Shown one piece after another: positions 1 through 32,088 of a DNA stretch of 32,088 bases. Source of the DNA: a virus. Positions within the stretch are counted from its first letter, which is position 1. Every line of letters begins with the position of its first letter. The notes beneath the pieces were generated by a model. It saw nothing but the letters and a program-made list of their open reading frames with translations, ran no database searches and had not been told where the DNA came from. Position numbers and translations under genes: made by a program. The DNA lies in the IMG/VR virus record IMGVR_UViG_3300021168_000018. One strand, given 5' to 3'.

Positions 1-238
1 ACCTCGTACTAGGACATGCGTGGAGAAATGCCAAAGCAGAGCACCCTCCACGCACACCAATTTCAAGCATCATACTCGGTTTTAGAACGCTGGCGACAGC
101 GTATTTGAAACAAGCGTATTTGATTCTGTAATCTTCCGTGGCATCTCTGAGTCTTATGTGCTCATGTCTTTCTTTGTATGTCAAAAATGGACGATGGTCA
201 TAGCTCAGAGTCGGATACAGAGTCCGTATTTCCTTCAC
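1..238 (-). CDS. Class I SAM-dependent methyltransferase (Methyltransf_24-like), partial; runs off the window
   Basis: Not in the ORF track. Manual translation from GTG at 238 (overlaps the upstream TAG) gives MKEIRTLYPT...VLKPSMMLEIGVRGGCSALAFLHACPSTR. LEIGVRGGxS is a SAM-binding motif I. Confidence 0.75.
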   Translation of the reverse strand, partial: MKEIRTLYPTLSYDHRPFLTYKERHEHIRLRDATEDYRIKYACFKYAVASVLKPSMMLEIGVRGGCSALAFLHACPSTR

Positions 239-960
239 TAGCTCTTCTGGGCTACGCACGTTATGATATCCTCGTTTGGATTTCCCGGCCTGATGTAGCT
301 TTCCTCGTACCCTGTGTAGAGGTGCTTGAACTCGGCCCTCCCAAGCAATATTCCTAATGACTGCTCTGTGTAGAGGAATAGATGCTCCTTAGGTTTATAG
401 TGCTTCCAAACTCTGTTAGGTGTCATTCCATGCAGACAAGCGTTGGCGTTCGGTGTCGTGATAGCAATTATCCCGCCCGGGAGCAGGATATCCGAGACGT
501 GTTTCAGTATCTGGTCTGGCTCTTGGATATGCTCTAGCACGTCGAACATGGTAACACAGTCATATTTCTTGTGACCGTTAAGATTCTCCATGATTGTAGA
601 ACACGTCCGCTTCTGTGCTTCTCTGGCTGCCACTGGATTCGGTTCGAAACCGTCGCAAGTGTAATGGTTTTCTGCGTACCGGATGAACTCTCCGACGCAG
701 CAACCGATGTCCAGCAATGTAGCGTCGTCTTTGAGCCAGCGTGCCACAAGTCCCAAGCGAAACAGGTTCAGGCTTTTGTTGACCGGACTCCTAGCATACG
801 CTAGATAGTTCATGGCGTATTGTGTGGAGTACTGCATGGAGTCATAGCTATATTTCGTGCGTATGACTCCACACTCTAGGCATCGCAGGTACTCATCGTC
901 CTCAGGAGACACGGTCGATTTGCTCGCACAGATAGGACAGGGTTTTCCACTCGATTTCAT
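238..960 (-). CDS. Class I SAM-dependent methyltransferase (Methyltransf_23-like) with N-terminal Zn ribbon
   Basis: CPIC...CLEC; LLDIGCCVGEF motif I; YDCVTMFDVLEHI; LLPGGIIAITTPN; EHLFLY. Confidence 0.9.
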   Translation of the reverse strand: MKSSGKPCPICASKSTVSPEDDEYLRCLECGVIRTKYSYDSMQYSTQYAMNYLAYARSPVNKSLNLFRLGLVARWLKDDATLLDIGCCVGEFIRYAENHYTCDGFEPNPVAAREAQKRTCSTIMENLNGHKKYDCVTMFDVLEHIQEPDQILKHVSDILLPGGIIAITTPNANACLHGMTPNRVWKHYKPKEHLFLYTEQSLGILLGRAEFKHLYTGYEESYIRPGNPNEDIITCVAQKS

Positions 961-969
961 AGTGTCTCC

Positions 970-1680
970 TTACTCGTTGTATCGCACTGGGAAACGGCGC
1001 TTGCCGCTCTTGCTTATGAACGGATTGCGGAACGGTTTGCCAGACTGGACAGAACGGCGCAATTTCTTGTGCAGGACCGTCTTGAGTTTGACTTCCTTTT
1101 CTTCCTTGGAAGACATTTTCGTGGCTTCCTTGAGTTCTGCTTGCTGTTGCTCAACGTTGCCTACGATTCCACCACCGACCCGGATATCTATTGCTGACAT
1201 GAGCGCCTTGCGTGCCAGCCCCTTGTGGTCGATTACGATGGCTTCTTGGACCGCTGCTGGACGTGGATGGCGCTTCTCGTAGTCGTAGTATTCTTCGAGC
1301 GCCGCCTCGTACAAGACTTTCAATCGCTTGGCATCCTTGGTGAATCCGGTAGGGATGCAGAGATAGCCGAAACCGTGCCTGAACAGTAGCTTCCTCTTCT
1401 TCTTGGAAATAGCGTCTTCCGGGTCCGCTATATCCAGCACAATTCGCTTGTCGAAATAGAATCGCGCACAGATGCCATCTTTGCCTAGTTCTCTCTGTAG
1501 GAAATCAGGGTGGAAATTGGCCGTGTATCCACCGCCGACTACCATAGAAACGGCGTCTCCCGGCACTCCAAATTCAAATTTCTCAGTAGCACCTACTCTG
1601 TGCTCACCGCCATAAATGGCTTTGTTTTTCGCATCGACCCCGACAACATCTTCAGCGTAACGTTGCCTCTCAACTTCCAT
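970..1680 (-). CDS. Hypothetical protein downstream of the MCP (236 aa)
   Basis: ATG at 1680 preceded by GAGGAGG; the track's GTG start at 1710 abuts the terminator. Confidence 0.75.
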   Translation of the reverse strand: MEVERQRYAEDVVGVDAKNKAIYGGEHRVGATEKFEFGVPGDAVSMVVGGGYTANFHPDFLQRELGKDGICARFYFDKRIVLDIADPEDAISKKKRKLLFRHGFGYLCIPTGFTKDAKRLKVLYEAALEEYYDYEKRHPRPAAVQEAIVIDHKGLARKALMSAIDIRVGGGIVGNVEQQQAELKEATKMSSKEEKEVKLKTVLHKKLRRSVQSGKPFRNPFISKSGKRRFPVRYNE

Positions 1681-1710
1681 GGTTTCTTCCTCCTCTTGTT
1701 TAGCACTCAC

Positions 1711-1745
1711 AAAGACAAAGAGGGAGCCCGGTTAGGACCCCCTCT
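1711..1745 (-). terminator. Rho-independent terminator after the MCP gene
   Basis: Minus strand AGAGGGGGUCC-UAACC-GGGCUCCCUCU followed by UUGUCUUU, about 25 nt after the MCP stop. Confidence 0.75.
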
Positions 1746-1769
1746 CGGGAACGCGACTTGTTTCCGAAA

Positions 1770-2441
1770 CTAAACCGTGCCATCATCTCCGAGAAACAGG
1801 AAACGGCTATCAATCATGCCGACCTCAAAGCGGGAACGCGACTTGAAACGGTAAACTTCCATCTGGAACGACTGCCCAGATGCCGGATTCTCTTGGATGA
1901 TTTCCAAGGGGTCGCGGCGCTGAAAGACCAAGCACTTCTTCGGGTCGCCAAGAATCCAAACTTTGGAAGTCAGGAACCTGGATACCAGAAGCTTGTACAA
2001 GCCTTGCAGCGGGTTCACCGTGTTGACGTAACCCGTAGCGTCAGAGGACGCGGACGGAACAGACGGCTGCAACGTAGAATTCAGCAGCTTGGCTCCCACG
2101 AACTTGTCGATTGGCGAAACCAATAGAGTGTTCGGAGAGACCAAGAACTTGTTTCCAAGTGGGTCCGTAATGTTCATCAGCGAAATATCTGCCGATTCTA
2201 GGTTAGCTTGAGACAGACGCGTGAAAGTGGCAGGGCGATTGCCCTTCGGTAGAGTGTTGTATGTGCCGTTGCCCACTCCGCCAACGCCTACTGTATCGTT
2301 GTTGAAAGTCACATCTGGGTCGACAGTGACCCCCTGGACCGTGAATCCAGTGCCGATAATCTTCCCGATCACGTAAATTTCTTCCATGATCTTGAAGTTT
2401 TCGCCCATCTGGGATGCACGGTTCTTAATTTGTCCCGTCTG
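1770..2441 (-). CDS. Major capsid protein, exon 2 (223 aa; Mu gpT-like, HK97 fold)
   Basis: QTGQIKNRASQMGE...PNTLLVSP...VNPLQG...WILGDPKK...FQRRDPLE...YRFKSRSRFEVGMIDSRF resembles the gpT-like capsid C-terminal half. The first 39 codons of the track ORF are intron sequence. Confidence 0.9.
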   Translation of the reverse strand, partial: QTGQIKNRASQMGENFKIMEEIYVIGKIIGTGFTVQGVTVDPDVTFNNDTVGVGGVGNGTYNTLPKGNRPATFTRLSQANLESADISLMNITDPLGNKFLVSPNTLLVSPIDKFVGAKLLNSTLQPSVPSASSDATGYVNTVNPLQGLYKLLVSRFLTSKVWILGDPKKCLVFQRRDPLEIIQENPASGQSFQMEVYRFKSRSRFEVGMIDSRFLFLGDDGTV

Positions 2442-3303
2442 CATTCTGTTACTTGCTAACCCTGCGACAACTAGCAAAACTATCGCAAGGCGGACCACCT
2501 GTTTCCAGTGGTCTCTACTTGTCACCAAGCAGTTCGGACTATATCTTTTCGGAGTCATGCTGCCCTCCGAGTCTGGCGTGTAGTCTCTACGGATTTCATG
2601 AGTTTCTGAAAATGAGCCTTCCAGTAAGACCTATTTACATTTGTTCTAGTGTGACAAGGCACGCAAAGAGAAATCAAGTTGTACATCCAACAGTTCTTCT
2701 TATCGTAGTTTATGTGATGAACCGACAGACGCTTTGGGTTTTTCTTATCACACTCTCTACAAGTGTGATTGTCACGAACTAGAACTCTTCTCCTAAGCCT
2801 GCGAGTCCACCGTTCGTGATATGGATGCTCTGTAGAACCACCGTTCCATAGCGGATGATTCTTACCGGCCATGACACCGATGTGAGCCAAACTAAGAGCA
2901 TCCTTCTGAGCCTCTGTACGTTTCATACCTAGATTGTGAGAACCGTTTTCTCGATTATATCTCTTCAGTGACCTTGAAATTCTAGAGCCAACTTCAGGTC
3001 TCGAAGCTGGATTTCTCTTTCCAAGTTTAGATTGGCTAATTCTCTTTCGGCCTTCTTTCGTCTGACGACACATTTCTGTGCCATTCTTTTTGAAGAAAGC
3101 TATAACGGACTTACTGATTCGGCGACGGACGGAGGCTCTCTTAGCCGGGTTCTTGCTTCCCAGCTTAGAGGCCCTTATCTTGGCCTTTGTTGCTTCCGTA
3201 TGATGCCAACCTTTTCCTCTCATGATCTTTCCTCGGTATTGTCTCGTCAGTTGACGAGAGGTTCACCGATATAGCCAGATTTATCGACGACCAGTGTTAA
3301 CAA
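2442..3303 (-). mobile_element. Group I self-splicing intron (862 nt) in the MCP gene
   Basis: The 5' exon ends in U (GAU) and the intron ends in G (AGAAUG). IGS CUGGUCGUCG pairs with CGACGAU|CAG (P1 with U.G, plus P10). P3 CUGGC/GCCAG; P4 UCGGU/ACCGA; P5 CUCGUCA/UGACGAG; R GUAGAGACUACACG; S AAGAUAUAGUCC (P7 GACUA/UAGUC); P8 UCGGAG/CUCCGA; P9 hairpins with GUGA and GAAA loops. Removal restores the frame. Confidence 0.93.
2555..3223 (-). CDS. Intron-encoded homing endonuclease (NUMOD3 repeats + HNH)
   Basis: HHTEATKAKIRASKLG, QTKEGRKRISQSKLG and RTEAQKDALS repeats; GKNHPLWNGG; RDNHTCREC...VHHINYDKKN...NLISLCVPCH. The ORF starts after P4 and its last codons overlap P7/P8. Confidence 0.92.
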   Translation of the reverse strand: MRGKGWHHTEATKAKIRASKLGSKNPAKRASVRRRISKSVIAFFKKNGTEMCRQTKEGRKRISQSKLGKRNPASRPEVGSRISRSLKRYNRENGSHNLGMKRTEAQKDALSLAHIGVMAGKNHPLWNGGSTEHPYHERWTRRLRRRVLVRDNHTCRECDKKNPKRLSVHHINYDKKNCWMYNLISLCVPCHTRTNVNRSYWKAHFQKLMKSVETTRQTRRAA

Positions 3304-3711
3304 ATCGTCGTCAAACAATTCGCGCTCGAACGCCTCAATCATACCGAATTTCTGGTTGGTCAAGTGGCGGTCGAGTCCAACTACTGGATTGTCCTGGAAC
3401 TCTTGACCACGATCAACTCTCTTCGGTAGATTGGGACGGAACAGCGGAGCGTAATACTCTTGGAAGCGGCGGGATGCCACTTCTGTGACTAGATCAGGAT
3501 ATACGACCGGGACCGTGTTGTAACTGTTGATTGCATAAGTTTGGATACCCGCCCTCAACAGTTGGCCGAATGCAGACTCAGCATTAGCTTCCCGCAACCT
3601 AGTAGCCTGATTGTAGACAGACTCACGGAGGCGTTTGAAGCTGAGCTGAGGGCTGAACCAATCGATCTTGGCTGCGACCTCTTCCCATGGACCTACTGGA
3701 CGTGTGCTCAT
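3304..3711 (-). CDS. Major capsid protein, exon 1 (136 aa); spliced product 359 aa
   Basis: SD GGAGG; LREANAESAFGQLL...KFGMIEAFERELFDDD resembles the gpT-like N-terminal half. The spliced junction reads ELFDDD|QTGQIK. Confidence 0.9.
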
Positions 3712-3729
3712 TTTCTTCTCATGCCTCCA

Positions 3730-4251
3730 TTAAATCGTCGTCAACTGCGTGTACTGCGGACGCAGGTTAATCAGGATTTGAGTTACGCCTTGAACGCCGG
3801 TGATTCCGATAGATGCAGAAGCAGAAGTTGAAGCGTATGGACCAGACATAGTGAAGAAGTTTTCAGGGGCGACGTAACCAATGACCGCCGAACCTGAAGC
3901 TGCCGTATGCCTGATTTTCTGGGGATCTGCACCAAACGTGACTGCGTCGCCAACGTTATACGTCGCATTGTCATCAACCGTGAACAAGCACATACCACGA
4001 GTGATGATAGCGATCCTAGGAACCGGGAGTGCTTGGTTCAAGCTAGGGATGTTGTTCGTATCGTTGGAAACACCGATGAACAGAGCGGCTGCGGTAGCGG
4101 AAGCTGCGTCGGCTGCTACGATAGGAGTCGCGACTAGGTTTACTGCGTCCCATTTCATCATATCGCCGGAGTTGAATTGGGTGATAAGATTGACGGGAAC
4201 GCCACTGACGCGCTCCTTTTCTATTTTTACTACGTTAAACGGTTGCGACAC
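3730..4251 (-). CDS. Capsid decoration/cement protein (DUF2190-like)
   Basis: Lies between protease and MCP; motifs GD(M/A)x, FIGVS, ITRGMCLF, YNVGDAV, VIGYV; SD GGAGG before GTG. Confidence 0.65.
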   Translation of the reverse strand: MSQPFNVVKIEKERVSGVPVNLITQFNSGDMMKWDAVNLVATPIVAADAASATAAALFIGVSNDTNNIPSLNQALPVPRIAIITRGMCLFTVDDNATYNVGDAVTFGADPQKIRHTAASGSAVIGYVAPENFFTMSGPYASTSASASIGITGVQGVTQILINLRPQYTQLTTI

Positions 4252-4266
4252 TTGTTCGCCTCCAGA

Positions 4267-6822
4267 CTACTCGTCGTCTTTCTTCATGGGCACGCCAAGT
4301 TCGGCCAGCCCTTCTTGGAGATCAGAGTTCTGCCCGGATGTTCCCCAGGATGCAAATCCGCCTCTGGCTCCACTGCCTTCAACTGATTCTTGTAGACGTG
4401 ACAAAGCGCCTTCCGTAGCAGACTCTAGGAAGTACGCCGATTCCTTGATTTTCCTGATTTGCTGCTTGACCGTCTTGCCGAACAGTTGAGGTAGCAAAAC
4501 GTTCTTGGCGTTCTCAGGAATAATTTCCTTGTTGACCGCTTCACGGAGCAATCTGCGAGCGGTATCTCCAGAATGGATGTAGAACAGTTTCCCGCGGAAC
4601 ATCTGGATTCTGTCCTCTTTCTTGGCAACGGATTCGCGGAGACGCCTGACCAGACCCGCCAGATGTTCGATGCGGCGATTCGCTTCTCTGACGATCGGCT
4701 TGGCGACTCGTGCTTGACGGCGATTACGCGCGAAGCGGGAAGTCTTCAGCTTATAGGACTTGCCCACACCTGACGTGGATTTGTCCTGTTTGCCAAAGTC
4801 TTCATCGCTATCGTCATAACCGCGAGTGGGATCTGCTCCCTTGGGAAGTGCGCTATGCCCAGAGTGCCCGAGTCCCCCGGCATAAGACGCTTTCTTGATT
4901 GGAGCCCCTTGACCGCTGTCATCCGCTTCTCGTGACAGACGGCGACCGCGACTGGTACGTACTGGACGGCGGCGATTGCTTGCTTCAGCTGCTACGTTTG
5001 GACGCTCGGTATCAAAGCCTTCATCTTCGAACGCTTCATCCATGTCGTCCATGTCATCGTCGTCGTCATCCATATCACCATCATCGTCGCCTTCTGTGGA
5101 AGCCACAGTGCGTGAAGAACCTGGAGCGCCTCCACCGGCTGGCTGACCTCCGCCCCCGCCCATTCCACCTGCTTGCGGAGGCATTCCACCACCCATTCCA
5201 TCCTCGTCTTCGTCCTCCATGCCTTCGTCTTCAAAGCCTTCCATGCCCTCATCCTCAAGACCTTCCATGCCTTCGTCTTCGATCCCCTCTTCAAAATCAT
5301 CGTCTGATTCTGAGGAAGCCACTCGCCGGCGATTGCCAGAAGCCTTGACCGTTTGATATTTGCCGTCACCGCCGTAGTCGTTGTGGTCGCCGATATCGCC
5401 ACGGTCCTCTTCGTCTTCTACATCGGCTTCTTCAAGCTCGTTTTCGGTGTCTTCTGGGTCCGGTTCGTCTACAATTTGATTGTCTTCCCCTGTCCCGTCT
5501 GAGGCTTGCAGTCGCCGCTTACCTTTGCGGAAACCGCGCTTGCCAGATCCGGCAGAGGCCTTCACGTGCTTTTTCGCCATTGATTCCTTACCTCCACTAG
5601 GATTGATGTTGCTGTACTGCTCTTCGTTGGACTGACCCGGACCCTTGCCTGAAATAGAAGCAGCGGCATGTAATGTTCGTGACGCCGCGAATGCCGCTTC
5701 TTTTACCTCGTCGGGATTGTCCGAGTTGTAAGCCGAAACGAGAGAGTCAGCAACTTCCTTTAGTTTCTCGGGACTAAGGGACCCTGCTTCTCTCGTTCTC
5801 TTGGATTTGCTGCCCATGATTCTATTTACTTTGTTCCTGCGACTTTCTAGCATCTTGATGAAACCGCCTCGTGCTGCCGGTTCTGTAACGACGTCTGCAC
5901 TGTCTACACGTTGAAATTCTTCTACATAATTGACTTCCTCACCGCCCATTTGACCTTGCCGAGTCTTGCCCACGGCGTTGATGGAAATGCCGAACAGGTT
6001 GACCGCCGTGGGGTCAGTCAAAATTGTGTCAATCATGCTGGTCAGCCACTTCGCGGAAGGGAAGAAGTGGAGCTTGCCATTGAGCCTAGTTTTGCCGGTC
6101 TTGGGATTCTTGTCTACGAAGCAGTCGCTGTACCATCCCACCAAATCCTTCATGCTGCGTTCTGGCAGCGTTTTCTCTGTGATCGCGTCTGGATGGTCGG
6201 CGTAGGCTTTGGCACCGTTGAAAACCTTGACGCCAGATTGGAGCGCTTCGGCGGAATAAAAGTTGCGATCGCGCGAATTTCCAATTCCCTCCTCTATGAT
6301 GGTTACTAGATAGACTCTGCCTTTGCCGTTTTGTTTCTTACCATCTAGAGGCTTACTAATTTCGTCTCTACCCTTTTCCGTAAAAGGGTGGTTGAATGAA
6401 GATTCACGTATCTTAGAAGCCTTGAAACGGCGGGATTCATGAGTCCCGGGCTCAGCGTTATCCCAAGGATGTCCGAATTTCGAGCTAAACTCTTTATCTT
6501 TATCTAACGCTCTTGCTCCGTTTTGTGCCCATGCACCCATCTTATCCCATTCTCTAGACGTCCCATCACTAGAGTACCAATTTCTAATCTGACTAACGTC
6601 TTTGTCGTTAGCATTTTGCCTTAGTCTACTAAGAGCATCTGCTATGTGGTCTTCAGATGGAATCTTTGGTCTACGATTAGTGGTGTTTCCAGAACCTTTT
6701 TTCCCGCCTCTAGGTCCTGAGCCTGGACCGCCAGCGCGTATTTGTCGTCCACGCTTATCGGAAATCAATCGCTGGACACCCGATCGTTGAAGCTGTCCCT
6801 GCGAACTTGCTGAGGTGGTCAT
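4267..6822 (-). CDS. Prohead protease-scaffold fusion (851 aa)
   Basis: Protease domain at about aa 165-325: VTIIEEG...NFYSAEAL...AYADHP...GISINAVG...SADVVTEPAARG (candidate catalytic His and Ser). It is followed by a long acidic/Gly disordered linker and a C-terminal helical scaffold-like region. The gene lies directly upstream of decoration and MCP. Confidence 0.85.
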   Translation of the reverse strand: MTTSASSQGQLQRSGVQRLISDKRGRQIRAGGPGSGPRGGKKGSGNTTNRRPKIPSEDHIADALSRLRQNANDKDVSQIRNWYSSDGTSREWDKMGAWAQNGARALDKDKEFSSKFGHPWDNAEPGTHESRRFKASKIRESSFNHPFTEKGRDEISKPLDGKKQNGKGRVYLVTIIEEGIGNSRDRNFYSAEALQSGVKVFNGAKAYADHPDAITEKTLPERSMKDLVGWYSDCFVDKNPKTGKTRLNGKLHFFPSAKWLTSMIDTILTDPTAVNLFGISINAVGKTRQGQMGGEEVNYVEEFQRVDSADVVTEPAARGGFIKMLESRRNKVNRIMGSKSKRTREAGSLSPEKLKEVADSLVSAYNSDNPDEVKEAAFAASRTLHAAASISGKGPGQSNEEQYSNINPSGGKESMAKKHVKASAGSGKRGFRKGKRRLQASDGTGEDNQIVDEPDPEDTENELEEADVEDEEDRGDIGDHNDYGGDGKYQTVKASGNRRRVASSESDDDFEEGIEDEGMEGLEDEGMEGFEDEGMEDEDEDGMGGGMPPQAGGMGGGGGQPAGGGAPGSSRTVASTEGDDDGDMDDDDDDMDDMDEAFEDEGFDTERPNVAAEASNRRRPVRTSRGRRLSREADDSGQGAPIKKASYAGGLGHSGHSALPKGADPTRGYDDSDEDFGKQDKSTSGVGKSYKLKTSRFARNRRQARVAKPIVREANRRIEHLAGLVRRLRESVAKKEDRIQMFRGKLFYIHSGDTARRLLREAVNKEIIPENAKNVLLPQLFGKTVKQQIRKIKESAYFLESATEGALSRLQESVEGSGARGGFASWGTSGQNSDLQEGLAELGVPMKKDDE
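5216..5287 (-). repeat. Three imperfect 24-nt tandem repeats encoding G(I/L/F)EDEGME
   Basis: GIEDEGME-GLEDEGME-GFEDEGME in the acidic linker. Confidence 0.8.
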
Positions 6823-6825
6823 AGA

Positions 6826-7026
6826 TTACCAGTTTGGATTCTTCCCTTTTAAGAGGTCGTTTTTCGGTTTCGCCCAAGAACCAAGAAAATTGTCGTACTG
6901 TTTGTTTCTTCCCCTGTCATTCTTGTCGACTTCCCCTCGCATCGGTGGTTTGAGCTTGAGATCAGGCGGCGGATCCGATATCGCAGCATTGACTCCAGGG
7001 TTCTTAGCAAAGGGGTCACGCGACTC
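6826..7026 (-). CDS. +1-frame extension (66 aa) of the 7025..7747 gene, reached by a predicted frameshift
   Basis: Open frame ESRDPFAKNPG...KGKNPNW* fills the gap and ends 3 nt before the protease ATG. It has no start codon with an SD, and its composition resembles neighbouring proteins. Confidence 0.7.
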   Translation of the reverse strand, partial: ESRDPFAKNPGVNAAISDPPPDLKLKPPMRGEVDKNDRGRNKQYDNFLGSWAKPKNDLLKGKNPNW

Positions 7027-7039
7027 AAAGACCCCTCCG
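7024..7039 (-). promoter_or_regulatory. prfB-like +1 programmed frameshift site
   Basis: CGG AGG GGT CTT TGA G: internal SD GGAGG, 3-nt spacer, CUU, UGA; same geometry as prfB AGG GGG UAU CUU UGA C. Confidence 0.72.
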
Positions 7040-7747
7040 GCGACTAGTACGCAGCGCTCGGTCGAAATTTCTCATCTTGCTTTCCATGGACATATTTCCA
7101 GCGGTGCGCTTGCGTTCATTAGACTGTGCGTCGTCCTGCGGAATAACTGACATGACGCGTGGCTTGACCGCTTTAGACAGCATTCCCACACCATGTCCAT
7201 AGCCGCGATTCTTCATGATATCTGGACGATCTTTGCTTTCGCCCTTTTTCGCGGCGTCGATAGCTTTCAGCTTCTTGCCCTGTTTATCCATATGGTCTTT
7301 GATGTGTTCCATGATGGCGACGCGGCGAGTCTCTGAAAGTTTGGGGTCAGACAGGAGCATTCTATGCTTGAAGATATGCTTGTTGTGGTCGTCGCCTTCC
7401 ATGGCTTCATTGATTCGGCCTAGCACAGTGAGCGTCTTGTGCTCGCCGTCTATGATATCGTCATTGTCATAGTTGTCGGCAGAGGTCTTGTCGTTGGTGG
7501 GAACGCCACGCGAGAATTGCGCTTGACCGGTCGGTACGGACGCTTCTCGCAATCTACGCTGCCTGATGGTGGGAGTTTCCTGAAATGTGTCGTTGAAATA
7601 TGACTCCGTGTCAGGTGGGAGGCGCTTTCTAGACTCTCTGATTCTGGACTGCTTTGTGACCGGGTTGCGACCGCCGAAACTGTCAATTTCAAACGTTGCG
7701 CCCATTTCCTCTTCTTGAGGAAGTGTGAAATCCGCCGTATTGAGCAT
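7025..7747 (-). CDS. Head-associated hypothetical protein (240 aa; about 306 aa if frameshifted)
   Basis: Charged, disordered; IRES, LREA, INEA, SMES motifs; SD AGGGAG. Confidence 0.75.
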   Translation of the reverse strand: MLNTADFTLPQEEEMGATFEIDSFGGRNPVTKQSRIRESRKRLPPDTESYFNDTFQETPTIRQRRLREASVPTGQAQFSRGVPTNDKTSADNYDNDDIIDGEHKTLTVLGRINEAMEGDDHNKHIFKHRMLLSDPKLSETRRVAIMEHIKDHMDKQGKKLKAIDAAKKGESKDRPDIMKNRGYGHGVGMLSKAVKPRVMSVIPQDDAQSNERKRTAGNMSMESKMRNFDRALRTSRRRGL

Positions 7748-7854
7748 TATTGATTCTCCCTAGAAGCGATTGGCGGGTGAGGAGGAAGATGGCCTGACCC
7801 GCCTTCTCGCTGTGCGCTGACATAGGCCAATGCGTCGTGGATTGTCTTTGCCAT
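7747..7854 (-). CDS. Small ORF (35 aa) MAKTIHDALAYVSAQREGGSGHLPPHPPIASRENQ
   Basis: Fills the gap, TAATG-coupled to the next gene, 15 nt downstream of an AAAGTAATTCTA motif; no clear SD. Confidence 0.5.
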   Translation of the reverse strand: MAKTIHDALAYVSAQREGGSGHLPPHPPIASRENQ

Positions 7855-7869
7855 GTTATGTTCGCTATG

Positions 7870-7881
7870 TAGAATTACTTT
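7870..7881 (-). promoter_or_regulatory. Candidate phage promoter motif AAAGTAATTCTA
   Basis: Intergenic member of a recurring coding-strand motif family. Confidence 0.5.
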
Positions 7882-7883
7882 CC

Positions 7884-8087
7884 TTAGAATCTAAATCCGT
7901 TGCCAGTGAGATGGCCGGTCATGTTCAGGAAGAACAGCAGGCAAATCAGGAAAAGGACCAGTCCAAGTATCATTTTCAGAGTTGGGTCTAATGCCCATCC
8001 CAGTTTTGCCATGCCCCATTGCAGAATCAGAACGATGATGACCACGCAGATTACGAAGACCACGAACTCGACCATGAACCCTATCAT
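7884..8087 (-). CDS. Small two-TM membrane protein (holin-like or Thivi_2564-like)
   Basis: Two hydrophobic helices separated by KLGWALDPTLK; SD AAGGAG. Confidence 0.65.
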   Translation of the reverse strand: MIGFMVEFVVFVICVVIIVLILQWGMAKLGWALDPTLKMILGLVLFLICLLFFLNMTGHLTGNGFRF

Positions 8088-8108
8088 TTCGTCTCCTTTA
8101 GGCTGGTT

Positions 8109-8747
8109 CTAAAATTCCTTGATGACTACGCCAGAGGTTTCTTGCTTTCTTGGTTGCGGCGGCATGTAGACGCCGGGATTCTTCCAGCCATTGATGCGCT
8201 CGACACCCTTGTGTTGATTGTTGATGAAATCTCCCATCATGTTGTATTGCTCGGAGTCGTCGTCGCGATTGGACTCTTGCGTGCGAGATTCGTTATTGTG
8301 TTGCGACCATGCTATCTTGAACGCGCCAGGAACGCCAACTTTCTTCTTGAGTTTTCTTACTTGGTCTTCACGACCTGGAGGCGCTGACTCTCGTCTAGAT
8401 TCCCCACCCTGAGAATACCCTTTGTCGTGCATCTTCTGAGCATACTTTCCACCCTCTACATCGTAAGGCAATTTCACCATCCTATATTTTCCACCTATTT
8501 TCTTACGAGTGTAGTAGTGAGTCGGATGTCCATCTTTATCTTTACCTACATCACGATGTCGTGGTCCACTCCCCGGTCCGCCTTCAGCGCCCTCGCGCTT
8601 CTTCACGTCAGCATATCGCGGATCTACGTAGCCTTCGTTCGTCTTTGGTGCTTGATCTTTTGGGGAAACGAATGGATTGCCCTCACGCTGTGAGGCCCGA
8701 CGCGCTCCGGTCCCGCTCGCTATCGTCCGTCTCCCAGACCGGTCGCC
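8109..8747 (-). CDS. +1-frame continuation (212 aa) of the 8683..9921 gene; head-associated, contains a GGPGSGP module
   Basis: The track's GTG start (8828) has no SD and lies 146 nt inside the upstream gene; no Met occurs until mid-ORF. The frame is +1 at the CTT C site. Confidence 0.7.
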   Translation of the reverse strand, partial: GDRSGRRTIASGTGARRASQREGNPFVSPKDQAPKTNEGYVDPRYADVKKREGAEGGPGSGPRHRDVGKDKDGHPTHYYTRKKIGGKYRMVKLPYDVEGGKYAQKMHDKGYSQGGESRRESAPPGREDQVRKLKKKVGVPGAFKIAWSQHNNESRTQESNRDDDSEQYNMMGDFINNQHKGVERINGWKNPGVYMPPQPRKQETSGVVIKEF

Positions 8748-9921
8748 GAAGGGACCTCCGCATACTGGATTCTTTGGTGCGAGGCTGGCGGGTGACCAAA
8801 TCTGGCTCGACTTGGCGGCCTGCTCCACGTGGGAATTCGTGACCTAGACCGTCGTCGATTCTGCTGCGAGTGTTGGATTCTCGGCCGAAATTGGCGATGC
8901 GCTTGCGACGTTTCGCACTTGCCATCATCGGCTTATTCGCGTCTTGGGGATTGAGCTTGACCGGGGGAGCGTTCGGGTCCTGGATATCCTGACTCGGCTG
9001 CTCGGATTTCTTCGGGACAGGGACAGGAGATTGCTTGCCACTGATGCCTGGAGTGGCTTCGGCAGAAGCTTTTAACCCTCTGCTGTTAAGATACTGATGG
9101 AGTTCTCCAGCTTGGCTTCCTTGGCCAATCAGTCTTTGTCCTCCAGATTGCCCGACTTTGAAATGGTCCCATACACCTTTATGCAGCGTATTCTGAGAAC
9201 CATTCATAGCGATGATATCCTTACCTTTTTGAAACTGATGGTAAGGTTGGGTTTTTCCATCATCATCCTTGAAACTAGTAGTTTTGACTTGCTTGAACCC
9301 ATGTTTCTGTAGAACCTTCGCCTTTAGCCTATTCCATTTAGGAATTTTGCTTCCACTAGATTTCTCTTTAGGATGTTTCCCACCTTGAGGACCAGAACCT
9401 GGACCTCCTTCTCCCGCTTCACTCTGCTGCATCGACTGTCCCTGTTCAGGTTGCTGCTTTCCCTGTTTCGCTTGCTGCTTCGCCTTCGTAAAGATGTCTT
9501 GGTGATGTTCCATCGCGGCGACATGAGCGTGGCCGAGGTCAGAGTCCAGACCAGCCTTGTCCGCCTGCTTCTTGTGAAACATCATGGCGGCTTTGTTCGC
9601 TTTCATGATTGCTTTCGGTGGCAATTCGCCCATCTGGTCGCCGCCGTTCTCGAACATTTCCTGCAAGCGATTCCCTTCGCGAGTATACATCTTAGAAGCG
9701 CGGAAGTGCGCCAATCCACGATTGGTATTGATGCCATGTTTCGCAGATTGACGCAGGTGGAATTCCTTGGCTTCCTTGATGACCTGAGCGCCTGCTCTGT
9801 CTTCGCGCAATCGCTTGATTTCTGTTTTCTGCTTCTTCATGAAGTCGCCAAGCGTCGGCGGCGTATAGTTCGCGCCCGGTTCATCTTCGCCAGCACAACC
9901 AATTCCAAGATAGTGGCTCAT
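8683..9921 (-). CDS. Head-associated basic protein (412 aa; about 603 aa if frameshifted)
   Basis: LRED, IKEA, LQEM, QSEAGE-GGPGSGP, LKAS, GRES, TKES motifs; ATGA-coupled to the upstream gene. Confidence 0.8.
   Translation of the reverse strand: MSHYLGIGCAGEDEPGANYTPPTLGDFMKKQKTEIKRLREDRAGAQVIKEAKEFHLRQSAKHGINTNRGLAHFRASKMYTREGNRLQEMFENGGDQMGELPPKAIMKANKAAMMFHKKQADKAGLDSDLGHAHVAAMEHHQDIFTKAKQQAKQGKQQPEQGQSMQQSEAGEGGPGSGPQGGKHPKEKSSGSKIPKWNRLKAKVLQKHGFKQVKTTSFKDDDGKTQPYHQFQKGKDIIAMNGSQNTLHKGVWDHFKVGQSGGQRLIGQGSQAGELHQYLNSRGLKASAEATPGISGKQSPVPVPKKSEQPSQDIQDPNAPPVKLNPQDANKPMMASAKRRKRIANFGRESNTRSRIDDGLGHEFPRGAGRQVEPDLVTRQPRTKESSMRRSLRRPVWETDDSERDRSASGLTA
8746..8760 (-). promoter_or_regulatory. 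Second prfB-like +1 frameshift site
   Basis: CGG AGG TCC CTT CGG: GGAGG + 3 nt + CUU-C, with a CGG Arg codon in the A site; the +1 frame is the 8109 ORF. Confidence 0.62.
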
Positions 9922-10487
9922 ACTAGGAATCCTCCATTGACCATCGGATGCTCTGCTGCCAATTCTTCGTCGTCAGGAAAGTTTGCTTTTGTTTTGACCA
10001 ATTCTTCCCACTGGACCTTGAGCAAAATATCTGCTGTAAAAATAAGATTCTTCCAGAACATCTGGTCATGCAGCACGACATGACTGAGGCCAAGCTGTTT
10101 TCGGTGCGGCTTTTCAGCAACCCATCGCTCCAGCAATTCTACTACTCGCAACGCTACGTCTCTGATATTAGAGTTACTTTGTAGGAGCGTGACCAAATCT
10201 AGGTTGCGCTTGATGGGATTCTTGCCTTCCAGCCTGCCGCGAATGGCTGGTTTATCGTCGGCTTCTACGTACTTGATGTCTATTTTCAGGAAGTCCCCGT
10301 TCTGACCGTTCTCGATGCTGCAATGGAAGTACATGTCCTTGGGGTCTTCTGGACGGTCCATTGCCGTATAGAGAGTATGAGCATAGATAAGCATCAGGAA
10401 CTTGGATATTTCCTCATTCTTGTCTAGCACATCCGCCACTAGCTTTGGATGCGTAGATTTCAGGACTTCATAAACGCTGTCGGCCAC
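9918..10487 (-). CDS. Hypothetical protein (189 aa)
   Basis: SD AGGAGG before GTG; globular composition; no recognisable motif. Confidence 0.75.
   Translation of the reverse strand: MADSVYEVLKSTHPKLVADVLDKNEEISKFLMLIYAHTLYTAMDRPEDPKDMYFHCSIENGQNGDFLKIDIKYVEADDKPAIRGRLEGKNPIKRNLDLVTLLQSNSNIRDVALRVVELLERWVAEKPHRKQLGLSHVVLHDQMFWKNLIFTADILLKVQWEELVKTKANFPDDEELAAEHPMVNGGFLV
10169..10180 (-). promoter_or_regulatory. Candidate promoter motif AAAGTAACTCTA (intragenic, about 250 nt upstream of the head-protein cluster)
   Basis: Exact 12-mer also at 29781 and 31455. Confidence 0.4.
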
Positions 10488-10495
10488 TCTTCCTC

Positions 10496-11197
10496 CTATG
10501 ATACAATTACGACACTGTCAGCCATCATATCGAACGCCGCGAGTTTCCCAGAAAATCCCGCTCCCAAGTCTATTCCCAGTTTACCAGCTCTGCGAAACGG
10601 CTGTCTAAATGGGACGTGGGAAAATACCACTGTCTTGTTTGGAATCTGCCTGCCGTCCTGTAACCACCAGTTGTTCTCCCCGAACACGATTTCTTCCGGT
10701 CTACTTAGGTCCCTGCCATACAGAGTTGGATGGCCTCCGTTGTGAGTTAGCACGAAAGGGAACACGCCGTCCTCGTACCAGTGATTGGGCTCTGTCTCTT
10801 GCATGAACCTGATATGTGGCTCTGGAATTTTCAGCGGTATCTCAGCTAAAGCGGTCCCTTTGCCAGACATGTATATCAATTTCTTGTCGTCGGCGTAGCT
10901 TTTGAAAACCCTTCCGCCGTTCATGTCGCCCCAGATTTTCTGGTGGTACAGAGATGGATTCTCGCTGATGCAGTGACCGAATGCCCACTCATAGCACCCC
11001 ATTAGAAATATCGTGTTGGGCAGTTTCTTCCTGAACGCTATCAGGTAGTCTAGAACGCCTTTGCTATCCGAACCCGGACCAAGATAAGAGCCAAGGAATA
11101 CGATGCTGTCGTCAATAGTTGGCGCTATCTTGTCCATCAGCTTTTTCAGCAAGTTGAGTTCACCACGTACATCTGCTATTGCGAATCGTCTTTGCAT
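10496..11197 (-). CDS. Ser/Thr phosphatase-family (calcineurin-like) protein with degenerate active site
   Basis: Motif order matches lambda-PP/ApaH-like enzymes: AIADVRG, FLGSYLGPG, LMGCYE, THNG, VVFSHVP, GIDLGA. Confidence 0.8.
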   Translation of the reverse strand: MQRRFAIADVRGELNLLKKLMDKIAPTIDDSIVFLGSYLGPGSDSKGVLDYLIAFRKKLPNTIFLMGCYEWAFGHCISENPSLYHQKIWGDMNGGRVFKSYADDKKLIYMSGKGTALAEIPLKIPEPHIRFMQETEPNHWYEDGVFPFVLTHNGGHPTLYGRDLSRPEEIVFGENNWWLQDGRQIPNKTVVFSHVPFRQPFRRAGKLGIDLGAGFSGKLAAFDMMADSVVIVS

Positions 11198-11568
11198 TAG
11201 AGTGTCGAGTCGTTCTTGATGGTCAATAGCCCATCGTCTGCTGAGATTAGAATCAGGCCAGTATTGAAAGTCACTTGAACGGAATATCGAAACACGCCGT
11301 CTTTTCCCATGCTTGGCGGAGCGGCTAAGTCGCCAGCCACGAATACGTATTGGACAATCCCGCCGGAAGGATTCGTGATTGTCATATTCACTTGTTTTGA
11401 TGGAGGCAGTGGTTTGCTCTTGGTGTCACAGATAACAAACGAGAGTTGGACCTGTGTAGCGCCTGACAGATTGAGCGGCGTGGCCGCAGGGGGAGTTTGG
11501 CTCTGGTCTATGTTCACCAGATTCAGCTGGAGAGTGTTGCCGACTTCTCCGATTGTTAGGTCTGCCAT
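11197..11568 (-). CDS. BppU N-terminal-like virion protein (123 aa)
   Basis: GEVGNTLQLNL...PLNLSGA...NPSGGIVQYVFVAGDL...GVFRYSVQVTF pattern. Confidence 0.6.
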   Translation of the reverse strand: MADLTIGEVGNTLQLNLVNIDQSQTPPAATPLNLSGATQVQLSFVICDTKSKPLPPSKQVNMTITNPSGGIVQYVFVAGDLAAPPSMGKDGVFRYSVQVTFNTGLILISADDGLLTIKNDSTL

Positions 11569-11595
11569 AGTTTCGCCTTTGAACAAAATTACTTT

Positions 11596-12915
11596 TCAGC
11601 CTATCAAATTTCCAAATCTCCTGCTCCCGGCCATTCCATAGTTTAGCTTAGGCCCAGATATGTTTGGGTTGAATGGAATGAGAGCTATAGAAAATCCAGC
11701 GGGGAAAGCGTGGCCGCCACTGTTATCGTCTGTCGCTGAGACTGTGTTAGGGCCAGACAGGTTAGCTATGGTATCAAAGAAACAGAACCCGCCTACGCCG
11801 GGACTATTCTGACTGCCTGCTCTAGGAGTTCCAGAAAGGGCAGACCAGTTCTGACCGAAACCTTGATAGCCGGTCATAGAAATTATCAATTCTTGTGTCA
11901 ATGCTAGAGTAAGTATGTAGTTTATCGTATTGGTCCCGTTGTCACCTGACCCACTACTCGTGTCTTCTGGGTTAGATGGGACTACTCCGGAATATTCAGC
12001 TGCCACTGACTGAAACGGAATAGCAGGAGGAGAAGCACTAAGAATTGTCAGCACGTTAGCCGGTCCCAGACCGTTGCTCCCATTGGTCACGTAGGCTGCC
12101 CAGAAAACGTAGAAAGCTGTACCAAAACTGTCTGCTTCGGCAGCCCCGTCTAGTCTGAAATAGTTGTTGACTTCTGTATCCGTGACCCCGGTCACTAGAT
12201 CTACAGAAGTCCCACTCTGAAATATCCCGATGACTATGAGATTGCCATTACTATTTCCGAGCGGGAAAATAGCGTTTGCTGCTGCAGAAACCAGACCGCC
12301 ACTGAAATTAGACACGCGGATATCAGAATTCAAAGTCGTCCCTGCTAGGTACAGACCAGCTATCCCGCTCGCAAATGTCGTATCAGTCACAGAACCAATT
12401 AGCACCCCGTTCTGATAAAAACTAAGTTTAGATCCAAGAGCCTCCGCCCTGAAAACGTCACCGATACTGAACGGCAAAGCAGAATTCTCAAAAAGAGCTG
12501 TAGAATTTCCGCCAACAATGACCAAGATAAGTACATCAGCTGTTCCATTCGCTCTGTCTATGAATGCAAAATCATAGCAGTTATCCTGTGTGCTGTCTGA
12601 GCGTAAAATTAAATCAAATTCGCCACTGTTACTTATGTTGGTCGTTTTTGTCAGAACTGTAACTTCTGCGTACTGATCGTTAGGCCAAGTAATCCCAGTG
12701 TAATTTTCAGCCCCTTGCGGTTCCCCAGCTAACAGGACCGTAGGTTCACAGGTGTCGCTTACGATCTGCAAATTCGGAAATGACCCACTCGGCGCTAGTG
12801 GTGACCAACGCGTAGAATCTAGTGGATTCTCATTTGCCCTGTTGAAAGTGTCTAATGCCAACTGAGTATGTGTACTTCCAGAGTTGTAATTAGACTCTCT
12901 TACGAACGCAATCAC
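11596..12915 (-). CDS. Virion structural protein with a lectin/ConA-like beta-sandwich (439 aa)
   Basis: DTFNRANENPL...WPNDQYAEVT...GDVFRAEALGSKLSFYQNG...VTDTTFASGIAGL, followed by a second beta-rich domain. Confidence 0.6.
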   Translation of the reverse strand: MIAFVRESNYNSGSTHTQLALDTFNRANENPLDSTRWSPLAPSGSFPNLQIVSDTCEPTVLLAGEPQGAENYTGITWPNDQYAEVTVLTKTTNISNSGEFDLILRSDSTQDNCYDFAFIDRANGTADVLILVIVGGNSTALFENSALPFSIGDVFRAEALGSKLSFYQNGVLIGSVTDTTFASGIAGLYLAGTTLNSDIRVSNFSGGLVSAAANAIFPLGNSNGNLIVIGIFQSGTSVDLVTGVTDTEVNNYFRLDGAAEADSFGTAFYVFWAAYVTNGSNGLGPANVLTILSASPPAIPFQSVAAEYSGVVPSNPEDTSSGSGDNGTNTINYILTLALTQELIISMTGYQGFGQNWSALSGTPRAGSQNSPGVGGFCFFDTIANLSGPNTVSATDDNSGGHAFPAGFSIALIPFNPNISGPKLNYGMAGSRRFGNLIG

Positions 12916-12916
12916 T

Positions 12917-15900
12917 TTACCTCACAATCACGATTCGCATGACGATGCCATTCACTATCACAGTCTCTATCAACTCTTCGTTGAATTGCAGAGTTCCTGC
13001 CACTGGATTGTAGAATATGATGTTTCTAATGATTATGCTGCCAGGAGGCGTGGACAGCGCGAACTCCGTTGGTGATGTGAATATATCTCCAAGTGTGAAC
13101 GTTGGAGGATTGGCTCTCCTATTCCATACTGTGAAGTCCGTAGCAAGTCCATTCGCTAGAGTCGCCAGTGTAGGATTGATTTGGTTGACGTAGTCAGTAG
13201 TTGCGAATTTTTGTGGCAAAGCGTTTGGAGGCACGAACGCCAGGAACGCCGTGCTGGTTGGTAGCAATGCCAGAGTCGGTCTGTCTTGACTTACGAAATT
13301 AGGTACAGCATATTTCAGAGTGACAGCTTGCTTGCCGTCAGTAGATTGCCAGCCAGAAATAGTGAACTGAGAGAGCAGCTTGGTCAAGCCGAAATCATTT
13401 TGCTCTGTAGGACCGGAGTAGGTGAGAACTACAGCACTCTGGCCGATTGTCGATGACCAGTCCGCCGGGTTGGGAATGATTGGCGATACCACGGTCACAC
13501 TGACGTCTTCCACAGCGACAGAAAAATATGTCGAGGAGAAGAATTGGTTTTGTAACGGGACAAACGAAATTGGCAGCAATACCCGTGTAGGATTGTTCTG
13601 AGTTACGAAGTCTGATGCAGCATATTTCAAAACTACAGCACTCTTGCCATCTGTAGACTGCCATCCAGGTAGGAATGTTGTGGCTGCTATCGTTATGCCA
13701 AACTTAGCAGGAGCAGTCCAATCTGTAGCAGCATATCTCTGGGGTTGAGCATTAGGCACAGTCAAGTCATACAAGAAAACTGGCAGCGTGCCCAAGTCTG
13801 CTTTAATCTGACCGTTCCAGTCTGTAGGAGCATATTTCTGAGGTTGAGCTAGGATTGCGTCGTATGGAATGAACCCTAGCGATGTTAGAACAAGCGTTGG
13901 ATTAGCTTGGCTTGAGAAATCGCATTGCAGATAGTTCAGCTCTACAGCATTCTGACCAGTAGTTGGAGTCCAGCTCTCGATTGTCGGTGAAACCACTACG
14001 ATCAAGCCTAGTCTAGTTGGGACAACCAGCCCCGCTTCAGCATATCTCAATACGACCGCATTTTGACCTGTCGTAGAAGTCCAGCTATCTACTGTCGGAG
14101 TAGCAGCCTGAATCAACCCAAATCTTGTTGGAGCAGTCCAAACAGGAGCAGCGTATCTCTGTGGCTGAGAATTGACCCCTAATGTCTCTTGAGAAAGTGC
14201 TTCATTGATTGCTACAGCATCTGCTGGACCAGTACTCGTGTCGCCCATTGAGTACCAATCGAATTTAGGAAAATAAACATCTTCTCCACGCCATGAAATC
14301 GGTGATACAGCGCTCGTAGGAGAGACGACTGCTGGATTTATATCTGACCTGGAACGCGCATACCCTCTTAGATTTTGGACAGCGCCTATCGTTGGGCTCC
14401 AACCAGAGATAGTCACAACTATAGGAGTCGTCAAACCAAACTTCGCAGGCGCTGACCAATCCACAAGCGCATAACTCTGAGGCTGCGACTTTATAGCGTC
14501 GTACAATAAGAATCCCAGAGAAGTCAATACATGAGTCGGCAAAAGTTGATTCACGAAATCAGGTTGAGCGTATTTCAATACTACAGCGTTCTGTCCAGAC
14601 GTTGGAGTCCACTCAGACACGAATGTGGTCGCTGGAGCTATGAGACCGAATTTAGCAGGAGCACTGAGATTGTCTCCAGGCTGGAACTTGTTAAATTCAG
14701 ACCATGGAATCTCTGCAAGTCCAGACAAGACTGGCAGCGTAGCGAGAGTAGGTTTCACCTGATTTATGAAATCTGTTAGAGCGTATCTCAAAATGACGGC
14801 GTTCTGACCTATGGTCGAAGTCCAGCTATCTATCGTAGGCGTTGTTGGAGCTATGACACCAAACTTGGCAGGAGCAGAGAATGTGTCTCCCTGTGCGAAC
14901 TTAACGAACTCTGACCACGGTATTTCAGCCAGACCAGAAAGCAGAGTCGGAAGAGTAGCAAGAGTCGGCCTAACTTGGTTCACATAGTCTGATTTAGTGT
15001 AGTTTAGAACTATAGATTTCTGTCCATCTATGCCATACCACTGTGATACGAAAGCAGCCGGTAGATTGAACTTGGCGGGTGACGACGAGTAGTCTACAAG
15101 AGCATATTTCTGAGGTTGAGCTAGGATTGCGTCGTATGGAATGAACCCTAGCGATGTTAGAACAAGCGTTGGATTAGCTTGACTTACAAAGTCCGTAGTA
15201 GCGTATTTTAGAGTTACAGAAACTTGCCCATCCGTAGATGTTCTTCCTGGCAGATATGTCACAGCCGCCTGAGCAGTAGGAATTAGAACAGGTTTGATAG
15301 CATCTACAGGTGCAGAATACGTGAGTGGTTGAGAATTTTGTCCGTCTGTGCTCTTCCAGCTGTCTGTCGTGAATATCGGCGGCGGAGCAGCTGGACCACC
15401 AGAAGATATCGATCTAGCGTACCCTGATATTCTTGAAATACTTCCAATAGTTGGAGTCCAGTTACTAAGAGTTATCGGAGCAGACGTAGGTGGGTTCGAT
15501 GGACCGATATCTGGAAAGACTCTAGCGTAGCCCCTAATTTTGAATGTGCTTGTCGGCGGATACTGTCTAGGACCGGTCATCATTGGAACTGTGACTATGT
15601 TCTGTTGTGGTAGTGTCGGTTTAATCCACAAATCTGGTGAAGCGTGCATCTGCGGTTGCGCGTTCTTAGCTGCCTCTGGATAAACTTTCCATCCTAACAT
15701 CGGCACTGTAGGAATTAATTGCTGAGGAAGGGTAGGCTTCACGAAGTCTGATGAAGATGTAGCAAACGGCGCGACTACAGTCCTATCATAGCCACTACCA
15801 ACTCCAATTCTTTCAGTTGTCATCCAACTAGCAGGCATAGAAACAACAAGTTCTATGACACCCATCGCCCATGCGGTATCAGTGTTCGTGTAAGCAACGG

Positions 15901-16450
15901 TTAAACTTCCAGGAGCAGTTGCAGTATTATACCCTTGAGCTCCACCTATCAGAGTTGTAGCGTCTACGTGCCCAGCATCAGTTCCTGTACTAATAGTGAA
16001 GGTTCCAGTGCCAGAACCTGCAAATCCAGCAACGATATAGCTGCTAGGATTTTTCGTTGTTAGAGATTGCGTTGGATTTGCGGAACTTTGAGTAGAGCTG
16101 GCAGCGTTTCCGACACCAGAAGCTCCTGTGAAACTAGAAGCTTCAGCTACGAATATAGAATTTCCTGAAAGATTAATAGTCACCGTATTAGAAGCATTTG
16201 CTGTCTTGGCAAAGGAAACCCAAGTCTCCAGCCTGACAACTGAACCATCGTTTATAGTCGCAGTAGGGATATTGAAATATTTATTCCCAGCTAAGTCCGT
16301 GACAGTTGAAACTATAGAACCGACTGTTATAATCATCACTTGAACGACCACGATGTCCCCAGCTTTCGTGTTGAAAGCCGCAGTCGTTCCAGAAGAGGTA
16401 ACAGCACTACTCTGGGCTACTCCTCCATTGGCGTTGAATGCTATCGCCAC
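12917..16450 (-). CDS. Large repetitive virion/fibre-like protein (1177 aa)
   Basis: N-terminal ~200-aa beta-sandwich-like domain, then P/T/S-rich degenerate repeats (WxxTxGQxAVxLKYAxxDFVxQxxPT; QPQxYAxxDWxAPAKFG). Confidence 0.7.
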   Translation of the reverse strand: MAIAFNANGGVAQSSAVTSSGTTAAFNTKAGDIVVVQVMIITVGSIVSTVTDLAGNKYFNIPTATINDGSVVRLETWVSFAKTANASNTVTINLSGNSIFVAEASSFTGASGVGNAASSTQSSANPTQSLTTKNPSSYIVAGFAGSGTGTFTISTGTDAGHVDATTLIGGAQGYNTATAPGSLTVAYTNTDTAWAMGVIELVVSMPASWMTTERIGVGSGYDRTVVAPFATSSSDFVKPTLPQQLIPTVPMLGWKVYPEAAKNAQPQMHASPDLWIKPTLPQQNIVTVPMMTGPRQYPPTSTFKIRGYARVFPDIGPSNPPTSAPITLSNWTPTIGSISRISGYARSISSGGPAAPPPIFTTDSWKSTDGQNSQPLTYSAPVDAIKPVLIPTAQAAVTYLPGRTSTDGQVSVTLKYATTDFVSQANPTLVLTSLGFIPYDAILAQPQKYALVDYSSSPAKFNLPAAFVSQWYGIDGQKSIVLNYTKSDYVNQVRPTLATLPTLLSGLAEIPWSEFVKFAQGDTFSAPAKFGVIAPTTPTIDSWTSTIGQNAVILRYALTDFINQVKPTLATLPVLSGLAEIPWSEFNKFQPGDNLSAPAKFGLIAPATTFVSEWTPTSGQNAVVLKYAQPDFVNQLLPTHVLTSLGFLLYDAIKSQPQSYALVDWSAPAKFGLTTPIVVTISGWSPTIGAVQNLRGYARSRSDINPAVVSPTSAVSPISWRGEDVYFPKFDWYSMGDTSTGPADAVAINEALSQETLGVNSQPQRYAAPVWTAPTRFGLIQAATPTVDSWTSTTGQNAVVLRYAEAGLVVPTRLGLIVVVSPTIESWTPTTGQNAVELNYLQCDFSSQANPTLVLTSLGFIPYDAILAQPQKYAPTDWNGQIKADLGTLPVFLYDLTVPNAQPQRYAATDWTAPAKFGITIAATTFLPGWQSTDGKSAVVLKYAASDFVTQNNPTRVLLPISFVPLQNQFFSSTYFSVAVEDVSVTVVSPIIPNPADWSSTIGQSAVVLTYSGPTEQNDFGLTKLLSQFTISGWQSTDGKQAVTLKYAVPNFVSQDRPTLALLPTSTAFLAFVPPNALPQKFATTDYVNQINPTLATLANGLATDFTVWNRRANPPTFTLGDIFTSPTEFALSTPPGSIIIRNIIFYNPVAGTLQFNEELIETVIVNGIVMRIVIVR
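13828..13909. repeat. 82-bp exact direct repeat, copy 1
   Basis: Identical to 15100-15181; encodes QANPTLVLTSLGFIPYDAILAQPQKYA. Confidence 0.9.
15100..15181. repeat. 82-bp exact direct repeat, copy 2
   Basis: Identical to 13828-13909. Confidence 0.9.
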
Positions 16451-16453
16451 TTC

Positions 16454-16837
16454 TTACCCCAGATTCCAAAAATTAGTCATGCCTTCAGAACCTTCAGTCA
16501 CTCTGTGGAAGACTCCTGTTATGGTGAATGGACTCGTAGTCAGGTCACCATTAGAGGTCACGCCAACACTCCAAGCAGTCAATCCAGTAGTACTGGACAT
16601 GTTGAAAGCTGTAGGATCACCGGCATTGAAAGTCACGGAAGTCGTAGTTAAAGCACCTAAAGTAGAGACTCCTACCTGCCAAGAGGTGGAAACCAACGGG
16701 TCATCTAGAATCAAAGTTATCGGGACACCGGAACCAGACGGTACTGATTGTGTTCGCAAAGCACCTAAATCATTCACGGTAACTTTCCAAAGCTGTCCAC
16801 TAGAATCTTTCAGTAAAAATGAAGATACGACTGACAT
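16454..16837 (-). CDS. Small virion protein with three internal repeats (127 aa)
   Basis: WKVTVNDLGALRT, WQVGVSTLGALTT, WSVGVTSNGDLTT. Confidence 0.7.
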   Translation of the reverse strand: MSVVSSFLLKDSSGQLWKVTVNDLGALRTQSVPSGSGVPITLILDDPLVSTSWQVGVSTLGALTTTSVTFNAGDPTAFNMSSTTGLTAWSVGVTSNGDLTTSPFTITGVFHRVTEGSEGMTNFWNLG

Positions 16838-16846
16838 ATCAATACC

Positions 16847-16941
16847 TCACAGTGTGACGTTTATCTGCAATATCTTAGTATGTGGCACTAGAATTAGTAC
16901 CAATCCTATAGGAGCAGTAACGATAAGAAGATACGTTTCAT
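16847..16941 (-). pseudogene. Recombination scar: truncated signal-peptide start plus orphan C-terminal frame
   Basis: TAATG-coupled MKRIFLSLLLL* (16906-16941). Another frame reads IVTAPIGLVLILVPHTKILQINVTL* and ends at 16847, where TGAGG serves as the next gene's SD. Confidence 0.45.
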
Positions 16942-18344
16942 TAGAAAATTATCCCTTTCCCAGTAGCAGAAGCCAAAGCCGCCTTGAACGCAGAACTAAC
17001 AGAAGCGTATACACCCACTCCGGTTGTGCCATTGCTTGTATTCGTATAGGTGAACGATACCGCGCTGGTATTTGGATTATAATAAAGCGCCCTTCCATCG
17101 TCCTCATTCAACGTAGAAGCCCCACTTCCAGCTGGACAAGCGTTGTTGTTCCCGCTGTTCGTAGCTGCACCTGCATATATCCCGGGAGATGCCCCCGTGA
17201 CCGTACAAGAAAACCAAATCGCCGCGTTGAACACTAATCCATTCGACGTAGTTGGAGTGATGGATTGCGTCACCAAGCTACCGACAGTATTTTGCGTCCC
17301 GGTTGTGGTCGAATCCACGTCATGCGCGGAAGTAGCCGCTCCGGTTACGTCTACCATGACCAAGAAATTAAACCCCAGCGTATCCGTTCCACTATAGGTA
17401 GGGCTGAGGGTCAAGGTATTACTGCAAGTCGCGTTCGAGGAATAAAAAATCTGACCTATATCGGGTCCGCCCGCGTTGGTAACGCTCTGCCCGGTAGACC
17501 ACGTATTCGAGGGGCTAGAGCTTAAGGCGCTTAGGGTTACGGCGGCGCTGCTCCATACACCGACTAAAAGATTGCCCGCGCACGGAACCTGCATCGTGTG
17601 CGTGGTGGTGCCGAACGCCTCGCCCTGTAAGCCAATGACACGGATTCCCGTCGAGGAAGGAGCCGTACCTGTTGATGCCGGTTTCAATGCGATGGCCGTT
17701 GATTCCCAAGTGTCCGAATCCGAGGTCGTAAAGGAGGTTGTCTGCGAGCCAGAGGAACCAGTTACTTTATACTGAGCGAATGTTCCCGATCTGTTCGCGC
17801 TGAGGACCGTTCCTCCGCTACTGGTTGCCATGCTGGTGATTGTAGGAGTTAAGGTAGTAACATCAACGGCGGCATGATAAAGATAATCTCCCGAAACGGT
17901 AGTTGTTAACGTAACGCTACGAGTCGCAGAAGTGTTAGAAACATCTGACGTACAATCAGAGTTATAAAGCTCCACACCGCGAAAGGAAACCGTTCCCGAG
18001 CCACCAGAGGTAGTGGCCGTAATAACCTGTGAGCCAGCGGTAGCTATTCCACGGTAAGTGGCAAGAGTTTGAGCGTTGTTTGTAACGGTAGGCCCAAGGG
18101 TAAGCGTGTCACCTTTGTCGGTCTGCATGGCGCTGACCGTCATACCGGAGTCATGCTCCATGCTGATTGCTAGGCAGTTTCCCGACAATGTTTTGTTTGG
18201 AAACCAAGTCTTCGCGTTTGCCCCTGTAACTTGAGTGTTGTCTCGACCGCTGGAAAGGTACTGCACGACGGTCGGCGTCTGTGCCCAAGCGTGAGGAGCA
18301 TATAGCAGGCCAACTAACAGAAATAATACAATCCACCGTTTCAT
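16941..18344 (-). CDS. Sec-signal, S/T-rich protein with two virion-type beta-sandwich domains (467 aa)
   Basis: MKRWIVLFLLVGLLYAPHAWA|Q signal peptide; ATGA overlap with the upstream stop. Confidence 0.75.
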   Translation of the reverse strand: MKRWIVLFLLVGLLYAPHAWAQTPTVVQYLSSGRDNTQVTGANAKTWFPNKTLSGNCLAISMEHDSGMTVSAMQTDKGDTLTLGPTVTNNAQTLATYRGIATAGSQVITATTSGGSGTVSFRGVELYNSDCTSDVSNTSATRSVTLTTTVSGDYLYHAAVDVTTLTPTITSMATSSGGTVLSANRSGTFAQYKVTGSSGSQTTSFTTSDSDTWESTAIALKPASTGTAPSSTGIRVIGLQGEAFGTTTHTMQVPCAGNLLVGVWSSAAVTLSALSSSPSNTWSTGQSVTNAGGPDIGQIFYSSNATCSNTLTLSPTYSGTDTLGFNFLVMVDVTGAATSAHDVDSTTTGTQNTVGSLVTQSITPTTSNGLVFNAAIWFSCTVTGASPGIYAGAATNSGNNNACPAGSGASTLNEDDGRALYYNPNTSAVSFTYTNTSNGTTGVGVYASVSSAFKAALASATGKGIIF

Positions 18345-19096
18345 TGGGCACAATCCAGTTGGAACGTGATTTGCTTAGGACCGGAAATCGTCGTTATAAA
18401 AAATCCAAGTGTGTCGTTCGCAGAAAGCGTCGTCGATGTGAAGTCTGTTACCGTCGTCGAATCCACTTTCGTACCAGATGCCAACGAAACTCCGCTCGTA
18501 GAAATCGAATTTGAGCCAACTGTCGGAAGCGCAGTTCCACTGTTAATTCTAGCTGTCTTGATGGTCACGGTACCAGAGTCTGCCATGATGTGATAGCCAA
18601 TAATAGTACACGGAAATGGAACTGTAATATAACCGACTTCACTCGTCGTCAAAGCTGAGCCGGTTGCTACGTCTCCGAATGCCCATCCGAGTGTTCTAAC
18701 AACACCATGTTGGAACGCGAAATAATTGGTTCCGTCTGTATAAATCGTGGCTCCCTGACCTCCAGGGAGAGGCATACTAGCAGCCGCACTCACATAACTT
18801 GAACCATTAAAATAACTTATGTTAGAAGTCGTTGGGGTTATCGTTTGAAGGCCCGTACTGATATTTGTAATGTTCCAAACGACCCCTGCTCCACACGTGG
18901 ACGCATTTGGCATTGTCGGCGTCTGAGCAGAAGCGTTGCTCAATTGGACCAATTTCAAACTGTCAGCACAGGTTATTGGATAGTTGGAACCAGTCTGAAG
19001 ATTGATGCCAGAATTCGCTACAAAGACATTCTGCGCTTCTAGTGGCGAAGCCAGCATCGAAAGACACATCAGCAGAGCAAACAGCTTTCTTTTCAT
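18341..19096 (-). CDS. Sec-signal protein with phage structural-type domains (251 aa)
   Basis: SD AGGAG + MKRKLFALLMCLSMLASPLEA|Q; IYTDGTNYF motif; C-terminal GYITVPFPCTIIGYHIMADSG...LSANDTLGF domain. Confidence 0.75.
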   Translation of the reverse strand: MKRKLFALLMCLSMLASPLEAQNVFVANSGINLQTGSNYPITCADSLKLVQLSNASAQTPTMPNASTCGAGVVWNITNISTGLQTITPTTSNISYFNGSSYVSAAASMPLPGGQGATIYTDGTNYFAFQHGVVRTLGWAFGDVATGSALTTSEVGYITVPFPCTIIGYHIMADSGTVTIKTARINSGTALPTVGSNSISTSGVSLASGTKVDSTTVTDFTSTTLSANDTLGFFITTISGPKQITFQLDCAQ

Positions 19097-19186
19097 AGTG
19101 ACACTCCTATATTTAGAGTTACCAGTCTCATTTCCAGCGTTTGACCCTGTGTGGACATGATTCTGTGCCCATGTTGGAGTTGCCAT
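19097..19186 (-). pseudogene. In-frame relic N-terminus MATPTWAQNHVHTGSNAGNETGN
   Basis: Has its own SD (AGGAGG) and ATG; resembles the mature N-terminus of the 467-aa protein (QTPTVVQYLSSG..N..TG); runs into a GTAACTCTA motif and a new SD. Confidence 0.45.
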
Positions 19187-19198
19187 GTCTTATCCTCC

Positions 19199-21154
19199 TT
19201 AATGCGCTGGATAACAATTCGAAGAGTCAAAACTCAGCAGCGTTGCCGCGCCGTTCGTTGGCCCACCCATAACACTCAGGTAGCATACAGCAGCGGGAAT
19301 GTGATTGGCGTGACCCCCGACTCCTGAAATGTTCCCACTAGAAATATCCGGACCATCCGCAGGCCACGGGATAGTTGGTTGTCCAGTCACTCCCCACCAA
19401 GCCGGTTTCACAGTTAAGAAAAATGATGATGGTAGCGTCTGACTAGAGGGAACAGTATTAGCAAAACCATCAGTCAGCACTGTCGGAATTTCAGCATTGA
19501 CAAAACGAACACCTGGACTACTCACCACATCATAGTTTCCCCAACGTAAAAGACTTGTCGTTGTGTAAGCCTCACTAGCAGGCGCATCTCCAGCGTATCC
19601 TAGAGAATAAATCTGCACGTCATTGTTGCAGCTGGACGGACTCGGATAGGCGCACTGATACGTTGTGTGGTAGCCGGACGTTCCCAACACATTACCAACT
19701 ATGTTCCAAAAACGATTATAGGTGTAAAGAAGAATCGGATTCGTGTTTTGGTTCTTTCCGCCGCTGCTCCCGCCATTAATGTCTCGTCCGCTATAGTAAT
19801 TTCTGAAAACCGTGAAGAAATTAGATGTGCCATGGACGTCATCACCGATAGCACCGAAACCTTCATTGCCCTCAAATAAATTGTAAGCGTCCCCGCTACC
19901 GTGATGATAACCTGGACCGCTCTGTTGAAATCCAGTGTCACTTCCAGCTGGAGTTCCTGTGTAATAGTTGTCTATATCAAAATTGTAGTCCTGGACTCCA
20001 CCAATACAGCCCTCTTGCATGTAAGAGAACGCCATGTGTTGCGTGATGTTGTTCTCGAAAAGAACGTCTGCTCCTGCCCAACAAGAATAGACATAGTTAT
20101 TAGAAGTCGAAGCAGACCCAAAACCATAGCTATCTCTTATCGTAATGTTCTTCGACTGGTAGCCATAGAACTGATATGTCCCAGAACCATTCAGCCCTTG
20201 CCCAATAAAACGAATATTCTTCACCCACACGTTATAGCAATCGATGCAGAAAATATTCGAGAAGGCTGAATTGCTTCTAGCATCTAGTGACATGCTCTCT
20301 ATACCATCATTCTGAATAGGTAGGCCACTATTGCTCCACATCTGCGGAGTACGAGCGCCGGAAATATTTGGCATCCTTATTCCAGGAGAAATTCCTATTG
20401 TCCATGGTCCAGAACCAGAGATAGAAGTGATTATCTGTGGCTCTTCTTGCGTCGAAGGACGCCAGTTACGTCCGTTGCCAGAACCACCACCGCTACAATT
20501 GGAAGCCTGACAAACAAAAACCCCGGCTGCTGGAATTGTCGTATTGTCCAACTGATCTAAAAATATAAGACTACCGACTTGCAATCCTGCGATACTTCCT
20601 TTAGTGAATGTATTGATGGTGATACTCGTAGTCCCTACAGCGTAACCTCCTGTCCAACTAGCTAGATTGTTATAAGTCTGATCACCACCATCACCATTAT
20701 TTACGGATTGGAGACAGATATTAGCTCCACCAAATCCGGCGCAGCCGTTTGCGCCCACAGCGGAAGTGAACGTTACGAAAGTCGAATTCGCCCCACTACC
20801 TCTTAAGGTCACGTTGCTCTTATTAGCAAAGTCAATCATCGTAGTGATAGAAAATGATCCCGATCCAAGTAACACGAAATGGTTCGCTGCACAAGAAGCT
20901 ATCGCGCTGTTTATCGCTGTGGCTGTTCCAGAATATGCAGAGATTGTAGAACCACATTGCGTTCGAGTTCCAGTAGGATCTATAACTGCTCCAGCTTTAG
21001 ACCAATCGATAGCGCGAGTAGAAGCGAGAATTCCAGTCCAAGGTGGTCCAGAACTCGTCACAGTTATAGAAAGATTCGCCGTAGCTGAACCCTGTCCGTA
21101 TACAGGAATAAGTGAAAACAGAAATACAATCAAAGCAGACAACCATTTTTTCAT
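19199..21154 (-). CDS. Secreted right-handed beta-helix (pectate lyase-like) protein, putative polysaccharide binder or depolymerase (651 aa)
   Basis: Signal MKKWLSALIVFLFSLIPVYG|Q; TATAINSAIASC...VLLGSGSF...NVTLRGSG; Asn-ladder coils (NVWVKNI, NITIRDS, LFENN, NLFEGN); paired Cys. Confidence 0.8.
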   Translation of the reverse strand: MKKWLSALIVFLFSLIPVYGQGSATANLSITVTSSGPPWTGILASTRAIDWSKAGAVIDPTGTRTQCGSTISAYSGTATAINSAIASCAANHFVLLGSGSFSITTMIDFANKSNVTLRGSGANSTFVTFTSAVGANGCAGFGGANICLQSVNNGDGGDQTYNNLASWTGGYAVGTTSITINTFTKGSIAGLQVGSLIFLDQLDNTTIPAAGVFVCQASNCSGGGSGNGRNWRPSTQEEPQIITSISGSGPWTIGISPGIRMPNISGARTPQMWSNSGLPIQNDGIESMSLDARSNSAFSNIFCIDCYNVWVKNIRFIGQGLNGSGTYQFYGYQSKNITIRDSYGFGSASTSNNYVYSCWAGADVLFENNITQHMAFSYMQEGCIGGVQDYNFDIDNYYTGTPAGSDTGFQQSGPGYHHGSGDAYNLFEGNEGFGAIGDDVHGTSNFFTVFRNYYSGRDINGGSSGGKNQNTNPILLYTYNRFWNIVGNVLGTSGYHTTYQCAYPSPSSCNNDVQIYSLGYAGDAPASEAYTTTSLLRWGNYDVVSSPGVRFVNAEIPTVLTDGFANTVPSSQTLPSSFFLTVKPAWWGVTGQPTIPWPADGPDISSGNISGVGGHANHIPAAVCYLSVMGGPTNGAATLLSFDSSNCYPAH

Positions 21155-21492
21155 AGCACGACTCCTACACTGATTGTTCCCACATTCCCAAGTATATCTA
21201 TCACTTGAACTGTGAAATTAAACGTGCCTGTCGCTGACGGTGTCCCAGTGATATTTCCAGAAGTGTCCATGCCCAACCCCGTAGGTAGAGCACCAGAAAT
21301 TACAGACCACATGAATGGTCCAGGTCCTCCAGAAACCGACAGCACAGAATTCAGAGAAGCACTGTATGGAGTTCCTACTGTGGCTCCTGGGAGACTCCCG
21401 ATCACAGTTATGACAATTGGATAATTTCTAGCAATAGCGACTGGACTATGACTAGAGGTCGGAGGGCCATGTCTTTGGGAAGCAAATCCCAT
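21151..21492 (-). CDS. Single putative Ig (He_PIG) domain protein
   Basis: LPGATVGTPYS...GGPGPFMWSVISGALPTGL...GNITGTPSATGTFNFTVQV. Confidence 0.8.
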   Translation of the reverse strand: MGFASQRHGPPTSSHSPVAIARNYPIVITVIGSLPGATVGTPYSASLNSVLSVSGGPGPFMWSVISGALPTGLGMDTSGNITGTPSATGTFNFTVQVIDILGNVGTISVGVVL

Positions 21493-22722
21493 CTAGCCTC
21501 CTACGACATGGAGCATCGGCTTTCGGTACTGTGCTTCTAGCTGTTCGATAGCCAAATCTACAGCGTTTTCTAATCCACCGCCTGGACCATTGCGTACCAG
21601 TTTAGCGTTTGGATAGAACGGAGACTGTCCTGACTCTAGGAATCTCCAGTCTGAATTGCTAGACAATAGAACAGTGAGCGGCTTTCCAAGCGCGTCTGCT
21701 AGACACATCGGTCCTGTCTCTACTGAAACCACGGCGTCTAGGTTGGAAATCAAAGCGGCCAACTCTTCCCAACTATTGAATTTCACGTTCTCTACTGGCT
21801 TGGGCATCACATGGTCGTGTTGCAGATTCACCCAATGAACTAGGTGGTCCGTCTTGCACACTAGACGCATCGCCTGTCCTTCTGTTAGAGAATGGACCCT
21901 GCGTCCACCGTGCTTAGATTCGTCTCCCCGCCAGCATAAACCAACTACTGGAAGCTTGGTTCTGGCTAGGGAATATTTCGCTTTCAGCTTTGGCAGAACT
22001 GTGAATTTCTCTGGTAGTTCCGGCACGTCGGCAGGAGTCGCATTGAAATTCGCTGGTAGGGAGACTACGGTAGTCCAGTGAGATTGTGTCGCTTGACTGC
22101 CAACTCCTATCAATCTATCTGGCCCACACCATGAGGCTCTCTCAAAGAATCCTCTCAGCTCTGGGAACGCGAAATATTTCCAAGAGATTCCCTTCTTGGT
22201 GAGTTCCGGCAACCATCGGCAAAATGTGATTCTGTCACCAATGCCGCCTTCGTCAATAACCAGCAATTCGTCTACGAGTTGTCTCCCGTTCCACGGTTTG
22301 ACGTTCATGGACAAACCGACAGTTAACGCTGATTGCTCTTTAGAAGCACGGGCAGAATCGTAGATAGGCCACGTATCGTGTCTGCCTCCCCATCTGCCAC
22401 TTCTCAATAAAGATTCAGAGTAGGCTAGTCGCACATATTCTTTTTCATCTGCGACCTGATAAGCTACCTTGAAGCAATCGTGTGCTTTGCCATGCTCTCC
22501 TAAATCCTTTAGAATGAATCCTAGGTTCATAGACGTGTTCGGGTCGTTAGGGTCTTTGCTGAATGCGAGTTGAGCTAGAGGCAGAGCGGCTTGCAGATCG
22601 TTCAGAGTGAAATAGCAGATTACTAGATTGTTGAGATTTTCAACGGTAGGACGTATAGAGCAGATTTTTTCCAATTGGCGAACTGACGACTTCGCCTGTT
22701 CCACGGTCATATACAGAGACAA
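21493..22722 (-). CDS. TPR + glycosyltransferase family 9-like protein
   Basis: N-terminal TPR helices; EGGIGDRITFCRW; VGLCWRG; WVNLQ; ELAALISNLDAVVSVETGPMCLADALGKP; SDWRF; SPFYPN. Confidence 0.85.
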   Translation of the reverse strand: MSLYMTVEQAKSSVRQLEKICSIRPTVENLNNLVICYFTLNDLQAALPLAQLAFSKDPNDPNTSMNLGFILKDLGEHGKAHDCFKVAYQVADEKEYVRLAYSESLLRSGRWGGRHDTWPIYDSARASKEQSALTVGLSMNVKPWNGRQLVDELLVIDEGGIGDRITFCRWLPELTKKGISWKYFAFPELRGFFERASWCGPDRLIGVGSQATQSHWTTVVSLPANFNATPADVPELPEKFTVLPKLKAKYSLARTKLPVVGLCWRGDESKHGGRRVHSLTEGQAMRLVCKTDHLVHWVNLQHDHVMPKPVENVKFNSWEELAALISNLDAVVSVETGPMCLADALGKPLTVLLSSNSDWRFLESGQSPFYPNAKLVRNGPGGGLENAVDLAIEQLEAQYRKPMLHVVGG

Positions 22723-22725
22723 GCA

Positions 22726-23061
22726 TCACCCCAATCCTACCGACCTTAGAAAACTTTGCTTCGCTTCCATTCTCTCCAATGCTGCCACGTATGGAGTACA
22801 TCTCCCGTCTTTGTGACACTCTGGACACACTAGAGTCCAGCACTTGTGGCAGACCGCTGGAGGTTCTCGTTTCACCTTGCTGACCAGTGTGTGTTCTGTG
22901 CCCTTCGGCAATTCTACATCGCTGGTAGCGTCACCAAACGGTGAAACGTGTACGATACGCTGACAGTGTCCACAGGTGACGGTCTTGACTTCGACTAATC
23001 CGCCAAAGGGGTCGCAGAGCAAAGCGACCCCTTCGCTCTTCTTACTATAGGAAACCTCCAT
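22726..23061 (-). CDS. Cys-rich Zn-binding hypothetical protein (111 aa)
   Basis: ATG at 23061 with SD GAGGAG; CGHC...CHKC...CPEC...C. Confidence 0.7.
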   Translation of the reverse strand: MEVSYSKKSEGVALLCDPFGGLVEVKTVTCGHCQRIVHVSPFGDATSDVELPKGTEHTLVSKVKREPPAVCHKCWTLVCPECHKDGRCTPYVAALERMEAKQSFLRSVGLG

Positions 23062-23063
23062 GA

Positions 23064-23531
23064 TTACTCCTCGTGGTGAATATGTGCGTTCGCTACGCCA
23101 GTGTACGCCGGAGCCACGGACGACAGAACAGAGATGCCGATGCCGTTGCCGGCGACGGTAGCGACAACGAGTTGAGCACCTTCTGTCCATGCGTTCCATG
23201 TATATGTCGCACGCTGGTTGATGCCTTCGTCAAACAGAGACGAGTTGGCGGTGTAAGTCGGTTCAGTGGTCGCGTTGGAACCGGCGGTCGCCGCGGCAGA
23301 GGACGGGTCGGTAGCATCCAAGTTACGCGGGGTGACAGCAGTCGTGGTTCCAATCACGGTAGAGCGCTGGAGAATCCATTCCAAAACACCGTCAGCCGCT
23401 GCGCCGGTCGTTGATACGACGAAATGGAAAATCTTCGCCCTCACAGTGGTAGAACCGGTTAGAAGCAGAGGTGTCTTGAAAGAGCTGGATACAGCAGCGA
23501 TAGATCCAGGTTCCGCAAATCTCCTTGCCAT
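23064..23531 (-). CDS. Probable virion structural protein (155 aa)
   Basis: SD AAGGAG; A/T-rich beta protein; TAVTPRNLDATD...ATAGSNATTEPTYT. Confidence 0.65.
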   Translation of the reverse strand: MARRFAEPGSIAAVSSSFKTPLLLTGSTTVRAKIFHFVVSTTGAAADGVLEWILQRSTVIGTTTAVTPRNLDATDPSSAAATAGSNATTEPTYTANSSLFDEGINQRATYTWNAWTEGAQLVVATVAGNGIGISVLSSVAPAYTGVANAHIHHEE

Positions 23532-23558
23532 TTATTTCTCCTTAAATGAAATTACAGA

Positions 23559-23903
23559 CTAAACAGCAGCTACGAAAACTCCAGGCTCACTCTTCACAGA
23601 AACGTTCTCCTCTCCAAGTCCTTGAGCCAAAGCTGGACCTGGAGCAATTTCTTTCTCTTTGTCTAGCGGATGCTTCTCGGCTTCCATGGCCGTGCCGTCT
23701 AGGACAACGATGTATCCACGGTCCAGGTAATGACGCAGATTGTTGCCGGTGATTCCAGCATATCCGAAATTGCTGAGTGAGGCGTTGCGGACCATGTTTT
23801 CACCAGGAATGGATTCTACGACATACTGGACTTCTTCGTCGGACAGTTTGAGCCACCTTCCCAGCTTGCCATCGGTAATTATTTTCTTGACGCTAACGTA
23901 CAT
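23559..23903 (-). CDS. Hypothetical protein (114 aa)
   Basis: SD GAGAGG; preceded by the AAAGTAATTCTT motif. Confidence 0.7.
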   Translation of the reverse strand: MYVSVKKIITDGKLGRWLKLSDEEVQYVVESIPGENMVRNASLSNFGYAGITGNNLRHYLDRGYIVVLDGTAMEAEKHPLDKEKEIAPGPALAQGLGEENVSVKSEPGVFVAAV

Positions 23904-23925
23904 TTCGTTCCTCTCTCATTACAGT

Positions 23926-23937
23926 AAGAATTACTTT
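23926..23937 (-). promoter_or_regulatory. Candidate promoter motif AAAGTAATTCTT
   Basis: Intergenic, 22 nt upstream of an ATG. Confidence 0.5.
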
Positions 23938-23939
23938 AA

Positions 23940-24194
23940 TCACAGCTTCTCTGGATACTGTAAAGGTACGAACCTGACATCATCAGATCCAGTCCCGTGT
24001 AGAAGTGGGGTGCCTGATGATGCGTTTGTAACAACGGTGTCCGCAGCAGCATTCACTAGTTTGCAATTTGTGAAATCATTGCCAGACACTTGGACAGCGA
24101 TGCCAGATTTGACCATCGCTCTGGTCGTAACAGGATTCAATGTAGAAGAAACTACGGTAACTCCGTCGCTCTTTTTCAATGTGGCAGTTGCCAT
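23940..24194 (-). CDS. Hypothetical protein (84 aa)
   Basis: SD AAGGAG; TAATG coupling. Confidence 0.7.
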   Translation of the reverse strand: MATATLKKSDGVTVVSSTLNPVTTRAMVKSGIAVQVSGNDFTNCKLVNAAADTVVTNASSGTPLLHGTGSDDVRFVPLQYPEKL

Positions 24195-25759
24195 TATGCA
24201 CTCCTTTTCTTCTTAAAGATAACTCGCCCGAATAGGCCGGATTTGTTTGCGTGTCTAAGTGCTTCCACTTGCTTCACTCTCCTGAGTTTCCCTTTGCTGA
24301 GAGCGTAGACAGGTATTTTCCTTTTCAGAGCATGAACTGTTTCACTGAACACCCCGGCTGTGAGACGCTTCCCTTTCGCTGGCTTGAGCACGAGGCGTTT
24401 AGATTTATCTATCTTCTCATGGAAATATCCCATGCCTAGCTCTGCGTGCTTCTTTGTCGTTGGAACGCTCACGCCTTCATTCGGGAATGCTTCTTGGATG
24501 CGGTCTATGTTCGCCTCTTCAGCGTCTGTATTGTAGTGAGACATTGGACGAGCGAAATATGTTTTCTTCGCTTCTCTGAGGAAGTTGCCCACTCTGGACT
24601 CGAAGGTCCTAGACGTTTTCATCTCTTTAGGCTTTAGAGCAGAGAGTTTATGACTTCCATTGCTATTGCTGCTCACAGCCATCCTATGACCGGCTGGCGA
24701 TTGTACAATAGAATGGATAGCTTGGACTGCTCCTTCTGTACCAGTCAATCGAGAGCCAACTTCTAAAACTTTCCAGCCAAGTTCCTTTAGATGCTCCAGC
24801 GCTTCCTCATGACCACCCTTCAACTCTTCCTTTTGTTGCTCAGGAGTCCGTGGAGTAGTTGGTTGATTTTGCTGCATCTGCTGAGCGGCTTGCTTCGCTG
24901 CTCTATCTTTCTGTGCCTGAGCAATCATATTCAATTGAGGCTGAGTGCGGCTGACGACCTGCATCATGTTCATTGTGCGCGGGTCGTTTTGCAGATTCTG
25001 CTGCATAGACTTTTGCTGATTGGTTTTGGCTGAACCGGCGTCTCTAGGATTTCTTACTCCCCACTTTTGACCCTTGACGCCATGCTCTCGCACTTCTGGA
25101 TTTTCCATTATGTCTTGGTGGTGACCCAGAATCGACTTGGTCATGTCCTGGTCTGTGCCACGACCGGCCATTTGTCCAGTGGTAGCGAGATACGATTCGT
25201 ACTCTGGTTTCTCGAAAACATCTTCTGGAAGCTGAAGTGATGCGCCTGCTCGTGACGCCACTAGTTTCTTCGTCGTGTGCTTCTTTACAAAAGCACGCTC
25301 CCTGAATTTCCACATTGGAATAGCGTCAATCCCACCGAAGAATTTGTCGTCATCATAATGTTGTTTGAAGCACCGTTTAGCAGCATCGGATGAGGCAAAA
25401 CCCAACATGACCTTGTCCTCATCAAATTCTGCTCCGTCTGGCGTGTTGCAATGAACGACGTAGGCGAAAGCAGCATCTTCGTTTGGTCCCACAAATACAT
25501 CAAGTGCGTCACCATCTACTCCTTCTGTGCCGGGGATGTATCCGTATGGCAGACGCATCTTGGTGCGCCACTCTTCGCCGTCGTCATCGACTCCCTTACG
25601 GACACTCCCCTTGCGATTCTCTATGCTGATTGGGATATTCTGGAACGTGGTCTTACCGTGGAGCTTACGATTTTCACGAAGGCGAATCATCTTCACCTTG
25701 AAATCGTGAATCTCCTTGGGTCCCTGGAGTATCGTCCGGCCACGATCGTCTACGTACAA
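24194..25759 (-). CDS. Multidomain (polyvalent-type) protein: inorganic pyrophosphatase-like domain + HGVKGQKWG module + NDT-like domain (521 aa)
   Basis: IPISIENRKGSVR...PYGYIPGTEGVDGDALDVFVGP...FDEDKVMLGF (phage PPase-like); VREHGVKGQKWGVR; C-terminal TYFARPMSHY...AGVFSETVHALKRKIPVY (nucleoside 2-deoxyribosyltransferase-like pattern). Confidence 0.78.
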   Translation of the reverse strand: MYVDDRGRTILQGPKEIHDFKVKMIRLRENRKLHGKTTFQNIPISIENRKGSVRKGVDDDGEEWRTKMRLPYGYIPGTEGVDGDALDVFVGPNEDAAFAYVVHCNTPDGAEFDEDKVMLGFASSDAAKRCFKQHYDDDKFFGGIDAIPMWKFRERAFVKKHTTKKLVASRAGASLQLPEDVFEKPEYESYLATTGQMAGRGTDQDMTKSILGHHQDIMENPEVREHGVKGQKWGVRNPRDAGSAKTNQQKSMQQNLQNDPRTMNMMQVVSRTQPQLNMIAQAQKDRAAKQAAQQMQQNQPTTPRTPEQQKEELKGGHEEALEHLKELGWKVLEVGSRLTGTEGAVQAIHSIVQSPAGHRMAVSSNSNGSHKLSALKPKEMKTSRTFESRVGNFLREAKKTYFARPMSHYNTDAEEANIDRIQEAFPNEGVSVPTTKKHAELGMGYFHEKIDKSKRLVLKPAKGKRLTAGVFSETVHALKRKIPVYALSKGKLRRVKQVEALRHANKSGLFGRVIFKKKRSA

Positions 25760-25760
25760 G

Positions 25761-26393
25761 TTAGTTCTTTCCCTTCATCTTGACTTTGATAACGGCCACG
25801 TTGGACGCCGCATCAGTGACGGTTACGGAGAATGTGAATGACCCAGATGCTGTCGGAGTACCAGACAAGACACCCGACACGCTGAGAGTTATCCCGGTTG
25901 GCAGAGCGCCTGAAGTCACAGCCCATTTGTAAGGAGCAAGACCGCCGGTCGCTACCAGAGTGGTCGAGTAGGCGGTTCCTATTGTCGCGCCGGGGAGACT
26001 GTTCGTTGTGATAGCTAGAGCAGCGTAGACGTTCATCGTGTACGCTTGCGTGATGGATACAGCCGGAGTCTCACTATCGGTCGCTTGGACAGTGAAAGAA
26101 AATGCTCCGGTAGCAGTTGGAGTGCCGGAAAAAACGCCAGTGGTGCTATTGAGCGAAATTCCCGCCGGGAGTGCTCCTGCCGAAATGCTGAATGAGTATG
26201 GCGATAATCCACCAGACGCGGCTATTGACGCCGTGTACGCTAGACCAATCATTCCGTTGGGAACGGTCGCTGTAGAAATCACGACGGTCCCGGCGGTCAC
26301 ATTAAGCGTAAGAGATTTCGAAACTGTATCTTGTGCCAAAGTGGGAATGGCGAACAATGACAACGCGAGAAACAGACCTAGATATTTTTTCAT
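25761..26393 (-). CDS. Sec-signal protein with two He_PIG Ig domains (210 aa)
   Basis: MKKYLGLFLALSLFAIPTLA|Q; two GGLxPYx(F/W)...GALPxGI...SGTPT units. Confidence 0.85.
   Translation of the reverse strand: MKKYLGLFLALSLFAIPTLAQDTVSKSLTLNVTAGTVVISTATVPNGMIGLAYTASIAASGGLSPYSFSISAGALPAGISLNSTTGVFSGTPTATGAFSFTVQATDSETPAVSITQAYTMNVYAALAITTNSLPGATIGTAYSTTLVATGGLAPYKWAVTSGALPTGITLSVSGVLSGTPTASGSFTFSVTVTDAASNVAVIKVKMKGKN

Positions 26394-32088: not shown

Follow-up and report, generated by a model that had tools for sequence, protein, structure and literature searches.

A group I intron with a putative HNH homing endonuclease gene in the major capsid gene of an uncultured soil phage

Group I introns have already been published in phage capsid genes, including one that carries an HNH gene and for which splicing was shown, in the Cluster J mycobacteriophage LittleE, where the case of Tuc2009 is also cited (PMC3706429). 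A previous sequence-only reading of the present DNA had regarded DNA-metabolism, terminase and lysin genes as the best known sites of phage group I introns, and the rarity of capsid-gene introns which this implied was overstated in view of these published cases. Since capsid-gene introns with HNH genes are on record, the present case opens no new question. The intron of LittleE and the one described here are both group I-type introns that are about 0.8 kb long and interrupt the gene of an HK97-fold major capsid protein (MCP); both carry an HNH gene, follow a U, end in a G and are missing from sister phages (PMC3706429). However, the HNH gene of LittleE is situated on the opposite strand, while ours is sense-oriented in the P6a loop. 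Splicing in LittleE was proven by RT-PCR and N-terminal sequencing, whereas here it is predicted from the sequence. Host lineage, capsid family (Mu gpT-like here) and insertion site are all unrelated.

In the td intron, the endonuclease open reading frame (ORF) is looped out of P6a, as in the present intron. The T4 td and T-even nrdB introns also possess P2 and P7.1/P7.2, while these elements are not present in our intron, which contains P9.1 and P9.2. Like the present element, both are phage group I introns with a Shine-Dalgarno (SD) sequence and start codon sequestered by RNA structure and with a highly conserved coding site as the insertion point; in contrast, they reside in nucleotide-metabolism genes and not in a capsid gene (PMC2988022). 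I-TevIII, the nrdB enzyme, is an HNH enzyme, as predicted for the present ORF, whereas I-TevI, the td enzyme, belongs to the GIY-YIG type. I-HmuI and I-BasI are nicking HNH enzymes of Bacillus phage introns with the type of targeting that is proposed here. The intron HNH endonuclease of PhiPA3 gp210 likewise acts on related phages whose copy of an essential gene lacks the intron (PMC11620839). The targets of these three enzymes are RNA polymerase or DNA polymerase genes and their activity has been demonstrated, while that of the present ORF is predicted. Compared with these enzymes, the present ORF has its nuclease domain at the C-terminus, after NUMOD3 repeats.

In the window (the whole stretch of 32,088 nt that was analysed), the interrupted gene at 3711..1770 on the minus strand is confirmed as the HK97-fold, Mu gpT-like MCP gene of an uncultured soil phage. 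It is split exactly between 3304 and 3303 and between 2442 and 2441 by an insertion of 862 nt, and the sequence-only reading had placed both boundaries correctly. Exon 1 (3304..3711, minus strand; 136 codons, MSTRP...ELFDDD) ends with GACGACGAT, and exon 2 (1770..2441, minus strand; 223 codons plus stop, QTGQIK...DDGTV) begins with CAGACGGGA. The joined exons form a single frame of 359 aa reading ELFDDD-QTGQIK across the junction, in line with the spliced product predicted previously. The 154-aa product proposed for unspliced RNA also holds, as the exon 1 frame runs through 18 intron codons before its stop (ORF 3247..3711). The central claim of that reading was that a group I intron carrying an HNH gene interrupts the MCP gene; it is now supported by the alignment of homologues, by alleles that lack the intron, by RNA structure and by matches to protein families.

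Exon 1 is 87-93% identical to the N-terminal 136 residues of its closest intron-less homologues, and exon 2 is 92% identical to the intron-less homologue P0001. A protein identical to the spliced product was not found in a collection of 5.8 billion proteins, in which the best match reached 92%. Exon 2 alone matches PF10124 (Mu-like gpT) in Pfam with 25.4 bits against a cut-off of 20.1, and it also matches the major head protein family PHROG 371. With P0001, the matches to PF10124 (43 bits) and PF25209 (Phage_capsid_4; 36.3 bits) both cross the junction. This homologue, 92-93% identical to the two exons, served as a stand-in for the spliced protein in structure comparison: its AF2 model (pLDDT 85.5) matched the D3 capsid protein (9ous, 2.6e-14) and the HK97 capsid protein (1ohg, 1.4e-12) in Foldseek. 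The dN/dS of about 0.02-0.1 in both exons indicates strong purifying selection. The window showed no second capsid gene.

Full-length homologues (355-360 aa) align gap-free over the junction and are contiguous across DDD/QTG, as the sequence-only reading implied. D135, D136 and Q137 are invariant among 69 homologues, and the insertion point D136/Q137 directly precedes the long spine helix of the HK97 fold. The insertion is absent from about 76 related loci, with no carrier among them; it is missing in 46 of the 46 close loci and in 34 further family loci, with the same flanking genes (p173, p246). The DNA of the 46 closest loci is uninterrupted (...GAYGAYGAY/CARAC...), residue 136 of exon 1 and residue 1 of exon 2 being encoded on adjacent nucleotides in the closest intron-less loci, and the L002-type site reads ...GACGACGAT/CAGACTGGA... 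When ORFs were sought that consist of exon 1 with a read-through tail into the intron, only the window's own protein was returned. As a separate observation, P0045, a probable carrier which was seen only as a protein, may indicate that another lineage has the element in this position.

The insertion (2442..3303, minus strand) is confirmed as a group I intron with canonical architecture. It starts with UUGUU, ends with AAUG and has a GC content of 45.5%, compared with 52% in the exons. A U directly precedes the 5' splice site, and the terminal intron G is at 2442. All elements are on the minus strand. In P1 (3285..3310), the exon sequence CGACGAU (3310..3304) pairs with the guide GUCGUCG (3291..3285), whereby U3304 and G3291 form the splice-site wobble. 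The contiguous guide CUG (3294..3292) pairs with CAG of exon 2 (2441..2439) to give P10, which comprises only 3 bp. The 5' half further contains the P3 5' strand UCUGGC (3279..3274), P4 (3269..3265/3237..3233), the P5 hairpin with the loop AACU (3259..3242), the P6 5' strand GGA (3232..3230) and the P6a 5' strand CAUGAG (3224..3219). The 3' core (2537..2602) consists of P6a' (2602..2597), P6' (2593..2591), P7 with GACUA (2585..2581) paired to UAGUC of P7' (2541..2537), P3' with GCCAGA (2577..2572) and the P8 hairpin (2570..2549), J8/7 between P8 and P7' reading AAAAGAUA. The peripheral 3' helices (2459..2532) are P9 with a GUGA loop (2532..2515), P9.1 with a GAAA loop (2513..2493) and P9.2 (2491..2459). 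P3-P4-P5-P6 and P7-P3'-P8-P7' are found in canonical order with the P3/P7 pseudoknot. P1/P10, P3, P4, P5, P7, P8 and P9, all named in the sequence-only reading, are present, and P6/P6a, P9.1 and P9.2 are newly added. Unconstrained folding of the full 882-nt RNA recovered every nested helix, and its minimum free energy structure contains P1 (7/7 pairs), P3, P4, P5, P6, P6a, P8, P9 and P9.1. The ORF-deleted RNA folds at -99.1 kcal/mol, compared with -70.2 +/- 4.7 for shuffles (z = -6.1). This fold and the Rfam E-values given below exceed by a wide margin what chance would give.

In principle, an intein is an open in-frame insertion, while a group II intron has GUGYG...AY ends, a domain V and a reverse transcriptase (RT) ORF. 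An intein is ruled out here, as the insertion is not open in frame: the exon frame reaches a stop after 18 of its codons. A group II intron is ruled out by the UUGUU...AAUG ends, by an ORF that encodes HNH and not RT, and by the lack of any group II Rfam match at E <= 10.

The Rfam model RF00028 (Intron_gpI) matched the 3' half of the insertion with 28.9 bits (E of 6.7e-5 for the region and 7e-7 for the 92-kb record), as the sole RF00028 match in that record. For P3', P7, P8, J8/7 and P9, the alignment to the consensus has a high posterior probability, and the consensus AGACUA...cGgCaGac...AAGAUAUAGUC is matched by P7, P3' and the J8/7-P7 region. The group I model search proposed in the sequence-only reading thus returned significant E-values, while the bit score stayed under the gathering score of 50; a gathering-threshold Rfam scan of the whole window returned nothing, and E-value mode alone picked up the 3' core. 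The low score is probably due to the ORF loop of about 620 nt in P6a, as the true 5' half of the ribozyme is situated about 620 nt upstream of the 3' half. Partial Rfam matches are frequent where an endonuclease loop splits the ribozyme, including in phage introns (PMC11878797). RF00028 also placed P1-P6 inside the HNH ORF; this placement was discarded, and the upstream P3-P6a set is the one recovered by unconstrained folding.

The intron ORF (2555..3223, minus strand; 222 aa) sits sense-oriented in the P6a loop, and its NUMOD3 repeats and C-terminal HNH nuclease motifs support its assignment as a putative homing-type endonuclease. The HNH motif CxxC/HH/N/CxxCH is intact (C155-x2-C158, H169 H170, N182, C187-x2-C190 and H191), with all catalytic, metal and zinc-ligand residues present. 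Pfam NUMOD3 was matched with 25.4 bits against a cut-off of 20.4, and more NUMOD3-like repeats can be seen by eye at about residues 7-27, 56-72 and 100-122. Pfam HNH reached 19.5 bits, slightly short of the cut-off of 21.4; PHROG HNH endonuclease families were matched with a best E of 8.5e-13, and the ORF aligns to the HNH of PDB 5h0m. Searches for homologous introns or endonucleases gave either nothing or distant HNH matches. Close relatives of the protein were not found in IMG/VR, and its best match in the protein collection covered 54% of the length with 44% identity. Neither IMG/VR (core DNA pattern and intron-3'-end/exon 2 pattern) nor JGI metagenomes (intron-3'-end/exon 2 pattern) yielded DNA of a homologous intron, and blastn and tblastn gave no close intron or endonuclease homologue in GenBank phages. 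The 92-kb record contains no HNH paralogue, and no sigma-70-like promoter was found on the sense strand within the intron.

The exact insertion, the intact exons under purifying selection, the group I architecture and the intact HNH motif are direct observations. From these we infer splicing, cleavage and homing. The best explanation, with a probability of roughly 0.88, is a mobile group I intron that encodes an HNH homing endonuclease and is inserted between the invariant codons D136/Q137 of the HK97-fold MCP gene. The pre-mRNA would fold into a ribozyme whose guide CUG-GUCGUCG aligns the end of exon 1 (P1, with the U.G wobble) with the start of exon 2 (P10), and guanosine-initiated transesterification would then excise the 862 nt, giving an mRNA for the 359-aa capsid protein. 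The NUMOD3-HNH protein, whose gene lies in the P6a loop and extends by 16 codons into the core, would nick or cut the capsid genes of co-infecting relatives that lack the intron, close to the conserved ERELFDDDQTGQ-coding site, and repair would copy the intron in. Endonuclease ORFs can indeed overlap ribozyme core sequences (PMC3984707). Since the insertion site encodes invariant residues, we propose that target phages cannot easily escape; a homing site on invariant codons where the HK97 spine helix begins fits the idea that homing endonucleases choose sites which their targets cannot mutate. Cutting of intron-less alleles of competitors, as suggested in the sequence-only reading, is plausible by analogy with PhiPA3, and homing endonucleases may serve phage-phage competition (PMC11620839).

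A non-splicing insertion, leaving either a capsid pseudogene in a defective phage or two polypeptides from the 154-aa and 262-aa ORFs, is very improbable. Although both capsid fragments are ORFs with start codons, and the ATG of the 262-aa ORF overlaps the HNH stop codon as ATGA (2558..2555), which could couple translation, the break lies between invariant residues just ahead of the long spine helix, no split homologue occurs among the about 76 loci, no second capsid gene in the window accompanies the two strongly selected exons, and it would be an unlikely coincidence for a group I fold to be complete, to stand out thermodynamically and to have P1 and P10 in the correct register. The split-capsid and pseudogene readings were set aside on the invariant site, the intron-less loci, the purifying selection and this fold. 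Less remote, while still unlikely, is that the group I intron is genuine but its endonuclease has lost its homing activity, so that the element is a fixed vertical passenger with a maturase-like or roleless ORF. The lack of a close HNH or intron relative in IMG/VR, JGI metagenomes and GenBank phages, nearest HNH homologues that are at most 44% identical over about half the length, and the marginally sub-threshold Pfam HNH score would fit such a passenger. However, the 222-aa ORF is intact, with its HNH metal, catalytic and zinc-ligand residues and NUMOD3 repeats, the sporadic distribution, with about 76 relatives lacking the insertion, is typical of a recently mobile element, and P0045 would point to a second lineage with the element at this site.

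The intron could also act as a regulatory gate or timing switch that makes exon 1 translation, capsid mRNA maturation and HNH synthesis mutually exclusive, which we regard as more doubtful than an inactive endonuclease. The layout of overlapping frames can be read from the sequence and folds. The exon 1 frame enters the intron for 54 nt, from the P1 3' strand to P5, and ends with the stop codon UGA (3249..3247) at the boundary of L5 and the P5 3' strand; ribosomes running this far could hinder ribozyme folding. The HNH start codon lies inside the P6a 5' strand, its SD sequence GAGGA overlaps P4'/P6, its stop codon UGA is in L8, and its last 16 codons form the P6a'-P7-P3'-P8 core. Since the SD and AUG are held in P4'/P6/P6a, ribosomes from exon 1 enter the ribozyme and the 3' HNH codons are themselves core, the three processes would exclude one another. 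For T4 intron endonucleases, and for bacterial group I introns in general, the literature describes both sequestered ribosome-binding sites and a conflict between translation and splicing (PMC2988022, PMC3984707). On the other hand, overlaps of this type commonly arise as introns and endonuclease genes become compact, and no adaptive benefit to the phage is required to explain them, and the capsid intron of LittleE splices efficiently with no gating reported (PMC3706429). If the gate were real, the intron would determine how far the late phase is given to making virions and how far to attacking competitors that lack the intron. That the intron gates capsid output, as the sequence-only reading had suggested, is speculation.

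The mobile group I intron proposed here is an ordinary selfish element, relevant mainly to gene annotation. Gene callers would report two truncated capsid ORFs (154 and 262 aa) and an HNH gene, so that the main marker gene for phage classification and completeness estimates is broken in this soil-phage family. With splicing as predicted, the locus would also add to the known cases in which an essential virion gene with very high expression relies on a ribozyme. Directly past the MCP stop codon, a terminator-like hairpin with 12 pairs and a U-rich tail is found at 1718..1746 on the minus strand.

Around the capsid locus of the window every gene runs on the minus strand, where the ORF list gives three consecutive frames of 154 aa (3711..3247), 222 aa (3223..2555) and 262 aa (2558..1770). 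Joining 3711..3304 to 2441..1770 by script yielded a 359-aa frame that reads ...FERELFDDD|QTGQIKNRAS..., whereby exon 1 closes with the codon GAT (end 3304) and exon 2 opens with CAG (start 2441). The sequence-only reading had therefore placed both splice sites and the 359-aa product correctly, and the ORF list also bears out its 154-aa product of unspliced RNA. Exon 2 by itself scores 25.4 bits against Pfam Mu-like_gpT (PF10124; cut-off 20.1), and in PHROG it matches family 371, "major head protein". When it was used as the query against a collection of 5.8 billion proteins, over 100 proteins, each 340-375 aa long, were obtained, the best of which, P0001 (359 aa), is 92% identical. These homologues align to exon 1 and exon 2 in series and, as had been expected of intron-less major capsid proteins (MCPs), are contiguous across the DDD/QTG junction with zero gaps. 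Since E131, L132, D135, D136, Q137 and Q140 are invariant in an alignment of 69 MCP sequences, the break interrupts the motif that the family conserves most strongly.

The near-identical, intron-less P0001 served as a stand-in for the spliced protein in the fold and family tests. Its matches to PF10124 (43 bits, residues 53-172) and PF25209 (36.3 bits, residues 76-349) each span the junction. The AlphaFold model built from the 69-sequence alignment (pLDDT 85.5, pTM 0.83) retrieved the D3 and HK97 capsid proteins in Foldseek (E 2.6e-14 and 1.4e-12, respectively), and residues 135-139 form a short loop directly ahead of the long spine helix 140-165. Several lines thus agree that 3711..3304 and 2441..1770 constitute a single capsid gene; a head-maturation-protease match encoded upstream and a strong hairpin resembling a terminator behind the stop codon point the same way.

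The window is a portion of a 91,991-nt IMG/VR virus record, estimated to be 65% complete, which was compared with close-relative loci from IMG/VR (4) and JGI metagenomes (39). Of the 47 locus entries surveyed at the junction, 46 carry the contiguous DNA GAYGAYGAY|CARACNGG, and the remaining entry spans only residues 206-359, short of the junction site. The uninterrupted junctions occur in 35 distinct 48-nt versions, the nearest being identical to the ligated site of the window at 44 of 48 positions. At seven of these loci analyzed by tblastn, the codons for residue 136 of exon 1 and the first residue of exon 2 directly adjoin, no HNH gene is present, and the MCP gene is preceded by the 173-aa protein and followed by the 246-aa protein. 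The MCP genes of 34 additional loci from more distant family members are likewise uninterrupted, and the lineage carrying the capsid intron appears to be rare. Relative to the nearest relatives, dN/dS is ~0.02-0.1 in both exons, and the split capsid gene has therefore stayed functional.

The 862-nt insertion (3303..2442) has a GC content of 45.5% compared with 52% for the exons. P1 (CGACGAU/GUCGUCG) places the wobble pair U3304.G3291 at the splice site, and the adjoining guide strand CUG pairs with exon 2 CAG as P10. The core consists of P3 (UCUGGC/GCCAGA, with ~700 nt between its strands), P4 (UCGGU/ACCGA), P5 (UCUCGUC/GACGAGA, AACU loop), P6 (GGA/UCC), P6a (CAUGAG/CUCAUG, with most of the ORF within its 612-nt loop), P7 (GACUA/UAGUC, forming a pseudoknot with P3) and P8 (UCGGAG/CUCCGA), followed by the P9 (GUGA loop), P9.1 (GAAA loop) and P9.2 (2491..2459) hairpins and the terminal G at 2442. 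Neither P2 nor P7.1/7.2 was found in the intron. After the ORF loop was swapped for GAAA, the resulting 270-nt RNA, folded with no constraints, recovered all of these nested helices exactly at -99.1 kcal/mol, against -70.2 +/- 4.7 for dinucleotide shuffles (z = -6.1). The unconstrained MFE structure of the full 882-nt precursor contains every pair of P1, P3, P4, P5, P6, P6a, P8, P9 and P9.1; P7 is missing because it is a pseudoknot. The insertion is thus built like a canonical group I intron, its P1 and P10 are in correct register, and it sits precisely at invariant codons. No homologous intron DNA for covariation was found in IMG/VR, JGI metagenomes or GenBank phages.

The group I core proposed earlier (P1/P10, P3, P4, P5, P7, P8, P9) is accordingly present, with its nested helices in both folds. 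Rfam at gathering thresholds returned zero matches in the whole window, but in E-value mode RF00028 matched 2772..2515 (28.9 bits, E 6.7e-5 in a 2.1-kb search), and it was the sole match in a search of the whole 92-kb record (E 7e-7). The well-aligned portion is the 3' core, comprising AGACUA (P7), CGCCAGAC (P3'), the P8 hairpin, AAGAUAUAGUC (J8/7-P7') and the P9 hairpin. The placement of the 5' half inside the ORF is forced; its true counterpart immediately follows the splice site. A published screen likewise reported partial Rfam matches for ribozymes interrupted by an endonuclease loop (PMC11878797).

The 222-aa product encoded in the intron is, as previously read, an intact HNH nuclease by motif (C155-x2-C158, H169-H170, N182, C187-x2-C190, H191), with a NUMOD3 match above the Pfam cut-off and, C-terminal to the NUMOD3 repeats, a nuclease that matches PHROG HNH-endonuclease families (best E 8.5e-13) and aligns to the HNH of PDB 5h0m. 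Its closest database relatives are at most 44% identical across roughly half the length, and the record holds no paralogue. The Shine-Dalgarno sequence (GAGGA) and AUG are located in P4'/P6/P6a, and the final 16 codons cross P6a', P6', P7, P3' and the 5' strand of P8, with the stop in L8. For intron endonucleases, both the sequestering of ribosome-binding sites and the overlap of ORF and core are documented (PMC2988022, PMC3984707). In addition, the exon 1 frame enters the ribozyme by 54 nt, up to a UGA at the boundary of L5 and the P5 3' strand; together with the ORF-core overlaps, this would keep translation and folding from taking place at once. This layout is the one point in favour of the "gating" of the sequence-only reading, and we consider an adaptive switch improbable. 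In the P8 loop, the HNH stop TGA (2557..2555) overlaps the ATG (2558..2556) of the 262-aa ORF as ATGA (2555-2558, minus strand), and this ORF reads on from the intron into exon 2. The overlap could couple translation in unspliced RNA, giving a capsid fragment that lacks its N-terminal part and begins instead with a leader of 39 aa encoded by the intron, but it is probably coincidental.

We infer that GTP-initiated self-splicing would produce the mRNA for the 359-aa capsid protein, and that the endonuclease would nick or cut intron-less alleles in co-infecting relatives, whose repair would then copy the intron in. By analogy with PhiPA3 gp210, for which a handicap to competitors was shown (PMC11620839), the same activity may also disadvantage competing phages.

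Capsid-gene introns of the group I type have already been published for phages (PMC3706429), including that of LittleE (~0.8 kb, HNH gene), whose splicing was proven by RT-PCR and protein sequencing (PMC3706429), and that of lactococcal phage Tuc2009, as cited in PMC3706429. The present intron is therefore of a known kind, and what is new is its host family (Mu gpT-like MCPs of uncultured soil phages) and its insertion site. Both it and the LittleE intron combine a capsid gene with an HNH gene, although splicing is predicted for the window and demonstrated for LittleE.

A probable further carrier is P0045, a 232-aa ORF on a 4,889-nt Logan contig that starts 12 residues ahead of QTGQ. It opens with MLISSWLKSNRV, continues as QTGQVK... 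and is 79% identical to exon 2; its ...SNRV compares with ...LASNRM|QTGQIK in the window. It probably represents exon 2 of another capsid allele, one that carries an intron at the same site and with a similar 3' end. P0135, a distant family member (52% identical) on a 1,860-nt JGI contig, keeps ...ELFDDDQTG, then departs from the family and ends after 21 residues. Its reading frame may have shifted, or another insertion may lie two codons beyond the site of the window intron. In the related IMG/VR loci L053 and L054 the gene is continuous.

A strong terminator-like hairpin directly follows the capsid stop codon. The genes just upstream (173 aa, 3730-4251, minus strand) and just downstream (246 aa, 970-1710, minus strand) keep their positions in every relative checked and are conserved at 42-79% identity; their proteins have zero Pfam or PHROG matches and are candidates for a decoration, scaffold or head-completion protein. 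Further upstream on the coding strand, an 851-aa protein (4267-6822, minus strand) matches a head maturation protease (PHROG 15531) at residues 164-343. Behind this match runs a long low-complexity stretch, acidic and rich in Gly, with DEGMEG repeats, and the protein is probably a protease-scaffold fusion. Past the 246-aa gene, as the second gene after the capsid gene and within the virion gene block, lies a 240-aa methyltransferase (238-960, minus strand; PHROG 6564, E 5e-17) whose N-terminus carries a CxxC...CxxC zinc ribbon. A 521-aa protein (24194-25759, minus strand) resembles large multi-domain proteins associated with virions, with matches to PHROG 4272, 20705 and 4660 and to a DarB-like antirestriction family at E-values of 1e-21 to 1e-27, and may act as an enzyme inside the virion or one that is ejected from it.

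Follow-up and report, generated by a model that had tools for sequence, protein, structure and literature searches.

The loading of accessory proteins into phage heads, coupled to their processing by a protease, is a known theme. Phage T4 packages the ADP-ribosyltransferase Alt. Alt and the internal proteins IPI-III possess a capsid-targeting sequence and are processed by the prohead protease gp21 (review PMC9026906). In giant phages, head maturation acts on the capsid protein, on the portal and on internal or ejection proteins of high abundance, and propeptides are cut at several sites (PMC10052503, PMC5694885), and gp245 of SPN3US cuts after A-x-E (PMC10052503). For polyvalent proteins, release by zincin-like peptidase domains has been proposed (PMC5512222). 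The tagged modules described here, which were found in a stretch of 32,088 nt from an IMG/VR virus record of an uncultured phage (the window), are probably a variant of this theme: they are in-frame insertions into several head proteins, they differ between sister phages, and they start with a short conserved peptide, GGPGSGP or a DUF7211-like GVKGxKWG. The features concerned are listed in the table.

Features of the window that carry, border or calibrate the tagged modules
Feature	Coordinates	Strand	Description
Major capsid protein, N-terminal part	3247..3711	-	Two conserved RLRE sites (aa 28-30, 39-41); reference for the protease's likely site
Protein A, 851 aa	4267..6822	-	30-aa conserved leader, tagged module, prohead protease domain (aa ~131-345), acidic scaffold-like C-terminal part
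Module A	6433..6732	-	aa 31-130 of protein A; GGPGSGP start (6712-6732), ...GTHES end
ORF B	8109..8828	-	+1-frame continuation of C protein; ...VVIKEF end as in single-ORF relatives
Module B	8400..8582	-	Within ORF B; GGPGSGP start (8562-8582)
ORF C, 412 aa	8683..9921	-	Conserved N-domain (aa 1-~155), tagged module, conserved GKQSPVPVP segment, conserved tail ...WETDDSERDRSASGLTA
15-mer AGGTCCCTTCGGCGA with CTT-CGG-C	8743..8757	-	Point of conserved reading-frame change C -> B
Module C	9064..9408	-	aa 172-286 of ORF C; GGPGSGP start (9388-9408)
InPase protein, 521 aa	24194..25759	-	InPase domain (aa 34-154), VRE/HGVKGQKWGVR (25052-25084), 290-aa basic C-terminal part

GGPGSGP is encoded three times on the minus strand of the window, at the positions and behind the residues given by the sequence-only reading that this work follows up (QIRA in front of module A, REGAE of module B, SEAGE of module C). 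A fourth copy is located just outside the window in the C-terminal extension of the portal (G000:C1:70216-70235), where it is preceded by EIQE. The degenerate pattern of the motif has 3 matches in the window and 0 in 100 shuffles, and no copy is expected by chance. That each copy uses different codons, as had been claimed, holds true: the serine is encoded by TCA, AGT and TCT in the window and by AGT in the portal, i.e. both serine codon families are in use, and most third positions differ among the four copies of this genome. The tag is thus conserved at the level of the peptide, with little DNA homology. A literature search found no paper describing the motif.

The proteins carrying the three copies had been regarded as otherwise unrelated, which is incorrect for two of them, since ORFs B and C belong to the same head-protein family, read in two frames. 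ORF B can be aligned to G002, to G003 and to members of the family with one ORF, and in many relatives a single ORF encodes the whole C/B protein. AGGTCCCTTCGGCGA occurs once in the window, with 0 occurrences expected, as well as in the related genomes G001 and G002, and is a candidate +1 recoding site. ORF C has 36 orthologues of 235-531 aa and no family match in Pfam or PHROG. The C family contains 31 tags, distributed over 23 of its 37 proteins. When blocks that are just the B half, missing from C-only sequences, are left out, 27 of the 31 variable insertions with a length of 20 aa or more begin with a tag or carry one close to their start, and a 28th has one 32 aa inside the block. The site of module C is occupied by 15 different modules or is empty. 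Within the family, P0032 has a DUF7211 head (see below) where P0016 has GGPGSGP, and P0026 possesses a tag-only remnant with almost no body. The 32 module bodies represent 29 sequence types. The body of module B recurs at site 2 of the family member P0012, there behind GGKGSGR (phmmer E 1.7e-21).

Protein A, the third carrier in the window, matches phrog_15531 (head maturation protease) and phrog_29592 and, in tblastn searches, capsid maturation proteases from phages of Arthrobacter and Microcystis. Its protease domain has 2256 relatives at E<=1e-3, in which H80 and S150 (numbering of the domain alignment) are invariant, and R-x-R-E/A or S is conserved at the junction of protease and scaffold. 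The module A site is empty in G001 and G002 and holds a different module of ~100 aa with a GVKGMKWG start in G003; in both the window and G003, ~95 aa follow the head peptide. Among the close relatives, it carries DUF7211-like heads in P0042 and P0044 and GHGGRPGQRGGS in P0049, and the protease of P0043 has two GGPGSGP modules. Besides the prohead protease, no peptidase family was found in the tagged proteins.

Orthologues of both the protease-scaffold and the C/B protein thus differ by whole modules, which are missing, different or located at other sites, and the proposed interchangeability is borne out for the portal, the protease-scaffold and C/B. One site takes different modules, one module body occurs at different sites, and the tag is present or absent together with the module. 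As these positions hold other segments or are empty in related phages, the arrangement looks like a swappable cargo system. The further claim that modules can insert into any head protein, the protease included, stands for these three carriers, but 44 of 150 representatives of the wider protease family have long N-terminal extensions and only ~5 have any of three head motifs, so most of these extensions are untagged. The suggested equivalence of the KWG motif is confirmed by its replacing GGPGSGP at the same insertion sites in the protease and the C family. GGPGSG[P/R], the GVKGxKWG type and, in one relative, GHGGRPGQRGGS are short glycine-rich "head" peptides at the N-terminal edge of modules.

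The segments behind GGPGSGP comprise 61-115 aa and have pI values of 9.1-10.2, in agreement with the basic segments of ~60-115 aa described before. Their proposed end motifs THES, GGES and LKAS were roughly right; comparison of orthologues refines the ends to ...GTHES(RRFK)/ASKIRES (A), ...YSQG-GE/S (B) and ...LKASAE/ATPG (C). The impression that the segments are richer in AT than their flanks proved correct at third codon positions: compared with a genome mean GC3 of 0.52 (sd 0.10; 80-codon windows), all four modules of the G000 genome have values of 0.33-0.38 and their flanks of 0.43-0.66 (module A 0.34, flanks 0.43 and 0.56; module B 0.38, flanks 0.60 and 0.56; module C 0.33, flanks 0.62 and 0.66). 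The modules of G002 have a GC3 of 0.34-0.44, and the composition computed for the GGPGSGP module of G003 revealed no AT-richness. The codon composition of the modules is foreign.

Module bodies are orphans with low predicted confidence. Single-sequence prediction gave a helical fold of low confidence for module A; for module C, pLDDT is <50 over the tag and the ~16 residues behind it, after which come a helix and three strands with pLDDT 66-80. A first guess of a HicA-like or dsRBD-like domain in module C and the portal module was abandoned, as no profile or fold match was obtained: Pfam gave no match at E<=1, a PDB sequence search with module C no match, and Foldseek nothing at E<=0.001. Inteins have Cys, Ser or Thr at their N-terminus and His-Asn followed by Cys, Ser or Thr at the C-terminal junction; the modules start with Gly-Gly and end with ...HES, ...GGE or ...KAS and were ruled out as inteins. 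The portal holds a genuine HNH intein (CFSGDTEI...VFSHNS).

A second type of head peptide is represented by the InPase protein, which matches PF18823 with E 1.2e-38 and, in PHROG, minor head, virion structural and DarB-like proteins. It contains four [LIVMF]RE sites (0.63 expected), and HGVKGQKWGVR directly follows one of them, VRE, as had been noted. This motif resembles Pfam DUF7211 (PF23847), a family of 25 positions and unknown function, with profile scores of 16.5-18.8 bits for the InPase protein and of 20.9 and 25.7 bits for the G003 proteins, all of which are below Pfam's cut-off of 27 bits. The DUF7211 core, G-[VI]-K-G-M-K-W-G-V, is present as HGVKGQKWGV in the window, as GVKGMKWGV in two G003 proteins, and in similar form as GKKGMKWGV in P0032 and GVEGMKWGV in P0042; the stretch G-V-K-G-M/Q-K-W-G-V aligns to model positions 11-23. 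Here, the motif is internal, follows R-E-x and can take the place of GGPGSGP at one insertion site, a link that would supply context for an uncharacterised family. The G000 genome also encodes a DRAT-like ADP-ribosyltransferase (ART; domain at aa 287-371) downstream of a DUF7211-like tag at aa ~37, in which LTE/HGVLGQKWH follows a leader of 36 aa. The tags of this protein and of protein A are preceded by such leaders, whereas the remaining tags are internal.

For the cleavage specificity of the prohead protease, the major capsid protein, whose C-terminal part matches Mu gpT-like PF10124, serves as reference. Its RLRE/S and RLRE/A sites are kept in four genomes (window phage, G001, G002 and G003), and [LIVMF]RE is enriched about fourfold in head proteins (17 vs ~4.3 expected). 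The best-supported site in this phage is [LIV]-R-E, but the tags of G000 follow G-A-E, A-G-E, I-Q-E and I-R-A instead and hence fit the protease only via Glu at P1, replaced by Ala in one of the four. Within the C family, P1 of the GG.GSG tags is Glu in 26 of 29 cases and Ala in the other three, and P3 is mostly Ser, Ala or Gly, so that A/S/G at P3 combined with Glu at P1 is present at most tags of this family. Both module borders are junctions of Glu and a small residue. The predicted complex of the protease domain and a tagged linker scored 0.52 (best of 3 controls 0.02; partner pLDDT >=44; at least 84% of contacts shared between runs). Of 80 solved complexes, 58 attain the mark used, as do 2 of 110 mismatched pairs; scores of at most 0.60 that pass it comprise only 7 of the 80 solved complexes plus both passing mismatches, counts that hold only roughly as own alignments were used. 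The prediction gives weak support to cleavage at the tag. From the conserved LRE sites of the capsid protein, the [S/A/G]-x-E preceding tags and this prediction, we infer that the prohead protease would cut after Glu in front of the tags.

Many unrelated viral contigs have the tag in their portals, MuF proteins or head proteases. A scan of viral contigs yielded at least 134 matches; among the matches listed, 50 lie in the longest ORF at their position, and the 33 of these that were scanned for domains include portals, MuF proteins and head proteases with ART, NUDIX, TopoIB or M23 domains. One portal contains six D/GGPGSGP modules. The P1 residue is constant within a phage and different between phages, being identical in 24 of 38 within-contig pairs compared with 6.7 after shuffling (p<=5e-5). 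Relatives have portals with fused InPase and 2H domains, and the cultured phages LMA2, RHph_TM3_14A, RHph_I72 and phiPSA1 have related portal or InPase fusions without the tag.

On balance, we consider it probable that the head peptides mark the N-terminal edge of fast-changing cargo modules which are released inside the prohead by a Glu-directed protease. The modules reside in frame in proteins that are presumably built into the procapsid (portal C-terminus, protease-scaffold N-terminus, C/B, InPase protein and ADP-ribosyltransferase), and these hosts would carry them into the prohead. There, the protease would cut before the tag ([S/A/G]-x-E/GGPGSG or x-R-E/x-GVKG) and again at an E/S or E/A site behind the module. 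The cuts would restore the host fragments and leave in the head mostly basic peptides of 5-12 kDa with a glycine-rich N-terminus, which would be comparable to T4 internal proteins and may be DNA-associated or ejected. The tag might act as an accessible spacer or as a retention or ejection signal, and the packaging, ejection or DNA-binding role suggested by the sequence-only reading is likewise hypothetical; since the tag is constant while P1 varies across phages, it is more likely to be required on the cargo than to set the specificity of one protease. As the bodies are orphans with low predicted confidence, their function as cargo is putative. Rather doubtful, in our opinion, is the broader proposal that a single functional class of portable, glycine-rich cargo-head signals unites GGPGSG[P/R], the DUF7211 core and GHxGRPGxxGGS, with cassettes at processing sites of essential head proteins that are excised post-translationally by the prohead protease; if it is true, the cassettes would be a protein-level counterpart of inteins borrowing their host's protease, and phages would have a slot for plugging in injected peptides and enzymes that are exchanged rapidly.

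Three other explanations have to be weighed against release of cargo. The tags could be inert flexible linkers inherited with the cassettes, the modules staying covalently joined to portal, protease and C/B as decoration or spacer. The predicted disorder of the tag and the residues following it, the lack of [LIV]-R-E in front of the tags and the untagged fusions of cultured relatives are in line with this idea, which we nevertheless regard as unlikely: a passive linker would not hold 6-7 residues invariant in unrelated phages, with both serine codon families in use, the preceding residue is phage-specific and here mostly Glu, Glu/small-residue junctions occur on both sides of the modules, and an insert of 100 aa between leader and protease fold is easier to tolerate if it is removed. 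Even less probable is that the modules are excised but disposable, i.e. propeptide-like fillers or assembly aids which are degraded and leave the head, with the tag as protease entry point rather than as a signal on the cargo. A propeptide generally exits the head once it has been cleaved, and long ones are cut several times (PMC10052503), and the hypervariable orphan bodies and the remnant in P0026 would agree with such a role. However, tags also precede recognisable enzymes (ART, NUDIX and TopoIB in other contigs, the DRAT-like protein in G000), the basic composition suits DNA-associated internal proteins, and the replacement of modules by others with foreign codon usage points to selection for new content rather than for filler.

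Conserved motifs promote segment swapping in T-even tail-fibre genes, and the tag might similarly be a recombination junction that promotes exchange of the downstream segments, the peptide itself being without a role. Swaps do occur exactly at the tag and one body has moved between sites, but we consider this highly improbable, as the G000 copies differ at the DNA level, three unrelated peptides (GGPGSG, GVKGMKWG and GHGGRPG) serve one site, and no convincing direct or inverted repeats were found bounding the modules.

If the tags mark protease-released cargo, they would provide a simple sequence rule by which packaged and perhaps injected proteins, among them enzymes like ADP-ribosyltransferases and pyrophosphatases, can be recognised in uncultured phages. 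Essential head proteins would then serve as carriers with defined insertion slots, and the tags themselves might be used as a portable handle to bring foreign proteins into capsids.

Compared with polyvalent proteins (Iyer et al. 2017, PMC5512222), the modules share the presence of effector domains on virion proteins, the InPase domain PF18823 included, but they are small orphans, and no MPTase was seen in the tagged proteins; a term search of PMC5512222 gave no mention of a glycine-rich junction motif. With the substrates of phiKZ gp175 and SPN3US gp245 (PMC10052503, PMC5694885), most C-family tags have in common S/A/G at P3 and Glu at P1. For those phages, however, no conserved P' tag is reported and the fragments removed are N-terminal propeptides, whereas the protease here is a member of a different sequence family and forms one protein with its scaffold, and this phage has conserved [LIV]-R-E sites too. 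The T4 internal proteins have no sequence similarity to the modules but are alike in being hypervariable, mostly basic cargo with a short shared signal that enters the prohead and is trimmed behind Glu (both steps presumed here), and T4 Alt has its parallel in the DRAT-like enzyme behind its leader and LTE/HGVLGQKWH. The T4 signal, however, is an N-terminal leader that is removed, and the T4 cargo is encoded by separate genes, whereas the peptide described here lies behind the presumed cut and would remain part of the cargo, which is mostly embedded in frame in the essential head proteins portal, protease and C/B.

The window corresponds to bases 31496-63583 of a 91,991-bp IMG/VR viral contig with an estimated completeness of 65%, for which no DNA-level similarity to cultured phages was found. 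Its genes are carried by the minus strand, the tagged proteins are located mostly in the head-assembly block (see table), and scanning the window for Rfam families and tRNAs gave no match. Three copies of the peptide GGPGSGP are encoded in the window (none expected) and a fourth just outside it, where the 1332-aa portal protein has a C-terminal extension; the four copies are preceded by QIRA, EGAE, EAGE, and EIQE. Since the copies differ in their codons and both serine codon families are in use, conservation is at the peptide level, which bears out the sequence-only reading that the motif is kept as a peptide and not as a DNA repeat. In the InPase protein, HGVKGQKWGVR directly follows VRE and matches the core of Pfam DUF7211, with a score under the cut-off of that family; InPase is a domain of phage polyvalent proteins (PMC5512222). 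The gene for a 388-aa DRAT-like ADP-ribosyltransferase, located between the two terminase ORFs, begins with a 36-aa leader and, behind it, a second DUF7211-like head (LTE|HGVLGQKWH), an arrangement that recalls the packaged Alt enzyme of phage T4.

Location of the features discussed (window coordinates unless L005 is stated)
Feature	Position	Strand	Remarks
Protein A, protease-scaffold fusion	4267-6822	-	Matches phrog_15531; protease domain with 2256 relatives
Protease leader QGQLQRSGVQRLIS	6760-6822	-	QGQLQRAGIQRL in relatives
Mu gpT-like major capsid gene	1770-3711	-	In head-assembly block; interrupted; residues 7-152 of intact G001 protein at 3699-3262, residues 139-358 at 2441-1773
Capsid segment FGQLLRAGIQTYAI	3560-3600	-	Just behind second RLRE site
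HNH endonuclease ORF	2555-3223		Between the capsid gene parts
ORF C	8683-9921	-	No known family
ORF B	8109-8828	-	No known family; +1 frame relative to C
C/B overlap	8683-8828	-	146 nt
15-mer at frame change	8743-8757	-	Contains CTT-CGG-C
521-aa protein with InPase domain			Farther along the window; PF18823, E 1.2e-38
1177-aa protein	12917-16450	-	GC3 among the lowest of the genome
651-aa protein	19199-21154	-	GC3 among the lowest of the genome
Portal	L005:6847-10845	-	Outside window
Large terminase	L005:10871-14503	-	Outside window; ATPase ORF 13244-14503, nuclease ORF 10871-11518

The two parts of the major capsid gene are separated by about 0.8 kb, for which no match to an Rfam intron family was obtained. 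The portal contains an HNH endonuclease-bearing intein (CFSGDTEI...VFSHNS, about aa 269-591) and an N-terminal extension of about 270 aa with three KLRE sites.

Judged by comparison with orthologues, the segments behind the tags are insertions. In protein A, the insertion site lies immediately behind the conserved leader ...GQLQRAGIQR..., where the window carries GGPGSGP followed by about 95 aa. Three related contigs were compared: in G001 and G002 there is no insert and the leader runs directly into ASKIRES, and G003 has an unrelated segment of about 95 aa with the head GVKGMKWGV. At the same site, two further family members (P0042 and P0044) contain a DUF7211-like head, P0043 contains two GGPGSGP modules, P0049 a module starting with a third glycine-rich head, FGHGGRPGQRGGS (aa 34-48), and five other close relatives nothing. 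The sequence GHLGRAG is found a few residues behind GGPGSGP in P0043, and from this protein GGPGSGP and the GHLGRAG-type head may be halves of one longer motif.

The C/B family of head proteins comprises 37 members of 235-531 aa, 23 of which bear a total of 31 tags, distributed over about eight sites. When variable insertions of 20 aa or more are counted, leaving out blocks that correspond to the B half only (missing in C-only sequences), a tag is located at or near the start of 27 of 31, and in a 28th it lies 32 aa inside the block. One and the same site holds GKKGMKWGV in P0032 and GGPGSGP in P0016, P0026 has kept the tag with nearly no body, and module B of the window recurs at another site in P0012 (E 1.7e-21); altogether, 32 module bodies represent 29 sequence types. 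The proposal that these are exchangeable modules was thus confirmed, as orthologues may have or lack a module, may carry another one in the same place, and may carry the same one elsewhere.

The modules had also been described as AT-richer than their flanks. In terms of GC at third codon positions (GC3) this holds for all four modules of the genome (0.33-0.38 vs 0.43-0.66 in the flanks of the same genes), which fall within the lowest 3-9% of its 80-codon windows, and for the modules of G002 (0.34-0.44 vs 0.61-0.64), whereas the same comparison revealed no such low GC3 in G003. At the DNA level, a search of the module borders for terminal repeats and duplicated target sites gave only short matches of chance length and no bounding repeats. 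Elsewhere in the window, the 1177-aa and 651-aa proteins, whose annotation is tail-like or lacking, have the lowest GC3 of the genome (0.24-0.31). Such low values are typical of horizontally exchanged receptor-binding proteins.

Searches with the module bodies gave little: Pfam (E≤1) returned noise only, a word-based homologue search among longer proteins with module C recovered only itself, phmmer found no match in the ORFs of 130 fetched loci, and the PDB sequence search with modules A and C was empty. The similarity of the portal module to PDB entry 6xi1 (E 1.3e-9) is considered unreliable because the score adds up four repeats of about 10 bits each, and a HicA-like identity was not supported by Pfam, predicted fold, or structure search. 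Single-sequence folds of modules were of low confidence (mean pLDDT 54 and 52). BLASTP detected no significant similarity of module C to the portal module, and a relationship of the latter to P0017 (E 0.005) is only suggestive.

The junction before the tag is presumably cut by the prohead protease. In the protease alignment, an invariant His is followed 70 residues on by an invariant Ser, and the head proteins contain 17 copies of [LIVMF]-R-E vs about 4.3 expected, with the expected frequency elsewhere. All four genomes retain two RLRE sites at the N-terminus of the capsid protein and R-x-R-E|A/S where the protease domain ends. DUF7211-like heads are directly preceded by x-R-E-x and most GGPGSG heads of the C family by [S/A/G]-x-E, as published for SPN3US gp245 (PMC10052503); the tag of protein A and three tags of the C family are preceded by I-[K/R]-A instead, and E|A or E|S junctions are found behind modules. 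Complex prediction on self-built alignments gave the protease domain and the tagged linker a score of 0.52 (best of three controls 0.02), with a partner pLDDT of at least 44 and agreement between runs in at least 84% of contacts, and provided no interface. Of 80 solved complexes, 58 passed the mark for such predictions, as did 2 of 110 mismatched pairs, with a score of 0.60 or less in only 7 of the 80 and in both passing mismatches; the prediction gives weak support. The protease leader resembles the segment behind the second RLRE site of the capsid protein, and mimicry of the N-arm of that protein may be how the protease gets into the shell.

The junction of C and B is a candidate site of programmed +1 frameshifting, which would yield a short and a long product. 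The conserved protein frame changes at a 15-mer that is identical in G001 and G002 and whose heptamer CTT-CGG-C resembles that of yeast Ty1, and the B frame of G002 has no start codon ahead of its first tag. In many members of the family there is a single ORF with an IKEF end; others end in the conserved tail WE[ST]DDSERDRSASGLTA.

A scan of viral contigs covering one GGPGSGP codon class yielded at least 120 stretches. Many of the matches listed are out-of-frame noise in GC-rich DNA, and at least 50 of at least 134 fall in the longest ORF at their position. Among the 33 of these ORFs that were scanned are head proteases, MuF and minor head proteins, and portals belonging to several families, with ART, NUDIX, topoisomerase IB, methyltransferase, or M23 domains among the matches listed. 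In one protein, a portal is followed by six modules, each headed by GGPGSGP, with Asp before five and Asn before one. Contigs differ in the residue that precedes the tag (E, D, K, A, or L), which is constant within each of them, within-contig pairs being identical in 24 of 38 cases vs 6.7 on shuffling (p≤5e-5). The tag does not occur everywhere: it is lacking from most of the long N-terminal extensions of the wider protease family and from the related portal or InPase fusions of the cultured phages LMA2, RHph_TM3_14A, RHph_I72, and phiPSA1. GGPGSG, GPGSGP, KGMKWG-type strings, and DUF7211 were found in no phage paper of the searchable literature, and term searches of a polyvalent-protein paper and a MuF-toxin paper did not find such a motif. 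What this analysis adds is the proof from orthologues that segments are inserted and exchanged, the finding that the two tags replace each other at one site, and the signal in base composition.

Because the tag is constant while the residue before the presumed cut varies between phages, and because three unrelated glycine-rich peptides swap at one site, we prefer to see the tag as a feature that the cargo requires and not as a determinant of the specificity of one protease. It could make the cut site accessible, or could act on the newly formed N-terminus as a signal for retention or ejection; disorder is predicted for the tag and approximately 16 residues behind it. The tagged modules follow the same logic as the internal proteins and Alt of phage T4, the ejection proteins of giant phages, and polyvalent proteins. 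Unlike in these three systems, a conserved peptide would remain on the cargo here after the presumed cut, and the cargo sits inside head proteins that are essential, the protease and the portal among them.

Follow-up and report, generated by a model that had tools for sequence, protein, structure and literature searches.

In a family of uncultured soil phages, judged from its sequences, as many as three head genes close with an RF2-type slip signal, and each head gene that carries the signal very probably makes both a short and a longer protein. The signal is a portable cassette, CGG AGG NNN CUU Y.., that ends several genes of the head module. By analogy with established work on prfB, the 16S anti-SD would pair with the GGAGG lying 3 nt upstream while CUU occupies the P site, a slow A-site codon, either a stop or a rare one like CGG, would allow tRNA-Leu(GAG) to re-pair with UUU or UUC, after which translation would go on in the +1 frame. 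We hold a programmed, SD-stimulated +1 shift to be highly probable, and we give a probability of roughly 0.6 to the full reading, in which the shift also sets a fixed ratio of short to long head proteins.

The cassettes were located in a 32,088-nt stretch of phage DNA (IMG/VR record IMGVR_UViG_3300021168_000018), called the window here, in which GGAGGNNNCTTY was matched only twice, both times in frame at ORF junctions (Table 1). The window-wide count was not significant by itself (2 against a mean of 0.52 expected, with 11 of 100 shuffles reaching 2). As an earlier note on this DNA had described, the first motif ends the ORF of gene A and the second lies inside that of gene B, with +1 frames of 66 and 212 codons which would bring the fused products to 306 and 603 aa, and the site-1 extension stops 3 nt upstream of the protease ATG at 6822. 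Tryptic peptides spanning the junctions would have only 5 residues. The anti-SD duplex calculated for cassette 1 (−10.3 kcal/mol) was close to that of the E. coli prfB context (−10.7), and folding of the flanks of both sites revealed no stable RNA structure (z −0.7 to +1.2 relative to mononucleotide shuffles). An SD-like sequence ends 3 nt before the P-site codon at all 17 site-1 and all seven site-2 loci compared. Site 1 reads CTTT, and CTT is followed by C in six of the seven site-2 loci, a combination that still permits re-pairing, on UUC.

Table 1. Genes and cassette elements of the two sites in the window.
Feature	Coordinates	Strand	Remarks
Head maturation protease/scaffold, 851 aa	4267..6822	(-)	weak SD; phrog_15531, E 5e-9
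Gene A +1 extension, 66 aa	6826..7026	(-)	conserved from first codon in relatives
Cassette 1, CGG AGG GGT CTT TGA G	7024..7039	(-)	in frame at gene A end
Cassette 1 parts	GGAGG (SD) 7038-7034, one spacer codon, P-site CTT 7030-7028, A-site TGA 7027-7025	(-)	
Gene A, 0 frame, short form, 240 aa	7025..7747	(-)	basic, mostly disordered, His-rich helical core; without known family
Gene B +1 extension, 212 aa	8109..8747	(-)	ends in conserved GW...IKEF C-terminus
Gene B short-form tail, 0 frame, 21 residues	8683..8748	(-)	overlaps +1 frame (dual coding)
Cassette 2, CGG AGG TCC CTT CGG C	8745..8760	(-)	in frame within gene B; +1 codons TTC GGC
Cassette 2 parts	GGAGG (SD) 8759-8755, P-site CTT 8751-8749, A-site CGG 8748-8746	(-)	
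Gene B, 0 frame, short form, 412 aa	8683..9921	(-)	helical N-terminal domain rich in His, followed by variable basic modules

Site 1 was compared in 17 diverged relatives that carry the cassette and at four loci that lack it. Only three of the 31 conserved degenerate columns keep an invariant codon, namely CGG (16/17), AGG and CTT (17/17 each); elsewhere in the alignment third positions are saturated, with four-fold sites 26% identical, and the spacer codon of the cassette varies freely. An A-site stop is present at all 17 cassette loci, where the +1 frame runs for 66-184 codons; the four cassette-free loci also lack the extension. Selection evidently acts on the cassette at the nucleotide level, and on this comparison the +1 frames are real protein joined to the upstream gene. 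In the relatives the gene A extension measures 85-184 aa, the window copy having an internal in-frame deletion. Gene A homologues numbered 65, of which 56 end in RRxL-stop. Two others, seen as protein ends only, finish in RRGLH and may reflect a sense-codon form of site 1.

The cassette was found at site 2 in seven sequenced loci. A C-terminus matching the gene B +1 frame is encoded in frame by 19 of 52 relatives, and an HMM of these long homologues scored the window's gene B extension at 42.9 bits and its other frames at 3.4 bits or less; the +1 frames of all seven site-2 loci matched it, one weakly at 7.7 bits. The search for in-frame fusions proposed in the earlier note was thus answered for gene B, while none between gene A and its extension appeared among the homologues searched, nor was a longer fusion of that extension found, which is weak evidence. 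Its other proposed comparison, by alignment of homologues, gave conserved cassette codons and +1 frames at both sites. Besides the 19 gene B homologues fused in frame, there are 17 with Arg following RRxL, nine with a stop, two with Gln and one with Trp, the Trp and most of the Gln, Arg and stop assignments being read from protein ends only. Since 16 of the 19 in-frame long forms have no RRxL past residue 170, this peptide seems to arise incidentally from the nucleotide motif. On the gene B tree, supported branches show at least 5-6 switches between the cassette and in-frame states, and these may reflect recombination and not independent origins. A near-identical short-form tail ending SGLTA is present in 11 gene B homologues, and over the gene B tail the window and the relative L002 differ mostly at positions synonymous in the 0 frame.

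In the relative G001 a third cassette stands at the end of the portal gene, whose +1 tail is 57% identical to the portal end that the window genome encodes in frame, and a locus outside the phage family studied (L053) has a cassette leading from portal to MuF. The pairing of cassettes stressed by the earlier note is nothing special, as relatives have 0, 1, 2 or 3 of them, one on the portal. The protease is about 31% identical to capsid maturation proteases of Arthrobacter phages. No function was obtained for genes A and B from Pfam, PHROGs, Atlas, AlphaFold or Foldseek, weak bacterioferritin-like matches (E about 1) were disregarded, and homology between the two genes was not detectable (hhalign probability 10%); since neither has a family or fold match, their location in the head is argued from synteny and shared motifs. 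The gene B +1 ORF had no Pfam match, and neither extension had one in PHROG; both extensions are low-complexity and basic. E-S/E-A dipeptides occur at 1.8-2.0 times expectation in both gene families, and of 33 short gene B forms 31 have one no more than 10 aa ahead of RRxL. No cultured relative was found among INPHARED phages, and no host or prophage in GTDB genomes.

Bacterial prfB (RF2) shares with the phage sites an SD-like sequence 3 nt before a P-site CUU, tRNA-Leu re-pairing and a slow A site (PMC12421855, PMC5009743), and site 1 has its CUU UGA. Unlike prfB, genes A and B have no RF domain and would not be autoregulated; their shift lies near the 3' end, with most of the protein encoded in the 0 frame, and the short tail of gene B is conserved; the SD is GGAGG, read as Arg-Arg; and up to three copies occur per genome. 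The A site of prfB is TGA in 98.6% and never TAG in 8,164 genomes (PMC12421855), whereas the phages also have UAG, UAA and sense codons and at site 1 the context is UGA-G, not UGA-C. According to PMC10885494, every CUU-stop +1 entry in RECODE is a prfB gene. Short RF1-like genes of large phages carry the identical 15-nt cassette, CGG AGG NNN CTT TGA, in 20 viral contigs. In what it would produce, the sequence of genes A and B and of the G001 portal fits the 3'-end extension shifts of Listeria PSA/A118/A500 cps and tsh, SPP1 gp17.1/17.1*, T7/T3 gp10 and Lactobacillus A2, where short and long forms with a common N-terminus are made at a set ratio, extensions are found in frame in other phages and, in PSA and A2, there is more than one site per genome (PMC5009743, PMC6316719), the structural role of A and B being taken from synteny. 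Those phages, however, use CCC-Pro +1 sites or −1 slippery heptamers in place of a conserved CTT with SD, and mostly add Ig-like/FN3 surface domains to capsid or tail; here it is the portal and probable internal head proteins that would be lengthened, by basic tails of low complexity. Site 2 (CUU CGG C) resembles the yeast Ty1/ABP140 site CUU_AGG_C in its P-site CUU, rare Arg A-site codon and GGC as first +1 codon (PMC5009743), but with a bacterial ribosome, an SD stimulator, re-pairing on UUC instead of UUA, and CGG instead of AGG. No report of an SD-CUU cassette in phage structural genes was found in the literature searched, which left most subscription journals outside its coverage.

The earlier note had proposed that site 1 reads the RF2 level and site 2 the supply of tRNA-Arg(CCG), so that head composition or protease dose would follow the translational state of the host. 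A shifty UGA stop does respond to RF2 by mechanism (PMC5009743), UGA is the A-site codon at 15 of the 17 site-1 loci, and the Arg cases sequenced at site 2 are all CGG (5/5), the rarest Arg codon of the genome (7.8% of Arg codons). However, A-site codons are exchanged among UGA, UAA, UAG, CGG and CAA over both sites, with UAA and UAG once each at site 1 and a sense codon at six of the seven sequenced site-2 loci. The base after the site-1 stop is G in 13 loci, T in two, A in one and C in one, the last being the UAG case, so that UGA-C is absent (0/15). UGA is also forced by the Glu that opens the +1 frame (T-GAG), as is CGG-C by a +1 Gly (CTT CGG C in 5/5). The residue at the site-2 switch varies, as given above, the 19 fused gene B homologues dispense with the switch, and the 92-kb genome record, which is 65% complete, yielded neither a release factor nor a tRNA gene. 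We therefore regard sensing as an unlikely selected purpose at either site.

Rather less likely again is that site 1 serves mainly to throttle the downstream protease/scaffold by translational coupling, with the extension peptide secondary. In 15 of 16 loci the extension stop lies anywhere from overlapping the next start to +6 nt from it, the SD of this downstream start is weak (median −3.3 kcal/mol against −9.8 for the decoration gene), and in three relatives an inserted endonuclease-like gene occupies the coupled position. Throttling would leave site 2 and the portal cassette uncovered, though, and the extension peptide itself appears selected because its sequence is conserved. In cassette-free relatives gene A is coupled directly to the protease with the same geometry, which may therefore be an inherited layout and not a throttle.

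It is very improbable that no shift takes place and that each downstream frame is instead a gene in its own right with its own start, that the SD serves the overlapping TTG of a 59-aa ORF, or that the stop is read through. At site 1 GGAGG does stand 5 nt before the TTG, a start-like geometry, and gene callers report the extensions as separate genes. But the TTG frame runs for anything from 6 to 124 codons (fewer than 20 in 6/17 loci) and the UAG and UAA variants have no TTG, so this frame, which the earlier note had named as the alternative at site 1, was rejected as the conserved one. The earlier note's claim that the +1 frames have no convincing start of their own stood insofar as no start is shared: at site 1 conservation begins at codon 1 and the first possible +1 start falls anywhere from codon 5 to beyond 50 with no consistent SD. 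At site 2 no start codon follows the SD; an upstream GTG (8828) is present, which lacks an SD and is unconserved in relatives. The 0 frame past the stop closes within two codons in 13 of 17 loci. On these locus comparisons −2 shifting was rejected, together with independent +1 starts, read-through and transcriptional slippage.

A second assembly (run X2 contigs, from a different sample and study code of the same year and habitat) covered 6703-8017 and 7990-9321 with no substitutions or gaps, and run X1, which may be the source, likewise showed no differences over the region. From RNA run X3 there were a few contigs of 151 nt covering the region at depth 2-3, too thin to show expression. Although assembled contigs and not raw reads were placed on the window, an assembly error, recent indel or transcriptional slippage has a negligible chance of explaining the sites, as the frame breaks at the same codon in 17 and in seven diverged genomes, conservation that refutes assembly error, and the spacer codon is variable with no conserved homopolymer run.

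With the programmed +1 shift at CUU, the short and long isoforms and the head module of the earlier note supported by the relatives, the shift would serve to keep short and C-terminally extended versions of the portal and the internal head proteins in a more or less constant proportion. The extensions, low-complexity and basic in composition, usually have at their flanks E-S/E-A sites at which the phage head protease may cut, presumably by Glu-specific cleavage, so that the extensions would enter the head in low copy. At site 1, shifted ribosomes would stop beside the weak-SD protease/scaffold start and probably feed it by coupling. Only tentatively would we extend this to a general, mobile dial of head assembly that also works outside the family, loads low-copy, protease-releasable cargo on portal and internal proteins, gates the maturation protease by coupling and, with CUU-CGG-C as a natural SD-driven hungry-codon +1 shift of bacteria, ties head composition to release-factor and tRNA supply.

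An SD-CUU +1 signal whose textbook case is tied to one gene would here recur as a module on several head genes. Stop and sense codons can replace each other in its A site, and the in-frame fusions serve as natural controls. The loci would form a natural allelic series for testing the effect of the A-site codon and the fourth base on the rate of shifting. Portal and head genes of these phages are split or truncated by gene callers, and the 15-nt motif may be used to find such hidden fusions elsewhere.

Cassettes of the type CGG AGG NNN CTT, resembling the +1 frameshift site of prfB, had been proposed in two neighbouring head-region genes, and both were found in frame where the earlier note placed them, with +1 frames of 66 and 212 codons and predicted fused products of 306 and 603 aa, as given there. 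The parent virus record (92 kb, 65% complete) derives from soil metagenomes. On the minus strand the genes run in the order phosphatase, 189-aa gene, gene B (412 aa), two small ORFs, gene A (240 aa), head protease/scaffold (851 aa; phrog_15531), a 173-aa probable decoration gene and an interrupted major capsid gene. As many as two motif matches also arose by chance in 11 of 100 shuffles, so the case for the cassettes rests on comparison with relatives. Contigs from a second sample spanned both sites with zero differences, which speaks against assembly indels at the junctions. Judged by sequence comparison, the head-gene cassettes of this phage family are real and conserved.

At site 1, the end of gene A, 56 of 65 database homologues terminated in Arg-Arg-x-Leu-stop. 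Among 21 distinct related loci compared as DNA, the window included, 17 carried the cassette, with AGG and CTT in all 17, a freely varying spacer codon between them, CGG (16) or GGG (1) as first codon and TGA (15), TAG (1) or TAA (1) as the A-site stop. The codon alignment contained 31 columns with a conserved amino acid for which four or more codons exist; only three had an invariant codon, namely CGG, AGG and CTT of the cassette, while the median top-codon share was 0.4 and four-fold sites were 26% identical between pairs. Invariance of the cassette codons alone amid diverged synonymous sites shows that site 1 is under selection at the nucleotide level. The +1 frame (66–184 codons across cassette loci) was conserved from its first codon with no start common to the relatives, and the extension was also missing from the four loci lacking the cassette. 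Past the stop, the 0 frame stayed open for no more than two codons at 13 of these 17 loci. A TTG-initiated frame was rejected as the rival at site 1, its length swinging from 6 to 124 codons among loci. Two gene A homologues available as protein sequences (P0061, P0062) end in RRGLH-stop and might represent a form of site 1 with a sense codon.

For gene B, in-frame fused homologues, which the earlier note had suggested looking for, were indeed present: 19 of 52 homologues were single long ORFs ending in the C-terminus of the window +1 frame, 29 stopped at or soon after RRxL, and four fell in neither class. All seven cassette loci with DNA contained CGG AGG NNN CTT, followed by CGG (5), TGA (1) or CAA (1). 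An HMM built from the in-frame long forms only matched the +1 frame at all seven (six at 43–101 bits, one at 7.7), the other frames scoring at most 3.4 bits. On a tree omitting three short or divergent rows, cassette and in-frame states required 10–11 changes, at least 5–6 of them forced by well-supported branches; part of this switching could have arisen by recombination. The 21-residue 0-frame tail was retained in 11 homologues and differences between its two sequenced copies were mostly synonymous, indicating that the short form is itself selected in these lineages.

A motif scan revealed that G001, the genome of a related phage, has an additional cassette, CGG AGG TCC CTT TGA G, closing its portal gene. 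Its +1 frame is 125 codons long, and the ending stretch is 57% identical to the in-frame portal C-terminus of the window genome. Nine matches to GGAGGNNNCTTY were present in G001, three of which (portal, gene B, gene A) had junction geometry; none of the others resembled a junction at a gene end. L053, from an HK97-like phage unrelated to this family, has CGG AGG TCA CTT CGG C linking the portal ORF to a MuF ORF in the +1 frame, and its nearest relative found, L182, has portal and MuF in a single 660-aa ORF; we regard this one contig as a lead.

Locations of the features discussed, with features lying nearby or in compared contigs
Feature	Location	Strand	Remarks
Gene A, 0 frame	7025–7747	-	240 aa
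Cassette 1	7024–7039	-	CGG AGG GGT CTT TGA G
Gene A extension	6826–7026	-	+1 frame
Gene B, 0 frame	8683–9921	-	412 aa
Cassette 2	8745–8760	-	CGG AGG TCC CTT CGG C
Gene B extension	8109–8747	-	+1 frame
Protease/scaffold	4267–6822	-
Small ORF between genes B and A	7747–7854	-	35 codons; stop overlaps gene A start; absent from most relatives
Small ORF between genes B and A	7884–8087	-	67 aa, hydrophobic, two-helix; absent from most relatives
Recurring modules	4267–9921	-	GGPGSG and GVKGMKWG-type starts after E-S/E-A sites (protease, gene B, portal, relatives)
Major capsid gene	1770–3711	-	split by insert
Capsid insert	roughly 3261–2442	-	~820 nt
Methyltransferase	238–960	-	within structural region
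TPR plus glycosyltransferase protein	21493–22722	-	within structural region
InPase-domain protein (PF18823)	24194–25759	-	within structural region
Portal gene of the window's genome	G000:C1:69846–73844	-	1332 aa; outside window
Portal gene with third cassette	L191:6226–9253 (G001)		883 aa; phrog_10963
Portal–MuF cassette	L053:6295–6311
GIY-YIG-like endonuclease genes (by eye)	L001:7220–7837; L003:5837–6574; L014:1723–2385		between extension and protease; stop-start overlaps preserved
Cassette in RF1-like genes	L111, L112, L114, L116, L118, L122, L123, L129, L130, L139, L142, L144, L155, L172, L174, L175, L176, L180, L195, L197		viral contigs

Promotion of +1 shifting by a 3-nt spacing between SD and shift codon has been described, with CUU_U the most efficient +1 site tested and a slow A-site helping (PMC5009743, PMC12421855, PMC2377451). 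Computed anti-SD pairing at both sites was equal to that of the prfB context. The tRNA-Leu would re-pair on UUU at site 1 and on UUC at site 2, where CUU, a rare Arg codon and GGC in the +1 frame together match the Ty1 pattern; no Arg codon is used less in this phage genome than CGG. The proposed way of working is like that of prfB, but the cassettes differ from it in the gene concerned, in which stop is used and in the context of that stop. In outcome the cassettes resemble structural-protein extensions of the PSA and SPP1 type, but with another signal and other proteins. No paper describing an SD-CUU cassette in structural genes of phages was found in the literature searched. The same cassette was present in short RF1-like release-factor genes of large phages (20 contigs of 75–455 kb); it interrupts these genes about 40 codons in, and the +1 frame encodes the PCRF end and RF-1 domain.

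The insert splitting the major capsid gene encodes an HNH/NUMOD3 ORF and gave a weak Rfam match to a group I intron (E 2.8e-4, below gathering). That match, together with the intact capsids of 355–364 aa that relatives have, points to a self-splicing intron. The portal gene of the window's genome contains a ~320-aa insert missing from a relative, with intein-like ends (first residue Cys, last residues His-Asn).

Family and structure searches found no family or fold for genes A and B. Both products are basic, carry GGPGSG-type modules that also occur in the protease and the portal, and show an enrichment of about twofold in E-S/E-A dipeptides. These traits suggest that they are internal proteins of the head with cleavage after Glu, of the kind performed by T4 gp21. 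The site-1 junction itself creates L-E-S. The recurring modules are consistent with exchangeable cargo released by a Glu-specific head protease.

As to purpose, the earlier note had proposed that site 1 senses RF2 and site 2 the tRNA-Arg for CGG. If sensing were the purpose, the A-site codon should be fixed, and RF2 sensing should also come with the weak UGA-C context. Neither expectation was borne out: the A-site codon varied among relatives, and UGA-C, conserved by prfB, was not kept at site 1. The excess of UGA there, which would favour RF2 sensing, is also accounted for by Glu opening the +1 frame; where the stop is UAA, UAG or UGA-U, Glu lies one codon later. A fixed ratio of short to long forms, for which PSA and SPP1 are precedents (PMC5009743, PMC6316719), fits our comparisons better than sensing. 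In 15 of 16 loci the stop of the extension adjoins the start codon that follows it. The SD of the start following the extension is much weaker than that of the decoration gene. Although cassette-free relatives show the same coupling arrangement directly from gene A, this abutment and the weak SD suggest that ribosomes shifted at site 1 may set the output of the protease/scaffold.
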